Positions 1 to 64,000 of a stretch of DNA of 64,000 nt are shown in pieces. A program made the position numbers and the translations under genes. Source of the stretch: an uncultured beta proteobacterium. GTDB taxonomy: Bacteria > Pseudomonadota > Gammaproteobacteria > Burkholderiales > SHXO01. Location of the stretch: assembly GCA_963827575.1 (NCBI GenBank), contig CAWHCG010000048.1, positions 124,060 through 188,059 of the forward strand, in the 5' to 3' direction. Positions within the stretch are counted from its first letter, which is position 1. Each line of letters begins with the position of its first letter. The notes under the pieces were generated by a model, which was given only the letters and a program-made list of their open reading frames with translations, did not search any database and was not told the origin of the DNA.

Positions 1-838
1 GCATGGTGAGAAATACGATATGCCCGAACCAGATTCCCCAGCCGGGGTCGAGGCGAAAGCCGATTCCCTGCGTCACGCCGAGCAGCACGCCCCCGGCGAG
101 CGTGCCGTAGAAGGAACCCATCCCGCCAATGATCACGGCTTCGAACGCGTACAGCAGCAGCGCCGGCCCGTCGGTCGGCGAAACCGTGGTCTTCATGCCA
201 TGCAGCGTGCCGGCGATGGCCACGAGCGTAAACGCGAGACCGGTTGCCAGTGCGTACACGTGCCGATGGTCCAGCCCCATCAACTCCGCCACCTCCCTGT
301 CGTCGCTCACCGCCCGGAACGCGCGCCCGATCGCAGTGCGCTCGAACAGCCATTGCAGAGCGACGGCCATGCCGACCGCCATCCCGAAGATCAGCACCGG
401 CAGGGTGCCAACCGCGAGCCCGCCCCCGAGCACAACGCTGTCGGTGTTCAGTCCCCCGGACGGTATCGAGCGTGGATCGGCGCTGTATACCTCCTGGAGC
501 AGATTCTGGACAACGATCGCCAACCCGAACGTCACCACCAGCGACGGCAGCGGGTCGCGCCCCAGCGTGCGGTTGAGCAGGAACCGCTGGAGCCCGTAGC
601 CGGCACCGAACGCAAGCGGCAGCAGCACTGCCATGGCCATCCACGGCGCCACGGCCGGCGGCAATCCGCTCGCGAGCGCCAGCGAGAAGGCGATGAACCC
701 GGCGAGGATGATGAAATCACCATGTGCGACGTTGGTCAGCCGCATCACACCGAAGATCAGCGACTGGCCCATGGCGAACAACGCGTACAGCCCGCCGAGC
801 AGGATGCCTTGGATCACGGTGTCGATCCAGCCGAGCAT
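1..838 (-). CDS. livH: Branched-chain amino acid ABC transporter permease (LivH/LivM family), 3' end runs off window
   Basis: Minus-strand translation gives MLGWIDTVIQGILLGGLYALFAMGQSLIFGVMRLTNVAHGDF at 838 and ...LLLYAFEAVIIGGMGSFYGTLAGGVLLGVTQGIGFRLDPGW near 60; the plus-strand 20..850 ORF is its antisense. Confidence 0.7.
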   Translation of the reverse strand, partial: MLGWIDTVIQGILLGGLYALFAMGQSLIFGVMRLTNVAHGDFIILAGFIAFSLALASGLPPAVAPWMAMAVLLPLAFGAGYGLQRFLLNRTLGRDPLPSLVVTFGLAIVVQNLLQEVYSADPRSIPSGGLNTDSVVLGGGLAVGTLPVLIFGMAVGMAVALQWLFERTAIGRAFRAVSDDREVAELMGLDHRHVYALATGLAFTLVAIAGTLHGMKTTVSPTDGPALLLYAFEAVIIGGMGSFYGTLAGGVLLGVTQGIGFRLDPGWGIWFGHIVFLTM

Positions 839-861
839 GCGGTCGCCTAGCGGCCCCGGGC

Positions 862-888
862 GCGAGGCGCGAGGCACGAGGCGCGAGA
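862..888. repeat. Heptamer tandem repeat gcgaggc in livF-livH intergenic region
   Basis: gcgaggc gcgaggc acgaggc gcgag. Confidence 0.65.
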
Positions 889-998
889 AACACCTGGCCT
901 CCTTGCCGATGGCAGCGCACAGGTGGAATTGATCAGCGCGACAACCCGACCGGCACGGCCGATGCCGCCCCCTTGCCTCTTGCCTCTGGTGTCTCGTC

Positions 999-1697
999 TC
1001 ATAGCCCGAAATACGCCTGCGAGATCTGCTCGCGCGCGAGGGCGCTCGAGACGCCAGTCAACGTGACGCGGCCCTCCTGCAGGCAATACAGCCGGCTCGA
1101 CACCGCCTGCGCCACGCCGACGTCCTGCTCGACCACGACCACGCTCAGCCCGCCCGCGCACACGCGCGGCAGGGCGTCGTAGATCTCCTTCACGACGATG
1201 GGTGCGAGCCCGAGCGAGATCTCGTCGCAGATCAGCAGGCGGGGGTTGCTCATGAGGGCGCGCCCGATCGCCACCATCTGCTGCTGTCCGCCGGACAGTG
1301 CGGTGCTCGGAACCGCGCGGCGGTCTTGCAGCATCGGGAACAGCTCATACACGGCGCCCAGGCTCCACGAACCGTCGCGGCGCGCGTAAGCGCCCATCAG
1401 CAGATTCTCCTCGACCGTCAGGCTGGCGAATAACCGCCGTCCCTCCGGCACCATGGCGATGCCTTTGCGCACGATGCTCCCGGGCCGCTGTCCGCCGATC
1501 GGCTCGTTGTCGAAGGTCACAGCCTCGCGCGGCGCCTTGAGCAGCCCGCAGATCGTCTTCAGGAAGGTCGACTTGCCCGCGCCGTTCGCGCCGATGATGG
1601 CGACGATCTCACCCGCCGCGATCTCGAAGTCGATGCCGAACAGAGCCTGGAAGTCCCCGTAAAAGGCCTGCAACTGGTGAGTCGAGAGCAGCGCCAT
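999..1697 (-). CDS. livF: Branched-chain amino acid ABC transporter ATP-binding protein LivF
   Basis: Intact 232-aa ORF with Walker A GANGAGKST, ABC signature LSGGQQQ and Walker B LLICDE. Confidence 0.9.
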   Translation of the reverse strand: MALLSTHQLQAFYGDFQALFGIDFEIAAGEIVAIIGANGAGKSTFLKTICGLLKAPREAVTFDNEPIGGQRPGSIVRKGIAMVPEGRRLFASLTVEENLLMGAYARRDGSWSLGAVYELFPMLQDRRAVPSTALSGGQQQMVAIGRALMSNPRLLICDEISLGLAPIVVKEIYDALPRVCAGGLSVVVVEQDVGVAQAVSSRLYCLQEGRVTLTGVSSALAREQISQAYFGL

Positions 1698-1702
1698 GCG
1701 GC

Positions 1703-2426
1703 CTAGACCTCGATACCCATGTACACCCGCTTGACCTGGGTATCGTTCATCACCTCCTCGGGCAGCCCCTCGGCCAGCTTGCGCCCGAAGTTGATGACCA
1801 GCAGACGGTCGGCCACCGCGAGCAGCGCGTGCACGACATGCTCGATCCAGATCATGGTGACGCCCTGCAGCTTGATGCGCCGGATCTCGTCCACCAGCTC
1901 GCGCGCCTCGTGCTCGGTCAAACCCCCCGCGATCTCGTCGAGCAGCAGCACTTCGGGTTCAGTGGCGAGTGCTCGCGCCAGCTCCAGCCGCTTGCGGTCC
2001 AGCAAGGTCAGCGTGCCGGCCAGGCGGTTCGCCTTCGGCAGCAGAGCGGTCTCGCGGAGCACGTCCACCACACGGGCGTAGGTATCCTGCTCGCGCTTGC
2101 CCGCCCCGAAGGAAGCGGCGGCCACGCAGGTTCTCGAACACGGTCATCGCACCGAACGGCTGCGGGATCTGGTACGAGCGCCCGACCCCGAGCCTGCAGC
2201 GCTGATGCGGTGTCCGGTGGGTGATCTCCTGCCCCGCGAAGCTCACCCTGCCCGCATCGACTCGCACATCGCCGCTGATGAGGTTGAACAGCGTGGTCTT
2301 GCCTGCGCCATTCGGGCCCAGGATGCCGAGCGTTTCGCCCTGGGTGACCGACAGCGTGATGCCATCGGTCACCTTGAGGGCGCCATAGCTCTTGCAAACC
2401 CCATCCAGAGCAAGAATCACGGACAT
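1703..2426 (-). CDS. livG: Branched-chain amino acid ABC transporter ATP-binding protein LivG, one frameshift near 2127
   Basis: N-part ORF 1959..2426 (GPNGAGKTTLFN...TVFENL) and C-part ORF 1703..2125 (...LLLDEIAGGL...) are contiguous in sequence but offset by 1 nt. Confidence 0.8.
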
Positions 2427-2499
2427 GGGCGGGACGCAACGCCGAATCGTCGCGAGGCTCGGACCCTGGTCGATCGGCAGTCACGCCGCGCGGGAGGAC

Positions 2500-3809
2500 C
2501 CGGACCCCGTGCCGTTCAGGGCATCGGCTTGAGCGCGCCTCCTGTGGGGATGTTGGGCGCGGTCTGGTTGTTGACGATGACCAGCTCGTACTTGTACTTC
2601 TTGCCCTTCACCCATTGGCCGCCCACCAGCGGCGTCTTGCACACGTTCTTGACCGGACCCCTTGCCCCAGGCGATCGGCCCCACGACGGTGTTCAGATTG
2701 GTGGCGGCGATCGCATCGCGGATCGCCGCCGGCGAGGTCACGTCCTTGCTGCGCTTGAGCGCGTCGATCCCGACCTCGAACAGCGCGTGGCCGAAGCCGA
2801 TGCGGCTGCGTCCATTGCTTCTTGGTCGTCGCCTCGTAGGCCTCCGCAAGCTGCTTCGCGCTCTGCTCTGGTCAGCGACGAGGTAAACGGGATACGACGG
2901 CGTCCACCACACTTCGGTCGAGAAGCCGTCGCCCAGGTCGCCCATCGCTTCGACCGCGCCGGGGAACAGCAGCGCCTTGCCCACCGACACGACCTTCGGT
3001 TTGAGCCCTGCTGCTTGGCCTGGGTCCAGAACGTCTTCATGTCCGGCGGAATGACCACACCGGTGATGATGTCGACGTTGTCGCGCTTGAAGGCGGCGAT
3101 CTGCGCGCGAGAAGTCCTGTGTGAGGTTCTGATAGCGGCCCGGATCGAACAGCGTGAAACCCTCGGCGGCAAGCGGCTTCGGGAAGCCGCGTTCCTTGTC
3201 GCCCCAGGCGTTGCCGTCGCCGTCGTTGGGGAACAGGCCGCCGACCGTCTTGTTGGTCGGCAGCGATTTCCACATGTTGGTGAACACGGCGATGACGTCC
3301 TCCAGCCCCCAGAAGAAGTGGTAGGTCCAGTCGAACCCCTTGGCCGGATCGCCCTTGCGCCCGAAGAACCACGGCTGCCAGGGCGCCAGGCTGGAAACGC
3401 ACGGCACGCCGTTCAGCTCGCACTGGTCGCTGACCGGGTTGGTGGTCTCGGGCGTCGATGCCACCAGCATCAGATCGATCTTGTCCTTCAGGATCAGATC
3501 GGCCGCCACCTCGCCGGCTCGGTTCGGATTGGACTGGACGTCCTTGACCAGGATCTCGACGGCGTACTTGGTGCCGCCGAGGTCAAGCCGGCCTTGAGCT
3601 GCGTCGCGGATCTGGCTCAGCATGAAATTGTCTGCCTCGCCGAACGGCGCCAGCGGTCCGGTCTGCGGCGACACATAGCCGATCCTGATCGTTTTCTGCC
3701 TGGCCGAGCGCCAGGTACGGACAGCCAAGTGCGCCCGCACCGGCCAGTGCTGCCCCCAGCCTGCAGCAGCGATCGGCGACGATGCTCGAGAACTTCGCGG
3801 ATTGCATGA
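2500..3809 (-). CDS. Liv-type branched-chain amino acid substrate-binding protein, at least 4 frameshifts
   Basis: Signal peptide [28 protein letters not shown] then [22 protein letters not shown], ...[33 protein letters not shown]..., ...[36 protein letters not shown]... spread over three frames. Confidence 0.65.
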
Positions 3810-3854
3810 CTCCTCCTGCTTCTGCGTTTGTAAGTGGGATCTTGTTCCTTCGAG

Positions 3855-4975
3855 TTAGCGGCTGATCGTGGTCAGTCCGGGCGTCTGCCCTCCCATGCGT
3901 CCTGCAAGAGTTGCCGTATGGCCACCGTAGTCGAGCGGTCTGGGATTGCAATACGGGTTCTGCGTGCGAGCTCGCGCCGCCTGATCCAGGCCGTCTGCGG
4001 GCATGCCGATCTGCTTCAAGGCGAGCGGCGCGCCCAGGCGCACGAGCCAGGTCGTACAGGCGCCGCGGCGTGCATCCGGCGCACCCAGCGCCCGCGCCGC
4101 GCGCGCCATCGCCTCGGGCGCCGCCGCGCGGTTGTAGCGCGCCGCGTGAGGCAGGACCACGGTGTGCGTCTCGGCGTGCGGCAGGTTGAAGGACCCGCCG
4201 AGCGTGTGGCACAGCTTGTGATGCAAGGCCATCCCGACTTGTCCGAGGCACGCGCCCGCCGAGCCAGGCGCCATACAGTGCCTCGCTGCGCGCCTCGAGG
4301 TTGTCCGGCTCGTGCACGACCTGCGGCAGGCTCATCGCGAGCGCGCGGATGCCCTCCTCGGCCATCAGCGAAGCGATCGGGTTGGCGTCCTCGGCGTACA
4401 GCGCCTCCACGCAATGGGCGATGGCGTTCATGCCGCTCGGTCCGGCGATCCTCGCGGGCAGCGTGCGTAGCAGATCGCGGGTCGTAGATGACCGTCTTCG
4501 GCAGCACGCGCGCATCGCGCCCGGTCTTCTTCTGGCCCTGCGCCGTGATGCCGTAGATCGGGCGTCATCTCCGAGCCCGCGAAGGTCGTCGGGAATGGCG
4601 AGGATCGGCAGCTCGGAGGTCAGCGCGATCGCCTTGCCCAGCCCGATCGTCGAGCCGCCGCCAATGGCTACGCAGCAATCGGCATCCAGCTCCTTGGCCA
4701 CTGCGCGCGCGGCTTCGGCAGTCTCGATCGGCACGTGCATGACGGCCTGGTCATACACGCCGGCCGCGCGCTTGCCCAGGCGCGCTGACGACGTCTTCGG
4801 CCGAGGCACGCTGCTCCGGCGTGGAGAGCACCAGCGCCCGCTTCGCGCCGAGCCGCTCGATCTCCTGCGCCGAGCCGGTCCAGCGCGCCGAGCGCCGAAC
4901 ACGACCCGCGAGGGCATGGCCGTGTGAAGGCACGAACGGCTGCTCACGCCGCGGCCTCCGGCACTCGCGACGCTC
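3855..4975 (-). CDS. Maleylacetate reductase (iron-containing alcohol dehydrogenase family), frameshifted
   Basis: MPSRVVFGA...[16 protein letters not shown]...[17 protein letters not shown]...[32 protein letters not shown]...NPYCNPRP motifs pieced from ORFs 3855..4274, 3583..5340 and 4751..5047. Confidence 0.7.
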
Positions 4976-4989
4976 CGCGCGGCAGCGGC

Positions 4990-5614
4990 ACGCCGGTGAG
5001 GCTGCACCAGCTCGTCGAAGCTCAAGCCCGTCGACCATCTCGCGCACCAGCAGGCCCTGCCGGCGTCACGTCGATCACCGCGAGATCGGTGTAGATTCGA
5101 TTGACGCACGCCACCCCGGTCAGCGGGTAGGTGCAACGCTCGACGATCTTGCTCTGCCCCTTCTTGGTGAGGTGCTCCATCATCACGAACACCTGCTTGG
5201 CGCCGATAGCGAGATCCATCGCCCCGCCCACCGCCGGGATCGCATCCAGCTCTGCCGGTATGCCAATTGGCGAGGTCGCCCGCGACCGAAACCTGGAACG
5301 CGCCCAGCACGCAGAAGTCCAGATGTCCGCCGCGCATCATCCCGAAGGAATCCGCATGGTGGAAATAGCGCGCCGCCGGGCAGCAGCGTCACCGGCTGCT
5401 TGCCGGCGTTGATCAGATCGTGGTCCTCCTCGCCGGGCGCTGGAGCGGGTCCCATGCCCAGCACGCCGTTCTCGCTGTGCAGCAAGATCTCGCGGTCCTT
5501 GGGCAGGTGGTTGGCTACCAGCGTCGGCAGGCCGATGCCCAGGTTCACATAGGCGCCCTCGGGGATGTCGCGCGCCACGCGCGCCGCCATCTGGTCACGG
5601 TTCATTCGGTTCAC
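4990..5614 (-). CDS. pcaJ: 3-oxoadipate CoA-transferase subunit B (PcaJ-like), at least 2 frameshifts
   Basis: [35 protein letters not shown]...[10 protein letters not shown] / [29 protein letters not shown] / [53 protein letters not shown] in three frames. Confidence 0.75.
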
Positions 5615-5682
5615 GTTGCGCTCCTTTGCTCAACCCTTTGCCCCGCGGCAGCCAGGCCGGTGGCCGGCGGTTTGAGGAAAAC

Positions 5683-5720
5683 TCCCTCTCCCCAACCCTC
5701 TCCCACGAGGGGAGAGGGAG
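5683..5720. repeat. GC-rich palindromic (REP-like) hairpin between pcaJ and pcaI
   Basis: ctccctctcccc N13 ggggagagggag inverted repeat. Confidence 0.6.
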
Positions 5721-5803
5721 TTCTATTTCCACACCGTCGGCCGGCCCGTCGGCCAGGTCGCTCTTTGGTCTGTGATCGGTGTCGCTCAGCCCTTGGCTCT
5801 GCC

Positions 5804-6493
5804 TCAGGCAGCCGCGCTCGCGGCGGATGCACTCGCCACCTGCACAATCCTATGCACGAAAATGCCCGGGGTGACGATGGCCTCGGGATCCAGCTCTCCC
5901 AGCGCGACGATCTCGCGCACCTGCACGACGGTGCACTTGGCTGCGCTCGCCATGATCGGGCCGAAGTTGCGCGCGGTCTTGCGATAGACCAGGTTGCCCC
6001 AGCGGTCCCCCCGCTCGGCCTTGATCAGCGCGAAGTCGGCGTGGATCGGGTACTCGAGCACGTAGCCGCGCCCGTTGATGATGCGCGTTTCCTTGCCTTC
6101 GGCGAGCTGGGTGGCATAGCCGGTAGGCGTGAAGAAGGCGCCGATGCCGGCACCCGCGGCGCGGATGCGCTCGGCCAGATTGCCCTGCGGCACCAGCTCC
6201 AGCTCGATCTCGCCGGCGCGATACAGCCCGTCGAAAACCTGCGAGTCCACCTGACGCGGGAACGAGCAGATGATCTTGCGCACGCGCCGTGCCTTGAGCA
6301 GCGCCGCCAGGCCGACCTCGCCGTTGCCGGCGTTGTTGTTGACGATGGTGAGGTCCTTCGCGCCCTGGTCGATCAGCGCGTCGATCAGCTCGGCCGGCTG
6401 CCCGGCGCCGCCGAAGCCGCTGATCATCACCGTCGCGCCGTCGGGGACGCCCGCCACCGCCTCTTCAACCGTGCCTACGATCTTGTTGATCAT
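5804..6493 (-). CDS. pcaI: 3-oxoadipate CoA-transferase subunit A (PcaI-like)
   Basis: Intact; MINKIVGTVEEAVAGVPDGATVMISGFGGAGQP... typical CoA-transferase A subunit N-terminus. Confidence 0.9.
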   Translation of the reverse strand: MINKIVGTVEEAVAGVPDGATVMISGFGGAGQPAELIDALIDQGAKDLTIVNNNAGNGEVGLAALLKARRVRKIICSFPRQVDSQVFDGLYRAGEIELELVPQGNLAERIRAAGAGIGAFFTPTGYATQLAEGKETRIINGRGYVLEYPIHADFALIKAERGDRWGNLVYRKTARNFGPIMASAAKCTVVQVREIVALGELDPEAIVTPGIFVHRIVQVASASAASAAA

Positions 6494-6520
6494 CTGCAGT
6501 CTCACAGAGTCCAAACCTCT

Positions 6521-6710
6521 CACCGCAAAGGACGCGAAGGTACGCGAAGGACCGCGAAGAGCGAGAGCCTCTGATCAACGCCCGCATTGTCGTGCTCGCC
6601 CCGCGATGGATCGAGGACACGTTGGCTGCTGCACCGTCGTCCTCGGCCTTTCCGCCATTCACCCCGCATTCCATTGCGTTCCTTAGCGTACCTTCGCGTC
6701 CTTTGCGGTG
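6521..6710. repeat. Perfect 24-bp inverted repeat (6521-6544 / 6687-6710) flanking ~140 bp, with cgcgaagg-type tandem octamers
   Basis: caccgcaaaggacgcgaaggtacg and its exact reverse complement; gacgcgaagg tacgcgaagg accgcgaaga tandem. Confidence 0.7.
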
Positions 6711-6723
6711 AATGCAATCAAGC

Positions 6724-8200
6724 TCACCGCGGGTAGTAAGGCGGGAGCTGGGCGTCGACGTTGACCCACACCGACTTCGCCTCGGTGTAGTCGTGCATCG
6801 CCTCGAACCCCATCTCGCGTCCGTAGCCGGACTTGCCCACACCCCCGAAGGGCGACCCGGGGTTGACCCGCTTGTAGCAGTTGATCCACACCATGCCGCT
6901 GCGCATGGCCGCCGCGGCGCGGTGGGCACGCTGCAGACTGGTAGTCCACAGGCCGCCGCCAAGCCCGTACTCGCGTAGCCGTTGGCGATGGCGATCACCT
7001 CGTCGTCATCGCGGAAGGTGCGTGACGGTCACGAACGGGCCGAACACCTCTTCCTGGGACACACGCGGTCGGTCGGCTTCGCGCGAACCACGGTCGGCTC
7101 CACGTAGCAGCCCTTGGCCAGCTCGTCGCGCTCGGGCGGCTTGCCGCCGATCAGGATCTCGCCGCCCTGCTCCTTGGCGACCTGCACATAGCGCAGCACG
7201 CGGTCGCGATGCTGGATCGAGGTGAGCGGCCCCATCTCGGTGGCTGGCTCCAGCGGGTTGCCCAGCTTGATCGAGCGCGCGAGCGCCAGGAACTTGTCCA
7301 GGAACTGCCTCGGCGATCTTCTCGTGCAGGATCAGCCGCGAGCCTGCGATGCAGGCCTGTCCCTGATTGTGGAAGATGGCGAAGGCCGAGCCGTTCACCG
7401 CCGCGACCAGGTTGGCGTCGTCGAACACGATGTTCGCGCCCTTGCCCCCGAGCTCGAGCTGCACGCGCTTGAGATTGCCGGCCGAGGCCTGCACGATCTT
7501 GCGCCCCACCGCAGTCGAGCCGGTGAAAGCGATCTTGTCTACGCCCGGATGCTCGGCGAGATACTGACCGGCGAGGTTGCCGTACCCGGGAACGATGTTC
7601 ATCACGCCGTTCGGGAAGCCCAACCTGTTTGGCCAGCTCGGCGATGCGCAATGTCGACAGCGGCGTGAGCTCCGCCGGCTTCATCACCACCGTGTTCCCG
7701 GCCGCCAGCGCCGGCCCCATCTTCCAGCTCGTGAACATGAGCGGGAAGTTCCACGGCACGATCTGGCCGACCACGCCCACCGGCTGGCGCAGCACGTAGT
7801 TGAGGAAACCCTGCTCCACCGGTACGACGCTGCCCTGAAGCTTGTCGGCCATGCCGCCGAAGTAGCGGAAGGTGACTGCGGTGCGTACCACGTCCAGTCC
7901 GCGCGTGTCGCGCAGCGGGTGGCCGGTGTCTAGCGTCTCGAGCCTGGCCAGTTCCTCCGCGTTGGCCTCGATGGCATCGGCGAGCTTGAGCAGCAGGCGG
8001 CCGCGATCCATCGCCGCCATGCGCGCCCAGGCGGGGAAGGCCTTGCGCGCGGCCTCCACCGCCCGGTCGATGTCGGCCTTCTGCGCCTCGGCGACCTCGG
8101 TGATCAGCGAGTTGTCGTGCGGGTTCAGGACCGGGATGCGCGAGCGCGACTCCGAGTCGACGAACTCGCCGTCGATGAAGAGTTGGTTCTGGACATGCAC
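6724..8200 (-). CDS. NAD(P)-dependent aldehyde dehydrogenase (candidate hydroxymuconic-semialdehyde dehydrogenase), at least 4 frameshifts
   Basis: ALDH N-terminal 210 aa in ORF 7151..8200 (VPWNFPLMF...), GFPNGVMNIVPGYG...ELGGKGANIVFDDA...FHNQGQACIAGSRL in 7006..7623, MGPLTSIQHRDRVL... and EEVFGPFV, C-term MVWINCYKRVNPGSPFGGVGKSGYGRE in 6724..6906. Confidence 0.75.
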
Positions 8201-8352
8201 GTGAACTGCGTGAGGCCAGCTGAGGCGTCAAGGGGTGAGGCGAGCAGGGCATGGCGTGAAGTGCGAGCTGAGCGCATGACAGGCGATCCGCTGCTGACAT
8301 CGACGTACGCTGCCACACCGTCGCTGTCTTGAGGCCGAGCGCCTTCGTCTCC

Positions 8353-8379
8353 CTCACGCCTCACGCCTCGCGCCTCACG
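8353..8379. repeat. Heptamer tandem repeat ctcacgc between ALDH and the upstream gene
   Basis: ctcacgc ctcacgc ctcgcgc ctcacg. Confidence 0.65.
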
Positions 8380-8390
8380 ACAGTGGCTGC

Positions 8391-9391
8391 TCAGAAATCC
8401 ACCGGCCAAGGCTTGAGCTCGCCGCGCTCGTAGCGCTGCGGCAGATCGGGCGTCGCGTTCTCCCACACCAGCAGCATGGAGCGCTTCTTCGAGAAGCCCT
8501 GGTGGCGGATGTCCGCCGGCATCGCGGCGACGTCGCCGGCCTTCATGGTCGCGCGGGCGCGCGGCCGGCCCGGTCTCGCGATCGCCGATCTCCCAGGTGA
8601 TCTCGTCGGAGAGCTGAATGAACCACTCGACGCGGTCGTTGCCGTGGATGATCGGCAGGATGTACTCCTCGGTGGTCGGGCAGAACAGGCTGGCCTTGCA
8701 CACCGAGGTCACCGACGGGTTCCAGGTCACGTCCGAGCGCGACAGGTACCTGAACAGGTTGAAAGCGTGCAGCTCCTTCTCGAAGCCCGGCTCGGCCTTG
8801 ATCTCCGGCTCCTCCTGGCTGCACATCGGCGAAGGCGCGATTGATCGAGAAGCCGTTGGCGTCGTTGCGCAGCGGCGAATCGTCCTCCAGCCCGGGCATG
8901 CGCTTGGTCGCCACGCGGAAGCGCTCGATCGCCGCCAGGTTGTTGCCGTTCTTCTCGCCGAAGGCGGCAGCTGCACCGGTCTCGGCCGGCGCGGCGAACG
9001 GGTCGAAACCCTCGTTGACCCAGTCGCGCGAGGATCTCCTTGAACTTCGTCATGGCCACCGGCGAGTCGAACGTCTCGACGTAGGACAGGCCCGCCTTGT
9101 GGATCGCCTCGTTGTAGCGGCCAGCGAACAGCTCTACGCGGCCGTACAGATTGCGCGTGCCGAACACGCGCATCGAAGTTGACCAGGCCGTAGAAGAAGC
9201 CCCAGGCGACGTCGCGCATCATGGCGCGCAGGAACGCATCGGCGCTCATGGTGTGCGACTGGCGCTGGCCCTTGGCCGGCCAGGTGATGGTGACGAAGTA
9301 CTCGTCGCGCTGCGAAGGTGAACTCGCCCAGCGTAAAGGTGCGATAGCCGGCGACCTTCTCGGGAAGCTTGAATTCGACAGGTGCGTTCAT
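8391..9391 (-). CDS. ~330-aa protein of unrecognised family, frameshifted; candidate large subunit of a two-component ring-cleavage dioxygenase (by size, order and context only)
   Basis: MNAPVEFKLPEKVAGYRTFTLGEFTFA / MSADAFLRAMMRDVAWGFFYGLVNF / GTRNLYGRVELFAGRYNEAIHKAGLSYVETFDSPVAMTKFKEILAR / DWVNEGFDPFAAPAETGAAAAFGEKNGNNLAAIERFRVATKRMPGLEDDSP / EEPEIKAEPGFEKELHAFNLFRYLSRSDVTWNPSV...PIIHGNDRVEWFIQL...KPWPVDF stop. Confidence 0.45.
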
Positions 9392-9407
9392 TCGGATTCT
9401 CCGAATC

Positions 9408-9438
9408 GTGACTGGTGACTAGTGACTGGTGACTGGTA
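9408..9438. repeat. Heptamer tandem repeat gtgactg x4 upstream of the 9440..9979 gene
   Basis: gtgactg gtgacta gtgactg gtgactg. Confidence 0.7.
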
Positions 9439-9439
9439 G

Positions 9440-9979
9440 CTGTGGGCGCAAGTCTCGAATCGCTCTCGCGCCCGCCCGGTTCACTGGTAACAGATCTCTG
9501 CCCACTTCTCGACCGTAAGCGGCGCCTTTGATGGTCTGCTGGATCATCACGCTAGGCCGCGCTGCCTTGAAGCGGTAGGCGGCGCCCTTGGGCAGCAGCG
9601 CCTGGTGTCCGCGCTTGAGCTGGATCGTGCCCATGCGCTTGCCCTTCGGCTTCGCCGGAGACGCAGCACCGTGCCCTCCTTGCCGGCCGGCGCTACGGCG
9701 GCGTGGTCATCGAGCTTCACGTACTCGACCGTGACCTCTCCGTCCATCACGACGCGAACTCGTCGTGGGAGCGCGCCATCCACGGCGAGGTGCCCTCGGC
9801 GCGGACGCCTCGACAACGTACTCCAGGTTCTTGGCCACCGCGACTTTCTCGTACGGCTTGGACTTCGCCGCCACCTCGAACACGTTGGAGAAGACGTAGT
9901 ACTTGGGGTTGTCGTTGATGATCTCGATGTGTCCCTTCTCGTAGCTGGCGAGCGAGCCGAAGGTGGTATGGAAGCTCAT
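9440..9979 (-). CDS. ~180-aa protein (candidate small dioxygenase subunit or cupin-like), frameshifted
   Basis: MSFHTTFGSLASYEKGHIEIINDNPKYYVFSNVFEVAAKSKPYEKVAVAKNLEYVV / MDGEVTVEYVKLDDHAAVAPAGKEGTVLRL / GTIQLKRGHQALLPKGAAYRFKAARPSVMIQQTIKGAAYG in three frames; beta-strand-rich. Confidence 0.4.
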
Positions 9980-10119
9980 TGCTCCTCCTGTCGTTTGCTG
10001 CTAAAGTTGTCCGCAATGCGGACGATCGTTCGATATGCGGACATACTATAAGGCCGGCCGGCCAACCCTTGTCAACAGGTTTGTGGCCGCGCGCTGGCGC
10101 TCAAGGGAGGTATTCCGCG

Positions 10120-10966
10120 ATGCAGCAGAAGCGTACTGCCATGAAAGACAGCGACATTTCAGAGGCTGAAGGCGGAACGGGCGGCGATTTTGTGCGGGCG
10201 CTGGCGAAGGGACTCGCGGTCATCGAAGCCTTCGACGCAGGCTCCCCGGCGATGACGCTCAGCGATGTCGCCCGGAAAACTGGCCTGTCGCGCGGAACGT
10301 CGCGGCGTCTGCTCCTGACGCTGGTCGAAATCGGCTACGCCGGCTTCGACGGCAAGCACTTCTGTCTGCGCCCGCGCGTGCTCAACCTCGGGTTCGCCTA
10401 CCTCAACTCGCAGACTCTGTGGCAGCTGGCTCAACCCTACATGGTCGAACTGGTCGAGCAGGTTCACGAGTCCTGCTCCATCTCAGTGCTCGACGGCACG
10501 GACATCGTGTACGTGGCGCGCGTTCCCACGGCTGCGCGCATCATGTCCATCAATCTCGGGATTGGCACGCGCCTGCCGCGCATTCGCGACCTCCATGGGC
10601 CGCGTCCTGCTCTCGGGCTTGCCCGACGAGGAGATCGCGCGCCTGCTCGCCGCAGGTCTCGCCCCTGCCCCGCCATACCGTCCAAGACCATCGCCGACCC
10701 CAGGGAGCTGCTGCGGGAGATCGAGCAGGTGCGCCGGCAGGGCTGGGCGCTGGTGGACCAGGAGCTCGAGCAGGGCCTGCGCTCCGTGGCAGTGCCGGTC
10801 CTGGATTGTGCGAGCGCCGCCGATTGCAGCCCTCAACATGGGCACGCACGCGTCCCGCTGGACGATCCAGAAGCTGACCCAGGAGGCATTGCCGTTGCTC
10901 AAGCAGACGGCAGCACAGATCTCCGGGCTGCTGGCGCCCGAGAAGCGGGCGAGAAGAAGTCAGTAA
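10120..10966 (+). CDS. pcaR: IclR-family transcriptional regulator (PcaR/PcaU-like), frameshifted
   Basis: GDFVRALAKGLAVIEAFDAGSPAMTLSDVARKTGLSRGTSRRLLLTLVEIGY...DGTDIVYVARVPTA...GIGTRLP then AFATSMGRVLLSGLPDEEIARLL then TIADPRELLREIEQVRRQGWALVDQELEQGLRSVAVPVLD then RAPPIAALNMGTHASRWTIQKLTQEALPLLKQTAAQISG. Confidence 0.75.
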
Positions 10967-11045
10967 CGAGTACTCGCCACTCGGGACTTATTCTTGCTGT
11001 TCTGGCAGGTTATCATTTGCCGCCAGCCTCACCGATCGCCCGCCC

Positions 11046-11882
11046 ATGCAGACCCCAGCCCCGACCCTCGATTCCAAGACGCTGGGAGCACGGCTCGCCG
11101 TCGGCGGGACCGCCGAGATCTTCGCGATGGATGCGGGGCGTGTCCTCAAGCTGTACTGGGGCGGTGCCGCGCCCAGCGCAGCAGAGCGCGAGGCGGAACG
11201 GGCTCGCGCGGCGCATCTCGCCGGCGCCCCCTCCCCTGCCGTGCTCGACGTGCTGGCCGCCGACGATCGTTTTGGCGTGATGTTCGAGTACGTGCCGGGT
11301 CCGTCGATGCTGCAGGCGATGACGGATGACCCGACGCGCGCGCAATCCCTGATTTGCGACCTCGCCCGGCTGCACGCCGACCTTCACGCGCTCCCGGGCA
11401 CCGGGTTGCCGCCACAGCGCGAGCATCTGAGCCGCCGCATCGCGCTCTCACCACTCAATCACCGCTTGCGTGCGACGGTCCTGGCAACGCTGTCGAAGCT
11501 ACCCGGCGGAGACGCCCTGTGTCACGGCGACTTCCATCCGGGCAATGTCCTGCTGGCCGGGTCCGGGCCCTCGATCGTCGATTGGTTCGACGCAGTGCGC
11601 GGCGATCCGGCTGCGGACGTTGCCCGCACCCTCCTGTTGCTGCAGTATGCCAGAGCGCCTGGAGACAGTGCGCTCGAGAACGAGCGCAGCGACCTGACCG
11701 CGCTCTACCTGCAGGAGTACCGGCGCCGGCACGAAGTCTCCTCCGAAGCGCTGCAGGCCTGGGCGTTGCCGGTTGCCACGGCACGCCTCGCCGAGCCGAT
11801 CGCCGGCCAGGAGCGCGCGACCCTGCTGCGGCTCATCGAGGGTATGCTCGCCGCCCAGGCTCCCTCCGCGACGCCGCTGTGA
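11046..11882 (+). CDS. Aminoglycoside phosphotransferase (APH)/choline-kinase-like protein kinase-fold protein
   Basis: Intact 278 aa; CHGDFHPGNVLL catalytic-loop motif and ...DWFDAVRGDPAADVA. Confidence 0.8.
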   Translation: MQTPAPTLDSKTLGARLAVGGTAEIFAMDAGRVLKLYWGGAAPSAAEREAERARAAHLAGAPSPAVLDVLAADDRFGVMFEYVPGPSMLQAMTDDPTRAQSLICDLARLHADLHALPGTGLPPQREHLSRRIALSPLNHRLRATVLATLSKLPGGDALCHGDFHPGNVLLAGSGPSIVDWFDAVRGDPAADVARTLLLLQYARAPGDSALENERSDLTALYLQEYRRRHEVSSEALQAWALPVATARLAEPIAGQERATLLRLIEGMLAAQAPSATPL

Positions 11883-11934
11883 CGCGGCGCTGGCCCCCGT
11901 GGGACTGAATTAGATCCCCAAGGGCAGGGCTAGT

Positions 11935-12789
11935 CTAGATGAACGGATCGGTGCTCCAGAACTGGTGCCACTCGGGCAACGCCTCGCCGGCCATCGGGCG
12001 GGCGATGAAATAGCCTTGCGCCATGTCGCAGCCGAGCTCATTGACCACGTCCCATTCCTCGTGGTTCTCGACGCCCTCGGCTACCGCTTTGAAGTTGAGC
12101 TCGCGAGCGATGTCGAGACCGGTCTGCAGCAACTCTCTCAACGGCGGGCGGCGCGAGGCACCGATGAGCAGCTTGCGGTCGATCTTGAGCTCGCTGGCGG
12201 GGATGCGCTCGAGCTGCGCTCGCGGACAGTGGCCGGTGCCATAGTCGTCGATGGCGAGCCCAAAGCCCTTCACGCGCAGCTGGACCAGGTTCTCAAGCGA
12301 GTTGCCGATGTTGTGGGCGACCGCGGATTCCGACACCTCGATCACGAGGCAGTGTGCGGGCAGGTCGTGCGCACGCGCCTTCGCCTCGATGCGGCCCGCG
12401 ATATCCCCATCGACCAGCAGGTTGGGCGACAGGTTCACGGACACGGGCACGTCCAGCCCGTGGTCACGCCAGCGCCGGCACTGCAGGATGGACTTTTCTA
12501 CGATGAGCATGGTCAGCTCATCGAACAGGAAGTTGTCCTCTACCAGGGGCAGAAATACGCTCGCCGGCAGCAGGCCGCGCGCCGGGTGCTTCCAGCGGAT
12601 CAGGGCTTCGACGCCGGCAAGGTCCATGCCGCGCAGGCTGACCTTGGGCTGGAAGAAGGGCACGAACTCGTCGGCCTCGATCGCCTTCCAGATCTCATCC
12701 AGCGCCAGGGGCCGCGCCATGATCTCCTCCGGCGGTTCCAGGCCGCTGTTTCCCCAAGAAATTTCCTGCTCCACGCCGATTGTCTCCAT
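11935..12789 (-). CDS. Stand-alone EAL-domain protein (c-di-GMP phosphodiesterase-like)
   Basis: FQPKVSL...EALIRWKHP...NLSP...DDYGTGHCP...ELKIDRKL...AEGVENHEEW...QGYFIARP; start ambiguous (METIG at 12789 or MARPL at 12717). Confidence 0.8.
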   Translation of the reverse strand: METIGVEQEISWGNSGLEPPEEIMARPLALDEIWKAIEADEFVPFFQPKVSLRGMDLAGVEALIRWKHPARGLLPASVFLPLVEDNFLFDELTMLIVEKSILQCRRWRDHGLDVPVSVNLSPNLLVDGDIAGRIEAKARAHDLPAHCLVIEVSESAVAHNIGNSLENLVQLRVKGFGLAIDDYGTGHCPRAQLERIPASELKIDRKLLIGASRRPPLRELLQTGLDIARELNFKAVAEGVENHEEWDVVNELGCDMAQGYFIARPMAGEALPEWHQFWSTDPFI

Positions 12790-12923
12790 GGCTTCTCCGC
12801 GTGGCTCGCTGCAAGCCCCGGCGTCCACCGCTGAAGCTAATTTCGTCTTGCGCCAGAGAGACTTGAGGCCCGACGGCACGGGGTAGAATCCAGGCTTCCC
12901 TGGCCCTTGCGACGAACCATTCC

Positions 12924-14069
12924 ATGCTGCCCCTGTCAGGCGTGCGGGTGCTCGACTTCAGTACCCTCCTTCCCGGCCCCATGGCCACATTGCTGCTGGC
13001 GGAGGCGGGCGCAGAAGTGATCAAGATCGAGCGGCCCGGCAGCGGCGAAGAACTGCGCCGCTACCAGCCGCGCTTCGGCGACACCAGCGTCGCGTTCGCG
13101 ATGCTCAATCGCGGAAAGCGCAGCATCGCCATCGACCTGAAGGCGGCGGATGTGCTGGAGCGGCTGCGCCCGCTGATCGAATCGGCAGACATCGTCGTCG
13201 AGCAGTTCCGCCCCGGAGTGATGGATCGGCTGGGGCTGGGGTACGTGGCGCTGAAGCAGATCAATCCACGCATTGTGTACTGCACGATCACCGGCTTCGG
13301 CCAGGACGGGCCAAAGGCGCAGATCGCCGCTCACGATCTGAACTACCAGGCCGCCGCCGGACTGCTATCGATCTCGGCCGGCGGCGATGGCGCGCCGGTG
13401 GTCCCCTCGGCGCTGATCGCAGACATCGCCGGCGGGGCCTACCCGGCCGTCATGAACATCCTGCTCGCGCTGCTGCAGCGCCAGCACACGGGGCAAGGTT
13501 GCAAGCTGGATGTGTCGATGACCGACGGTTTGTTCCCGTTCCTGTACGGGGCCATCGGTAGCGCCGCTGCCACCGGCGCCTGGCCGCGCCCGGCCGGGGA
13601 CCCGCTCTCGGGAGGCAGTCCCCGCTATCAGCTCTATCGCACCAAGGATGGCCGCTATCTCGCCGTCGCGCCCCTGGAGGAGAAGTTCTGGCAGAACTTC
13701 TGCGAGGCGATCGAGCTGCCGGCGGCCGCACGCGATGATCACAAGGACCCGGTCGCAACCATCCGCACGGTGCGCGAGATCATCGCCCAGCGCAGCGCCG
13801 ACGAGTGGCTGCTGCACTTCGAGGGCAAGGACGTGTGCGTCAACGTCGTCGCCTCGCTGGAAGAGGCCATGAGCGATTCCCAGTTTCGCGACCGCGGTCT
13901 GTTCAGCCGCAGCGTAGTCAGCGCAGACCACGATGCACTGCCGGCGGTCAGCGTACCGGTCTGCGAACCGCTGCGGGATCCGCGCACCGAGCTCAAGTAT
14001 CCGCGATTGGGCGAGGCGAATGCGATGCTGGCCGATCCAAGCTCAGGAGAAACGCATAGTGCGGACTAG
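12924..14069 (+). CDS. Family III CoA-transferase (CaiB/BaiF family)
   Basis: Intact 381 aa; MLPLSGVRVLDFSTLLPGPMATLLLAEAGAEVIKIERPGSGEE... canonical CaiB/BaiF N-terminus. Confidence 0.85.
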   Translation: MLPLSGVRVLDFSTLLPGPMATLLLAEAGAEVIKIERPGSGEELRRYQPRFGDTSVAFAMLNRGKRSIAIDLKAADVLERLRPLIESADIVVEQFRPGVMDRLGLGYVALKQINPRIVYCTITGFGQDGPKAQIAAHDLNYQAAAGLLSISAGGDGAPVVPSALIADIAGGAYPAVMNILLALLQRQHTGQGCKLDVSMTDGLFPFLYGAIGSAAATGAWPRPAGDPLSGGSPRYQLYRTKDGRYLAVAPLEEKFWQNFCEAIELPAAARDDHKDPVATIRTVREIIAQRSADEWLLHFEGKDVCVNVVASLEEAMSDSQFRDRGLFSRSVVSADHDALPAVSVPVCEPLRDPRTELKYPRLGEANAMLADPSSGETHSAD

Positions 14070-14078
14070 CCGGGTGCC

Positions 14079-16367
<2,289 letters not shown>

Positions 16368-16537
16368 CCGGGACTCCTCCAGAGCGTATGTTTTAGTTGT
16401 TCCAGAACCGCGATTGGCCGCCGAGCTCACAGAGGAAAGCCGGGCCAGGTGAGCTCATTGGCGCAATCCAAAAGCGGAAATCTCTGCAAACTCTGTGATC
16501 ACTGTTGCTGCTGTGCGCGCCAAGGCCGGGAAACGCT

Positions 16538-16972
16538 TCACCCAACGAGCGGATTGAACACCGTCACTCCCGGGAAGCGGCCGAAATTGCGGTCTGCCGT
16601 CCACAACTGCTTGACCCCGTGCATCGAGCACAATGCGGCTATTCTGGCATCGTGCACCAGCGGCCCGCCGATCCGACCGGCCTCGACGGTGGCGCGCAAC
16701 TCGGGCCAGTACGCATCGGACTCGGACAGCAGAACGACGCTGGGTGACTCCAGCCACGCCTCGACCTGGTCGAGCGCAGCGGGCAGAGGAGTGGGGGGCG
16801 AATAGATGCGCGGATGCGTGGTGATGGCGAGGAACTCGTGCAGGCAGGGCCAGGGAATCGCCCAGGGAGCGCGGTCCTGAGCGAGCTCCGCAACGCGGGC
16901 ATAGGCGACGTCGTGCCACTGCGAGTCCTCGCGGTGCGCGTACACCAGGATATTCGTGTCGACCGCGATCAC
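16538..16972 (-). CDS. vapC: Type II toxin VapC (PIN domain)
   Basis: MIAVDTNILVYAHRED...LLSESDAYW...ADRNFGRFPGV; overlaps upstream antitoxin by 4 nt. Confidence 0.85.
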   Translation of the reverse strand: MIAVDTNILVYAHREDSQWHDVAYARVAELAQDRAPWAIPWPCLHEFLAITTHPRIYSPPTPLPAALDQVEAWLESPSVVLLSESDAYWPELRATVEAGRIGGPLVHDARIAALCSMHGVKQLWTADRNFGRFPGVTVFNPLVG

Positions 16973-17214
16973 CCGCCGCGACCTTCGTAGGCGAGCGTAC
17001 GGATCCGCTCCCAGTCCGTGCTGTCGACGCCGGGCTGAAGGCCGTTGCCCTTGAAACTGGCTTTGCGCAGCCGGAAGGCGATGCTGCGCCTGCGCTCGCT
17101 CACCACCCGGCGCAGCCCCTGCTCGACCAGCGCCTTGACCGTCGTGCCCTCGCGCGCTGCGAGCTTGCGTGCCTCTTCCAACAGGGGATCGGGAATATCG
17201 ATGGTGGTCTTCAT
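16969..17214 (-). CDS. vapB: Type II antitoxin (VapB-like)
   Basis: MKTTIDIPDPLLEEARKLAAREGTTVKALVEQGLRRVVSERRR; small, basic, immediately upstream of PIN gene. Confidence 0.6.
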   Translation of the reverse strand: MKTTIDIPDPLLEEARKLAAREGTTVKALVEQGLRRVVSERRRSIAFRLRKASFKGNGLQPGVDSTDWERIRTLAYEGRGG

Positions 17215-17515
17215 GTTGCTAACCATATCAGGTTGGCCGTACGGCTGTAAAGTAAGCCTCCCGCGGGGCCGACCGCGTGGGCCGCCTCATGCATCTGCGG
17301 GTCGTGCGGGTTGGTCATGGTCGCCCGCGCGCCTGGCGGATCGTCGGTGCGAGGAGCTCCGCAGTGGGCTCGCCGCGCGGCCGGAGCCCGTCAGTGAGAG
17401 CCGCAGGGTGCCGGTTGAAGGCGTGGAAATCGCGCCCGGCCGCCCCCCGAGTCACCGCCCGCCATTTGCTGACAACCATTTGATTAATTGTGTAATATCG
17501 GCATTCGGCCGGGCC

Positions 17516-17544
17516 CTTGAAAAACCCCTGCAGCGTCCCCATAT
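17516..17544 (+). promoter_or_regulatory. Sigma-32 (RpoH) heat-shock promoter for groESL
   Basis: CTTGAAA N14 CCCCATAT ~80 nt upstream of groES; no CIRCE inverted repeat found. Confidence 0.7.
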
Positions 17545-17622
17545 GCAGCTGCGCTGGCGGCAACGCGAGCAACAACCCAACACCAATAGCAATCAGCCAA
17601 CTTTGGCATCAAGAGGTGACTG

Positions 17623-19559
<1,937 letters not shown>

Positions 19560-19585
19560 TCCGGTCTGCAGTCGGTCTTGAACGA

Positions 19586-19610
19586 GCCCCGCCCCGCGCG
19601 GGGCTTTTTC
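19586..19610 (+). terminator. Rho-independent terminator after groEL
   Basis: gcccc gcgc ggggc followed by ttttt. Confidence 0.6.
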
Positions 19611-19762
19611 TTTGCGGCGACTGCTCGGGGTGCGCGAGTCCGTGTTCGAAGAAGTTTGACCGTGACACCCGAGCCGCGCTGTTTCGCGCTGTCAGGTATG
19701 CTGTCCCGGTCGGAGGCAGCAGCCGGCGCCCGGCGCTACAGTGGAGAGGTACGCGAACCGTC

Positions 19763-22700
19763 ATGAGCTGTACAGGCTGTGGGTTCGAAGCCGCGGAGGA
19801 CTTTGCTTTTTGCCCGAAATGCGGGACGAAGCTCGCCGCCACATGTCCCGCGTGCGGCGCTCCGACCGCGCCGGACTTCGCCTTCTGTTCGCGTTGCGGC
19901 GGGAATCTCGGGGTGGCTGCAGTTGCACCCGAGACGGCGCCGCTGTCGGCCAATCCCGTCCCCGACTCGGAGTACGCCGACCGCCGTCCCGTGACCGTGC
20001 TGTTTGCCGATCTCACCGGCTTCACCGCACTCAGCGAGCGCCTCGACCCCGAGGACGTTCGTGCGCTCCAGAGTGAGCTCTATGGGGAGCTGCGCGCGGC
20101 GCTGACGCGCTTCGGTGGCTTCATGGAGAAGTTTGTCGGCGACGCCGCAATGGCTATGTTCGGTGCTCCGGTCGCTCATGAGGAAGATCCGGAGCGCGCG
20201 CTCCGAGCGGCGCTGGAGATGCATGCCCGCGTCACCGCTCTGGGCGCTCGGTGGGAGCGCAGACTTGGCGGTCCGCTGACCCTGCATGTGGGGATCGATA
20301 CCGGTCGCGTCGTTGCCGGCAACATCGGTTCAGCCGAGGGAGCGTACGCCGTGACGGGGGACACGGTGAACACTGCCGCGCGGCTGCAGTCCGCGGCGCA
20401 ACCCGGTGAAACGCTGGTGAGTCGGGCCACCTATCTTCTTACCCATCACGCCTTCGTCTTCGAGCCAAGCGCAACGGTGACACTGAAAGGCAAGGCTGAG
20501 CCGCTGCCGACCTACCGGCTCGTCGGCGTCGAGGACCAGCCGCGGTCCGCCCGCGGGCTCGAGGCCCATGGCCTCCAGGCCCCGCTGGTGGGGCGCGACG
20601 CCGAGATGAAGCAGATGCTGGCGGCTTTCGATCTCGCGCTGCGCGGGCGTTCCCAGGTCGTAAGTCTGATCGGGGAAGCGGGCGCCGGCAAGTCGCGCCT
20701 GGTGGAGGAATTTCTCGAACGCATCCAGGCGCGAGGGGACGCCCACACCGTTACCGTACGCAGCGCAGTGTGCTCCTCGCTCGGCGAGCAACCCTATGGC
20801 GTCATTGCCATGTTCATTCGCCAGGGCTACGGACTCGTGCCGGCGGATTCGGTGGAGGCCGCGCGACGGAAGATCGAGGAGGGTCTGCGCGGGCTGGGCG
20901 TGGGCGCCGAAGAGGCCGCAGGTGTCGCGCCGATGGTGGGCTACGTTCTGGGGCTGCAGTCGGCCGAGCGCGCCCCCGACATCGAGCCCGACCGCCTCAG
21001 TCGCCAGATCCTGATGCTGGTGCGGATAGTGCTGGAACGGCGCCTCGATCAGGGGCCACTGTTGTTAGTAGTCGAGGATCTCCACTGGGCAGACGCTGCC
21101 TCGATCCAGGGGATGCGCCTGCTCGTCGACTGGTTCGCCGACCGGCCGCTGATGTTGCTCTTCACCTACCGCCCGAGTTTCGACAACCGGGCGCTGGGTG
21201 TCGTGCGGGCCACGCATACAGCGTTGCGCCTGGCGCCGCTCTCCGACGCGGACATCGACGCGATGCTGGACGGGCTGTTCGCTACCGCCGCCAGCCGTTG
21301 CATCTCGAGCGATCTTCACCAGCTCATCGTGCGACGCGCCGGCGGCAATCCCTTCTACCTCGAGGAGATCCTGCGCGGATTGATCGCCGAGGGCATCCTC
21401 GTCGGTGGAGCAGACGGCTGGACGTGCGCAGGACAGGCCAGCCTGGCCGACGTGCCACCCACCATCGAGGCGCTGCTCCTGTCACGCGTCGATCGGTTGT
21501 CCACGCAGCTTCGGCGTTGCCTGCAGGAAGCTGCGGTAGTGGGACCCGTGTTCGACCCGCTGCTCCTGCGCCTGGTCGCCGGCGAGCCGCTCGACGAGAC
21601 GGTCTTCGAGCGCCTGAGTCAGGCCGAGCTGATCGAAGAGGTCCGCGATGCGAGCACTCGGGGCGTCGCACCGCGCGAGCGGCCGTATCGGTTCGCTCAC
21701 GCGCTCGTGCACGAGGTCGTCTACCGCAATCTGCTGCTCAGCCGGCGCACCGAGCTCCACGGCCGCGCGGGACAGGCGCTGGAACAGCTCCGGGGAGCGC
21801 GGCCCGAGCGTCTGGAGGATCTGGCCCTGCTCGGTCACCACTTCGGCCTCAGCGACGACCCGCGGCGCGGCGCGCGCTACCTGGTTGCGGCAGGCGACTG
21901 GGCCCGGGGGATCTACGCCAACGACGACGCAATACGCCATTACGACCAAGCCCTGCGCATCCTGCAGGGCTGTGATGTCTGCACAGCCGACACAGTCGAG
22001 ATTCACGAACGCCTGGGTGACCTCCTGGTCCCGCTGGGTCGCGGGCCGGAAGCGCTGGAGCACTACGAGACCGTCCGCCGCGTGGCGGAGGAGACCGGCG
22101 ACGATGTGAGGCAAGCCCGCGTCTGCCGCAAGATCGGAGGCGTGCATTGGGACGCCGGCGAGCGAAAGCAAGGGTTGGCGTGCTTCGAAACCGGACTGGG
22201 CTTGCTTGAAGGACGCGTGGAGCACATCGAGCTCGCCTATCTGTATCAGGAGATGGGACGGCTCGCGTTCCGCAGCGGAGACAACGAGGGTGCGGTCGAG
22301 TGGTCCCAGCGCGCGCTCGCGCAGGCTGAGCGTGCCACCGCGCGCGCAAGCGCCGGCGATTCCGAGGCGCGGCGCGAGGCCGCCGACGCGGTCGCGCACG
22401 CTCTCAATACGCTCGGGTCCGCGCTCGCCCGACTCGATCGCGCCGAAGAAGCTGTTCAGCACATCGAGCGCAGCGTGGCCGTCGCTCAATCCGAAGGATC
22501 GCTGCAGGTCGCATGCCGCAGCTACGCTAACCTTGGCGTCCTGTATTCCACGCTGAATCCCGGCCGCGCAGTCGAAACCTGCCTGACCGGCCTCGAGACG
22601 GCCCGCAAGATCGGCGATCTCGGCTTTCAATCGCGCCTGTATGCCAACCTTGCCGTGGCATACTGCGCGCTGACGGACCGTTGCGACGTCGATGGCCTGC

Positions 22701-23023
22701 GAGCGGCGCAGGCCGCGATCGATCTGGACCGGCGGATGGGTCAGCGCGATCATCTGGCGGTGCCGCTCATCGTTCTGGGACAGATCCATCAGTGTCACGG
22801 TGAGCTCGACGCCGCACTGCGTTACTATCAGGAAGCGCTGGTCGTGGCCGAGGAAACCGGTGAGCCGCAGCTGCTGTTCCCTTGCTACGACGGCATCGCG
22901 ACGGTGCACCTGGATCGTGGCGAACGCGCCGAGGCGGAGCGCTACCTCGTGAAGGCCCAACACGTCTGCGAGCAAGCCGGTGTGGACCGCGACTCACTTG
23001 TGGTGCTTCCGTTTCTATGCTGA
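19763..23023 (+). CDS. Multidomain signalling protein: N-terminal double zinc ribbon, class III adenylate/guanylate cyclase domain, STAND/AAA ATPase and C-terminal TPR array
   Basis: CTGCGFEAAEDFAFCPKCG / CPACGAPTAPDFAFCSRCG; VTVLFADLTGFTALSE...FVGDAAMAMFGAP...GIDTGRVVAGNIGS...YAVTGDTVNTAARLQ; Walker A SLIGEAGAGKSRL; repeated TPR-like helices to C-terminus; intact 1086 aa. Confidence 0.85.
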   Translation: MSCTGCGFEAAEDFAFCPKCGTKLAATCPACGAPTAPDFAFCSRCGGNLGVAAVAPETAPLSANPVPDSEYADRRPVTVLFADLTGFTALSERLDPEDVRALQSELYGELRAALTRFGGFMEKFVGDAAMAMFGAPVAHEEDPERALRAALEMHARVTALGARWERRLGGPLTLHVGIDTGRVVAGNIGSAEGAYAVTGDTVNTAARLQSAAQPGETLVSRATYLLTHHAFVFEPSATVTLKGKAEPLPTYRLVGVEDQPRSARGLEAHGLQAPLVGRDAEMKQMLAAFDLALRGRSQVVSLIGEAGAGKSRLVEEFLERIQARGDAHTVTVRSAVCSSLGEQPYGVIAMFIRQGYGLVPADSVEAARRKIEEGLRGLGVGAEEAAGVAPMVGYVLGLQSAERAPDIEPDRLSRQILMLVRIVLERRLDQGPLLLVVEDLHWADAASIQGMRLLVDWFADRPLMLLFTYRPSFDNRALGVVRATHTALRLAPLSDADIDAMLDGLFATAASRCISSDLHQLIVRRAGGNPFYLEEILRGLIAEGILVGGADGWTCAGQASLADVPPTIEALLLSRVDRLSTQLRRCLQEAAVVGPVFDPLLLRLVAGEPLDETVFERLSQAELIEEVRDASTRGVAPRERPYRFAHALVHEVVYRNLLLSRRTELHGRAGQALEQLRGARPERLEDLALLGHHFGLSDDPRRGARYLVAAGDWARGIYANDDAIRHYDQALRILQGCDVCTADTVEIHERLGDLLVPLGRGPEALEHYETVRRVAEETGDDVRQARVCRKIGGVHWDAGERKQGLACFETGLGLLEGRVEHIELAYLYQEMGRLAFRSGDNEGAVEWSQRALAQAERATARASAGDSEARREAADAVAHALNTLGSALARLDRAEEAVQHIERSVAVAQSEGSLQVACRSYANLGVLYSTLNPGRAVETCLTGLETARKIGDLGFQSRLYANLAVAYCALTDRCDVDGLRAAQAAIDLDRRMGQRDHLAVPLIVLGQIHQCHGELDAALRYYQEALVVAEETGEPQLLFPCYDGIATVHLDRGERAEAERYLVKAQHVCEQAGVDRDSLVVLPFLC

Positions 23024-23037
23024 AAGGAGAGCAATCC

Positions 23038-23691
23038 ATGACAACGCCCGAAGCCCCGCATCGAGTGCAGCCTGGCGAAGCTGCCCCCAACTTCGAGCTG
23101 CCGAAGGTGCAGAACGAAGGAACGGTGTCGCTTGCCGACTACCGTGGCAGGCGCCCGGTGTTTCTGGCCCTGTTCGTCGGGCTCTACTGCCCGTTCTGCC
23201 GGCGCAGCATCACGCGACTCGGCGCGCTGCGGGACAAGCTCGAGGCGGCCGGCGTGGAGACACTGGGCGTCGTCGCAACGGAGGTCGACAACGCCAGGCT
23301 CTACTTCAAGTATCGACCGAGCAAGCTGCCCCTGGCCGCAGATCCCGAATTCAGCACCCACCGCGCCTATGGCTTACACAAGATCCAGGTGAACGATGCG
23401 ATGATGGCGGCGGCCAGCGCACTCAGGATCAACCCTACCGGCGATCTGCCCGAGCCCCTGCCGCCCCAGCAGGCCGCGGATGCGCTGGACCGGGCCGAGG
23501 GCTACCAGAGAACCGAAGCAGACCTGCGCGATATCGAACGGCAATGGCCTCTCGTCAAAGGGCAATTCCTGGTGGATCGGGAAGGCATCGTGCGCTGGGC
23601 GAATGTCGAATGCGAGGCCGACGGCTTCGCCGGCATCGGCAAATTCCCCTCGGACGACGAGATCCTGGCCGCGGTGCGCGTGGTGGCTTGA
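23038..23691 (+). CDS. Peroxiredoxin/AhpC-TSA (redoxin) family protein
   Basis: RBS aggag 8 nt upstream; ...PVFLALFVGLYCPFCRR... CxxC redox motif. Confidence 0.75.
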   Translation: MTTPEAPHRVQPGEAAPNFELPKVQNEGTVSLADYRGRRPVFLALFVGLYCPFCRRSITRLGALRDKLEAAGVETLGVVATEVDNARLYFKYRPSKLPLAADPEFSTHRAYGLHKIQVNDAMMAAASALRINPTGDLPEPLPPQQAADALDRAEGYQRTEADLRDIERQWPLVKGQFLVDREGIVRWANVECEADGFAGIGKFPSDDEILAAVRVVA

Positions 23692-23718
23692 GCTGCCGCT
23701 GCTGCAAGTCGGCTAGCT

Positions 23719-23890
23719 AGCCCTCCCTCTCCCCTCCTCTGCCGAGGAGGGGAGCCCACGAAGTGGGCGGGGTGGTGCTCTCCCCCTCCTGCCCGAGGAG
23801 GGGTGCCCACGAAGCGGGCGGGGTGGTGCTCTCCCCTCCTGCCCGAGGAGGGGTGCCCACGAAGTGGGCGGGGTGGTGGGAGCCCGGTCC
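23719..23890. repeat. Three tandem ~51-bp GC-rich palindromic units (REP-like) in convergent intergenic region
   Basis: ctc(c)cctcctgcccgaggaggggtgcccacgaag(t/c)gggcggggtggtg x3; each unit has cccctcct/aggagggg inverted repeat. Confidence 0.8.
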
Positions 23891-23996
23891 CCAAACCACC
23901 CCGTCGCCTTCGGCGCCACCCCTCCTTGGAAAGGAGCGGAGAAGCCCAGCGCCCGCGCGGCGGAATTGGAGCTGGAAATGATAGTGCGGCGTGGCG

Positions 23997-26425
23997 CTAT
24001 TGCGAAACCACTTTGATCCCCCACCGATTCAATTTCCCGATATCCACCGCCTCAAGGTCGCTCACCCGCAGCTTCCAATTCCCTTGCGTCGCCTGCCCGC
24101 GAAGGGCCTGAAGCGCCGGGTTGGCAGCGGAGCTGTAGCTTGCGATCAAATTGTCCTGGGTGCCGCCAGCGCGGTTATGCAATGTCACCGCGCTACCGGC
24201 TGGCGATACCAGCGTGACGGTGAGGTCTCCGATGTAGGTGTGCGTAATGTCCAGCGCCACTTCGATGTCCGCGATCGGGGCCGACTGCTCGATCCGCAGG
24301 GTGCGCTCGATGCCGGCGGCTGAGTTGTCGGGAATCACGGTGCCGGGGACTCTTCCGCCTGGATGGGCCCGCCTGCGCGGGTCGAGATTTCCAGCTCCCA
24401 ACGCCTCAGAGTGCCGGCGTCCGCCGCCGCCAGGTCCTGCACCAGCAGGGTCCAGTCCCCGCGCACCGTCTGGCCGGCCAGCGCGGCAAGACCGGCGGTC
24501 GTGGCGTCGAATCCGCGAATCAGGTTGGCGGCATTGCCGCCGTTGCGATCATGCAGGACGACCTGGCTTCCGGACGGCGGGATCAGCGTCACGCGCAGAT
24601 CGCCGATGTAGGTATGCGCGATGTCCACCGCTACTTTGACCGAAGCAATGCTGGCGTTCTCCTCGAAGCGGATAACGTTGCGTATGCCGACCTCGTTATT
24701 GTCCGGGATCGGCAGGCTGGTGGCGGAGCTCTTGCGCAAGACCGGTCCGCTGGTCACTTCTCTTCGGCGCTGCGCCTCGGTAACCGCTGCGAACACGTTG
24801 ATGCGTCCGTATCCGAACCAGTTCGAGTGGCCTTCAGCGTCATAGGTACCGAAGCGATTCCCCAGTTGCCCATCGGGGTCGTTGTCGACGATCTTGTCGG
24901 CAGTCGACTCGAGCACCTGCCGCACCTCGCGTGCCGTCAGCTGCGGATTGGCGGAAATGACCAGCGCGGCGGCCCCGGCGACGGTCGGGCAAGCGCTCGA
25001 AGTACCGCCGAAGTCGCGGGTGTAGTCGGTCGTGGAGTAGCCGCTCGGACCCACCCGATCGGTCGTGACGATGCCGCGTCCGGTCACCGGAACACTCGCC
25101 CGGGGAAAGGTCGATGCGCGCACGTTGTTGCTCGGCGCGCAAACGGAGACCTCCGCGCCCCAGTTGCTGTACGCCGATTTGGTGGCCAGGCTGCTGGAGG
25201 CTGCGACCGCAATCACGTCGGGGTGCGCGGCGAAGCCGTTGAGCCAGGCAGTCGGGCCAGCAGGCTGGTTGTTGGGCCAGCCGCTTTCGTTGACCGTGCC
25301 GTTGATCGGCCGGTTTTCGTTCCCGGCGGCGAACACGAGCACACAGCCCTTTCCACCTCGCCCTACCGTCGCCGCACGGGTCAGGGCCGCACGCATGCGC
25401 AGGCTCAAGCTGAAGGAGCGCGCCGCGGCTGACCAGCTGCACGACAATACCGACGCACCGTGGTCGACGACCCAGTTGCACATATCCTCGATCGCGCCAT
25501 CGTCGATGAAACCGGTGGTGCGGATCGGCATCAGGGCGCAGCCGGGCGCCACGCCCACCACTCCGATCCCGCTCTCCTCGGCGACCGCCACACCGCAACA
25601 CGCGGTGCCGTGGTTGTCGTCCGCCAGCTCCGGCAGCGGACTGAAGTCCTGTCCGGCGAAGTCGCGGGGCGCAACGATCTTTCCCGTGCCCTGGAAGTCG
25701 CTGTGGTTCACATCGCACGAATCGTCCGCCACCGCGACGATCACGGAGCGCTCGCCGCGCGTCAGATCCCAGGCATGCACTGCGTCTATGTGCGCGGCAG
25801 TCGAGAGAAGCGGCCCGCCGGTATTGAACAGATGCCACTGCTCGGGGAACAGCGTGTCCGTGGGCGTGTAGAGGCTCTTGGAAGCGACGGCGAAGTTCGG
25901 TTCGCTGGCGAGCACCTTGTCGCTCTGCGCCAGGCGATTGGCGATCTTGATCGGATTCTCCGTGGCTTCCGGGCCTACCCGAAACACATACATGCGTGAC
26001 GACCCGGGAACTTCCTTGACCAGGGACAGCCCGTGCTCGCGCACCAGCTGCTCGATTTCGCCGTCGGAGGCCTCCGGCCTGAACTGCACCGTGATCTCGT
26101 CGGTGAGATAGAGCTTGGTCTCGGGCTCCTCGGGTCGCGCGTAGACATGTGAGGCGAACTGCGCCTCTTCACCCCTGCGCACCCGTGCCATCACTGCGTC
26201 GCGCTCATTGGAATCCACCGAGAATTCCTCCAGATCCTGCCGGAGCAGCCGCCGCCGATGTCTCGCCGTGTAGCTCGAGGTGATCTTCTGTACGGGCACG
26301 CCCCGTTTCATCCGCACGGTGAACCGGTCTGGAACCTCGACAAGGTCAATCCGCTGCCCGCCGCGCCAAAAGTACTTCCCAATTTCGTCCTTCTCTGCTC
26401 CAGTCGCCACGGCCATTTCGGTCAC
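23997..26425 (-). CDS. Subtilisin-like serine protease (S8) with two tandem C-terminal P-domains (proprotein-convertase type), no signal peptide; one frameshift near 24340-24400
   Basis: VAVADDSCD, DDNHGTACCGVAVA, GTSSACPTVAGAAAL catalytic triad motifs; P-domain 1 VKVAVDIAHTYIGDLRVTLIPPSGSQVVLHDRNGG...GDWTLLVQDLAAADAGTLRRWELEI and paralogous P-domain 2 IEVALDITHTYIGDLTVTLVSPAGSAVTLHNRAGG...GNWKLRVSDLEAVDIGKLNRWGIKV in ORF 23997..24401. Confidence 0.8.
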
Positions 26426-26988
26426 TCCTTGCGCAATTGTTCATTCTGCCCAAAGTCTTGAGCGCTCACGCGAACAGCCTGACACCATCGCACCGGCTGC
26501 CGGCGAGTCCCACGTTTATCCCGCCCACTGTACTCTTCGGGTGGTTACAAGTGGCTTACGGATCCTGCAGTCTCGCCGCCAATTCGACATTGCCTGCCGA
26601 GGCCGAAGCTTCGAATCTCGCGTTGTGTGAGGTTCGGTGATGGGTGTGGATGGGCTCGGGGGTGGCCTGGTAACATATCCGGGCTGGCCCTGCGCTAGCC
26701 CGGCGGAGCATGGTGTCGTTTGACAAAGCGTGACAGGCCATCCAAATGGGAGGAAAGTGGCCTGGAGAGCACCCGGCATCGGGGTGCTCGATCTCAACAA
26801 CAAAGGGGGCCACAGATGCTAATGCACAACCTTCGCCGCCTCTACGACCCGCTGCGGAGCCGCGACGCTCTGATTGCCTGCGCTTTGATCGCGGCTGCCG
26901 TCATGGTATCCATCATTCCGGGACTTCCGTAGCAGCCGCAGGCGCCGTGTTTGTCGCCTTCCGGCAGCAGCTGCGCGCCGATCCAGGG

Positions 26989-27393
26989 TCAGTCGATTCC
27001 CTGCAACCCCAGGCTTGCGGCCTGAGCGCTGCGCTCGGCGTCGCCCGTGCCCAGCGCAAGCGCGGAGCCCGATGGCAGCTGGCGGGCAATAGTCTCGGCG
27101 GCCGCCAGATTCAATGCGCCGAGCACATCGATGAGGCCGGTTTCGGCCAGCTCCGCCGCACGTCGCAGCATTGCGGCATCCGGCGCCACCGCGTGCACAC
27201 CCTGCCAGTCCTGCTCGAAATCGCCCCTGGCTTGCCTGACCACCGTCTCCCGAAGCATGCCGGACGCGACCGCTCGTGCCAGCGCTCCGCGCACTTCCAC
27301 GTAGGTCGCGTCCAGGGCAAAGACGGCTGAGGCCTGCTTCAAGGCACGGCGCAAAGGCCCGGAACCGGGCTCGACGACGTAGAGCTTGATGAA
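26989..27393 (-). CDS. PIN-domain toxin (VapC-like)
   Basis: VILFLDASAFIKLYVVEPGS...; non-ATG start likely; downstream of Phd antitoxin. Confidence 0.65.
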   Translation of the reverse strand, partial: FIKLYVVEPGSGPLRRALKQASAVFALDATYVEVRGALARAVASGMLRETVVRQARGDFEQDWQGVHAVAPDAAMLRRAAELAETGLIDVLGALNLAAAETIARQLPSGSALALGTGDAERSAQAASLGLQGID

Positions 27394-27416
27394 CGCGGAA
27401 GCATCCAGGAACAGGA

Positions 27417-27707
27417 TCACCGCGGCTTGCGGGGGCTGGTCGACAGCAAGTCGCTCACGCGCGCGCCGCCATGCGGCGGACGGGCCGGATTGCGCGATCC
27501 GACCGGCGCGGAGCCGCTGGCCGGCCGAACCCACGACATGGCGGTCAAGCGTTGGAGGGCATCCTGCTCGCTCTCCGGGGCCGAGCTGATCGGAACGAGC
27601 TTTGCGATCGGCCGGTTGTGCAGGGTAACGACGACCTCGCGGCCGCCGGCGGCATGGCGCAAGTACTCGGAAAGCCTGGCTTTGAGGTCACGGATGGATA
27701 CGTGCAT
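27417..27707 (-). CDS. Phd/YefM-family antitoxin
   Basis: MHVSIRDLKARLSEYLRHAAGGREVVVTLHNRPIAKLVPI. Confidence 0.75.
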   Translation of the reverse strand: MHVSIRDLKARLSEYLRHAAGGREVVVTLHNRPIAKLVPISSAPESEQDALQRLTAMSWVRPASGSAPVGSRNPARPPHGGARVSDLLSTSPRKPR

Positions 27708-28084
27708 AGTTCACATTGTAACTACAACTTTTCGGCTGTGACCACAATTTTTCTTGACAGGCCTACGCACGCCTGCCTATGATGCGCGCCGCGATCGAAC
27801 GGATCGCTCGTGTTTCGATTTCAGCAACCAGGTGTCCAGGAAAATGTACTCGCTGCATCCCACCATTCGCGCCCCGCGCCCGCTAGGCCAAGCCATAGCG
27901 GCGGGAACGCGCGCGTTCGGGAAAGGCTCGAGTAGCCAGACCCCATCGCGTTTGCAGCCGACAGCGTTGGCCTGCAATAGCGATCACGCGCGTCCCCAGG
28001 CCGGTTTCGACCGGTCGTGCGGACGACCCGGGCATTCGCGGAGGTTTGTGACCTGAGCGAAGGGTTACATCCAATTTCCCGAAA

Positions 28085-28118
28085 GCCCGGGCTGCACGTG
28101 AAGTGCCCCGGGCTTTTT
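28085..28118 (+). terminator. Hairpin plus T-run (terminator-like) upstream of tRNA-Leu
   Basis: gcccggg N15 cccgggc ttttt. Confidence 0.45.
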
Positions 28119-28236
28119 GTTTGTGCTTGCTCCGGCGCGTGTCCTCGAGACACGCGCTGCGCAGACCCGATGTCTGCGAACTGCTCTTTAACAAGTCGAG
28201 ATTCAGGCTCTCGTTCCAGACGGAACGGGAGCCCGT

Positions 28237-28323
28237 GCGCCGATGGCGAAATCGGCAGACGCAGCAGCTCGAGAGGCTGTCGCCCACCAGGGCGTACAGG
28301 TTCAAGTCCTGTTCGGCGCACCA
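28237..28323 (+). tRNA. tRNA-Leu (anticodon GAG), class II
   Basis: Acceptor GCGCCGA/TCGGCGC, A73, Leu-type D-arm TGGCGAAATCGGCAGACGC, anticodon loop TCGAGAG (C at position 33), long variable arm, T-arm ACAGGTTCAAGTCCTGT. Confidence 0.75.
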
Positions 28324-28630
28324 CATTGAATCTGGTTTGCGCCAATGGTCGTGTGATACGGCGCCAGCAGGAGGGGGCGGTGGGGCCCTCTCCGAAGTGG
28401 CGAACTGCGACTGCGACGATCGAACCCAGCGGAGGCTCCGCCGCACTACGGACCCCGTTCGCTTGCCCGCAACCCTGCTGGCGGGTGGGATAGATCGACG
28501 CGAACCACCGGATCGCGCTTGTCGTTGAGCGCGCGCACCCAACGACGCTTGCGGCCCTCGTCCAGGGGTGAGGTCACTTGGCTTTCAATCAAGTCAGAGG
28601 AGTTCGACTCTCCTACGGTTCGCTGGTTGC

Positions 28631-28707
28631 CGGGGAGTGCCCGAGTGGCCCAAGGGACCTGCCTCTGAAGCAGTGATTCGCTGGTTCGAATCCAGCCTCC
28701 CCTACCA
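28631..28707 (+). tRNA. tRNA-Gln-like (anticodon CTG) with C1-U72 mismatch and A73
   Basis: CGGGGAG...CTCCCCT acceptor, Gln-like D-arm CCCGAGTGGCCCAAGGG, anticodon loop CTCTGAA, T-arm GCTGGTTCGAATCCAGC. Confidence 0.6.
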
Positions 28708-28714
28708 GAGCACT

Positions 28715-28806
28715 GGAGAGTTGGTCGAGCGGCTTAAGACCCCCGCCTGCTAAGCGGGAGCCCTCAAACAGAGGGCGCGTGGGTTCGAATCCCACACTCT
28801 CCGCCA
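28715..28806 (+). tRNA. tRNA-Ser (anticodon GCT)
   Basis: GGAGAGT/ACTCTCC acceptor, G73, anticodon arm CCCGC CTGCTAA GCGGG, long variable arm, T-arm GTGGGTTCGAATCCCAC, encoded CCA. Confidence 0.9.
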
Positions 28807-29177
28807 TATCGGGCAGCGTGATGTCCGTAACGACAACGCCCGCCAGGGCGCCAAAGCGGGAAGTCCTGCACTCCCGCGCCGGCAACGGTCGATTCACGCA
28901 AGCCTCACCCATCCCGCGAGGGAGCGATCGCCGAAAAGAGCGGCGGTCGTAGGGACGCAGCACGCTGCGGACGAGCAACGCACACTCGCTCACCGATACC
29001 GTCGGAATCGGGTGCGCGCAGACGACGGGTGCCGTCCTGCTTGCCGTACCGAGACCTCAGTCCTCAGGGTAAAAGGTAGCTTCCTGGTCCGAGCGTTGCG
29101 CGAGGGCTCGGGGGCAGATCGACAGGTGCGCGCAGCCCGGCTGCCGGCATCTCGAAGATCGGTCAAGTCGTCGCAGG

Positions 29178-29249
29178 TCGGGAATAGCTCAAGGATGAGA
29201 GCGGCAGGCTGCGGCCTGTAGGCTGTGGGATCGACGCCCACTTCCCGGT
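29178..29249 (+). tRNA. tRNA-like, Arg (GCG) anticodon in 6-nt loop, non-canonical T-loop ATCGACG
   Basis: TCGGGAA/TTCCCGG acceptor, D-arm GCTCAAGGATGAGAGC, anticodon arm GCAGG CTGCGG CCTGT; loop would be 7 nt if cc is an undercounted ccc. Confidence 0.45.
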
Positions 29250-29254
29250 CATTC

Positions 29255-29330
29255 GCCGCTGTAGCTGATCAAGTGACAGCGCCTGCCTGAAGCGCAGGAG
29301 AGCCTGGAGCGTTACCAGGCGGCGGCACCA
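29255..29330 (+). tRNA. tRNA-Phe-like (anticodon GAA) with covariant T-loop AGCGTTA and GG-less D-loop
   Basis: GCCGCTG/CGGCGGC acceptor, A73, CCA encoded; anticodon arm CCTGC CTGAAGC GCAGG; T-stem CCTGG/CCAGG. Confidence 0.55.
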
Positions 29331-29335
29331 AGCAC

Positions 29336-29434
29336 GGCTCCGTAGCTTAATGGCAAAGCCGGCGGCTTATACCCGCCCACAGCACTCGCCTGATAAGCGA
29401 GCGATGCAGGTTCGAGCCCTGCCAGGACGCACCA
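29336..29434 (+). tRNA. Chimeric/degenerate tRNA-like element with two anticodon-type hairpins (TAT and GAT) and unpaired acceptor
   Basis: GGCTCCG TA GCTTAATGGCAAAGC then GGCGG CTTATAC CCGCC then CTCGC CTGATAA GCGAG then GCAGGTTCGAGCCCTGC; 3' CAGGACG does not pair with 5' end. Confidence 0.4.
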
Positions 29435-29628
29435 CCGAGACGCCGTCGCACGGTCCAGGTGTGGAGGTGCACAAGGACATCAGAAGCTGGGATGACCTGT
29501 TCTGGTTCCGATTCAAGCACTGCTGCCTGGCCTCGGGCCGATACGACGGTAGCGAGCGGGACGACTTCTTTCAGAGAGTGATCCCGCGCGAGCACATCGT
29601 ACTTCTCCGCTTGCTACACAGTGTCTTG

Positions 29629-29675
29629 CCCCCTCCCCAGCCCTCCCCGCGTCCTGCGGACGCAAGGGAGGGGGT
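29629..29675. repeat. GGGAGGGG-type palindromic (REP-like) element inside tRNA array
   Basis: ccccctcccc agccctcccc gcgtcc tgc ggacgc aagggaggggg. Confidence 0.55.
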
Positions 29676-29715
29676 GCGCGCTGCGTCAAGCGGTCGAGGT
29701 TCACGGAATTCCTCC

Positions 29716-29787
29716 GGGCTCCTGGCCGAGCGGCTAGGCAGCGGACTCTTAATCCGCGCGAGGCAGGTTCGACTCCTGCGGGGCCCA
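29716..29787 (+). tRNA. tRNA-Lys (anticodon CTT)
   Basis: GGGCTCC/GGGGCCC acceptor (one G-U), A73, anticodon arm GCGGA CTCTTAA TCCGC, T-arm GCAGGTTCGACTCCTGC. Confidence 0.75.
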
Positions 29788-29830
29788 CAAGTGTTTGGCC
29801 TCACGTTTTCTGCGAGGGCTCGAATCCAAT

Positions 29831-29907
29831 GGTGGCTGTAGCTCAACGGACAGAGCACCGGGCCGTGAACCCGGGAGATGCCGGTTCGAATCCGGCTGGT
29901 CACCCCA
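29831..29907 (+). tRNA. tRNA-His (anticodon GTG) with G-1 and three G-U pairs in acceptor
   Basis: G-1 GTGGCTG...TGGTCAC C CCA; anticodon arm CCGGG CCGTGAA CCCGG; T-arm GCCGGTTCGAATCCGGC. Confidence 0.75.
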
Positions 29908-29913
29908 AACATC

Positions 29914-29988
29914 CTCCCCGTAGATCAGCGGAAGATCGCGGCGCTACGAACGCCGAGGCCGGGAGTTCGAATCTCTCCGGGGAGGCCA
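29914..29988 (+). tRNA. tRNA-Arg (anticodon ACG)
   Basis: CTCCCCG/CGGGGAG perfect acceptor, G73, CCA encoded; anticodon arm CGGCG CTACGAA CGCCG. Confidence 0.9.
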
Positions 29989-30025
29989 ACCTTCTCTCCA
30001 CGAGCAGGACTCCTTCACGTTCTAC

Positions 30026-30113
30026 TGCCAGGTGGCCGAGAGGCGAAGGCACCGGACTGCAAATCCGGCTGGCGCAAGCCACATCACCGGTTCGACTCCG
30101 GTTCTGGCATCCA
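30026..30113 (+). tRNA. Class-II-shaped (long variable arm, Ser-type D-arm) tRNA with Cys anticodon GCA and U73
   Basis: TGCCAGG/TCTGGCA acceptor, U73, CCA encoded; D-arm GCC GAGAGGCGAA GGC; anticodon arm CCGGA CTGCAAA TCCGG; 17-nt variable arm with 4-bp stem (TGGC GCAA GCCA); T-arm ACCGGTTCGACTCCGGT. Confidence 0.65.
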
Positions 30114-30154
30114 TCAACCCCGGGCTTGCGGCCCATTTGCAGAAGGAGTCGACC

Positions 30155-30718
30155 ATGCAGAGCCCGATCCTGGCATTGGACATCGCCGGCACTCCGCGCA
30201 AGTGGGTCACAGCGCAGACCGCCGTCACCTACTACGCCCGCGGTGTCGTCGGCTATGAGTTCGGCGACAGCACGGCGGAGTTCCGCGGCGGCTGGCAGCG
30301 CTGCGGCAAGCGCTCCCGCATCCGCGTGAGCAGCATCATCGCGGTCCTGGGGCCGGAGTTCGTCGCCGGCGGCTTTGACCGAGCGCCGGTGTTGAGCAAC
30401 GAAAAGCTGTTCGCGCGCGACCGCCGGGTGTGCGCGTACTGCGGCATGCAGTTCCGCGATCGCGACCTGTCGCGCGATCACATCGTCCCGGTTGCCCGCG
30501 GCGGACTCGACACCTGGATGAACCTGGTCACCGCCTGTCACGCGTGCAACGCCCGCAAGGGAAGCCGCCGGCCGGAGGAAGCCGGTATGCGGCTGCAATA
30601 CCTCCCCTACGTGCCATCGCGTTGGGAGGACTTCATCCTGGTCAATCGTCATATCCTGGCGGACCAGATGGAGTACTTGCTGGCCAAGGTGCCCGCGAAC
30701 AGTCGTCTGCGCAATTGA
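30155..30718 (+). CDS. HNH endonuclease embedded in tRNA array
   Basis: RBS gaaggag; ...DHIVPVARGGLDTWMNLVTACHACNARKG... HNH motif; intact 187 aa. Confidence 0.8.
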   Translation: MQSPILALDIAGTPRKWVTAQTAVTYYARGVVGYEFGDSTAEFRGGWQRCGKRSRIRVSSIIAVLGPEFVAGGFDRAPVLSNEKLFARDRRVCAYCGMQFRDRDLSRDHIVPVARGGLDTWMNLVTACHACNARKGSRRPEEAGMRLQYLPYVPSRWEDFILVNRHILADQMEYLLAKVPANSRLRN

Positions 30719-30865
30719 GAGCGCCGGGCTCGGAAGCCCGGTGCTCGTTTCAGAATCTTCCGTCCAGCGGAACTGCAGCGGCGCAGGCTCGAGAGCCCTG
30801 CCCGGTGCGCCGGCCCTTCAGAATCGGGCTGGCGTATGCCGCAGCCCGTGAAGCGGTGGATACCA

Positions 30866-30939
30866 GGTGACCTAGCTCAGCGGTAGAGCGCGGATCTTCC
30901 GATCCGAGGTCGTGGGTTCGATTCCCATGTTCACCTCCA
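30866..30939 (+). tRNA. tRNA-Gly-like (anticodon TCC) with 6-nt anticodon loop and one acceptor mismatch
   Basis: GGTGACC/GTTCACC acceptor, U73, CCA encoded; anticodon region CGGAT CTTCCG ATCCG (7-nt loop CTTCCGA if a homopolymer a is undercounted). Confidence 0.55.
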
Positions 30940-31009
30940 CTCCTTAGCTCAGTGGTAGAGCGATCGGCTGATAACCGATTGGCCGCGGGTTCGACTCCCG
31001 CAGGAAGCC
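30940..31009 (+). tRNA. tRNA-Ile-like (anticodon GAT) with degenerate acceptor; 5' end overlaps CCA of preceding tRNA
   Basis: D-arm GCTCAGTGGTAGAGC, anticodon arm ATCGG CTGATAA CCGAT, T-arm GCGGGTTCGACTCCCGC; only 4 of 7 acceptor pairs. Confidence 0.4.
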
Positions 31010-31430
31010 CTTTCCAAGGGTTTGTTTGCAGTACCCAGGCCGGCCTCACGCGCACTGCGCAGCAGTCTTGCGGTGCGCACCGCCGTGCGAGCAGAGCAGC
31101 ATCAGCGCACCGGCGCGAACGAGCACCAGCCAAACGGTCCAGTCTGCGATGGCGGCCAGCAGCATCGGCCGCGGGAGCAGGCAGACTGCGCGGCGCGGCT
31201 CGGCGGGGCCCATCCTCGATGGGCCTCTCGTCCCGCCTGTGACCGGATGCCTGTCCGTCGTGACGCCGGGAGGCCGGCCTTTCATTACTCGGGTTTGGGG
31301 CGAGCCCGCTTTGACTTCGCCCCGGGTGGTGCGGGACCCCCTGCTACGTCCCGCGAGGGTCGGCGCTTGCCGATTCGACCCCGCCGCGTTTCGGTCGGTG
31401 AACGGTAACGACGCGGCAAGGAGAAAGAAG

Positions 31431-32570
31431 ATGTTTCGCAAGTTTCTAATCAAGAAGGACGAGCGCGCCGTGTTGCTGTACCGCGGCGACTTTGCCGGCA
31501 TCCTCGGGCCGGGTGAGCACCGTTACTTCGACCCGCTGCAGCGCTTCGCGGTCGAGGTGCTCCCGCTCGAGGCGTCCCGGTTCGAGCACCGCTTCGCCGA
31601 CTACATTGTGAAGGCGGAGCCGCAACTCGCGGCCGAGCACTTCCACGTCATCGAGCTGGGGCCGACCGAACTGGCGCTGCGCTATGAGAACGGCGTCCTG
31701 GTGGAGCTGATTGCACCCAACGCGCGCCGGCTCTACTTCAAGGGCTACACCAACATCCTGCACGAGGTTGTCGATGTCGCCGAGCGCTTCGAAGTCGCGC
31801 CTGCACTCGCGTCCGTGATCGCGTACGGCACCCGTACCGGCCGCAAGGTCGAAGGAGCCGAGGCCGGTGTTTTCCCCGTCCCGGTGCCGGAGCATTTCGT
31901 CGGCGTGCTGTTCGTCGACGGCAAGCTCGACCGGCTGCTGGATCCGGGTCTGCACGCCTTCTACCGGTTCAACCGCGATCTGCGTGTGGAGTTCGTGGAC
32001 CTGCGTCTGCAGGCGATCGAGGTCTCCGGTCAGGAGATCCTGACCAGGGATAAGGTCGCACTGCGGGTCAACCTCACCGCCGGCTACCGCATCACCGACG
32101 TGAAGCTCGCCTTCGCCAAGCAGGCGAAGCCGGTGGACTACCTCTACCGGGAGCTGCAGTTCGGCCTGCGTGCGGCGGTCGGCACCCGAACCCTCGACGA
32201 GCTGCTCGAAAACAAGGGCGTGATCGACGAGGTGGTCTCGGCCCACGTCCGCAAGGCAGCAGACGGCTTCGGCCTGATGGTCGAATCGGTGGGTGTGAAG
32301 GACATCATCCTGCCGGGCGACATGAAGGCGATCCTCACCAAGGTGGTGGAGGCGGAGAAGTCCGCCCAGGCGAACGTGATCCGTCGTCGCGAGGAAACCG
32401 CGGCGACCCGCTCGCTGCTCAACACCGCCAAGGTGATGGAAGACAACCCGGTCGCCTTGCGCCTGAAGGAGCTGGAGACTCTGGAGAAGGTCACCGAGAA
32501 GATCGACAAGATCTCCGTGTTCGGCGGCCTCGACGGGGTGCTCAAGGATCTGGTAAAGATCCGTGTGTAA
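31431..32570 (+). CDS. SPFH/band-7 (slipin-like) domain protein
   Basis: Intact; RBS aggagaaag; coiled C-terminal region AEKSAQANVIRRREETAATRSLLNTAKVMEDNPVALRLKELETLEKV. Confidence 0.75.
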   Translation: MFRKFLIKKDERAVLLYRGDFAGILGPGEHRYFDPLQRFAVEVLPLEASRFEHRFADYIVKAEPQLAAEHFHVIELGPTELALRYENGVLVELIAPNARRLYFKGYTNILHEVVDVAERFEVAPALASVIAYGTRTGRKVEGAEAGVFPVPVPEHFVGVLFVDGKLDRLLDPGLHAFYRFNRDLRVEFVDLRLQAIEVSGQEILTRDKVALRVNLTAGYRITDVKLAFAKQAKPVDYLYRELQFGLRAAVGTRTLDELLENKGVIDEVVSAHVRKAADGFGLMVESVGVKDIILPGDMKAILTKVVEAEKSAQANVIRRREETAATRSLLNTAKVMEDNPVALRLKELETLEKVTEKIDKISVFGGLDGVLKDLVKIRV

Positions 32571-32791
32571 GCTGCCGGCCTCTTACCCAAGCCAGCCAGG
32601 AATCCTGGCTGGCTTTTTTTGCTCCTTCGCCCGATCCGCGGCAGCGGAATCGCCGCGACGTATCGAGGGCCCTCCCTCGTCCCCGGTCACGCATGACCGC
32701 CACAGCGGTTTTCGTGCCGGGGTGCACCGGCATTGAGCGCATGCGCGAAATCCTGCAATCTAGCCATCTATCTAGCCAGCTCGGAGGTCCC

Positions 32792-33072
32792 ATGCGTGAA
32801 GTCCCGATCACCGAGGCCAAGAACGCGCTGACCTCGCTCGTGCACCAGGCCGAAGCCGGCAAGCCGATCAGGTTGACGCGCCGCGGCAAGCCGGTGGCTG
32901 TGCTGCTGTCGGAGGAAGCCTATCGGCGTCTGCAGTCCGGCGCGGCAGAGCAGCGCGACCTGTGGGAATTCGTCGAGCGCTGGCGCGCCGCGTTGCCCGC
33001 AGACTGGAAGGCATCAGCCCGGAAGAAACGCGGGGCTGGCGCGACCGCGACGTGGGTCGCCCTTCTCCGTGG
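32792..33072 (+). CDS. Phd/YefM-family antitoxin (3' end approximate; frame reads through into toxin)
   Basis: MREVPITEAKNALTSLVHQAEAGKPIRLTRRGKPVAVLLSEEAYRRLQ. Confidence 0.7.
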
Positions 33073-33497
33073 GAAAGCTGACTTTTCTCCTGGATGCGAA
33101 TGTCCTTTCGGAGCTGACCAGGCCTCGAGCGGATGCGCGTGTGCTGGCCCGCTTCAAACGGTACCGCAGGCAAGTATGCACGGCGGCAGTCGTATACCAC
33201 GAGCTGAGATCCGGTGTCACTACGATGCCGGACGGCGCGCGCAAGACCTCCCTCGCATCGTTTCTCGACGGGCTGCTTGCGTCGGGTCTGGAAATTCTCG
33301 CGTATGACCTGCGTGCGGCTGCTTGGCACGCGGATGAGCGTGCCCGCCTGCAGAAAGTCGGCCAACCTCGTCCCTTTGTCGATGGCCAGATCGCGGCCAT
33401 CGCTGCCGTAAACGACCTCGTGCTCGTTACCAGGAATGTATCGGACTTCGCCCTGTTCCAGGGTCTACGGGTCAAAGACTGGACGAACCCGCGCTGA
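33069..33497 (+). CDS. vapC: PIN-domain toxin VapC
   Basis: LTFLLDANVLSELTRP...VTRNVSDFALFQGLRVKDW. Confidence 0.8.
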   Translation: MGKLTFLLDANVLSELTRPRADARVLARFKRYRRQVCTAAVVYHELRSGVTTMPDGARKTSLASFLDGLLASGLEILAYDLRAAAWHADERARLQKVGQPRPFVDGQIAAIAAVNDLVLVTRNVSDFALFQGLRVKDWTNPR

Positions 33498-33662
33498 TCG
33501 GAGGGGGCATCGAGCTTCCCGTTGATCGTGCTCAGGCTGCCCCGGCGGCAAGCAGCTTTCCGTCGATCGCGTCGAGTACGGCTGGCTTGTGCTACGCGAC
33601 AGACCAGGAGGCAAGGTCAATCTGGAACGCCGTCTGCGACCGCTCGCCGTATTTGGGGCGGC

Positions 33663-34586
33663 CTACGTTCCCGCCAGCTGCAGCACCGCGCGTGTCAGAT
33701 GGCTGTCGGGAAGTCTGAGCTCGTCCATGATCGTGAAGTGGTTTGAATTGATGATCGGAATCAGGTCGCCCGGGAGATTGGCCTGAGCCCGGTAAGCGTG
33801 GAAATCCCGACTGCTGGCAATCATCGCCGGCAACTCCACCGTGCCATAGGCTATGGAAAGTTGCTTGTCGACGCCCGGCAAGCGCATTGGAGAGAGGGTT
33901 TCGATTTCGACTTCGGTCAACTTGACCTTGTCGTTGACATGCGGGGAGTCGCGCAGCGGAGCGAGCTCGAATACGCCCGAAATCGCCAACCCGGCCGCCA
34001 CCCTTGGATGATCCAGCAGGACGGCCGTCAGATGCCCACCGGCCGACCAACCCGAGAGGATGACGGGCCCCGCAATACCGTGCGCGCCGGCCTCCGCAGC
34101 GAACCAGTCAAGCGCGGTTCGCAGCTCTTTCGTGATCTGGGTCAAGCTCGCGTCAGGAGCTAGAGTGTAGCCAGGCAGGGCCGCCGACCAGCCACGCGCG
34201 AGAACCCCCTCCGCCATGCAAGCGAAGATTTCCTTGCTGCCGCGCTGCCAATAGCCGCCATGGATGTGAACGCAGCACGGCGCGTTCGGATCGGTGGCAG
34301 GATACAAGTCCCACTTGGTCCGATCGCCTGGAGCATAGGGCAGATCGAGGTGCTGCGGGCGTTGCGCCCGCAGGGCCTTCGAAGCTGCGGCCCAGCCTTC
34401 GGTCTTCTTCCGAGCGAATTCGGGTCCCACATGGGCCACATTGTTGAAAGCCAGGTTGCGTGCCTCGAGCGACATGGTCATCCAGTCCATGCCTCTCGCG
34501 ACGACTTCTCCTGCGCCGATAACAGTGGGACCTACGACACCAGCTGCAGTCACAGCCATGAAGGCGCGACGGTCAAGACCGACCAT
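33663..34586 (-). CDS. Alpha/beta-hydrolase (esterase/arylformamidase-like) with Tat signal peptide
   Basis: MVGLDRRAFMAVTAAGVV twin-arginine motif; HGGYW oxyanion motif; GWSAGG nucleophile elbow. Confidence 0.75.
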   Translation of the reverse strand: MVGLDRRAFMAVTAAGVVGPTVIGAGEVVARGMDWMTMSLEARNLAFNNVAHVGPEFARKKTEGWAAASKALRAQRPQHLDLPYAPGDRTKWDLYPATDPNAPCCVHIHGGYWQRGSKEIFACMAEGVLARGWSAALPGYTLAPDASLTQITKELRTALDWFAAEAGAHGIAGPVILSGWSAGGHLTAVLLDHPRVAAGLAISGVFELAPLRDSPHVNDKVKLTEVEIETLSPMRLPGVDKQLSIAYGTVELPAMIASSRDFHAYRAQANLPGDLIPIINSNHFTIMDELRLPDSHLTRAVLQLAGT

Positions 34587-34698
34587 GACGAGTCTCCTGA
34601 TTCCCCGAACCGGAAGTTCGACGACTATAGAGCATTCGCCATTAGACGCCACACCCGCCGGTAAGGGATAATCGCCGCAAACGTCGGGAGCACGACCA

Positions 34699-35523
34699 AT
34701 GTCAGAAGCCACGCTCTGCAGCCTCGAAGCGCTCGCCGCCGCGGTGCCCGACGGCGCGCTGCTCGCCGTTCCCAAAGACTCGTCCGGCGTGCCGATGGCC
34801 GCCACACGGGAGCTGGTCCGCCGCGGCGTCCGGGACCTGCACCTGCTGTGCGTCCCCGTGAGTGGAATCCAGGCGGATATTCTCATCGGCGCGGGCTGCG
34901 TTCGCACCCTCGAGACCTCCGGCGTGACCCTTGGCGAGTACGGTGCCGCGCCACGCTTCGTTGCAGCGCTCAAGGAAGGCAAGCTGCGGATGATCGATTC
35001 GACCTGCCCGGCCGTCTACGCGGCGTTGCAGGCAGGACAGAAGGGGCTCCCGTTCATTCCACTGCGGGGCCTTCTGGACACCGACCTGCTGGCCAACCGC
35101 GACGACTGGACGGTGATCGACAATCCCTTCGCGCCCGGAGATCCGGTCGTCGTCCTCAAAGCGATCCGCCCCGACTTCGCGCTGTTCCACGCCAGTCTTG
35201 CGGATCGTTTCGGCAACGTGTTCGTGGGCCGCGAGCGCGAGCTGCTGATCATGGCGCACGCTTCCCACCGTACCCTGGCGACGGTGGAAGAAATCACCGA
35301 CCAGAACCTGCTCGAGGACGAGGCTCGCGCGGGAGCGGTCATTCCTTCGATCTACGTGGACAGGGTCGCGCTCGCGCCGCAGGGAGCCTGGCCGGTCGGC
35401 CTGGTGGATCACTACCCGCAGGACGAAGCGGAGATCGCCCGCTACACCGCCGCCGCGCGCACAGCGGAGGGGTTCGCCAGCTACCTCAACGACTGGCTGG
35501 GCCAACGCCAGGCAGCGGCTTGA
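34699..35523 (+). CDS. CoA-transferase subunit A (glutaconate/3-oxoacid CoA-transferase family)
   Basis: Intact 274 aa; ...VSGIQADILIGAGCVRTLETSGVTLGEYG... family-I CoA-transferase alpha pattern. Confidence 0.75.
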   Translation: MSEATLCSLEALAAAVPDGALLAVPKDSSGVPMAATRELVRRGVRDLHLLCVPVSGIQADILIGAGCVRTLETSGVTLGEYGAAPRFVAALKEGKLRMIDSTCPAVYAALQAGQKGLPFIPLRGLLDTDLLANRDDWTVIDNPFAPGDPVVVLKAIRPDFALFHASLADRFGNVFVGRERELLIMAHASHRTLATVEEITDQNLLEDEARAGAVIPSIYVDRVALAPQGAWPVGLVDHYPQDEAEIARYTAAARTAEGFASYLNDWLGQRQAAA

Positions 35524-36248
35524 TGGAGGTCAGCAGGACCGAGTTGCTGGTCGCGATCGTCGCGCGGCTGCTGGCGGACTGCAGGCACGTCGCGGTCGGA
35601 GCGTCCTCGCCCGTTCCCGGGTCGGGCGCCCTGCTCGCCCGCCGGCTTTCCAACGGCTCGATGCGGGTGAGCGTGCTGGGTTCGCGGCGCAACAACTTCT
35701 TCACCGACGGCGGCGTGGAGCTGTTCGATCTCGCCGCGCAAGGCCGCATCGACGCATTCTTCCTGGGTGGCGGTCAGATCGACGGGCAGGGCAACATCAA
35801 TCTGGTCGGAATCGGCAGCGAACAGTGCACCGAAGTCCGCTGGCCCGGCTCGTTCGGCTCGGCCTATCTGTACTTTCTCGTGCCGCGCGTAATTCTGTTC
35901 CGGGAGGAGCATACGCGCAGGGCAATGGTTCCGCGGGTGGATTTCGTCAGCGCCCCGGGCGTCAGCACCACGGCAGCCTACCGGCCAGGCGGCCCCTATG
36001 CCTTGCTCACCGGACTGGGCCTGTTCCTGTACGACAAGGCCAAGCAGCGCTTCCGGCTGGAGAGCGTGCACCCCGGCCACACCGTCGAGGAGATTCTCGA
36101 CAACACCGGGTTCGCGTTCGACCGCTCCGAATCGGTCCCGCAGACTCCGTTGCCGGATGCGAGCGTGCTTGCGCTGATCCGAGGCGAGATCCGGGCGGAG
36201 ATCGCCGAGACCTATCCTCGCTTCGCGGCTACGCTGGCCGCCGCTTGA
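35523..36248 (+). CDS. CoA-transferase subunit B
   Basis: ATG overlaps subunit A stop (gcttgATGg); ...GGGQIDGQGNINLVGIG... beta-subunit pattern. Confidence 0.75.
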   Translation: MEVSRTELLVAIVARLLADCRHVAVGASSPVPGSGALLARRLSNGSMRVSVLGSRRNNFFTDGGVELFDLAAQGRIDAFFLGGGQIDGQGNINLVGIGSEQCTEVRWPGSFGSAYLYFLVPRVILFREEHTRRAMVPRVDFVSAPGVSTTAAYRPGGPYALLTGLGLFLYDKAKQRFRLESVHPGHTVEEILDNTGFAFDRSESVPQTPLPDASVLALIRGEIRAEIAETYPRFAATLAAA

Positions 36249-36576
36249 GCCTGTCGGTCAACGAGATCGCCAGGCGCACGAGCCTGGCGCGGCAACACGA
36301 TCAAGAAGTGGTTGAGGGCGCCTCGGGGGTCCGCTGGATGGCCTGGTTGGGCCTCGCTCTCTCCATCACGGTTGAATCTCCTTCATCTCATATGTTCGGG
36401 GCACAGCGACCGAGCCCGTGGCCCACTCTGGGCTGACTCCCCAGCGCCCCCCTGCCCGAGTTCGTCCTCGACCAGCGCCTAGGCTGGCAGACAGCTAGAG
36501 TGCCGTGAGTCCGTATATGGCCAGGTTCGCCTGTTTTGGCTTAAACTCCGGCTGCAAACCTGGGACGGGGGGTGTG

Positions 36577-37338
36577 ATGGATCCGAAGTCCTTGCCCATC
36601 GTGCGGCTCGCCGCGTTGGGCTTTACGCTGCTCGCAAAGGGCGCGCTCGGCGCCATTCTCTACGACGCATCGCTGGGGACGCTGCCTGCGGCGCAGGGAT
36701 GGAGTTTCGCTGCATTGTTCGGATCCCCTAGCCAGAGCGTCGGAGGCGGCGTGCTCAACCTGGACACGACCTCAGACTCCGCCATACGCGCCGGGTATTT
36801 GCGTTTGGATCAGGTGGTCGACAGCGCGGCCGGCGTACGCCTTTCCTTTTCGGCGCAGCTGCTGACGGAAGCGCACGCGAGCAACGACCGGGCCGGGTTT
36901 TCCGTCATTCTGCTGGACAACACCAACCGCGGGATCGAGCTGGGATTCTGGACCAGCCCGGGCCGAATCTGGGCTCAGAGCGCGCCGGCCTTCACGCAAG
37001 CCGAGGGCGCCGCCGTCTCGACTGGTGCCGCAATCATCGACTACACCCTGGAGCTGCAAGGCGGCTCGTACGCCCTCAGTGCCGATGGGTCGCCGGTTCT
37101 GTCCGGGCCGATGCGCGATTACTCCTCGTTCGGCTTGCCATACAGTATCAAGAACTTCATCTTTTTCGGTGACGACACTATGTCCGCGCGGGCGAGCGTC
37201 GATCTTGCCGCCATCAGTATCAGCGCGGTACCCGAGCCGGGCGCAGCGGCAGTGATGCTGGCCGGGCTCGCGCTGCTCGGCGCAGCGCTTTGCAAGGTGC
37301 CTTTGCGTCGCATCGCTCGCTCCGTAACGGGGCACTGA
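36577..37338 (+). CDS. PEP-CTERM sorting-domain secreted protein
   Basis: N-terminal signal peptide; C-terminus VPEPGAAAVMLAGLALLGAALCKVPLRR (PEP motif, TM helix, basic tail). Confidence 0.75.
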   Translation: MDPKSLPIVRLAALGFTLLAKGALGAILYDASLGTLPAAQGWSFAALFGSPSQSVGGGVLNLDTTSDSAIRAGYLRLDQVVDSAAGVRLSFSAQLLTEAHASNDRAGFSVILLDNTNRGIELGFWTSPGRIWAQSAPAFTQAEGAAVSTGAAIIDYTLELQGGSYALSADGSPVLSGPMRDYSSFGLPYSIKNFIFFGDDTMSARASVDLAAISISAVPEPGAAAVMLAGLALLGAALCKVPLRRIARSVTGH

Positions 37339-37389
37339 CGGCTCGGAGGGATCCATGCCGGCAGCGCGTGGTGGGCGATCCTGCAAGGT

Positions 37390-37709
37390 TTGATCAAGGC
37401 GTTGCGCTGGTTCGCGCACGCTGGTCATCTCGACCAAGCCGATGCGCGCGACATGGCGCGCTGGCACCACGGCGGGGCTTCTCCCTGGATGGCTCGGTGC
37501 GCATTGACGGCCACGACTGCCCCGGGCTGGAGCGGCTGCTACGCTATTACGCGCGCCCGCCCTTCGCGCTGGAGCGGCTCGAGCGGGTCGCTGACAACCA
37601 GCTCGTCTATCGTTTTCCCAAGCCCCAGCCCGATGGCAGCACGCAACTGCGCCTCATGCCTCTGGAACTGATCGAGCGTCTGGCCGCGTTATTCCGTCCT
37701 GGCGCCTGA
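37390..37709 (+). mobile_element. IS91-family (Y2 rolling-circle) transposase C-terminal fragment, frameshifted
   Basis: MIKALRWFAHAGHLDQADARDMARWHHGG / SLDGSVRIDGHDCPGLERLLRYYARPPFALERLERVADNQLVYRFPKPQPDGSTQLRLMPLELIERLAALF. Confidence 0.55.
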
Positions 37710-37880
37710 AGCGCCAGTGTGGTGCCATCGAGCCGTGGACAGCTGCGCTCCGCTCTTGCCTCGCGCTCCATCTGCAGCGACCTTCCGCCTTCGCGGTCTC
37801 GCAATGTCAGCTTTCGGGTGCTGAGTTGTGACTATTGAATGTCCCAAAATGGACGTTATGCACATCTATCCATAACGATC

Positions 37881-38826
37881 ATTATGCAAAGGGCCCAGTT
37901 ATGAATAGTGGGTCTTCTGGAAAACGTGTGGGTGAATTCTAGGATCAATCTGGCTGTAAGCCGCGCCAGTACTGGGTTTCAGGGGTTGGGACAGGGCTTG
38001 GAATCTGGCATGATTTCTCCATGTCTACTCCGAAGAAGTCCAAGCGTCTGCTTGACGCATATCGGTTCCCTGGCTTTCGGCCCTTGCCGGGCTTGTGGGG
38101 GGTGTTCGGTGACTCGCATGCGCGCGTGGTGCGGCTCGTGCGGCGCTCAAAAAAACGGTCTAGCGCGAGGGCTGGGCGCGACGCTTCTTCGACTGGTGTG
38201 CCGCCCTCAAATGGCAGCGGCTCAAGCCCTACGAGAACTTCGCCGAGATGATCGATCGTCATTGGGACGGAATCGCTGCCTACTGCAAGCCAGAGAACAA
38301 GGTCTCGCTGGGATTCGTGGAGGGGCTGAACAACAAAAATTCGCGTCATCCAGCGGCGCGCGTACGGGCTGCGCGACGAGGAGTATCTGCGGCTAAAGAT
38401 CCTCACTTGCATGCTCCCGAAGCTCTAAAAACCCTCAAAACTATCCACTCGATTTCCTGAAGACCCTGAATAGTTTGAAGGGCCCGAAGGCCGGTAACCC
38501 GCGCCAATCCTCGTGATCTGACGCTCGACAGCGCGGCGCACTGGACATAATTCCGGCGCTCCGGTAGCACTGACGGTGACACTCCTGGAGGCCGTCATGG
38601 TCAGGATTCTTGCTACACACCGAGGCGGACCTCGCGATGAAGGAGCGGGCCCTGGCCAAGTTGCAGGATCCGGGCACCCGACGCTACTGCGGCTCCGTCT
38701 CGCTGATCGAGTTCCTGAAGAGCCTGTAATTATGTGAAGGGCGCGGACGCGCGAAACCGTCGTTGTACGAGGCAACTCCCGCGCCCGCCGCCGGCCAACT
38801 GTTCATAACTGGGCCCTTCACATAAT
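37881..38826. mobile_element. Degenerate IS remnant bounded by ~28-bp imperfect inverted repeats, containing ISL3-type transposase C-terminal fragment and a ~100-bp MITE-like unit (38729-38826)
   Basis: IR-L attatgcaaagggcccagttatgaatag (37881-37908) vs IR-R reverse complement attatgtgaagggcccagttatgaacag (38799-38826), 25 of 28 matches; third copy of the IR at 38729-38744; ORF 38248..38460 MIDRHWDGIAAYCKPENKVSLGFVEGLNNK... matches ISL3 transposase C-terminus. Confidence 0.5.
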
Positions 38827-39202
38827 GGCCGACTGCTGCCGATCAGGATCCCGCCAGTAGACATTTCCATTCAACGTCCGCTTTCGAGCACAGCGACGGG
38901 CTGGACACGACCCTGAGCAGCCTCTCGCCACCGAGCAAAGCAGACGCTCGCCGAAGCCCTGACGCCGGCCAGCGGCTCGGTCGACAAGGTCACATCTGTG
39001 ACCGACGCGAATTACCCTTGGCTAGACTGATGAGCGCTCAAGCCGTCATGAAGCTATGCAAGTTCAGGCGCCATCGACCGCGTTGGCGCATATCCTCGCC
39101 GTCGACGACGATCCCATCAGTCGGCAGACGACATGCACTACATGAACAGAGCTCTCAAGAACGAGGCAGAAACTTCCGACGCATTGAGTTTGGAGTAACG
39201 GA

Positions 39203-39900
39203 ATGAGGCTCGAGCCAGTTCTCCGAGGACTGCTCTTCGCTATCGCATTTCTATCCCTGGTCGCGGATGCACTTGCCGCTGACGTGAGGACGGCGCGGCA
39301 GGCCGTCTACAAGATAGGAGCGAAGCTGCATGGAAGAGGCGCCGCTCTTGGTTCTGCCGTGTTGCTTGCGCCAGGTAGGCTGGTCACCAACTGTCACACG
39401 ACGAGGGACGCCGATCGGATTCTCATCTTGCACCGGGAGGGCGAAATTCCTGCACGAATGGCGCACATGAACCCGCGTCAAGACCTGTGCCTGCTTCTCG
39501 CGCCCGAATTGCAGGGCCCCGTTCCCGAGCGACGGCCGTCGTCTCAACTCCAGATCGGCGAGCAAGTCATCGCCATCGGCTACGCGGAGGGTTATCAGCC
39601 GTACATCAGCGAGGGCCGAATCACCGCGCTGTATCAAATGGACGGCGCTTATGTGATTCGGACAACTGCCGGATTTCCTAGAGGTGCAAGTGGCGGAGGC
39701 CTCTTCGACGAACAAGGTCGGTTGGTCGGCGTGCTCACGTTCCGGGGGACTCTGGGCGATGACCTCAACTATGCCGTACCCACTGAGTGGGTTGAACCAT
39801 TGGTGGAGGCCGACGCGATCCCGCATGAACCTAAGGCGGTCTCAGCGGCCTTCTGGCAGGATAACGCCCCTGCACAGCCGATCTTCTTGCAAGCGGCATG
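39203..39900 (+). CDS. Secreted trypsin-like (S1) serine protease; 3' boundary uncertain (ORF continues to 40249 through probable frameshifts)
   Basis: Signal peptide MRLEPVLRGLLFAIAFLSLVADALA; LVTNCHT (His), GASGGGLF (Ser) motifs. Confidence 0.6.
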
Positions 39901-40065
39901 GCTAGAGAAGGCGGAAGCTTGGGCCGAGCTGCACGGTGATAGCCCTCGATTGGACCCTAGGAGAGCCGGACGATCCAGAGGCATGGCTGGCGCTCGGGCG
40001 GGCGAAGCTCGAGCTGGGAGCCCCCGCGGAAGCTGTAGCTCGCCAAGAAAGCACCCCGGCATGCA

Positions 40066-40249
40066 TCGCACCGAAACCGTCGATTACGCGATAGTGCTGG
40101 AGGGCGAGATCTACGCGGTCATGGACCAAGACGAGACATTGATGCGGGCAGGCGATGTCTTGATTCAACGCGGGACCAACCACGCGTGGGCAAACCGATC
40201 GGACAAGACCGCGCGGATCGCATTCGTACTGATCGACGGGAAGCGTTAG
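40066..40249 (+). CDS. Cupin-like C-terminal segment (fragment or frameshift fusion)
   Basis: MHRTETVDYAIVLEGEIYAVMDQDETLMRAGDVLIQRGTNHAWANRSDKTARIAFVLIDGK. Confidence 0.3.
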
Positions 40250-40427
40250 GTCAAGCCACGAGAATGCCGGAACCCTGTATGCCGGCATACGCAGTATGAC
40301 GCCGAACATCCAGTTGCACCGAAGCGTCAACAGCCACCTTCGGCGCCTGTCGCCGCCCGGTGAACTGGGTCGGTTAGGCCCCGGCATGCCGGGTTTTTGC
40401 ATCATCCACACCGACGAGGAACCGACC

Positions 40428-40949
40428 ATGAATCAGGCGAAACCCATCAAAGCCTTGACATCAGCTCTATTGCTGATCACCGCAGTTTCGTTGAGCATCG
40501 TCGCCGATGCTGCCGAGAAAAGAGAACAAACCTGCGTAAAAACAAACATCAGAACTCTATACAAGACAGTTTTGCCGATAGGTGATGTCCCCAACCACGA
40601 ACTCGTCCAAGAAGCGAATATCTCCGACCTCAAAGTGTCAAATCCAGATTTCAAGGTCACAGAGGAGTGGGTTTACGTCCAGTCAGACCTTAGAGACGGT
40701 AGCGGAACGCAAACCGGGTACTTCTACGATACGCACGAAGACGGGAGTCAAGACTATGGCGCTTTCAAAGGCACCGTCAAGACGACTGTCAAGGGAGACG
40801 GTTCCTGGGAATCTAGCTGGGAGGGGACGTATCAATATGTGGGTGGGAGCGGCAAGTTCAAGAACCTTAAAGGAGCGGGCAAGTACAAAGGAAAGGCATC
40901 ATCCACCGAGCCCGCTCGCGAGGAATGTCAGGAAACTGTCGAGTACTGA
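40428..40949 (+). CDS. Secreted protein of unknown function, noticeably AT-richer than surroundings
   Basis: MNQAKPIKALTSALLLITAVSLSIVADA signal peptide; Lys/Thr/Gly-rich mature part; local base composition visibly lower GC. Confidence 0.6.
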   Translation: MNQAKPIKALTSALLLITAVSLSIVADAAEKREQTCVKTNIRTLYKTVLPIGDVPNHELVQEANISDLKVSNPDFKVTEEWVYVQSDLRDGSGTQTGYFYDTHEDGSQDYGAFKGTVKTTVKGDGSWESSWEGTYQYVGGSGKFKNLKGAGKYKGKASSTEPAREECQETVEY

Positions 40950-41078
40950 ACTCATCTTAAGACGCTGGATACGCCGACACCGCGTGGCCTAACCCACCGA
41001 GCCCGCTCGCGAGGAATGTCAGGAAACTGTCGAGTACTGAACTCATCTTAAGACGCTGGATACGCCGACACCGCGTGG
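40903..41078. repeat. Tandem direct duplication (~84-bp unit, 91-bp period, 2 copies) spanning the stop codon of the 40428..40949 gene
   Basis: ccaccgagcccgctcgcgaggaatgtcaggaaactgtcgagtactgaactcatcttaagacgctggatacgccgacaccgcgtggc twice, separated by ctaaccc. Confidence 0.85.
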
Positions 41079-41677
41079 CTAACCCTATGGTTCTACTCAC
41101 TTCGCCGCTACAGGAGGGTGTAGATCGCGTGCACGACGTTCCACCGCCTGATCGTACTCCGGAGGCCAAGCTGCTGCATGAGTCGGGTCGTGATGCAGGG
41201 AGCCAACGTAGACTCTTCAGGTTCCGCGCGAGGCCGGCGGCGCGAGCGACTGCTGTACTGCTTGTGGGTACGAAAGCCGGGCAGGCTATCGCGTCTTGCT
41301 TGCCACGGCCCGCCTGAGAGACGCGCACAGCGACGCTTCCTGCCCGCTCCGGGGTCGCATCCACCGGCAAGCCGGCGGCGCGTCGTGGCGCGGAAGGGGG
41401 GCCCCCAAACTTTGTTTGCGGATCTGACCGCGAACACGCGCACAGGCCAGCGGCGACGCGCCTGCGGCCAGCTACACGGTCGCATCCCCGGAGGGGCCCT
41501 TGCTCCGCGTTTCGCTGGCCCCTGCTCCGCCCTGCGCGGCGCCGGCCACACCGGGCATGCCCGTCTTGCCCATAGAATGATCTATTGGCTGCGCACGTCG
41601 AGCCCGATCTGTCTCGCCCAGCCCTCCGCTACGATCTCGCGTCCTGATGAAATATCCGGGCTAGCGCGGGCTAGGGG

Positions 41678-41932
41678 CTAGCGCCGGCCCACCTTCGGCC
41701 GTGCTTCGTTGACGCGCAGGGGACGGCCGTGGAAGTCCTTTCCATTCAAACCCGCGATGGCGTCGAGCGAGTGTTGCTTGCCGGGCATCTCGACGAAACC
41801 GAACCCCTTGGACGCGCCGCTGAAGAGCTCGCGCATCACCTGCGCCGATTTCACCTGGCCGAAGGCCTTGAAAGCGTCCGCCAGCTCGGTCTCGGTCACC
41901 TCCGGTGCGAGATTTCCAACGTAGATGTTCAT
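41678..41932 (-). CDS. RRM-type RNA-binding protein
   Basis: MNIYVGNL (RNP2) ... KGFGFVEM (RNP1). Confidence 0.85.
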   Translation of the reverse strand: MNIYVGNLAPEVTETELADAFKAFGQVKSAQVMRELFSGASKGFGFVEMPGKQHSLDAIAGLNGKDFHGRPLRVNEARPKVGRR

Positions 41933-42133
41933 GTCCGGCTCCTGTCTGCAGGTTGCACCCAAAAAACAAAGCCACAGAGGTCACAGAGCACCCAGAGGAG
42001 GAACATGCTCCACGCGGTTCGCGCCTCACCGAACGGGTGACAGGACGTACACGCATGACTCATCGAACTTCTCTGTGCTCTCTGTGCGCTGTGTGGCTGA
42101 TGTGCGGTTTACAAGCTGTATGTTCGTCGCGGT

Positions 42134-43690
42134 TTAGCCGATCAGCCGGCGGGCGCCGGCAAGCAGCGCCGCGAAGGCGCTCTGCTTCTGCGGGCGCCGT
42201 CCCTCGGGCTTTGCGGTGCGCGGTGTGCCGGGCGCCGGGGAGCGCTTGCCGTTTCCGTTTGCTCCTGCCGGCTTCTGCCCTCCGCGGCGGCCGCGCTGAC
42301 CGGCCGCTTCGCTGCGCGGCTGCGGGGAAGGGCCCGAGGACTTTCGTCCAGCCGTCCCGGACCGGCCTTCGGTCGTCGAACCGGAGCGCCTGCGCGAGCC
42401 GGGTTCCGAGCGCCGGGCTGCATGGGCCGGCCGATCCTTCGCGCCGCGCTCACCTGACCGCGGAGATGCGGGCCGCCGGCCGGGCTGCGCGCGTGGCTCG
42501 CCGCGTGCCGCTCCGGTCCCCAGCTCGAAACCGGCCACCACACGCTGTTCGATGGACCGGTTGAGCAGACGCTCGATGGCCGCCAGCAGCGGCCTGTCTT
42601 CCGCGCACACCAGCGCGACCGCTTCTCCTTCGACGCCCGCCCGGCCGGTGCGGCCGATGCGATGGACATAGTCTTCGGGAACGTGGGAAAGATCGTAGTT
42701 CACCACGTGCGGCAACTCTTCGATGTCCAGCCCGCGGGCCGCGAGGTCGGTGGCGACCAGTACGCGCAGCTCGCCGGCTTTGAAGTCCGCCAGCGTGCGG
42801 GTGCGGTGCGACTGGCTTTTGTTGCCGTGGATCGCGTCCGCGCTGATGCCGTCGCGCTTGAGCTGCTCGGCGAGGCGGTTGGCCCCGTGCTTGGTGCGCG
42901 TGAACACGAGAACCTGCTTCCAGCCACCGCTGCTGATGAGGTGCGCGAGCAGCTCGCGCTTGCGCCCCGCATCGACCGGATGGACGACGTGATTCACCAG
43001 CTCGGAGGGCGCGTTGCGGCGCGCGACTTCCACCACGACGGGATCGGTGAGGAAGGAGTGCGCCAGCTCCCGGATCTCCTGGGTGAACGTGGCGGAGAAC
43101 AGCAGGTTCTGCCGCTGCTTCGGCAGCAGGGCAAGAATGCGACGGATGTCGCGGATAAAGCCCATGTCCAGCATGCGGTCGGCTTCGTCCAGCACCAGGA
43201 ACTCGATACGGCTCAGATCCACTGTCTTCTGCTGCACGTGGTCCAGCAGCCGGCCCGGCGTGGCGACCAGTATCTCGACGCCGCGCCTGAGCGCGGTCAC
43301 CTGGGGCTGTATTCCGACCCCGCCGTAGACTACCGTGGAGGTCGTGGGCAGGTATGCACCATAGGTGCGCACGCTCTCCTCCACCTGAGCAGCCAGCTCG
43401 CGGGTCGGTGTGAGGATCAGCACGCGCGGAGGCCGCCGGCCGTCGGGTGAGCCTTTGGTCTTGACCGTCTTGAGCAGCTGCAGCAGGGGCAGGACGAAGC
43501 CCGCCGTCTTGCCCGTCCCCGTCTGTGCAGCGGCCAGCAGGTCGCGGCCCGCGAGCACTTCGGGGACGGCTTGGAGTTGAATGGGGGTGGGTTGGGTGTA
43601 ACCCTGGTCTGCGACAGCGCGGAGCAGCTCGGGAAGCAGGCCGAGTTTATCGAAGGACGAAGTAATGGATCTCTCCTGAATCGGCCTGCA
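42134..43690 (-). CDS. rhlE: DEAD-box ATP-dependent RNA helicase (RhlE-like) with basic R/G-rich C-terminal tail; start codon unclear
   Basis: [60 protein letters not shown] motifs. Confidence 0.85.
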
Positions 43691-43849
43691 GCGGGCTGGC
43701 GCCCAAGGAACCGGTTCAGGCAGATGTAAGCATGTGGTTGGGGGTTCGAGGAAGTTCGAGAACAACCGCGAGAGGGGCGCAGCGCAACCGGATGAGGCAC
43801 CGCGAAAACCCAGCGGCACTATACACGCACCGCGGGCGAAAGTCCCGCA

Positions 43850-44269
43850 CTATTTCTCCGGGAGGGGCGGCTGGCAGGGATACGTGCTGCTCAGCGCGGA
43901 GAACAGGAGCACGTGCGCCCTGGCATCGAGCCTGTCGGGGTGAGCGCGCAGGTATTCGACCAGGAGCGGCACGACCTGGGTGGGGGTGAGCTCCTCGGGC
44001 GGACAGTAGTACATGTCGCGGTGCTCTCGCCATGCCGCCCACCCGTGACCCCACATGAAGCCGTCCACGAAACCGAGGCAGGACTGGGCCCGGGCATATT
44101 CGGCGTCGTCGAGAAATCGGCGGCTGTCTGCTTCGATCATCCACACTGCCGGCTCGCAGCGGGCGAGCAGCGCGGCGCCGCTCTCCTTGCCGAGGCTGCC
44201 CGCACCCAGCGCGTTCGCGGCTGCCGCTTGCAGGAGGACAAAGCCGGCCCAGCGCAGCGCTCTCGCCAC
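43850..44269 (-). CDS. Hypothetical exported protein
   Basis: 139-aa ORF with N-terminal hydrophobic segment; no recognised motif. Confidence 0.35.
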   Translation of the reverse strand: MARALRWAGFVLLQAAAANALGAGSLGKESGAALLARCEPAVWMIEADSRRFLDDAEYARAQSCLGFVDGFMWGHGWAAWREHRDMYYCPPEELTPTQVVPLLVEYLRAHPDRLDARAHVLLFSALSSTYPCQPPLPEK

Positions 44270-44285
44270 GCTCCCTCTCTTCGCT

Positions 44286-45155
44286 TCAGCCGGCGTAGCG
44301 GGCCTCCGGCAGCCCCTTCACACCCGGCTCCAGGGCCAGCAATGCACCGGCCAGCGGCTGCTTCGCCAGCTCCTCCGAAGTGAGCTTCTGGGTGGCCGTG
44401 GTCACGAACAGCACATCCAGCCCCGGACCGCCGAACTGCACGCTGGTGGGCCGCTGCACCGGCAGCTCGACGAGCCGGTCGATGCGGCCGTCGGGCGCAA
44501 AGCGGACGATGCGCCAACCGTCGTAGTGCGCACACCAGACGAAGCCCTCCGCATCGACGGTGGCCCCGTCTGGAATGGCGGGCGCCTCGACGGTCACGAA
44601 CTCGCGCCGCTCGCCCAGTTCCCCCGTCGACGCGGCGAACGGATAGGCGGAGATCGCGCGGGTGGGAGAATCCGCGAAGTACATGACACGGCCGTCCGGG
44701 CTCCAGCACAAGCTGTTGGGGATGCGGATGCCCGTGTGCATGGCTATGCAACCCCGCGCCGGATCCAGACGATAGAGGCTGCCTTCCGGCTCGCGCGTGA
44801 CATCGTTCATGGTGCCGGCCCAGAAGCGCCCCTGGCGGTCGCATTTGCCGTCGTTGAACCGCATCTCGGGCCGGTCGGCTTGCGGGGCCGACACGCGTTC
44901 CAAGGCGCCGGTCACGGGATCGAAGAACGACAGCGAAGACTTCAACGCCAGCAGCAGGCCGCCGCTCTCACGCACTGCCAATGAGCCGACCACTTCGGGC
45001 AGCGTCCAGCTGTCGATCGTGCGTGTGCGCCAGTCGAAACGCCGCACCAGGCAGCCACGGATGTTCACCCAGTACAATGCCTGCTCCTGCACGTCCCACA
45101 CAGGCCCCTCGCCCAGGATGTCTACCGTGTCACCGATGCGTTGGATTGCAGTCAT
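44286..45155 (-). CDS. SMP-30/gluconolactonase/LRE-like (regucalcin family) protein
   Basis: MTAIQRIGDTVDILGEGPVWD...six-bladed propeller-type repeats. Confidence 0.75.
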   Translation of the reverse strand: MTAIQRIGDTVDILGEGPVWDVQEQALYWVNIRGCLVRRFDWRTRTIDSWTLPEVVGSLAVRESGGLLLALKSSLSFFDPVTGALERVSAPQADRPEMRFNDGKCDRQGRFWAGTMNDVTREPEGSLYRLDPARGCIAMHTGIRIPNSLCWSPDGRVMYFADSPTRAISAYPFAASTGELGERREFVTVEAPAIPDGATVDAEGFVWCAHYDGWRIVRFAPDGRIDRLVELPVQRPTSVQFGGPGLDVLFVTTATQKLTSEELAKQPLAGALLALEPGVKGLPEARYAG

Positions 45156-45230
45156 TCGAGGTCTCGACGCTGTCAAGGTCAAGGACAGTATACTAACGCG
45201 CTGACAACCTCGCCCCACGGAGGACCCCCT

Positions 45231-45536
45231 ATGAAACGCTACGTCGTCGCCGTCGATTTCATCCTCCATCCGGACGTGATGGAAAAGTTCATGCCGCTGA
45301 TGCTGGAGAATGCCGAGAAGTCCCGCACGCTGGAGCCGGGCTGCGACCGCTTCGACGTGTGCGCGCCGGCAGGCGGCCACGACCGGGTCTTTCTGTACGA
45401 GATCTACCAGGACGAGGCGGCGTTTGCGGCGCACTTGAAGACGCCCCACTTTCTCGAGTTCGACGCCGCCACCAAGGCGATGATCAAGGAACGCAAAGTC
45501 GGCAAGCTGTGGATCGAGAACGACGACGGCAAGTGA
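45231..45536 (+). CDS. ABM-domain (antibiotic biosynthesis monooxygenase-like) protein
   Basis: MKRYVVAVDFILHPDVMEKFMPLMLENAEKSRTLEPGCDRFDV... Confidence 0.55.
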   Translation: MKRYVVAVDFILHPDVMEKFMPLMLENAEKSRTLEPGCDRFDVCAPAGGHDRVFLYEIYQDEAAFAAHLKTPHFLEFDAATKAMIKERKVGKLWIENDDGK

Positions 45537-46976
45537 TCAGTCCAGCGCCAGGGGCGGTGTTCGATCCGCCCACGGCCGCAGCTTTTCGAACAACGCTGCG
45601 GCCCGCAGCAGCAAAGCATCCGCGCCCAGCCGGCCGATCAATTGCAAGCCCGACGGGCAGCCCCTCGCTGTCCCAGCCACAGGGGATGCTGATGGCAGGG
45701 TTCCCCGTCAGGTTGAACGGCAGCGTATAGGGGTACCAGGCCCGCCGCATGGTGTCGACCGGCCGGCCGTCGATCTCGACCACGGCGAAGAAGTCGTGGT
45801 CGATCGGCAGCGCCGTTCTGGCCAGCGTCGGGGTCGCGACAATGTCGGCTTGCTCGAACCAGCCCTGCACCTGCCGGTACAGCCGGGTGCGCATGAAAAT
45901 CGCCCGATACAGCTCCTGAGCCGAGTAGCCGGCGGCACGGTCGAGCTGTGCTACCAGGCTCGGGTCCATCACGGCCCGGTGCTTCTCGAGATGGCGGCCG
46001 AACTGGGCGAAGCGATAGGCCCCGTTCAAGATCAGCCACAGCTGCTCGGCAGGCTCGAAGTCGTCCGGGGTCTCGACGACGTCGGCGCGCAGCTGTGAGA
46101 AAGCCTGCAGTGCCTCCTCGCACAGGGCGCGCACCTCGGGTTGCGATCACCGTGTTGCCGAGCAACGGCCGCCAGGCGATCTTCAAGCCCTGCAAGTCGC
46201 CTTGCCCCTGCGCCGCTTCGACGAGATTCAGCCGGGGCCGATTCGCGCTGTGCGGGTCGCTCGGGTGCGGGCCTGCCATCGCCTCGAGCATCAGCGCCGT
46301 GTCGGCGACCGTTCGCGCCAGGGGCGTGATATACGAGATGTTGCCGAATGCGTCTTCCGCCGAATCGTGCTGGCACCAGCCCCAGGCTCTGCTTGAAGCC
46401 GACTACGCCGTTGCATGCCGCCGGGATGCGGGTGGACCCGCCGCCGTCGGTCCCGACGGCGATCGCACCGAGGCCGGCGGCAACCGCAACAGCGGCGCCG
46501 CCGCTGGAGCCTCCGCTGGTGCGCGCGCTGTGCCACGCATTGCAGGTGCGGCCGAACAGCGGCGCCTCGGTGATGCCCTTCTGCCCGAACTCCGGGGTGG
46601 TGGTCTTGCCGATCAGGATCCCGCCTGCGGCTCGCAGGCGCGCAACCGCAACAGCGTCGGCTGCGGGAACGTGGTTGCGGAAGATCACCGACCCGTAGGT
46701 GGTGCGCACACCCCGGGTATTGACGAGATCCTTGACCGAAAACGGGATGCCGTGCAGCGGGCCGACCGGGTCATTGCGCCGAATCGCCGCTTCCGCCGCG
46801 CGGGCGGCGGCGAGCGCGTGGTCGTGGCAAACGGTGATGAACGCGTTCAAGACCGGCTGCGAGCGTTCGATACGTGCGAGCGTGGCCTCGATGAGCTCCA
46901 CGGGCGAGATCTCCCGGCGCCGGATCAACTGCGCGAGATCGGCCGCGGTTCGATAGCTCAGACTGCTCTGCGGCAT
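45484..46976 (-). CDS. Amidase (amidase-signature family), at least 3 frameshifts
   Basis: GIPFSVKDL, GGSSGGAAVAVAAGLGAIAVGTDGGGSTRIPAA in ORF 46032..47003; continuation pieces in 45638..46291 and 45484..46134. Confidence 0.7.
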
Positions 46977-47072
46977 GACCTCTCCCTGTTGACGACCCCG
47001 CACATGCGATATCCAGCCTGGTTTGGTTGCGCCTGGCTATAATCGCCCGCACGCACCCATAGGAGAAGAACG

Positions 47073-47690
47073 ATGATCGACCTGTACCTGGCACCCACGG
47101 CCAATGGCCTGCGTGCGGCCGTCGCCCTGGCCGAATGCGGGCTCGACTATACCCCGCACAAGATCGACCTCGCCAAGGGCGAGGCCCGTACCCCGGAGTT
47201 CCTGAAGCTCAACCCCGCGGCGCAGATCCCGGTCATCGTCGATCACGACGGGCCGGGAGGCAAGCCGCTGACCTTGGCTCAGTCTGGGGCGATCATCCTG
47301 TACTGCGCCGAGAAGAGCGGGAAGTTCCTGCCCAAGGAGCCCGCCACGCGGGCCCTTGCCCTGCAGTGGCTCATGCAGGCCGCCACCGACGTCGCGCCTG
47401 TCAGCAGCGCGATCTTCCACCTCGAGATGGTGGCGCCCGAGAAAAACGAGGCCATCACCAAGCATTTCCATAAGCGCTTGCTGAATTTCTTCGCGGTATG
47501 CGACGCGCATCTGGCGGGCAAGGAATACCTCGCCGGCGATCTGTCCGTCGCCGACTTCCAACTCTATCCCAACTACGTCGCCCGCAAGGCGTTGATCGAC
47601 GGCGCGGGTGGGCTCTCCAATCTGCACCGTTGGGCCGCCGCGATGGCGGCGCGGCCGGGGGTGGCGAAGGGGATGAAGCCGTTCGGTTGA
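47073..47690 (+). CDS. Glutathione S-transferase
   Basis: Intact 205 aa; MIDLYLAPTANGLRAAVALAECGL...Q(I)PVIVDHDG... GST N- and C-domains. Confidence 0.85.
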   Translation: MIDLYLAPTANGLRAAVALAECGLDYTPHKIDLAKGEARTPEFLKLNPAAQIPVIVDHDGPGGKPLTLAQSGAIILYCAEKSGKFLPKEPATRALALQWLMQAATDVAPVSSAIFHLEMVAPEKNEAITKHFHKRLLNFFAVCDAHLAGKEYLAGDLSVADFQLYPNYVARKALIDGAGGLSNLHRWAAAMAARPGVAKGMKPFG

Positions 47691-47768
47691 TTGGAAACCT
47701 GACGCGCGAATGGCAACCGAGTCTGTTCCTGCCGCCTGGTGAGGGGCCATGTTTCGGAGGGACCTGGC

Positions 47769-48146
47769 ATGAGACTTCACAACCTGCGCACAGCGTGCGC
47801 GCTGCTTGCCGCATCCGTCGGATTGCCAGCGGCTGCGGCGGAGTTCACGGAGTGCGTGAAGTTCGCCGTGCAGCCCGATGGCGCGGCCAGCCTGACCAAC
47901 CAGTGCAGCGAACGCGTGAACATGACCTACTGCATCGACAATCCGAGCAGCCCGAAGGTCTGTTCGAACACCCCGCTCGGCGTGACCACACTGGCGCCAG
48001 GCGCGGTAGAACTCGTGCCTTCCTACACGGCCGACGGCGCCGGCCCTGTCTACTGGGCTGCGTGCGCCTATCCGACGGCGCCGATCAACTGGAAGCCGGG
48101 GCCTGACAGTACGTTCCTGTGCCGCAAGACCTGTGTGATGTGCTGA
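47769..48146 (+). CDS. Small secreted Cys-rich protein, unknown function
   Basis: MRLHNLRTACALLAASVGLPAAAAE signal peptide; 8 Cys. Confidence 0.4.
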   Translation: MRLHNLRTACALLAASVGLPAAAAEFTECVKFAVQPDGAASLTNQCSERVNMTYCIDNPSSPKVCSNTPLGVTTLAPGAVELVPSYTADGAGPVYWAACAYPTAPINWKPGPDSTFLCRKTCVMC

Positions 48147-48159
48147 TTTCAGAGTCGGT

Positions 48160-49085
48160 TCAACTCGGCTGAGCAGCCTGCAGCAGCGCCAGGACTTCCG
48201 GCGGCCGAGGCAGCGGTGCGACTGCGCCGTATCCCGTGCAGGTCAGGGCCGCGGCCGCATTGGCGTAACGCATCGCGCTCCAGAAGTCGTCTCCCGCAGC
48301 CATTCGCGCGAGCAGCGAGCCGGCGAAGCAGTCGCCCGCACCGGTGGCGTCCACCACCTTGACCCGATGACCGGGCACCAGCTGGCGGCGGGTCCCGTCG
48401 CTGCCGATGGCCCCCTCGGGGCCCAGCTTCAGAGCGACGCGGCGGGCGCCCTGCCGATGGCACCAATCCAGGATCGCGTCGCGCTGCGTAGTCGCACAGA
48501 GCTGCTCGCCTTCTTCAACGCTGACGAACAGAACATCGGACAGCGCGACCGACGCAGCCACGATGGCGCGTGCGCGCGCCAGCGGCCACAGCCGCAGGCG
48601 CAGGTTGGTGTCGTAGGCCACTTGCACACCGGCTGCGCGGGCCGCTTCGATCGCCGCGAGCACGCTGTCGCAGGCGCTCGCGCTGATCGCCTGGCTGATG
48701 CCGGAGGCATGAAAGAAGCGGGCCGTCCGGATCAGGTCGAGCGGCAGGTGTGCCGGGCGCATGCGACTCGCAGCAGAGCCTGCCCTCAGGTAGGAGAACA
48801 CGTGGCCTTGCGGCCCGTGGCTGATGAAGTACACCGCGGTATGCGCCTCGGGGTCGATGCCCACTCCCGAGGTGTCGATCCCCTCACGCCGCCACAGCCC
48901 GAGGAACTCGTGCCCGAAGGCGTCGTCACCGAGCCGGGTCAATACGCCACCTTTGCACCCTGGCGGGCCGCAGCAATGGCGGCATTCGTGGTGTCTCCGC
49001 CGAAGCCCTGCAGCCAGCGGCGCTCTTCGCCGGGGATCTGCGAGAACTCGTACATCGGCTCGCCCAGGCTGACGAGGTCGAACAT
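48160..49085 (-). CDS. kdgK: 2-dehydro-3-deoxygluconokinase (PfkB family), one frameshift near 48950
   Basis: MFDLVSLGEPMYEF...QGAKG then LTRLGDDAFG...DATGAGDCFAGSLLA; frameshift explained by aaaggtgg vs expected aaagggtgg. Confidence 0.75.
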
Positions 49086-49134
49086 TGGGTCAGGCGCCAG
49101 CGGTGGGGAGGGCGGTGATCCCGCGCGCGCTGCG

Positions 49135-49773
49135 TTACGCGCCGCGCGCCAGCTCGAGAAAACTGCGCGCGTGCCGGATCACCTGCGCACGGTCGCCCGC
49201 AGCCAGCGCCTTCTGATCGATGACGTTGTTGCCCACGCCGACGGCGCAAGCACCGGCCTTGAAATAGTCGAGCATGTTCGCCGTGGACACGCCGCCGGTC
49301 GGGACAGAGCGGAATCTGCGGGTAGACCGCGTGAATCGCGGAGAGGTGGCGGGCCCGCCGCTCGAGGCGGGGAACACCTTCACGATCTGGGCACCGTCGC
49401 GCCAGGCGGCCAGGACTTCGGTAGGTGTGAATCCGCCCATGAGCATGGCGGCGCCGCGCACCCGCGTGAGCTCGGCCATCCCCGGCACCAGGCAGGGCGA
49501 CACCAGATAGTCGGCGCCTGCATCGAGGCATTCCTGCGCGCGATCCAGGTCAAGCACCGTACCGGCACCGACGAGGAAGTCTCCTTCCGCGCGTTGCTTC
49601 AGCTCGGTGATCAGCGCGACGGCATCCGGCGTGGTGAGGGTGAGCTCGACCGTCCGGAAGCCCGCTTCGATCAGGCAGTCGACGGCGCTGGCGGCAGCCT
49701 CGCGCGTGGCGAGCCGCAGCACCGGAATGACCCGCAGCGCCTGAAGCGCGTCCCGCACCGCAGTCTCGCTCAC
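49135..49773 (-). CDS. eda: KDPG/KHG aldolase (Eda), local double frameshift
   Basis: VIPVLR...AGFRTVELTLTTPDA...GAGTVLD...KVFPA...PTGGVS. Confidence 0.75.
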   Translation of the reverse strand: MSETAVRDALQALRVIPVLRLATREAAASAVDCLIEAGFRTVELTLTTPDAVALITELKQRAEGDFLVGAGTVLDLDRAQECLDAGADYLVSPCLVPGMAELTRVRGAAMLMGGFTPTEVLAAWRDGAQIVKVFPASSGGPATSPRFTRSTRRFRSVPTGGVSTANMLDYFKAGACAVGVGNNVIDQKALAAGDRAQVIRHARSFLELARGA

Positions 49774-49926
49774 CCCGCCTCCCGGTCGCTGCCCTCACGT
49801 TCCACGCGCCGACTCTAGCACAGGCCGAAGCGCAGCAACCACCGGGCTGCCGCTTCCCCCGGCCGCAGGCGCGCAAAAAGGAAAGGGGCCCGAAGGCCCC
49901 TTCTCGACGCTATACCGCGCCTGGCT

Positions 49927-51198
49927 CTACTCGATCTTGACGTGCGACTTGCGGATGGAGGCCTCGATCTGCACGCGCCGGTCCTGCTGGAAGCAGGCGA
50001 TCATTTGCTCGCGTACGAGGTCGGCGCACTCGGTTACGGACAACAACGACTCGCGCTCGCCGCGCCCTTCCACCCTGATCTTGGTAAGCGGCACTCCCTG
50101 CTGCATCAGGTAACGCGCCACTGCCCAGGCCCGGCGCTCCGAGAGCTGCAGATTGTAGTCGTCGGTGCCCAGGCGGTCGGTGTACCCGATGATGTCCAGA
50201 CGGTCGTACTCGGCATCCTGCAAACGCATCGCGAGTCCGTCGAGCACCACCTTCACATCGGCCCGCAGCACCGCCCGGTCGAAGTCGAACTGACCCTGCT
50301 CGTCCACCCCGACCACCAGCGGCAGCATGCCGCCGAGGGTCTGCGGGGTGACGTCCTCGTCCACCCGCGCCCGGCCGCCTGGCGCATCCACCATGCCGAC
50401 GATGAAGGGGTCGTCTTCGCCGCCCGCTCCCGGCACCCCGGCGCGCGAGCCACGGCCGCCCGCGCCGGCGCCACCTGCGCCACGGCTCGACTCGCCGCCC
50501 AAGGCGTCGCCGCCCCTGCCGGCTCCGCCCACACCAGCCATCGCATCGCCACCTGCGCCACGCCCGCCGGCTGCAGAACCCGACCCCGAACCATCGGTTC
50601 CATCCGCTCCACCGGCGCCTGCAACACCACGTCCGCCTGCGCCGCGCGCGCTGCGGCCACCATTGGAAGAGCCACCTGCGCCACCGGCGGCACCTGAGCC
50701 GTCGCCGCTCAGTGACGCCGTGCCACCCGATCCGACTCCACCGGCGCCACCCGTACCTACGCCACCCGCGCCCGCGCCGCCTGTGCCGGCAACACCGGCA
50801 CCACCCGCGCCGGCCCGACGAGCAGCCGATCCCGCCGCGCCGCCTGTCGCGTTGTCGCCGTACAGTGACGCGGCATCATCTGCTCCTGCGCCACCCGCAC
50901 CTGCACCCCCAGCGGCGCCACCCGTACCAGCCTGCCGGCCACCGGCGCCCCCAGCTCGCCCGCTGTTTCCGCCCGCCCCGTTCCGGCCGCCACCGGCAGC
51001 GTCCGCCGTTCCCGCCGCTGCCCCGGCACCCGTGCCGCCCCGCCCTGATGAATATCTGCTCCCATCCGCACCAGAGTGGGAGCCCTTGGTCGCGCAACCC
51101 GCCAACGCGGCGGCCAGCACCAGCGCAGCCGCTCGCACTACCGTCCTGGAAGCGCCGGCAGCGGCCGGCGGAAGTGACGTAAAGGGATTATGTGCCAT
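49927..51198 (-). CDS. OmpA-family lipoprotein with ~250-aa Gly/Ala-rich low-complexity linker
   Basis: Lipobox AAALAGC; GAGG/GTGG repeats; C-terminal OmpA domain ...IIGYTDRLGTDDYNLQLSERRAWAVARYL... Confidence 0.75.
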   Translation of the reverse strand: MAHNPFTSLPPAAAGASRTVVRAAALVLAAALAGCATKGSHSGADGSRYSSGRGGTGAGAAAGTADAAGGGRNGAGGNSGRAGGAGGRQAGTGGAAGGAGAGGAGADDAASLYGDNATGGAAGSAARRAGAGGAGVAGTGGAGAGGVGTGGAGGVGSGGTASLSGDGSGAAGGAGGSSNGGRSARGAGGRGVAGAGGADGTDGSGSGSAAGGRGAGGDAMAGVGGAGRGGDALGGESSRGAGGAGAGGRGSRAGVPGAGGEDDPFIVGMVDAPGGRARVDEDVTPQTLGGMLPLVVGVDEQGQFDFDRAVLRADVKVVLDGLAMRLQDAEYDRLDIIGYTDRLGTDDYNLQLSERRAWAVARYLMQQGVPLTKIRVEGRGERESLLSVTECADLVREQMIACFQQDRRVQIEASIRKSHVKIE

Positions 51199-51620
51199 CT
51201 GTTTACCTGCTCCTGAAGTGGCGGACTTGCGTTCCGCTCGCGTAACAATATCGGTCCGATCGCCGGAATACTGGAGTGCCCTTTGCAAGCATCAAATGCG
51301 CCCGCCTCCCTCGCCTGCGGGTCGGGCGCTCGATGGGTCGGATGCCGGGAAGATGGGAAGGGGGCGTCCAGGTCCACTGGAATGGTCCTGGATCGCATCG
51401 ATGCGGCGCAGCAGTGTACTACAGTGCACCCGGGATCGGGGCAACCACGGGTTTTCATTGTGACAAATGGATTCGTGGCGGATGACACCCGTGTATTCTA
51501 CGGCCGGCGTACGCACTGCCGCTGACAGCACGTCCGGTGACCCTGCCCCGCATTGGAAGCGGCGCACGCGCACGCTGCCACGGCAACCTGCGGGCACTGA
51601 ACTTGCACCACAGCCCGCGC

Positions 51621-52208
51621 ATGTGGCGCTGGATCTTCATCGTAGTCGTCGTCTTGGGAGCGTGGTATTCCTGGAACACGCGCGGGATCGCGCAGCCCGC
51701 CGGAGTCCTGGCAGCCGCTGTGCCGGCGCAGCTGGAGCTCGATGAGCCGCAGCCGGCCCTGTCGAAGCCCGGGTACCGGATCACGCCGCTGCAACGGTTC
51801 TCGCTGGAGGCGCGCGTGCTGGGCAGAGAGCGGTATTGGTTCGATCGCGGCGCGGATCTGGTTCCAATCGATCTGGCGCTGGGCTGGGGACCGATGTCCG
51901 ACACCGCGGTCCTGGAGCAGATCAGCATCAGCCAGGGCAACCGCTTCTTCTTCTGGCGTGTGGACCGCTTTCCCGTTCCGCGGCAGGATATCGAAGTCAA
52001 CAGCGCGAACATGCACATGATCCCCGCCGATGCGGATGTGGAGACTGCCCTCAAGGGCCTGCGGGTCGGCCAGGTAGTGCGCATCTCCGGCTATCTGGTG
52101 GAGATCGCCGGAGCCGACGGCTGGCGCTGGCGCAGCTCGCTCACCCGCAGCGACACCGGCAACGGCGCCTGCGAGCTGGTGTGGGTCGAGGATCTGCGGG
52201 TCATGTGA
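51621..52208 (+). CDS. Hypothetical N-terminally membrane-anchored protein
   Basis: MWRWIFIVVVVLGAWYSW TM helix. Confidence 0.4.
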   Translation: MWRWIFIVVVVLGAWYSWNTRGIAQPAGVLAAAVPAQLELDEPQPALSKPGYRITPLQRFSLEARVLGRERYWFDRGADLVPIDLALGWGPMSDTAVLEQISISQGNRFFFWRVDRFPVPRQDIEVNSANMHMIPADADVETALKGLRVGQVVRISGYLVEIAGADGWRWRSSLTRSDTGNGACELVWVEDLRVM

Positions 52209-52227
52209 AAGCATCCCGGCTCAGCCG

Positions 52228-53496
52228 ATGGCGCGCATACTGATCACGACCTTCGGCTCCTACGGCGACCTGCATCCCTACATTGCGGTCGCGCTGGGAC
52301 TGAAGCAGCGCGGCCACGAGCCGGTCATCGCGACCTCGGCTTCCTACCGTCCGAAGGTCGAAGCCGAGGGCCTGCGGTTCCACGCCGTGCGGCCCGACCT
52401 GGATGACTTTGGTCCCTTTGCCGAGGTTGCACGCCGGGTCTACGATCCGAGGAAGGGCGCGGAGTATCTGCTGCGCGAGCTCGTGCTGCCGCGGCTCGCC
52501 GACACCTACGACGACCTGACGGCCGCAGCGCAGGGCGCCGATCTCCTGGTCACGCATGCGCTCAGCTATGCCGCCCATCTCCTCGCGCGCAGCGCTGGCC
52601 TGCGCTGGGTGTCTACCATCCTCTCGCCGATGGTGTTCATGTCGGCGTACGATCCGCCGCCCCTCCCGCCGGCCCCCTGGCTGAAGTCCGTGCACCGCGT
52701 GAGCCCGCTGCTGTATCGCCTCTTGTTCTCTGCGCTGAAGGGGATTTCGCATGGCTGGAGCAAGCCGATTCGGGAGTTTTGCCGCAGCCGTGGCTTGCCG
52801 CTGCCCCGGCAGGACCCGCTGTTCGAGGGGCAATACTCGCCGCAGGGCACCCTGGCGATGTTTTCGCCACTGCTGGCCCGGCCGCAACCGGATTGGCCCT
52901 CACCCACCTGCGTCACCGGCTTCCCGCTGCACGACACTGACGAGGTGGACCCGGCAGCGATGCGCGGGCTGGATGACTTTCTGGCGGCCGGCGAGGCACC
53001 CATCGTGTTTACGCTCGGTTCCTCTGCGATCTACGATGCGGGCGACTTCTATGCCGCGAGCGTCGAGATTGCGCGCCGGCTCAGGCGCCGCGCGGTGCTG
53101 CTGACCGGGCGGGTCCCGGAGAACCAGGCCCTCCCGGACCTGCCCTCCACCGTATTGGCTTGCGACTACGTCCCCCACTCTCAGGTCTTTACCCGGGCTG
53201 CGGTGAATGTGCATCAAGGCGGCATCGGCACCCTCGCGCAGGCCATGTACGCTGGCCGGCCCATGCTGGTGGTGCCCTTCAGCCACGACCAGCCGGACAA
53301 CGCGGAGCGCGCGCAGCACCTCGGCATCGCACGCGCGCTGCCGCGCGGGAAGTTCAGCGTGGCGGCTGCCGTGGCGGCGCTCGGCGAACTGTTGGCCGAA
53401 CCACGCTATGCAGCCGCAGCCACCAGTGTCGCGCGATCGCTGCAGCAAGAGGACGGGGTGGCAGGGGCGTGTGACAAGCTGGAGGCAATGCTCTGA
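52228..53496 (+). CDS. GT1-family UDP-glycosyltransferase (MGT/UGT-like)
   Basis: MARILITTFGSYGDLHPYIAVA...HQGGIGTLAQAMYAGRPMLVVPFSHDQPDNA. Confidence 0.8.
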   Translation: MARILITTFGSYGDLHPYIAVALGLKQRGHEPVIATSASYRPKVEAEGLRFHAVRPDLDDFGPFAEVARRVYDPRKGAEYLLRELVLPRLADTYDDLTAAAQGADLLVTHALSYAAHLLARSAGLRWVSTILSPMVFMSAYDPPPLPPAPWLKSVHRVSPLLYRLLFSALKGISHGWSKPIREFCRSRGLPLPRQDPLFEGQYSPQGTLAMFSPLLARPQPDWPSPTCVTGFPLHDTDEVDPAAMRGLDDFLAAGEAPIVFTLGSSAIYDAGDFYAASVEIARRLRRRAVLLTGRVPENQALPDLPSTVLACDYVPHSQVFTRAAVNVHQGGIGTLAQAMYAGRPMLVVPFSHDQPDNAERAQHLGIARALPRGKFSVAAAVAALGELLAEPRYAAAATSVARSLQQEDGVAGACDKLEAML

Positions 53497-53582
53497 CAGA
53501 AGGCGGAGAGGATGGCGGAGCTCCCCTGGGGCGGGAGGACAGACAAACCTCCCTCCCCGCGGAACCCAGGTCCGATGACCCT

Positions 53583-54251
53583 GTGCAGCCCTCGGAGGTG
53601 AAGCAGGACACGCACCGCCTGCGGCGAGCGTTCCTGCTCTCATTCGCGTTCGCGGCTGTCTTGTGGTGGATCAAGATGGTCGAGGCGCTGACCCCGCTCG
53701 ACCTGGTCCGCTACGGGATCTACCCAAGACGACTCAGCGGCCTCGTGGGCATCCTTACCGCACCGTTCATTCACGGCTCCGTGGCGCACCTGGTTTCCAA
53801 TACGGCGCCGATCGTCATTCTCGGCACGGCTCTGCTCTACGGTTACCCGAAATCGGCTCGACTCGTGATCCCGGCGCTGTTCCTGGGCACGGGGTTGGGC
53901 GTGTGGCTGTTCGGCCGCGGGTCCTATCACGTGGGCGCGAGCGGGCTCGCCACCGGCATCCTGTTCTTCGTCTTCACCAGCGGCGTGCTGCGATGGGATC
54001 GGCGCGCGATCGGGCTGTCGCTGGCGGTGTTCTTTCTCTATGGCGGCATGATCTGGGGCGTGTTCCCGGGCCAGCCGGGGATCTCTTACGAGTCGCACCT
54101 GGCGGGCGCGCTGGTCGGCGTCGCGCTGGCCTTTCGGCTGCGCCGGCTGGATCCGGCGCCGCCGGCCAAACGCTACAGCTGGGAAGACGAGCCCGAGGCG
54201 GTGAGTGGGCCCGACGCGCAGGATCGCCCGCCCTCCGGCGGTGACTCCTGA
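53583..54251 (+). CDS. Rhomboid-family intramembrane serine protease
   Basis: Six TM helices; GASGLATG (Ser) and ...SHLAGALVG (His). Confidence 0.75.
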   Translation: MQPSEVKQDTHRLRRAFLLSFAFAAVLWWIKMVEALTPLDLVRYGIYPRRLSGLVGILTAPFIHGSVAHLVSNTAPIVILGTALLYGYPKSARLVIPALFLGTGLGVWLFGRGSYHVGASGLATGILFFVFTSGVLRWDRRAIGLSLAVFFLYGGMIWGVFPGQPGISYESHLAGALVGVALAFRLRRLDPAPPAKRYSWEDEPEAVSGPDAQDRPPSGGDS

Positions 54252-54290
54252 ATCAGCGCTCGATCCGGTCGACGCCCCACATCCTGGGCC

Positions 54291-55688
54291 TCACATCCTG
54301 GGGTGAGCCCGATGCCAGTCCGTTTCGCGCTGATAGGCCCGGCCGGCGCGCACCAGCACATCCTCCTCCATGTGCCGCGACACGAGCTGGAAGGCCACCG
54401 GTGTGCCCTTGGCGGTGAAGCCGCACGGCAGCGTGATGGTCGGACTTCCCGACATGCTGAACGGTGAGGTGAACCGCATGAGCGCCAGAAGCTGGGCCGG
54501 ATCCTGCCCCAGGGTAGCCATCTGCGCCATGGTCGGAGAGGCGATGAACTGTGCCGGGATGAGGAGCAGATCGATCGACTGGAACAGCGCGGCCAGTCTT
54601 CCGCTGAAGTCGCGACGCCGCAAGAGGATCTTCTGGTACCCGGTCGCGGAGACGCCGCGCGCCGAGTCGATGAACCCGGCGAGCCCCGGCCCGTACTCCG
54701 CGCGTCGCGCCGGGAACGTCGCCTCGTGCGCGACGGCGGTCTCGACCGCGCAGTTGGGAGCCCAGTCGCGCAGCACCGCGTCGATCGCGGGCATCTTGAC
54801 GCGCCGGACGTCAACCCCCATCGAGGTGAGAACGCGCAGCGCCTCGCTGAGCGTGCGCGCTACGAGCGGATCCACAGCCTCGCTGTTGTAGGACTCGTCT
54901 ACCCCGAGGCGCAGCCCGCGCAGGTCACGAGCGTCTCCGGCGAGGTAGTCGGGCACTACAGCCTGGCTCGCGGTGGGGTCGTCTGGATCGGGCCCGGCGA
55001 TGGCACCCAGTACTACGCCGGCGTCCGCGGCGCTGCGGCACATGGGCCCGAGGTGATCGAGCGAGGCCGCCAATTCGAAGGCGCCATGGCGGGACACCCG
55101 GCCCCAGGTCGGCTTGAGCCCGGTCACGCCGCACGCGGCGGACGGAAATCGGATCGATCCGCCGGTATCCGAGCCGATCGAGGCGAAGCACAGCCCCGCC
55201 GCGGTCGCCACGCCGGATCCGCTCGATGAGGCGCCCGACCAGTGCTCCGGATGCCAGGGATTGACCGGAACCGGGACCGCGGGGTGATGATCCGCGAACG
55301 CGCCCTCGGTGAGTTGCAGCTTGCCCAGGCAGATCGCTCCGGCCGCGTACAGCCGCTTGACCACCGTGCCGTCGAAAGTCGGCCGGAACTCGCGATGGAT
55401 TGGCATGCCGGCCGCGGTTACGATGCCCTGCGTGTAGCACAGGTCCTTGAGGCCGATCGGCACGCCATGCAGGGCACCCTTGTAGCGGCGCGCCACGATC
55501 TCCTGCTCAGCCCTGCGCGCCTGCTGGAGCGCAAGCTTCCGGGGTCACGGTGGCGAAGGCGTGCAGCCTGGGCTCCAGGCTCTCGACCCGCCGCAGCATC
55601 GCCTCGGTCAACTCGACCGGCGAGACCTTGCGGGTCTGCACCAGGTGAGCGACCTCGGTCAGCTCGAGATAGTGGATATCGCTCACGC

Positions 55689-55698
<10 letters not shown>
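54291..55698 (-). CDS. Amidase (amidase-signature family), one frameshift near 55520
   Basis: MAVSVSDIHYLELTEVAHLVQTRKVSPVELTEAMLRRVE then GVPIGLKDL...GASSSGSGVATAAGLCFASIGSDTGGSIRFPSA. Confidence 0.75.
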
Positions 55699-56657
<959 letters not shown>

Positions 56658-56948
56658 GGTAGTTCTCCCGGCCCGAATCCTATCATTGCCGGCGGCCGGG
56701 CGGCCCGCGCCGCAGACCCGCACACGCACCACATTGCACCCATGCGCTCGGCGGGCGCACCAAGCCTAAGCATCGCAGCCGTGCGCCCGCATTCAAGACC
56801 CGGGCATCAACTCCCTGAATCGTCGGCTGTTGCGCGGCGGCAGCGGGTCTTCCGAGCGCTGGTCCGCTTGTTGCAGATGCATCGGCAGCGTGCGTGGCGC
56901 CCCGGACGTCGTGCCGAGGGCAGATGGGGGCGTCGTGCCGAGGGGGAA

Positions 56949-57620
56949 ATGCCGACAACGCTTATCGATGCCGAGCCGGAAGCGATCTCGATCGATCCGG
57001 CTCGCACTGCAGTGCTCGTGATCGACATGCAGCGCGACTTCCTGGAGCCGGGCGGCTTCGGCGAGACGCTCGGCAACGACGTCTCGCTGCTGAGCTCGGC
57101 GATCGGTCCATGCAAGGCCCTCCTGGAGGGCGCGCAGGCGCCGCGGCATGCTGATCGTCCACACCCGCGAAGGCCACCGGCCCGATCTGTCCGATGCACC
57201 CAGGGCCAAGGTCGAGCGCGGCGCACCCAGCGTGCGCATCGGCGCGCCCGGGCCCATGGGCCGCATCCTGATCCGCGGCGAGGCCGGCCACGACATCGTG
57301 CCCGAGCTCTATCCCCATGCCGGGCGAGCCGGTGATCGACAAGCCCGGCAAGGGCGCCTTCTAGGCCACCGATCTGCACTCGATCCTGCGTCAATCGCGG
57401 CATCGAGAATCTCATCGTGTGCGGCGTGACGACCGAAGTGTGCGTTCACACCACCGTGCGCGAGGCCAACGACAGCGGCTACCGCTGCATCGTGCCCGGC
57501 GACTGCTGCGGCTCCTACTTTCCGGAGTTTCACGCTGTGGGACTGCGCATGATCAAGGCGCAGGGGGGCATTTTCGGCTGGGTCAGCGACTCGGCCCGCG
57601 TGCTGGCAGCGCTGCAGTGA
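56949..57620 (+). CDS. Isochorismatase-family cysteine hydrolase, frameshifted
   Basis: [62 protein letters not shown]. Confidence 0.7.
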
Positions 57621-57670
57621 CGCGGACCGGACGGCCGGACTCCAGCGGCGCTCATCGAAGGGAGACTGCT

Positions 57671-59261
57671 ATGACCGCAAAAACAAGGCCGGCGTCTGTT
57701 CACCGCCGGGGACTGGAACGCCTTCTTCGGCTTCGGCACCAACATCCTGGTCAATCTGCTGGTGCTCACCGCGCTGCTGCGCTACGTGGTGCAGATGCCG
57801 GACGACATCGTCTTCGGCCGCATCCTGCCGGCCGCCGGACTGATGCTGTTCATGAGCACGATGTACTACGCCTGGCTGGCGTACAAGCTGGCCGCGCAGA
57901 CCGGCCGCAACGACGTCACCGCGCTGCCCTCCGGCACCAGCGTGCCGCACATGTTCATCGTGGTATTCGTGATCATGCTGCCGATCAGCCTGAGCACGGG
58001 CGACCCGATCAAGGGCTGGGAGGCGGGGCTGACCTGGGTGTTCATCCAGAGCTTCGTGCTGATGATCGGCGGGTTCATCGCTCCCTACATCCGCAGGATC
58101 ACACCGCGCGCGGCCCTGCTCGGCGCGCTGGCGGGCGTTTCGATCGCGTTCATCTCCATGCGGCCGGCGCTGGAGATGTACATGACACCGGTGATCGGCG
58201 TGGTGTGCTTCGCGATCATCATCGCGAGCTGGTTCGGCGGCGTGCGCTACTTCAAGGGTATTCCCGCCGGCCTGGTGGCGATCGCAGCGGGGATGCTGAT
58301 CGCCTGGGGCTCCACCCTGTTCGGCCTGAATTACGGCGGCATGAGCCTGGACAAGCTGGCCGGCTCGTTCGCGAGCTTCGGCTTCTCCGTGCCGATCCCG
58401 GCGATCGGCCACGTGTTCTCCGGTTTCGAGTTCCTCGGCATCATCCTGATCACCGCCATCCCCTTCGGCATCTACGACCTGGTCGAGGCGATGGACAACG
58501 TGGAGAGCGCCGCGGCCGCCGGCGACAGCTTCCCGACCACGCGGGTGCTGACGGCCGACGGCATCTTCAGCCTGATCGGCTGCCTGATGGGCAATCCCTT
58601 CATCCTCGCCGTGTACATCGGCCACCCGGGATGGAAAGCCATCGGCGGGCGCATCGGCTACTCGGCCGCGACCGGCATCATGGTCATCCTGCTGTCGTGG
58701 TTCGGGATCATCGCGGTGATGATGTCGCTGATCCCGGTGGTGGCGATCTCTCCGATCCTGCTCTATATCGGCATGCTGATCGGCGCCCAGGCATTCCAGG
58801 AAACGCCCAAGAGTCACGCCCCGGCGATCATCCTCGCGCTCGTACCGCACGTGGCGGCCTGGGGCAAGCTGCAGATCGACAACGCGCTCGGGGCGGCGGG
58901 CACCAGTGCGGTGGCGGTGGGCCTGGACAAGCTCGGCCAGGTTGGGATTCTCTATGAAGGCTTGTCCGTGCTGGGCGGGGGCGCCATCCTGACCAGCCTC
59001 GTGCTCGGCTCGGTCGCGGTGTTCCTCATCGAGCGGCAGTTCGCCAAGGCGGCAGCGTTTGCTCTCGCCGGGGCCGTTCTGACCTTCTTCGGCTTCATGC
59101 ACGGCGAGCACATCGGCTTCGGCCAGTCGCCGAGCGTCGCGTTCAGCTACCTGATCGTCGCGGCCACGCTGCTGCTGTGCGCGAAGTACGCGGTCATGAC
59201 GCCCAAGCCGCAGGAGCGCGAAGAAGCGCACGGGGCGATGCCGGCACCGGCCAACAACTGA
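57671..59261 (+). CDS. NCS2-family purine/nucleobase permease (AzgA-like), N-terminal frameshift near 57690
   Basis: MTAKTRPA then FTAGDWNAFFGFGTNILVNLLVLTALL..., 12+ TM helices. Confidence 0.8.
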
Positions 59262-59366
59262 GCCAGCAAGCTCAGCCCGGGAACAGGCGGTCCCAGATGA
59301 CAACCGCTGCCGCATCGTCTGCACGGGCAAGCTCCAGTGGCAACGTTCGAATCCGTTGGTTCCATG

Positions 59367-60008
<642 letters not shown>

Positions 60009-60324
60009 CGGCCCCAGCATGGTCATGCGTCGACAAAGCGACGTGTTCCCCAAGCCTATTACGCTTTGCGAAAAAGGCCAAGGCCGGCGCGCAATGACCG
60101 CGGCCCCCTGGCCGGGGTTGCGCCGGCAGCCGGCCTCAGGTAGATTCCCGGCGCGTCGCGACGGCGCAGCGGTCGGGCGGGACGCTGTCGAGCTCGCAGC
60201 CCGACACACGTTGCGCCGCATGCACCCCGGAGTGCGGATTGCGCGATAGTTGTGCATGCCGGCACAGGTTGCGTCGGGCCGCCCATGGTCCTCCATCGCA
60301 CGATCAGCCTTGCCAGGAGAAGCA

Positions 60325-61734
60325 ATGTCAGCCGATGTCGCGTTTCGCAGCCTCTCTGCGCTCGCACAAGGCCTGCGGGCAGGAGAATTCTCGTCCCTCG
60401 AATTGACGCGCTGTTTTCTCGACCGGATCGGCAAGGCCGACGGCAAGCTCAACGCCTACACCGAAGTCTACGCCGAGCAAGCCCTGGCGGCGGCCGAGGC
60501 AGCGGATCGAATCCATCGGTCGGGGTGGCCGGTCGGACCGCTGCATGGCTTGCCCGTAGCGGTGAAGGACCTGTGTGATATCGAAGGCAAGCTCGGCGCA
60601 ATCGGGTCCAAAGCGTGGTCGACGCGCCGGGGCACGACAACTGCCACTGTGATCGAGCGGCTGCTTGCCGCCGGGATGATCGTGCTCGGCAAGACGCAGA
60701 TGGTGGAGTTCGCCTTCGGCGGATTCGGCACCAATCCCTTGTGCGGCACCCCGTGGAATCCCTGGGATCTCACCACGCATCGCGTTCCCGGCGGGTCGAG
60801 CAGCGGCTCCGGCGTGGCGGTGGCCGCTGGGCTTGCGCCCGCCGCGATCGGTTCCGATACCGGGGGATCGGTGCGGATTCCCGCGGCGTTCAACGGCATC
60901 GTCGGCTTGAAAACGACCTTCGGGCGCATCAGCCTGCACGGATGCTTTCCGCTGTCTACCACGCTGGACTCGGTCGGCCCGATGACGCGCACCGTGGGCG
61001 ACGCGGGCGCCCTGCTGGCGGCGCTGGCCGGGGATGACCCACGGGACCCGTCTACGCGGCGGGCCCCGGCCTTTGCGCTGCCCGACCTGCGGACCCCCGA
61101 TGTGCGGGGCCTGCGCGTGGTCATGCTTCCCGATTCGCAGCTCCCCGGGCCCGTCGATCCGGCGGTGCGCAGTGCATGCGCCGAAGCGGCCCGGGTCCTC
61201 CGCGGGCTGGGCGCAAGCGTGGAGGAGCGGACGTTTCCGTTCAGCTTCGAGGAGCTGACGGTTCGCAACGGGGAGCTGATCTGCGCCGAGGCATACGCCA
61301 TTCATCGTGCCTACATCGAGGACGAGAGCCTGGCAATCGGGCCGGCCGTGCGCACCCGGATCGTCGCGGGAAAAAAGGTCAGCGCGGCCGACTACATCGC
61401 CACCCGCGAGCACCAGCGCGGGGCGATTGCGCGCTTCGTGGACTGGATGGAGGGAATCGACGCGCTGCTCACGCCCGCGGTGGCGACACCAGCGATTCCC
61501 GTGAGTAACGTCGACGAGAAGCTCACTCCGGCCACTTTCACGCGCGCCGGCAACTACGTGGGGGCGTGCGGCCTGGCGCTACCGGCAGGCTTCTCGCCGC
61601 AGGATCTGCCCGTTGCGGTTCAGCTGCTGGGCAAGCCGTTTGCGGAAGGCACGCTGCTGCGCCTGGGGGCCGCGTTCGAGCGCGAGAGCGGGTGGACACG
61701 GCACACACCGGACTTGAAAGGCCTGGTCGAATGA
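60325..61734 (+). CDS. Amidase (amidase-signature family), intact
   Basis: GLPVAVKDL...GGSSSGSGVAVAAGLAPAAIGSDTGGSVRIPAA. Confidence 0.85.
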   Translation: MSADVAFRSLSALAQGLRAGEFSSLELTRCFLDRIGKADGKLNAYTEVYAEQALAAAEAADRIHRSGWPVGPLHGLPVAVKDLCDIEGKLGAIGSKAWSTRRGTTTATVIERLLAAGMIVLGKTQMVEFAFGGFGTNPLCGTPWNPWDLTTHRVPGGSSSGSGVAVAAGLAPAAIGSDTGGSVRIPAAFNGIVGLKTTFGRISLHGCFPLSTTLDSVGPMTRTVGDAGALLAALAGDDPRDPSTRRAPAFALPDLRTPDVRGLRVVMLPDSQLPGPVDPAVRSACAEAARVLRGLGASVEERTFPFSFEELTVRNGELICAEAYAIHRAYIEDESLAIGPAVRTRIVAGKKVSAADYIATREHQRGAIARFVDWMEGIDALLTPAVATPAIPVSNVDEKLTPATFTRAGNYVGACGLALPAGFSPQDLPVAVQLLGKPFAEGTLLRLGAAFERESGWTRHTPDLKGLVE

Positions 61735-61793
61735 TCCAGGCGGCAAACTGACCCGCGTGCCGATGAAATAGCCGGGTCCGCCCGAACCCCGCC

Positions 61794-62066
61794 TCAGCGC
61801 CGCCCCGACTTGCGCACCACGGGATTGAGCCGGTCGATGTCGGCTTGCACCTGCTCGCGACCGCGCTCATAGACGATCTCGCGGCCCATCACGCTGCCCG
61901 CGTAGGCCACCCCGGTGCGGGTCGGCGTCAACTCGCACTTCACGCTGTGCACGCCCTCACCGAGCACCACCTGGATCCGCTCCGCCCGCTTGCTCAGAAC
62001 CACCACCTCCAGGGTCTGGCCGGTCTCGGTCACGCGCACCTTGATCTTCTCGTCGTTCATGGTCAA
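61794..62066 (-). CDS. Small hypothetical protein
   Basis: 90-aa ORF, 4-nt overlap with downstream gene. Confidence 0.35.
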   Translation of the reverse strand: MTMNDEKIKVRVTETGQTLEVVVLSKRAERIQVVLGEGVHSVKCELTPTRTGVAYAGSVMGREIVYERGREQVQADIDRLNPVVRKSGRR

Positions 62067-62350
62067 CGTCCTTCAGGTTCCACGTACGAGAATCGGAGCG
62101 CGCCGCGAGCCTTCGCCCTGGCGGCCTCCTCTTCCCTGTTCTTGGGCGCTGCGCTCGTCTCGAGCGCATCGAGGAGTGTGCGCGAAGCCGCGGCGATCGT
62201 TTCGACTGCCGCCAGGAAAACCGCTTCGTTGGCTTGGGAGGGCTTGGCGAAGCCGCTGATCTTGCGGACGAACTGCAGTGAAGCCGCGCGCACCTCCGCA
62301 TCCGTGACCGGCGGGTCGAAGTTGAACAGCGTCTTGATGTTTCGGCACAT
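62063..62350 (-). CDS. DUF2277-like small protein
   Basis: MCRNIKTLFNFDPPVTDAEVRAASLQFVRK. Confidence 0.5.
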   Translation of the reverse strand: MCRNIKTLFNFDPPVTDAEVRAASLQFVRKISGFAKPSQANEAVFLAAVETIAAASRTLLDALETSAAPKNREEEAARAKARGALRFSYVEPEGR

Positions 62351-62386
62351 GACAATCCAGCTCGTATCAGGAAAGCCCAGCTCGCA

Positions 62387-63241
62387 TCACGAAAGCTTGG
62401 CGAAACGGGTGCCGAAGCGGAACACATCGTCGGCACACACGTCGATGCAGCGGCCGCAGTTGGTGCAATCGCCGCTGGTGATCACCGGCGAGGCCTTCGG
62501 GTCACCCGGCTTGAGTGCAGGAACGATGACGTGCGGCTCGGGGCACACGCGGTAGCAGTCACCGCAGTCGGTGCAGGCCTGGCGCTTCACCGCGCTCACC
62601 CGCACCAGTGAGAGCCTGCCGATGGTGCCGTAGAAGACTCCAACCGGGCAGATGTAGCTGCACCAGCCGCGCCGGCTCACGGCGAGATCGAACAGGAAGA
62701 CGGCGAGCACAACCACCCAGGCGAGCCCCATTCCGAACACCAAGCCACGCTGCAGCATGGTGATCGGGTTGACCAGCTCCCAGGCAATCGTGCCGGTCAG
62801 CAGCGACACCACCAGTGCAGTCGCGAGAATCCACAGCCGCGTGCTCTTGCGCGGCTGCCAGCTCGCATTGATGCGCAGCCGGCTGCGCATCCAGAAGGCC
62901 GCGTCGGTGACGATGTTGATCGGGCACACCCACGAGCAGTACACCCGCCCGCCGACGACGACATAGGCCGCCAGCACGGTGAGCGCGCCGATGACCGCAG
63001 TCAGCGCGACCTGGTGGCCGGCGATGAACGATTGCAGGAGCACGAGCGGATCCGTGAATCCGATCACGTCGAGGAAGGTGCTGGAGGCGAGGTTGCCCTT
63101 GAGCCACCAGATGCCAAACCAGGGACCCGCCAGGAACAACCCCAGGATCCCCAGCTGGACGCTGCGCCGGGCCAGCAACCAGCGGTTGCGCGCGAGCAGG
63201 CTGCGTTCGACGGGCGCGGTCAGCTCCGCTCGCGCATTCAT
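62387..63241 (-). CDS. napH: NapH/MauN-like membrane-bound ferredoxin (4 TM, two 4Fe-4S motifs)
   Basis: CSWVCP, CSYICP, CTDCGDCYRVCP, CTNCGRCIDVC. Confidence 0.75.
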   Translation of the reverse strand: MNARAELTAPVERSLLARNRWLLARRSVQLGILGLFLAGPWFGIWWLKGNLASSTFLDVIGFTDPLVLLQSFIAGHQVALTAVIGALTVLAAYVVVGGRVYCSWVCPINIVTDAAFWMRSRLRINASWQPRKSTRLWILATALVVSLLTGTIAWELVNPITMLQRGLVFGMGLAWVVVLAVFLFDLAVSRRGWCSYICPVGVFYGTIGRLSLVRVSAVKRQACTDCGDCYRVCPEPHVIVPALKPGDPKASPVITSGDCTNCGRCIDVCADDVFRFGTRFAKLS

Positions 63242-63891
63242 CTCGCCGCTGCGGGGTCGTGCATGGCGAGCGCCAGGGGCAATACCTTGATCGATGCCTC
63301 TTCGGTGACGCAGTCATGCTCGCACTTGCCGCAGCCGGTGCACTTGTCCGCGTGCACGGTCGGCTCGAAGTACCCGCGGCCACCGGAGAAGCGCCGCTCC
63401 ATCGTGATGGCTTCGTCCTTGATCGGGCAGGCGAGGTAACACGCCCGGCAGTTGGCTCCTCTGGCTACGGCATAGCAGGTATCGCGGCCGGTGAGCACCG
63501 CCACTCCCATCCTCGCATCGCGGATGTCGGTGAGCTCTTTGCTGAGCGCGTCGGTGGGGCAGGCTGCCGCGCAAGGGATGTCCTTGCACATCTCGCAGGC
63601 GATGTCCCGCGCGACGAAATAGGGCGTGCCGGTGGTAATGTCCTGCCCGAGCTCGGCCAGGTGGAGCATGTCGAAGGGACAGGCGCGCACGCACAATCCG
63701 CAACGCACGCACGCGGCGTTGAATTCCGCTTCGGGAAGCGCACCGGGGGGCCGCAGGGCCCACGCCGGCAGCGCCTTGGACTGCTTGCTGTAGCTGGCCA
63801 GCAGCAGCCCGACCACACCGGCAGAGCTTGCCAGGCCCACGCAGTTCTGCACGAACTTGCGCCGGCTCTGCGATTTCGCTTCATCGGCCAT
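63238..63891 (-). CDS. napG: NapG/MauM-like periplasmic ferredoxin with Tat signal
   Basis: SRRKFVQN twin-arginine; four CxxCxxCxxxCP clusters. Confidence 0.75.
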   Translation of the reverse strand: MADEAKSQSRRKFVQNCVGLASSAGVVGLLLASYSKQSKALPAWALRPPGALPEAEFNAACVRCGLCVRACPFDMLHLAELGQDITTGTPYFVARDIACEMCKDIPCAAACPTDALSKELTDIRDARMGVAVLTGRDTCYAVARGANCRACYLACPIKDEAITMERRFSGGRGYFEPTVHADKCTGCGKCEHDCVTEEASIKVLPLALAMHDPAAAR

Positions 63892-64000
63892 GCCGCCCTC
63901 CTCGACCGGGTCCTGTCACGCCACCATCGGCCGATAGTCTACTCCTCGCGGCGCCTCGGCTGCGGCCGGCGATCTGCGGGACACCGGCGGGGCTGCTCCG

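What the first reader, a model, noticed from the sequence alone, without database searches (positions are those of the whole stretch)
28237..31009. tRNA gene array island with canonical and non-canonical members, an embedded HNH endonuclease and toxin-antitoxin pairs on both flanks
Twelve tRNA or tRNA-like genes lie within about 2.8 kb. Leu-GAG, Ser-GCT, Lys-CTT, His-GTG and Arg-ACG look functional; the rest are unusual or degenerate. The block sits between Phd/PIN pairs (26989-27707 and 32792-33497). It contains an HNH endonuclease gene, a REP-like palindrome and a duplicated tRNA 3' fragment. This organisation is characteristic of horizontally acquired tRNA arrays and phage-like or mobile tRNA clusters, not of core tRNA operons. 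Arrays of this kind are known to harbour tRNAs of altered identity.
Basis: seen in the sequence. Interest (0 to 1): 0.8.

Follow-up and report, generated by a model that had tools for sequence, protein, structure and literature searches.

The report
Spare-tRNA operon in an RNA-repair locus
A strain-variable cluster of extra tRNA genes and its HNH nuclease gene lies inside a conserved chromosomal locus that relatives use for RNA repair, so it looks like a back-up tRNA supply for times when tRNAs are attacked, which is a new arrangement of parts that are already known.

Summary
Twelve same-strand tRNA-like genes (28237-31010) all pass Rfam's tRNA threshold. There is also one truncated Glu-UUC remnant, an HNH gene, and Phd/PIN pairs on both flanks.

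No integrase or att site was found. The block is two things joined together.

1. **Accessory tRNA operon, 28237-30113, plus HNH.** Its content differs between near-identical strains. Homologues of the HNH sit directly after tRNA arrays on Variovorax, Methylibium, Polaromonas and Burkholderia megaplasmids. This matches the published 'L-array' type.

2. **The last two 'tRNAs', 30866-31010.** These are not array members. With a 113-nt structured leader they form a conserved non-coding unit upstream of a slipin (Band-7) gene in eight lineages. RtcB RNA ligase lies beside the unit in three relative lineages (six loci). This matches the predicted 'band-7-associated tRNA'.

The upstream Phd/PIN pair and a promoter pointing into the array are also conserved. 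One array member carries a variant T-loop (AGCGUUA) that recurs in phage tRNA arrays.

The most likely role is back-up or decoy tRNAs during tRNA damage. That role is inferred, not shown. I class it as a new variant of known kinds, of moderate interest.

The parts
26989..27423 (-). PIN-domain toxin (VapC-like), a conserved partner of the locus
   Evidence: Pfam PIN, 24.1 bits against a cut-off of 23.6. Orthologues lie in the same position in L018 (84% aa), L066 (58%) and L070 (48%).
27417..27707 (-). Phd/YefM-type antitoxin, overlapping the PIN gene by 7 nt
   Evidence: Pfam PhdYeFM_antitox E = 2.1e-10. NCBIfam phd_fam. Orthologues in L018, L066 and L070 at 57-90% aa identity.
27715..27783 (+). 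Divergent control region. Two TGTRACYACAAT repeats (27715-27727 and 27736-27748; likely the Phd/PIN operator, inferred) abut a sigma-70-like promoter (TTGACA-18-TATGAT, 27754-27783) that points into the array.
   Evidence: Promoter scan gives 11 of 12 matches, with 3 sites found against 0.5 expected. Repeats, -35 box and -10 box are conserved in window, L018, L066 and L070 although Phd identity is only 57-62% in the two more distant loci, L066 and L070.
28085..28123 (+). Terminator-like bulged hairpin with a T-run, between the promoter and the first tRNA. It may act as an attenuator, or it may end a short leader transcript or a 70-codon ORF (27844-28056) of doubtful coding status.
   Evidence: Read directly from the sequence. 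The scan tool does not allow bulges, so it did not report it. The ORF has no NCBIfam match. The leader is 89% identical to L018.
28237..28323 (+). tRNA-Leu(GAG), class II, with C33 and encoded CCA
   Evidence: ARAGORN. Rfam 47.4 bits. C33 is also present in the L018 and Methylibium plasmid Leu-GAG genes.
28566..28623 (+). 5'-truncated remnant of tRNA-Glu(UUC)
   Evidence: Rfam 25.5 bits, model positions 10-63. It aligns with the 3' part of the intact Glu gene at L019 129-201.
28631..28707 (+). tRNA-Gln(CUG), with a C1-U72 mismatch and a class-II-like D arm
   Evidence: ARAGORN. Rfam 52.1 bits, with the mismatch flagged. Conserved in L016 and L019.
28715..28806 (+). tRNA-Ser(GCU), canonical class II
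   Evidence: Rfam 57.2 bits. 85% identical to the Ser gene of L023.
29178..29250 (+). tRNA-like gene 'X6'. Its anticodon arm is a closed 6-bp stem with a tetraloop, it has no CCA, and its acceptor end varies between strains.
   Evidence: ARAGORN reports a 2-base 'anticodon'. Rfam 43.3 bits. Fold. Present in L016-L022 and L067.
29255..29330 (+). tRNA-Phe(GAA)-like gene with a variant elbow: T-loop AGCGUUA and a D-loop without GG
   Evidence: Rfam 46.4 bits. The identical 17-nt T arm occurs in tRNA-like genes inside tRNA arrays on about 15 of the 23 viral contigs that match it. The cloverleaf is 97% paired, with 19 of 21 pairs showing changes on both sides.
29336..29434 (+). 95-nt tRNA-like gene with an Ile-UAU anticodon arm plus a long variable arm that mimics a second, Ile-GAU anticodon arm. 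The acceptor stem is broken in this copy.
   Evidence: Rfam 36.1 bits here against 55-57 bits in L016-L022 and L067. Alignment.
29627..29675 (+). REP-like imperfect palindrome in the spacer
   Evidence: Window 29615-29690 folds at -39.3 kcal/mol.
29716..29788 (+). tRNA-Lys(CUU) with a class-II-like D arm. The encoded CCA is lost in this copy.
   Evidence: Rfam 52.5 bits. Relatives keep the CCA.
29832..29907 (+). tRNA-His(GUG) with an encoded G-1. It has C33 here and U33 in relatives.
   Evidence: Rfam 58.3 bits..
29914..29988 (+). tRNA-Arg(ACG), canonical
   Evidence: Rfam 59.6 bits. 100% identical in L016, L018 and L019. The L023 homologue carries anticodon UCG.
30026..30113 (+). tRNA-Cys(GCA) with a long variable arm and U73
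   Evidence: Rfam 53.1 bits. Cys genes of 85-87 nt also occur in five HNH-linked plasmid arrays (L056, L057, L060, L061, L062). The L056 and L057 copies align with the same long-arm, U73 design.
30155..30718 (+). HNH endonuclease, 187 aa, with RBS AAGGAG
   Evidence: Pfam HNH_5, HNH and HNH_4. 996 homologues. Full-length homologues at 47-50% identity directly follow tRNA arrays on four Burkholderiales megaplasmids.
30753..30865 (+). Structured RNA leader domain: a closing helix around two hairpins
   Evidence: RNAalifold predicts 38 pairs, 13 with compensatory changes, on 7 lineages. Model R1 scores 107-116 bits at every slipin locus, and nothing above 15 bits elsewhere in 520 kb. No Rfam match.
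30866..30939 (+). tRNA-like domain X (b7a-type), with encoded CCA and a 6-nt loop in place of an anticodon loop
   Evidence: Rfam 53.7 bits. In 7 lineages the arm is a 5-9 bp hairpin with a 5-9 nt loop, with 91% of cells paired.
30939..31010 (+). tRNA-like domain Y (b7a-type), with a 4-bp acceptor stem, no CCA, and an anticodon that differs between lineages
   Evidence: Rfam 59.0 bits, model positions 4-67. 8 lineages, 96.7% paired, 8 pairs with changes on both sides. Anticodons are GAT, GAT, TGT, CGG, GCA, GAA, CAT and TGT.
31008..31028 (+). Terminator-like hairpin (CCCTT-TCC-AAGGG followed by TTTGTTTG) right after Y
   Evidence: Read from the sequence. Similar hairpins follow Y in L065, L067 and L068.
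31431..32570 (+). Slipin / Band-7 (SPFH) protein, 379 aa, with no obvious membrane segment
   Evidence: Pfam Band_7 E = 1.1e-29. Homologues are named 'slipin family protein' by their sources. RtcB lies beside it in L023, L069 and L070-L073.
32792..33497 (+). Second Phd/PIN pair (Phd 32792-33082, PIN 33069-33497). It is not a conserved part of the locus.
   Evidence: Pfam. Weak, below-threshold match to the tRNA(fMet)-specific VapC model. Absent from L016 and L067. No significant BLASTP match (E <= 1e-3) to the upstream pair.

Best explanation
**What it is.** The region is a chromosomal locus built around tRNA damage and translational stress. It has two joined parts.

**Part 1 (28237-30718).** This is a supplementary, strain-variable tRNA operon of the published 'L-array' type, ending in its HNH endonuclease gene. 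It has ten tRNA or tRNA-like genes plus one truncated remnant.

**Part 2 (30753-31028 plus the slipin gene).** This is a conserved non-coding RNA of about 280 nt. It consists of a structured leader and two tRNA-like domains, and it lies upstream of a cytoplasmic-looking Band-7 protein. It matches the 'band-7-associated tRNA' module that accompanies the RtcB RNA ligase in relatives.

**Control region.** A conserved Phd/PIN toxin-antitoxin pair is transcribed divergently from a conserved promoter that points into the array.

**Proposed working (inferred, not shown).**
1. tRNAs are cut or translation is blocked. The cause could be a PIN or other anticodon nuclease, a phage, contact-dependent toxins or antibiotics.
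2. The locus is then switched on, possibly through loss of Phd at the shared operator.
3. The array supplies extra copies of tRNAs for the host's commonest codons. Some carry unusual anticodon-loop or elbow features (C33; T-loop AGCGUUA) that could blunt nuclease recognition.
4. The array also supplies tRNA-shaped RNAs that cannot decode and may act as decoys.
5. The b7a-type RNA and slipin act with an RtcB encoded elsewhere in the genome.
6. The HNH gene probably promotes gain, loss and exchange of array segments, which would explain the strain-to-strain variation.
For: **Shown here: the array is accessory and changeable.**
- All 12 genes pass the Rfam threshold.
- Seven loci from strains 84-95% identical in DNA all carry an array before HNH, each with a different gene set: Asp, Glu, Gly, Leu-CAG and Gln are each present in some loci and absent from others, and Phe* is degenerate in L018 and L020-L022. 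Whole segments are deleted in some.
- tRNA genes are 94-100% identical, while short spacers are 68-84% identical.

**Shown here: link to known arrays.**
- HNH homologues directly follow same-strand arrays of 19-37 tRNAs on Variovorax, Methylibium, Polaromonas and Burkholderia plasmids. They also lie next to arrays in Pseudarthrobacter, Mycobacterium and Nostoc plasmids and in a jumbo phage.
- An RNA ligase, an HD protein and AlkB are embedded in those arrays.
- RtcB lies between array and HNH in L023.

**Shown here: the conserved core of the locus.**
- The X-Y pair plus leader precedes slipin in 8 lineages. Structures are supported by covariation.
- RtcB is adjacent in L023/L024, L069 and L070-L073.
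- The upstream PIN/Phd pair is orthologous, and the operator-like repeats and promoter are conserved, in four lineages.

**Shown here: fit to the host.**
- Array anticodons read the host's most used codons, for example CAG 82%, AAG 87%, UUC 83% and AUC 86%.

**From the literature.**
- L-arrays spread horizontally, have an HNH neighbour, and are co-regulated with rtcB. The Anabaena array is induced by translational stress and aids survival. A 'sponge for toxin RNases' role was proposed (PMC8421152).
- The Anabaena TrcR regulon holds the array, HNH, rtcB and a slipin gene (PMC10272220).
- A b7a-tRNA beside RtcB and Band-7 was predicted by Burroughs and Aravind 2016, as quoted in bioRxiv 10.1101/312249.
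Against: - There are no expression, aminoacylation or cleavage data for this organism.
- RtcB is absent from the 64 kb window.
- A terminator-like hairpin lies between the conserved promoter and the first tRNA, so the promoter may not drive the array.
- Several members look damaged in this copy: the truncated Glu, the broken acceptor stem of the 95-nt gene, and the lost CCA of Lys.
- Overall divergence among the close strains is low (5-10%), so purifying selection on individual odd members is weakly resolved.
- PIN nucleases are generally thought to leave 5'-phosphate and 3'-OH ends, which RtcB does not join (my own knowledge). If so, a direct PIN-RtcB repair link is doubtful.
- Eight other loci with an HNH homologue (next to groES-groEL in six) have no tRNAs within 10 kb. 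The HNH-array link is therefore not obligatory.
- The rest of the genome's tRNA set was not available, so redundancy is unproven.
Confidence: 0.6

Rival explanations
1. **Decaying relic.** The array came from a phage or plasmid and is now eroding by drift. The odd members are pseudogenes with no function.
For: - The Glu gene is truncated.
- The 95-nt gene scores 36 bits here and 55-57 bits elsewhere.
- The acceptor end of X6 varies without compensation.
- Lys has lost its CCA.
- Close strains differ by many insertions and deletions.
- Three of the 26 Anabaena array genes were judged to be pseudogenes (PMC8421152).
Against: - The locus and array persist across lineages whose HNH is only 68-74% identical.
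- tRNA genes are more conserved than the short spacers.
- The odd T arm is conserved exactly between the window and L023, and occurs in phages with compensatory stem changes.
- Anticodons match the host's codon preferences.
- Five members are fully canonical.
Confidence: 0.2
2. **Linked antidote or decoy.** The array mainly neutralises the adjacent PIN toxin. The divergent Phd/PIN operator switches on the array when the antitoxin is lost, and the array RNAs replace or soak up the toxin's tRNA targets.
For: - The PIN/Phd pair and the repeat-plus-promoter layout are conserved next to the first tRNA in four lineages.
- VapC-type PIN toxins are known tRNases (established knowledge).
- The sponge idea is in PMC8421152.
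Against: - The PIN match barely exceeds the Pfam threshold, and its target is unknown.
- A terminator-like hairpin separates the promoter from the array.
- L065, L068 and L023 show slipin or array units with no such toxin-antitoxin pair in view.
- Plasmid arrays lack this pair.
Confidence: 0.15
3. **Classical integrative island.** The block was inserted by an integrase at a tRNA gene, with att repeats at its ends.
For: - The partial tRNA (Glu remnant) and the weak acceptor stem of Y could be read as att scars.
- One 19-nt direct repeat lies at 27004 and 30115.
Against: - No integrase was found among about 68 ORFs scanned.
- The repeat is not found within 3 mismatches at the Cys-HNH position in any relative. 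Only a 3-mismatch version survives, at the PIN end in L018. It is close to chance, since 2 of 100 shuffles give one.
- Y's short acceptor stem is conserved with covariation in 8 lineages, including loci with no array.
- GC content is the same as the flanks, 0.64-0.65 against 0.62-0.67.
Confidence: 0.05
4. **Core housekeeping tRNA operon** of this lineage.
For: - The tRNAs read the major codons.
- The surroundings are ordinary chromosomal genes.
Against: - Content varies between near-identical strains.
- The array is absent or minimal at the same locus in L065, L068 and L070.
- Many members are non-canonical.
Confidence: 0.03

Closest known systems
L-arrays / L-operons (Santamaria-Gomez et al. 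2021, PMC8421152); tRNA array units (Tran et al. 2016, PMC4758250; Morgado and Vicente 2018)
   Same: - Same-strand, dense, non-periodic run of supernumerary-looking tRNA genes, with some pseudogene-like members.
- Patchy distribution among relatives.
- An HNH endonuclease gene at one end.
- RtcB or another RNA ligase in or beside related arrays.
- The HNH is homologous to those beside arrays in Methylibium PM1, Variovorax and Nostoc.
   Different: - Only 10 genes plus a remnant, against the 20 or more of Tran's definition and the up to 43 genes of an L-array.
- Chromosomal, and embedded in a conserved RtcB/Band-7-type locus, not on a plasmid, ICE or phage.
- A high share of non-decoding or atypical members.
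- Its tRNA sequences are not close to those of the plasmid arrays.
RtcB - Band-7 - b7a-tRNA RNA-repair module (predicted by Burroughs and Aravind 2016; described in bioRxiv 10.1101/312249)
   Same: - A tRNA-like non-coding gene lies directly beside a Band-7 gene.
- RtcB is adjacent in relatives L023, L069 and L070-L073.
   Different: - RtcB is missing from this window.
- The RNA here is a three-part unit: a 113-nt structured leader, then X with no anticodon loop, then Y with a short acceptor stem and a variable anticodon. I could not find this layout described. The original paper was not available to me.
- A tRNA array and HNH are inserted upstream.
Anabaena TrcR translational-stress regulon (PMC10272220)
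   Same: It has the same set of parts: tRNA array, HNH endonuclease, rtcB and a slipin-family gene.
   Different: - In Anabaena the parts are scattered and linked by one repressor. Here they are physically adjacent.
- No TrcR homologue or TrcR-type repeats were looked for.
Phage tRNA clusters with homing endonucleases (for example T4 segB) and phage tRNAs that evade anticodon nucleases
   Same: - A tRNA cluster with a free-standing endonuclease.
- One member shares its exact T arm with tRNA-like genes in viral arrays.
- Anticodon-loop variants (C33) are enriched.
   Different: - No phage genes are present in the window.
- HNH, not GIY-YIG as in segB.
- Nuclease evasion was not tested.
VapBC-type type II toxin-antitoxin systems with a Phd/YefM-family antitoxin
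   Same: - Small overlapping antitoxin and PIN toxin genes.
- Palindromic repeats at the promoter.
   Different: - The upstream pair is a syntenic, long-conserved neighbour of the tRNA genes, and is not a randomly placed addiction module.
- Its target is unknown.

Membership tests
tRNA array unit (Tran et al. 2016) | At least 20 tRNA genes in the unit | tested here: not met
   There are 10 tRNA-like genes plus one remnant before HNH, or 12 if X and Y are counted. The definition is quoted in the abstract of PMC4758250.
tRNA array unit (Tran et al. 2016) | Density of at least 2 tRNA genes per kb | tested here: met
   10 genes in 1.88 kb (28237-30113) gives 5.3 per kb. 12 genes in 2.77 kb gives 4.3 per kb.
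L-array / L-operon (Santamaria-Gomez 2021) | Same orientation with short intergenic distances, so potentially one operon, and not periodic | tested here: met
   All genes are on the + strand. Gaps between array genes range from 4 to 371 nt. No repeated order of anticodons is seen.
L-array / L-operon (Santamaria-Gomez 2021) | Longer than expected from gene accretion (up to 43 genes) | tested here: inconclusive
   The window has 10-12 genes. Relatives range from 2 (L070) to 12 or more (L019). This series looks like stepwise growth and loss. No frequency model was run.
L-array / L-operon (Santamaria-Gomez 2021) | Patchy distribution among relatives and signs of horizontal spread | tested here: met
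   Content varies among strains 84-95% identical in DNA. The array is absent at the same locus in L065 and L068. A phage-type tRNA is present.
L-array / L-operon (Santamaria-Gomez 2021) | Adds supernumerary, redundant tRNA genes to a complete housekeeping set | not testable with these tools
   Only 64 kb of a 266,872-bp contig was available. The anticodons read major codons, which fits redundancy but does not prove it.
L-array / L-operon (Santamaria-Gomez 2021) | Neighbouring HNH endonuclease gene | tested here: met
   HNH lies at 30155-30718. It is homologous to the HNH genes flanking arrays in L056, L057, L059, L060, L061, L062 and L063.
L-array / L-operon (Santamaria-Gomez 2021) | Silent normally and induced by translational stress | not testable with these tools
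   No expression data are available.
RtcB - Band-7 - b7a-tRNA module (Burroughs and Aravind 2016) | Band-7 domain protein gene | tested here: met
   Pfam Band_7 E = 1.1e-29 for 31431-32570.
RtcB - Band-7 - b7a-tRNA module (Burroughs and Aravind 2016) | tRNA-like non-coding gene adjacent to the Band-7 gene | tested here: met
   X and Y score 53.7 and 59.0 bits on RF00005. The pair is conserved before slipin in 8 lineages.
RtcB - Band-7 - b7a-tRNA module (Burroughs and Aravind 2016) | RtcB ligase gene adjacent | tested here: not met
   tblastn with two RtcB proteins finds nothing in the window below E = 0.68. The feature is met in relatives L023/L024, L069 and L070-L073.
Type II toxin-antitoxin, Phd antitoxin with PIN toxin | Adjacent or overlapping small genes with Phd and PIN domains above the curated thresholds | tested here: met
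   Both pairs meet this. The overlaps are 7 nt and 14 nt.
Type II toxin-antitoxin, Phd antitoxin with PIN toxin | The toxin is a (t)RNA endonuclease that is neutralised by the antitoxin | not testable with these tools
   There is only a below-threshold match of the second PIN to the tRNA(fMet)-VapC models, 62.7 bits against a cut-off of 140.
Integrase-mediated genomic island | Integrase gene and flanking att direct repeats | tested here: not met
   No integrase was found among about 68 ORFs scanned. The single 19-nt repeat is not conserved and is near chance.
Canonical elongator tRNA (each member) | Seven-bp acceptor stem, 7-nt anticodon loop with U33, and T-loop UUCRANY | tested here: inconclusive
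   Met by Ser, Arg, Lys, Gln (apart from the 1-72 mismatch) and Cys (apart from the long variable arm). Not met by Leu and His (C33), Phe* (T-loop), X6 and X (no 7-nt loop), the 95-nt gene (broken acceptor and an extra arm) or Y (4-bp acceptor).

The most novel reading that the evidence does not exclude
The locus may be a chromosomal 'tRNA-immunity' island in which three things work together.

1. **A bait or sensor RNA.** The 280-nt leader-X-Y RNA may sense anticodon nucleases. Its second tRNA-like domain has a conserved body but an anticodon that changes freely between lineages. Cleavage of this domain would signal tRNA attack to slipin and RtcB.
2. **Coupled expression.** The Phd/PIN operator may tie toxin release to expression of the array.
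3. **Nuclease-resistant tRNAs.** The array may carry designs shared with phages. One is C33 before G34. Another is an elbow with a swapped 54-58 pair (A54-U58, G55, and a D-loop without GG) that has not been described as a class in anything I could find.
Probability: 0.15. Interest if true: 0.85.

Novelty: new variant of a known kind. Interest (0 to 1): 0.6.

Why it matters
Accessory tRNA arrays and the RtcB/Band-7/b7a-tRNA module were each described by comparative genomics. For both, the function is largely unproven.

This locus, with its series of relatives, puts them side by side, together with a conserved PIN toxin and a shared control region. The series runs from no array, to Asp-Glu plus RtcB, to 10 or more tRNAs plus HNH.

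That gives a compact and testable system for three questions:
- Do spare tRNAs and tRNA mimics protect translation from tRNA-cutting toxins?
- How do such arrays grow and shrink?
- Do unusual tRNA designs shared with phages (C33; T-loop AGCGUUA) resist nucleases?

Tried and rejected
- **YrlA (Y RNA-like).** The Rfam hit over X-Y scored 24.7 bits against a threshold of 69. I rejected it because two ordinary adjacent tRNAs in a cyanophage give the same weak hit, 22.8 bits.
- **'HNH is just a resident housekeeping gene.'** My first view came from eight MAG loci that have an HNH homologue and no tRNAs, six of them with HNH next to groES-groEL. I revised it after finding full-length homologues directly after plasmid arrays.
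- **Metagenome scan for the odd T arm.** It returned only chance hits inside a coding sequence.
- **Viral-contig scans.** Scans for X6, for the 95-nt gene, for the long-arm Cys gene and for the leader all found nothing.
- **blastn of a phage variant-T-loop tRNA against annotated phages.** No match.
- **Literature searches for the AGCGUUA loop.** Nothing relevant was found.
- **19-nt direct repeat at 27004 and 30115 as att sites.** Not found within 3 mismatches at the Cys-HNH position in any relative, and close to chance.
- **PADLOC.** Only generic HNH-domain similarity appeared, and nothing for slipin or the toxin-antitoxin proteins.
- **70-codon ORF at 27844-28056.** No family match and a low-complexity sequence, so its coding status is left open.
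- **Burroughs and Aravind 2016.** The paper could not be read because the library does not hold it.

Full report
**1. Observation**

ARAGORN reports 11 tRNA genes, all on the + strand, between 28237 and 31010, and none elsewhere in the window. Rfam RF00005 adds a twelfth at 29336-29430. Run on the region alone, it scores all twelve at 36.1-59.6 bits, above its 29-bit threshold. It also finds a sub-threshold piece at 28560-28614 (25.5 bits, model positions 10-63).

Pfam confirms the protein genes:
- HNH ORF at 30155-30718.
- A PIN/Phd pair at 26989-27707 on the - strand.
- A Phd/PIN pair at 32792-33497 on the + strand.
- A Band-7 (slipin) gene at 31431-32570.

The spacer palindrome near 29627-29675 folds strongly.

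**2. Anatomy of the members**

Canonical or nearly so:
- Ser-GCU and Arg-ACG are canonical.
- Lys-CUU has a class-II-like D arm, and its encoded CCA is mutated in this copy.
- Gln-CUG has a C1-U72 mismatch and a class-II-like D arm.
- Cys-GCA has U73 but a long variable arm.

Anticodon-loop variants:
- Leu-GAG and His-GUG have C33 in place of U33.

Structurally deviant:
- Phe-GAA has T-loop AGCGUUA and a D-loop without GG.
- The gene at 29178 has a closed anticodon arm (a 6-bp stem with a tetraloop) and no CCA.
- The 95-nt gene has an Ile-UAU anticodon arm plus a variable arm that looks like a second, Ile-GAU anticodon arm. Its acceptor stem is broken in this copy (36 bits here against 55-57 bits in relatives).
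- The gene at 30866 (X) has a 6-nt loop.
- The gene at 30939 (Y) has only a 4-bp acceptor stem and no CCA.

**3. Close relatives show a changeable accessory array**

The exact HNH protein comes from a 266,872-bp contig. Members of its 90%-identity cluster led to seven metagenomic loci, L016-L022, which are 84-95% identical to the window in DNA.

All seven carry an array just before HNH, but with different contents:
- L019 has Asp, Glu, Gln, Ser, X6, Leu-CAG, Phe*, the 95-nt gene, Lys, His, Arg and Cys.
- L018 lacks Gln and Glu.
- L016 adds Gly and Leu-CAG, and has lost X-Y through a deletion that fuses the end of HNH to the region upstream of slipin.
- L018 has lost X-Y and slipin.

The window's 'fragment' is the 3' part of the Glu-UUC gene that is intact in L019.

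The tRNA genes are 94-100% identical between strains. The short spacers are 68-84% identical, although one 371-nt spacer is 88-93% identical.

Position 33 switches between U and C among homologues of His, Phe and Ser.

**4. More distant relatives show a conserved locus**

- **L023/L024** (HNH 74% identical) carries Asp, Glu, Tyr, Ser, Lys-UUU, Leu-UAG, Phe*, Pro, Gln-UUG and Arg-UCG, then RtcB, HNH, X-Y and slipin.
- **L066** (HNH 68%, slipin 76%) has PIN/Phd, seven tRNA-like genes (five to six by ARAGORN, one more by Rfam), HNH, X-Y and slipin.
- **L067** (slipin 85%) has the array and X-Y-slipin but no Cys and no HNH.
- **L070-L073** (slipin 72%) have a PIN-like gene and Phd, then Asp, Glu, RtcB, X-Y and slipin.
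- **L069** has Y (X is cut off by the contig end), then slipin and RtcB.
- **L065** (a 1.6-Mb MAG contig named Candidatus Competibacteraceae) and **L068** have only X-Y and slipin.

The upstream PIN and Phd proteins are orthologous in window, L018, L066 and L070.

The stretch between phd and the array keeps two features in all four lineages:
- Two TGTRACYACAAT repeats.
- A TTGACA-17/18-TAnGAT promoter pointing at the tRNAs.

The downstream Phd/PIN pair shows no significant similarity to the upstream pair and is absent from L016 and L067.

**5. X and Y are not array members**

Across eight lineages the unit upstream of slipin has four parts.

- **A leader of about 112 nt.** RNAalifold predicts 38 pairs, 13 of them with compensatory changes. 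A covariance model scores 107-116 bits at each slipin locus. There is no Rfam match.
- **X, a cloverleaf with an encoded CCA.** Its 'anticodon' arm is a 5-9 bp hairpin with a 5-9 nt loop. It is never a 7-nt loop with U33.
- **Y, a cloverleaf with a 3-6 bp acceptor stem.** The stem co-varies: TCCT/AGGA, TCCA/TGGA, TTGGA/TCCAA. There is no CCA. The loop fits C-N-NNN-A-A, and the anticodon differs between lineages: GAU, GAU, UGU, CGG, GCA, GAA, CAU, UGU.
- **A terminator-like hairpin**, present in several lineages.

This fits the 'band 7-associated tRNA' that Burroughs and Aravind (2016) predicted beside RtcB and Band-7 genes, as summarised in bioRxiv 10.1101/312249. I could not read the original paper. 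I therefore cannot say whether the leader and the two-domain layout were noted there.

**6. The HNH gene ties the array to known arrays**

tblastn finds full-length homologues at 47-50% identity on four Burkholderiales megaplasmids. Each lies directly after a same-strand array:
- Variovorax RA8 plasmid 3: 23 tRNAs, with an RNA ligase gene inside the array.
- Methylibium PM1 plasmid: 27 tRNAs, with HD and AlkB genes inside.
- Polaromonas plasmid: 19 tRNAs.
- Burkholderia M701 pM7012: 37 tRNAs.

Partial homologues lie beside arrays on plasmids of Pseudarthrobacter (21 tRNAs), Mycobacterium intracellulare (28) and Nostoc (20), and in the Salicola jumbo phage.

The Methylibium and Variovorax arrays are in the literature (PMC4758250, PMC7313664).

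Santamaria-Gomez et al. describe L-arrays as follows (PMC8421152):
- They spread horizontally and add supernumerary tRNA genes.
- They have an HNH neighbour and are co-regulated with rtcB.
- In Anabaena they are induced by translational stress.

The Anabaena TrcR regulon contains the array, the HNH gene, rtcB and a slipin gene (PMC10272220).

The HNH family also occurs without arrays. Eight MAG loci have an HNH homologue and no tRNA within 10 kb, and in six of them it lies next to groES-groEL. The Ralstonia jumbo phage RsoM2USA homologue also has no tRNA within 6 kb.

**7. A phage link**

The 17-nt T arm of Phe* (CCTGG-AGCGTTA-CCAGG) occurs exactly in 23 viral contigs. In about 15 of them it is the T arm of a tRNA-like gene inside a phage tRNA array. 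The anticodons there include those for Tyr, Phe, Ile, Met and Gln. ARAGORN and Rfam do not report the ones I checked.

One contig (L033) carries three such genes with different T stems.

Eleven class-I examples fit a cloverleaf with 97% of cells paired. Nineteen of 21 pairs show changes on both sides. This includes the D and anticodon stems, which were not used to select the sequences.

The loop reads as a 54-58 swap (A54-U58) with G55, alongside a D-loop that has one G instead of two. That structural reading is my own inference.

C33 always precedes G34. Its frequency by set is:

| Set | C33 / tRNAs examined |
|---|---|
| Window lineage | 6 / 34 |
| Variovorax and Methylibium plasmid arrays (L056, L057) | 3 / 50 |
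| Viral contig arrays | 3 / 131 |
| L023 plus the Nostoc plasmid array | 0 / 29 |

**8. Context**

About 68 ORFs across the window were scanned. They are ordinary chromosomal genes: groESL, metabolic enzymes, transporters and a third VapB/PIN pair at 16538-17226.

No integrase or phage gene was found. The only mobile trace is an IS91-type transposase fragment at 37290-37709. It lies inside a low-GC block that L016 and L067 lack.

The GC content of the array (0.64-0.65) matches its flanks. There is no RtcB in the window.

The array anticodons read the host's commonest codons, with the exception of UAU.

**9. Interpretation**

What is shown:
- The array is accessory and changeable.
- It belongs with the HNH-linked arrays.
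- It sits in a conserved locus whose core is leader-X-Y plus slipin, with RtcB and a Phd/PIN pair in relatives.

What is inferred from the literature and the layout:
- The locus responds to tRNA damage or translational stress.
- The array supplies spare tRNAs, and possibly nuclease-resistant or decoy ones.
- HNH drives turnover of array segments.

What is uncertain:
- Whether the conserved promoter reaches the array. A terminator-like hairpin at 28085-28123 lies in between.
- Whether the odd members are functional.
- Whether the PIN toxin is the relevant nuclease.

**10. Verdict**

The 'mobile island' reading is only partly supported.

This is a new variant of known kinds: an L-array with HNH, fused to an RtcB/Band-7/b7a-type locus. 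Two details may be new: the three-domain b7a-type RNA, and the variant-elbow tRNA class shared with phages.

Interest is moderate to fairly high.

Noticed in passing
window 29255-29330; viral loci L027, L033, L036-L040, L042, L044-L046, L048, L049, L051, L052: There is a class of tRNA-like genes with T-loop AGCGUUA and a D-loop lacking GG. They occur in phage tRNA arrays with many different anticodons. ARAGORN and Rfam miss at least some of them. The cloverleaf has strong covariation support. I found no description in the paper library.
   Followed up: partly
window 30026-30113; L056 4770-4856; L057 3077-3163; L060 5156; L061 5641; L062 3555: A long tRNA-Cys(GCA) of 85-88 nt recurs in HNH-linked arrays on four Burkholderiales plasmids and one actinobacterial plasmid. 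The window, L016, L056 and L057 copies were aligned and share a long variable arm and U73. Which enzyme would charge it is unknown.
   Followed up: partly
anticodon loops of window 28237 and 29832; L016 713 and 1547; L018 2694; L019 942; L056 5378; L057 4832 and 5834: C33 replaces the near-universal U33, always directly before G34. It switches between U and C among near-identical strains for His, Phe and Ser.
   Followed up: partly
window 29336-29434 and homologues at L016 1630-1727, L018 3632-3729 and L067 1322-1419: A 'two-headed' tRNA-like gene has an Ile-UAU anticodon arm followed by a variable arm that copies an Ile-GAU anticodon stem-loop. It is conserved across strains, and its acceptor stem is intact everywhere except in the window.
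   Followed up: partly
window 28807-29177: This 371-nt spacer between Ser and X6 is 88-93% identical to relatives. That is far better conserved than the other spacers (68-84%). It has no tRNA or Rfam match. It may hold an unrecognised RNA or degenerate tRNAs.
   Followed up: no
window 31029-31430: The 400-nt stretch between Y and the slipin start has blocks conserved as far as L065, for example GGGTGGTGYGGGACCCCCTGCTA near 31325-31350 and GGCCGGCCTC near 31040. It may be a structured 5' UTR or regulatory element.
   Followed up: no
window 36100-41650: A low-GC block (0.56-0.63) contains a PEP-CTERM protein gene, an IS91-type transposase fragment (37290-37709) and a trypsin-cupin protein gene. 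It lies between the CoA-transferase and RRM genes, which are 49 bp (L016) and 241 bp (L067) apart in those relatives, so it is a separate insertion.
   Followed up: partly
window 14399-16240, 7151-8200 and 45484-46134: Several enzyme genes appear only as partial ORFs: the malic-enzyme N-terminal domain and the PTA_PTB domain as separate ORFs, half of an aldehyde dehydrogenase, and the C-terminal quarter of an amidase. These may be frameshifts or pseudogenes, assembly errors, or artefacts of my crude ORF picking. The 6-nt loops of X and X6 are not assembly errors, because independent assemblies also show them.
   Followed up: no
window 16538-17226: A third toxin-antitoxin pair (VapB antitoxin and PIN toxin) lies directly upstream of groES-groEL. 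In other Burkholderiales MAGs the HNH homologue occupies the position upstream of groES.
   Followed up: no
window 27004-27022 and 30115-30133: A 19-nt direct repeat with one mismatch brackets the PIN-Phd pair plus the array up to Cys. It is not found within 3 mismatches at the Cys-HNH position in any relative; only a 3-mismatch version survives, at the PIN end in L018. Two of 100 shuffles give such a pair, so it is probably chance.
   Followed up: yes

Follow-up and report, generated by a model that had tools for sequence, protein, structure and literature searches.

Within the 64,000-nt stretch of DNA analysed here (the window), which comes from the chromosome of an uncultured Burkholderiales bacterium, an 88-nt gene in a tRNA array has the shape of a class II tRNA and the identity elements of tRNA-Cys. 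It probably encodes a tRNA of cysteine identity with a class II scaffold, which would be charged by cysteinyl-tRNA synthetase (CysRS) and would insert cysteine. Such tRNAs form a coherent family, carried mainly by tRNA arrays of phages and mobile elements, of which this gene is a member. To our knowledge, textbooks limit long variable arms in bacterial tRNAs to Leu, Ser, Tyr and Sec, and treat the arm as a hallmark of these identities. The tRNA described here is a non-canonical tRNA with a variable arm, a kind already known, and its 7/5 class II Cys form is new to the literature searched.

ARAGORN drew a complete cloverleaf for the gene with a 7/5 acceptor/T arrangement (Table 1). The seven pairs of the acceptor stem are U1-A72, G2-C71, C3-G70, C4-G69, A5-U68, G6-C67 and G7·U66. 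The D-stem has 3 bp and a 10-nt D-loop with A14, G15 and G18G19, the anticodon stem has 5 bp and the loop CUGCAAA, and the T-stem has 5 bp with the T-loop UUCGACU, followed by U73 and CCA. Instead of the 4-5-nt variable loop of class I tRNAs, which is absent, the gene has a 17-nt variable region composed of a C, a 4-bp stem (UGGC/GCCA) with the loop GCAA, and the four unpaired nucleotides CAUC. The conserved tRNA nucleotides U8, A14, G18G19, A21, U33, A37A38, G53, T54-T55-C56 and A58 are all present. A preliminary description of the gene, made from the sequence, had listed a 7-bp acceptor, a 3-bp D-stem, a 17-nt arm with a 4-bp stem and an encoded CCA, and ARAGORN agrees with it on every point; its statement that a single indel cannot explain this form is correct. 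The gene scored 53.1 bits (E=1e-9) with the Rfam tRNA model (RF00005), comparable with its neighbours in the array, and clan competition assigned it to tRNA and not to tRNA-Sec. Minimum free energy folding of the lone sequence was uninformative (z=-1.3), which is usual for tRNAs.

Table 1. Features of the tRNA-Cys gene, its array and its neighbourhood, and the two phage homologs. Positions refer to the window unless an accession number is given.
Feature	Position	Strand	Evidence or remark
Class II-shaped tRNA-Cys(GCA)	30026-30113	+	ARAGORN, Rfam (53.1 bits), orthologs L170-L175, family membership
tRNA-Cys acceptor stem	30026-30032 / 30103-30109	+	ARAGORN drawn structure
tRNA-Cys D-arm	30035-30050	+	
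tRNA-Cys anticodon arm	30052-30068 (anticodon 30059-30061)	+	
tRNA-Cys variable arm	30069-30085	+	
tRNA-Cys T-arm	30086-30102	+	
tRNA-Cys discriminator U73; encoded CCA	30110; 30111-30113	+	
tRNA array	28237-31010	+	ARAGORN and Rfam
tRNA-Ser(GCU), ordinary, G73	28715-28806	+	ARAGORN
tRNA-like gene with 6-nt anticodon loop	29178-29250	+	ARAGORN
Odd tRNA-like gene, broken acceptor stem	29336-29430		Rfam
tRNA-like gene with 6-nt anticodon loop, Gly-like	30866-30939	+	ARAGORN
HNH endonuclease gene inside the array	30155-30718	+	Pfam HNH_5 4.6e-16, HNH 4.1e-13
Sigma-70-like promoter match, TTGACA-18-TATGAT	27754-27783	+	11/12, consensus match only
ORF with weak PIN-domain match, upstream of the array	26989-27534	-	Pfam PIN E=1.1e-4
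SPFH/Band 7 protein gene	31026-32570	+	Pfam Band_7 2.9e-29
ORF with Phd/YefM antitoxin domain (aa 34-84)	32693-33307	+	Pfam PhdYeFM_antitox 7.4e-15
PIN-domain (VapC-like) toxin ORF	33069-33497	+	Pfam PIN 5.3e-8
Caulobacter phage CcrColossus tRNA-Cys	NC_019406, 132216-132302		87 nt, annotated tRNA-Cys
Xanthomonas phage Xoo-sp13 homolog, unannotated	MN047793, 48473-48560		77% identity to the window gene over 99% of its length

Six ortholog contigs (L170-L175) from four independent JGI metagenomes were reached via a 90% cluster of the HNH protein. All of them keep the order Lys(CUU)-His-Arg(ACG)-Cys(GCA, 88 nt)-HNH. One of them (L170) runs on into window-like chromosomal genes (Band_7, CoA-transferases, an RRM protein and a DEAD helicase), and this synteny makes the array a stable chromosomal feature of the lineage; the window has about 5 kb more than L170 in the interval from the CoA-transferases to the RRM gene. 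The tRNA-Cys genes of the six contigs differ from that of the window by 3-5 mismatches in 88 nt (94-97% identity), and U73 and U1-A72 are kept in all six. Three unpaired sites vary among the orthologs (positions 20, 26 and 59), and both stem substitutions preserve pairing (G7·U66 to G-C, and a U-A of the variable arm to U·G). The short spacers around the gene are 70-85% identical, and mismatches amount to 22 of 121 nt in spacers versus 3 of 88 nt in tRNA-Cys (Fisher p=0.001); when the six well-formed array tRNAs were pooled and compared with the spacers, p was 6e-8. Conservation of tRNA-Cys above its spacers in six contigs thus indicates purifying selection on the gene. It also rules out an artefact: given the recovery of the same 88-nt gene from four independent metagenomes and the Rfam E value above, an error of sequencing or assembly, or a tRNA-like fold arisen by chance, has a negligible probability.

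The homolog search proposed in the preliminary description yielded, besides the six orthologs, at least some 65 distinct tRNAs of the same design from IMG/VR contigs, metagenome-assembled genomes (MAGs) and the phages CcrColossus and Xoo-sp13. IMG/VR was searched with a pattern comprising the GCA anticodon loop, a long variable region and the T-arm, which matched at least 120 loci. ARAGORN found an 83-93-nt tRNA-Cys(GCA) in at least 70 of them (70 of 120 among the matches listed). Among these matches, 53 of the 70 loci lie in clusters of five or more tRNAs (median 11), a class I tRNA-Cys is also present in only 12 of the 70 fetched stretches, and the class II gene is the sole tRNA-Cys seen in the fetched stretch in 58 of the 70 viral loci. 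Further members were found on MAG contigs with tRNA arrays (L122, L129, L130, L131) and in soil metagenome arrays (L145/L153, L151), and a pattern scan of MAG and genome contigs returned mostly selC*-like genes and truncated Tyr-like half copies. The window gene itself was absent from the genome contigs scanned, so its source is no GTDB representative. The same arrays also hold class II-shaped Asn, Lys, Ile and Arg tRNAs.

An alignment of 36 family members supports the cloverleaf, in which 18 of 20 pairs show compensatory changes, and this covariation, together with the recurrence of the gene in six contigs, places the tRNA-Cys beyond chance. Because the patterns that sampled the family fixed CTGCAAA and GGTTCGANTCC, similarity within the family is inflated and A37/A38 are forced. 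Most but not all of this pattern bias is avoided in a nearest-neighbour test on sequences stripped of the anticodon loop, T-arm and discriminator. There, 44 of 52 class II Cys tRNAs had another class II Cys as nearest neighbour; those of the window gene are the tRNA-Cys genes of L153 and Xoo-sp13. U73 goes with GCA in 38 of 40 parsed non-redundant members, and the discriminators of other class II-shaped tRNAs in the family loci are A73 for Tyr (16 of 16), A73 for Leu (24 of 25) and G73 for Ser (24 of 27). The window tRNA has all features of the family: the 7/5 arrangement, a 3-bp D-stem, GCA, U73, an arm stem of 3-4 bp with a tetraloop-type loop, and 3-4 unpaired 3' nucleotides. This coupling of GCA to U73 across a diverse family and the conservation in close relatives suggest a selected cysteine identity and not an accident.

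MAFFT misregisters the variable arms, so that RNAalifold misses the arm stem; the arms were therefore analysed separately by a hairpin search, independent of ARAGORN, with shuffled sequences as reference. A stem of at least 3 bp is possible in every one of the 50 Cys variable regions, versus 63% of shuffles, and 52% form at least 4 bp (mean of shuffles 21%, maximum 38%). The 50 arms contain 44 distinct stem sequences, which amounts to compensatory variation. The commonest Cys arm (31 of 50) has a 3-4-bp stem, a 4-nt loop and three unpaired 3' nucleotides; this is the geometry of Tyr arms (17 of 30 Tyr tRNAs). Ser arms mostly have 5-6 bp and one or two unpaired 3' nucleotides, with three or more in none of 51, and Leu arms have two.

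The determinants of bacterial tRNA-Cys comprise U73, G2-C71, C3-G70, a tertiary element and G34-C35-A36 (PMC9976931). The window tRNA carries every one of these except the G15:G48 of the E. coli type, in place of which it has ordinary G15 and C48. GCA and U73, which the preliminary description had named as CysRS identity elements, are thus both present, and G2-C71 and C3-G70 come in addition. Expression of the gene, charging of its product by CysRS and use of that product in translation are most likely, as judged from the sequence. The array would be transcribed and processed, and the host CysRS would recognise U73, G2-C71, C3-G70 and the GCA anticodon. Docking of a class I synthetase on the minor-groove side leaves the variable region facing the solvent. 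Class I synthetases bind this side of the acceptor stem (PMC7373986); CysRS, a class I enzyme, docks there, and for this reason the extra arm would be tolerated. Once charged, the tRNA would read the codons UGC and UGU as cysteine. The first base pair is read by the CP1 of CysRS, and selC* tRNAs with A1:U72 needed a dedicated CysRS variant (PMC5389517). Since the window tRNA and its six orthologs have U1-A72 and not the commonest first pair of the Cys family, G1-C72 (32 of 40 members), charging by the ordinary host CysRS could be inefficient. TyrRS and LeuRS, both of which need A73 (TyrRS also needs U35), were excluded as charging enzymes, as the window tRNA has U73 and C35.

From the long arm, the preliminary description had inferred recognition by seryl-tRNA synthetase (SerRS) and a dual identity. 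In that event, serine would be charged by SerRS, alone or beside CysRS, and UGC and UGU would partly be read as Ser, which we consider quite improbable. Bacterial Ser determinants are G73, C72, G2-C71, R4-Y69, C11-G24, a large variable region and G30-C40 (PMC9976931). The long arm and three of the others (G2-C71, C11-G24 and G30-C40) are indeed found in the window tRNA, but G73, C72 and R4-Y69 are missing (it has U73, A72 and C4-G69), and its anticodon is GCA, not the serine NGA or GCU. U73 was regarded as compatible with SerRS for allo-tRNAs by Mukai et al. (PMC5389517), and it occurs in 3 of 27 sampled phage Ser tRNAs. The arm, with 4 bp and four unpaired 3' nucleotides, is unlike those of all 51 co-sampled Ser tRNAs (5-6 bp and at most two unpaired). 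An arm oriented as in Tyr and Leu tRNAs counts against SerRS in E. coli. In favour of a Ser identity, comparison of the Ser, Tyr and Leu HMMs on sequences with masked anticodon and no discriminator put the Ser model first for 64 of 74 Cys members, the window tRNA scoring 22.2 bits on it (Tyr 13.2, Leu 9.6). The family is still distinct, as its leave-one-out HMM gave 41.7 bits for the window tRNA. The acceptor stem of the family is not Ser-like, as G2-C71 occurs in 6 of 40 Cys members versus 24 of 27 Ser tRNAs, and the commonest third pair is C3-G70 in the Cys family and A-U in Ser. Serylation would also leave the near-universal coupling of U73 to GCA unexplained. The inferred dual identity thus retains the long arm and three Ser determinants, and is made less likely by the arm geometry and the missing G73, C72 and R4-Y69.

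The scaffold of the cysteine tRNA probably derives from a Ser- or Tyr-type tRNA of a phage or array by a switch of anticodon and discriminator, although the signals on its origin are split: the body sequence is nearest to Ser, and the arm geometry is Tyr-like. Bacterial tRNA-Tyr (GUA, A73) shares the 3-4-bp arm stem, the tetraloop and three unpaired 3' nucleotides, GUA and GCA are one transition apart, and the D-arm word GCCGAGAGGCGAAGGC is common to class II tRNA-Cys and phage Tyr tRNAs. It differs in that C35 and U73 of the window tRNA replace the TyrRS determinants U35 and A73, and the Tyr model gives the window body a lower score than the Ser model does. A Tyr-only origin, guessed from the arm geometry, was discarded because the HMMs with masked anticodon place the body nearer to Ser.

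Among known systems, the nearest are the long-armed selC* tRNACys species with U73 and a GCA or UCA anticodon, which are cysteinylated and used in translation (PMC5389517). They resemble the window tRNA in being treated as, and partly shown to be, CysRS substrates in translation (PMC5389517), but are tRNA-Sec-like: their branches are of the 8/4 type (8/4, 9/4, 8/5), the D-stem is long and carries a tetraloop, the anticodon stem is extended, and the genes are linked to selB*/cysS* and the Sec machinery. In contrast, the window tRNA has a 7/5 branch, a 3-bp D-stem and 10-nt D-loop of the Ser/Tyr type, a 5-bp anticodon stem, and a place in an HNH-containing array. The genome-contig scan found true selC*-like genes as well (L125, L133, L136, L138, L139), which look quite different. 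Allo-tRNAs are likewise class II-like, have anticodons other than those of Ser, Leu and Tyr, occur in bacteria and phages and often lie near toxin-antitoxin genes (PMC5389517). They differ in their 8/4 or 9/3 architecture, their inferred Ser identity and their many anticodons, whereas the window tRNA is 7/5 and couples GCA to the Cys discriminator. An assignment of the window gene to selC* tRNACys or to the allo-tRNAs was rejected, as their Sec-like 8/4 or 9/3 architecture is absent.

The homologs in CcrColossus and Xoo-sp13 share the full design (87-89 nt, 7/5, GCA, U73, CCA, a short variable stem and a GAAA-type loop). Both are cultured jumbo phages with hosts in other proteobacterial classes, and their GenBank records carry no comment on the class II shape. 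Genes for 7/5 class II tRNA-Cys are already deposited, labelled as tRNA-Cys, in at least one GenBank phage record. No description of this form was found in the literature searched, in which subscription journals were thinly covered, so that its absence there counts as weak evidence.

All 11 tRNA genes that ARAGORN found in the window lie on the plus strand inside the 2.8-kb array around the HNH gene, in the order Leu(GAG), Gln(CUG), Ser(GCU), a tRNA-like gene with a 6-nt anticodon loop, Phe(GAA), Lys(CUU), His(GUG), Arg(ACG), Cys(GCA), [HNH], a Gly-like gene with a 6-nt loop, and Ile(GAU); Rfam added two matches, one of them under the gathering score. The discriminators of the well-formed members match their anticodons (Leu A, Ser G, Phe A, Lys A, His C, Arg G, Cys U), and the tRNA-His has a G ahead of position 1 in addition to C73. 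The fit of discriminators to anticodons shows that the array keeps the identity rules intact. The abnormal neighbours mean that not every array member need be a working tRNA. A sigma-70-like match about 450 bp upstream of the first tRNA is a possible promoter of the array; three promoter-like sites were observed versus 0.5 expected in shuffles. The HNH gene starts 41 nt downstream of tRNA-Cys and is preceded by a ribosome-binding site, GAAGGAG. An exact look-up of its protein gave one 2.7-kb contig. In Burkholderiales the HNH protein has common homologs, some in chromosomal contexts without tRNAs and others inside tRNA arrays (L159, L162, L166 and L170-L175). The Band_7 gene directly follows the array, and the pair of HNH and Band_7 recurs in L159 and L170.

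With its dense tRNA cluster and embedded HNH gene, the locus fits the description of a tRNA array unit. Such units in Mycobacterium (PMC12803027) likewise consist of a dense cluster of additional tRNA genes into which one HNH gene is embedded, and the D, anticodon and variable arms of their tRNAs differ from those of chromosomal tRNAs. The arrays are related to mobile elements or phages and have a suggested anti-defence function. They belong to another phylum and comprise 26-27 tRNAs for 19-20 amino acids, in contrast to the approximately 12 members of the window array and its conserved chromosomal neighbourhood of housekeeping genes. Class II tRNA-Cys has no mention in the passages of PMC12803027 consulted.

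ORFs of the toxin-antitoxin type with PIN and Phd/YefM domains flank the array on both sides (Table 1). The upstream PIN match amounts to 23.2 bits, just below the cut-off of 23.6, and the downstream Phd/YefM ORF overlaps the next ORF, leaving its true end or start uncertain. Beside its array, L159 has not only HNH and Band_7 but also a pair of PIN (weak hit) and Phd genes, L162 has RtcB, and L172 has, at the place equivalent to the upstream PIN ORF, a Phd antitoxin gene with an adjacent 143-aa ORF without a Pfam hit. This setting would fit a non-translating RNA whose partners are nucleases directed at tRNAs, such as the neighbouring PIN/VapC-type toxins, and which they would meet as a decoy, a substrate or a regulator; it would also fit a slowly decaying passenger of the array. 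We regard this reading as doubtful. The aberrant array members, which are unable to decode normally, are still 92-97% conserved in relatives, and units of this kind are discussed as putative anti-defence elements (PMC12803027). The cloverleaf of tRNA-Cys, however, is flawless, with complete tertiary nucleotides, a 7-nt anticodon loop with U33 and A37A38, and CCA; a mere decoy would not need the full set of Cys identity elements found family-wide; and the gene fills the Cys slot, being the sole tRNA-Cys in the 58 viral stretches counted above among the matches listed.

If the gene is, as we prefer, a cysteine tRNA used in translation, a wider and rather unlikely reading is that class II tRNA-Cys forms a distinct isoacceptor family specific to mobile elements and phages, kept because its remodelled body would satisfy CysRS and yet escape host factors acting on ordinary tRNA-Cys, the array-adjacent tRNA nucleases of the PIN/VapC type being candidates. 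If true, a bacterial and viral class II family would exist beyond Leu, Ser, Tyr and Sec, and the class II-shaped Asn, Lys, Ile and Arg tRNAs of the arrays would share its strategy. A conserved class II family with the full Cys set would show that recognition by CysRS is largely independent of tRNA class, that phage and array tRNAs are able to change identity by a switch of anticodon and discriminator, and that annotation by anticodon only hides a distinct tRNA class already present in GenBank phage records. The anti-defence role proposed for tRNA arrays also gains a concrete test case in this gene, which would be of greater interest were its scaffold to prove adaptive in phage and mobile-element arrays. 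Were the tRNA serylated instead, it would be a natural device for Cys-to-Ser mistranslation.

The array region had no near match among GenBank phages in BLAST searches, with generic tRNA matches only in the distant mode, and nothing relevant among plasmids; the window ORFs tested with Pfam included neither an integrase nor a phage structural gene. A 19-nt repeat (27004-27022 and 30115-30133) was considered as an insertion boundary and dropped as probably due to chance. An assignment of the window to a known phage was rejected in view of the missing near phage match and the bacterial chromosomal genes identified by Pfam. The other genes of the window encode GroES/GroEL, an adenylate-cyclase/AAA/TPR regulator, a subtilase, CoA-transferases, an EAL protein and a DEAD-box helicase (Pfam), and its GroEL, for which an exact look-up gave no record, is 85-93% identical to MAG proteins from uncultured Burkholderiales and Betaproteobacteria.

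Besides GCA, further non-canonical anticodons recurred on class II-shaped tRNAs of the phage arrays, for example Asn(GUU), Lys(UUU), Ile(GAU), Arg(UCG), Met and Thr; tRNAs of this kind occur in Xanthomonas phage Xoo-sp13 (L168) and a soil metagenome array (L151; see table). Among the IMG/VR viral loci listed, class II-shaped Asn tRNAs were represented by at least 13 distinct examples. Thus, reassignment of the long-arm scaffold extends beyond Cys. In the window array, the class I tRNAs Lys(CUU) and Gln(CUG), both with 5-nt variable loops, have D-arms of the Ser/Tyr type (e.g. UGGCCGAGCGGCUAGGCA). Judged from these D-arms, the sequences suggest that the array tRNAs were remodelled, either from class II-like ancestors or via recombination between tRNA genes.

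Features of the window, of related arrays (L159, L162, found via HNH homologs; L172, orthologous array) and of actinobacterial loci (L121, L128, L132, L135, L137)
Locus	Position	Strand	Feature	Remark
Window	28631-28707		Gln(CUG)	class I
Window	29716-29788		Lys(CUU)	class I
L168	3293-3379		class II-shaped tRNA	other non-canonical anticodon
L151	5056-5140, 7402-7484, 8188-8271, 11035-11118		class II-shaped tRNAs	other non-canonical anticodons
Window	29255-29330	+	tRNA-Phe(GAA)	
Window	29336-29430	+	tRNA-like gene	Rfam 36 bits
Window	29178-29250	+	odd-loop tRNA gene	ARAGORN '???', 6-nt loop
Window	30866-30939	+	odd-loop tRNA gene	ARAGORN '???', 6-nt loop
L159	4431-4508		odd-loop tRNA gene	ARAGORN '???', non-standard loop
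L159	5989-6069		odd-loop tRNA gene	ARAGORN '???', non-standard loop
L162	4030-4105		odd-loop tRNA gene	ARAGORN '???', non-standard loop
L121	3413-3454		tRNA-Tyr-like 3' half copy	GCA
L128	705-747		tRNA-Tyr-like 3' half copy	GCA
L132	5494-5534		tRNA-Tyr-like 3' half copy	GCA
L135	6911-6951		tRNA-Tyr-like 3' half copy	GCA
L137	4237-4277		tRNA-Tyr-like 3' half copy	GCA
Window	26989-27534		weak-PIN ORF	upstream of array
Window	32693-33497		Phd/YefM ORF + PIN ORF	downstream of array
L159	2054-2805		PIN ORF + Phd/YefM ORF	PIN match weak
L172	1439-2169		Phd/YefM ORF + 143-aa ORF	adjoining
L162	2015-3834		RtcB RNA ligase gene, then HNH homolog	
Window	23732-23878		46-nt tandem repeats	three copies
Window	36505-37338		PEP-CTERM protein gene	
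Window	38000-42000		low-GC stretch	

The tRNA-Phe(GAA) has a D-loop without G18G19 and a T-loop (AGCGTTA) without the TTCGA consensus; judging from its sequence, it seems to have either lost or replaced the usual elbow contact. The gene is 95-96% conserved in orthologs. For the neighboring tRNA-like gene, ARAGORN gave no call in the window; for its orthologs (92% conservation across orthologous arrays) the program reported tRNAs of 98 nt whose anticodon spans four nucleotides, 'atac'. The gene contains two hairpins in succession that resemble anticodon arms, GGCGG-CUUAUAC-CCGCC followed by CUCGC-CUGAUAA-GCGAG. Its acceptor stem pairs badly. Odd-loop tRNA genes were found again in related arrays, several of them immediately 3' of the HNH gene, and were 93-97% conserved between close relatives. 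Apart from its loop, the one at 30866-30939 resembles tRNA-Gly(UCC), with U73 and CCA.

Partial tRNA genes with a GCA anticodon in place of GUA were identified in Nocardioides, Mycobacterium, Micromonospora and Pseudonocardia genomes as tRNA-Tyr-like 3' halves; in L137, the complete tRNA-Tyr lies at a distance of 3.8 kb. These halves probably derive from integrated elements, as remnants of their attachment sites.

Toxin-antitoxin-type genes adjoin the window array as well as the related arrays of L159 and L172. Since the window Phd-domain ORF (204 aa) and PIN ORF overlap by ~240 nt in different frames, one of them may be mis-delimited or disrupted. A Pfam search with the 143-aa ORF of L172 gave no match. 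In L162, the HNH homolog immediately follows the RtcB gene, an adjacency consistent with a tRNA-repair or anti-nuclease theme for the arrays.

Elsewhere in the window, a GC-rich 46-nt unit with internal hairpins (CCCCTCCT...AGGAGGGG) is repeated in tandem, with copies ~50 nt apart, between a cyclase-type regulator gene and a subtilase gene. Just downstream of the PEP-CTERM gene, the GC content falls to ~60% versus ~66% elsewhere; this stretch, which encodes a trypsin-like peptidase/cupin protein and has a further ORF without annotation, is missing from the syntenic contig L170 and may be an inserted segment.
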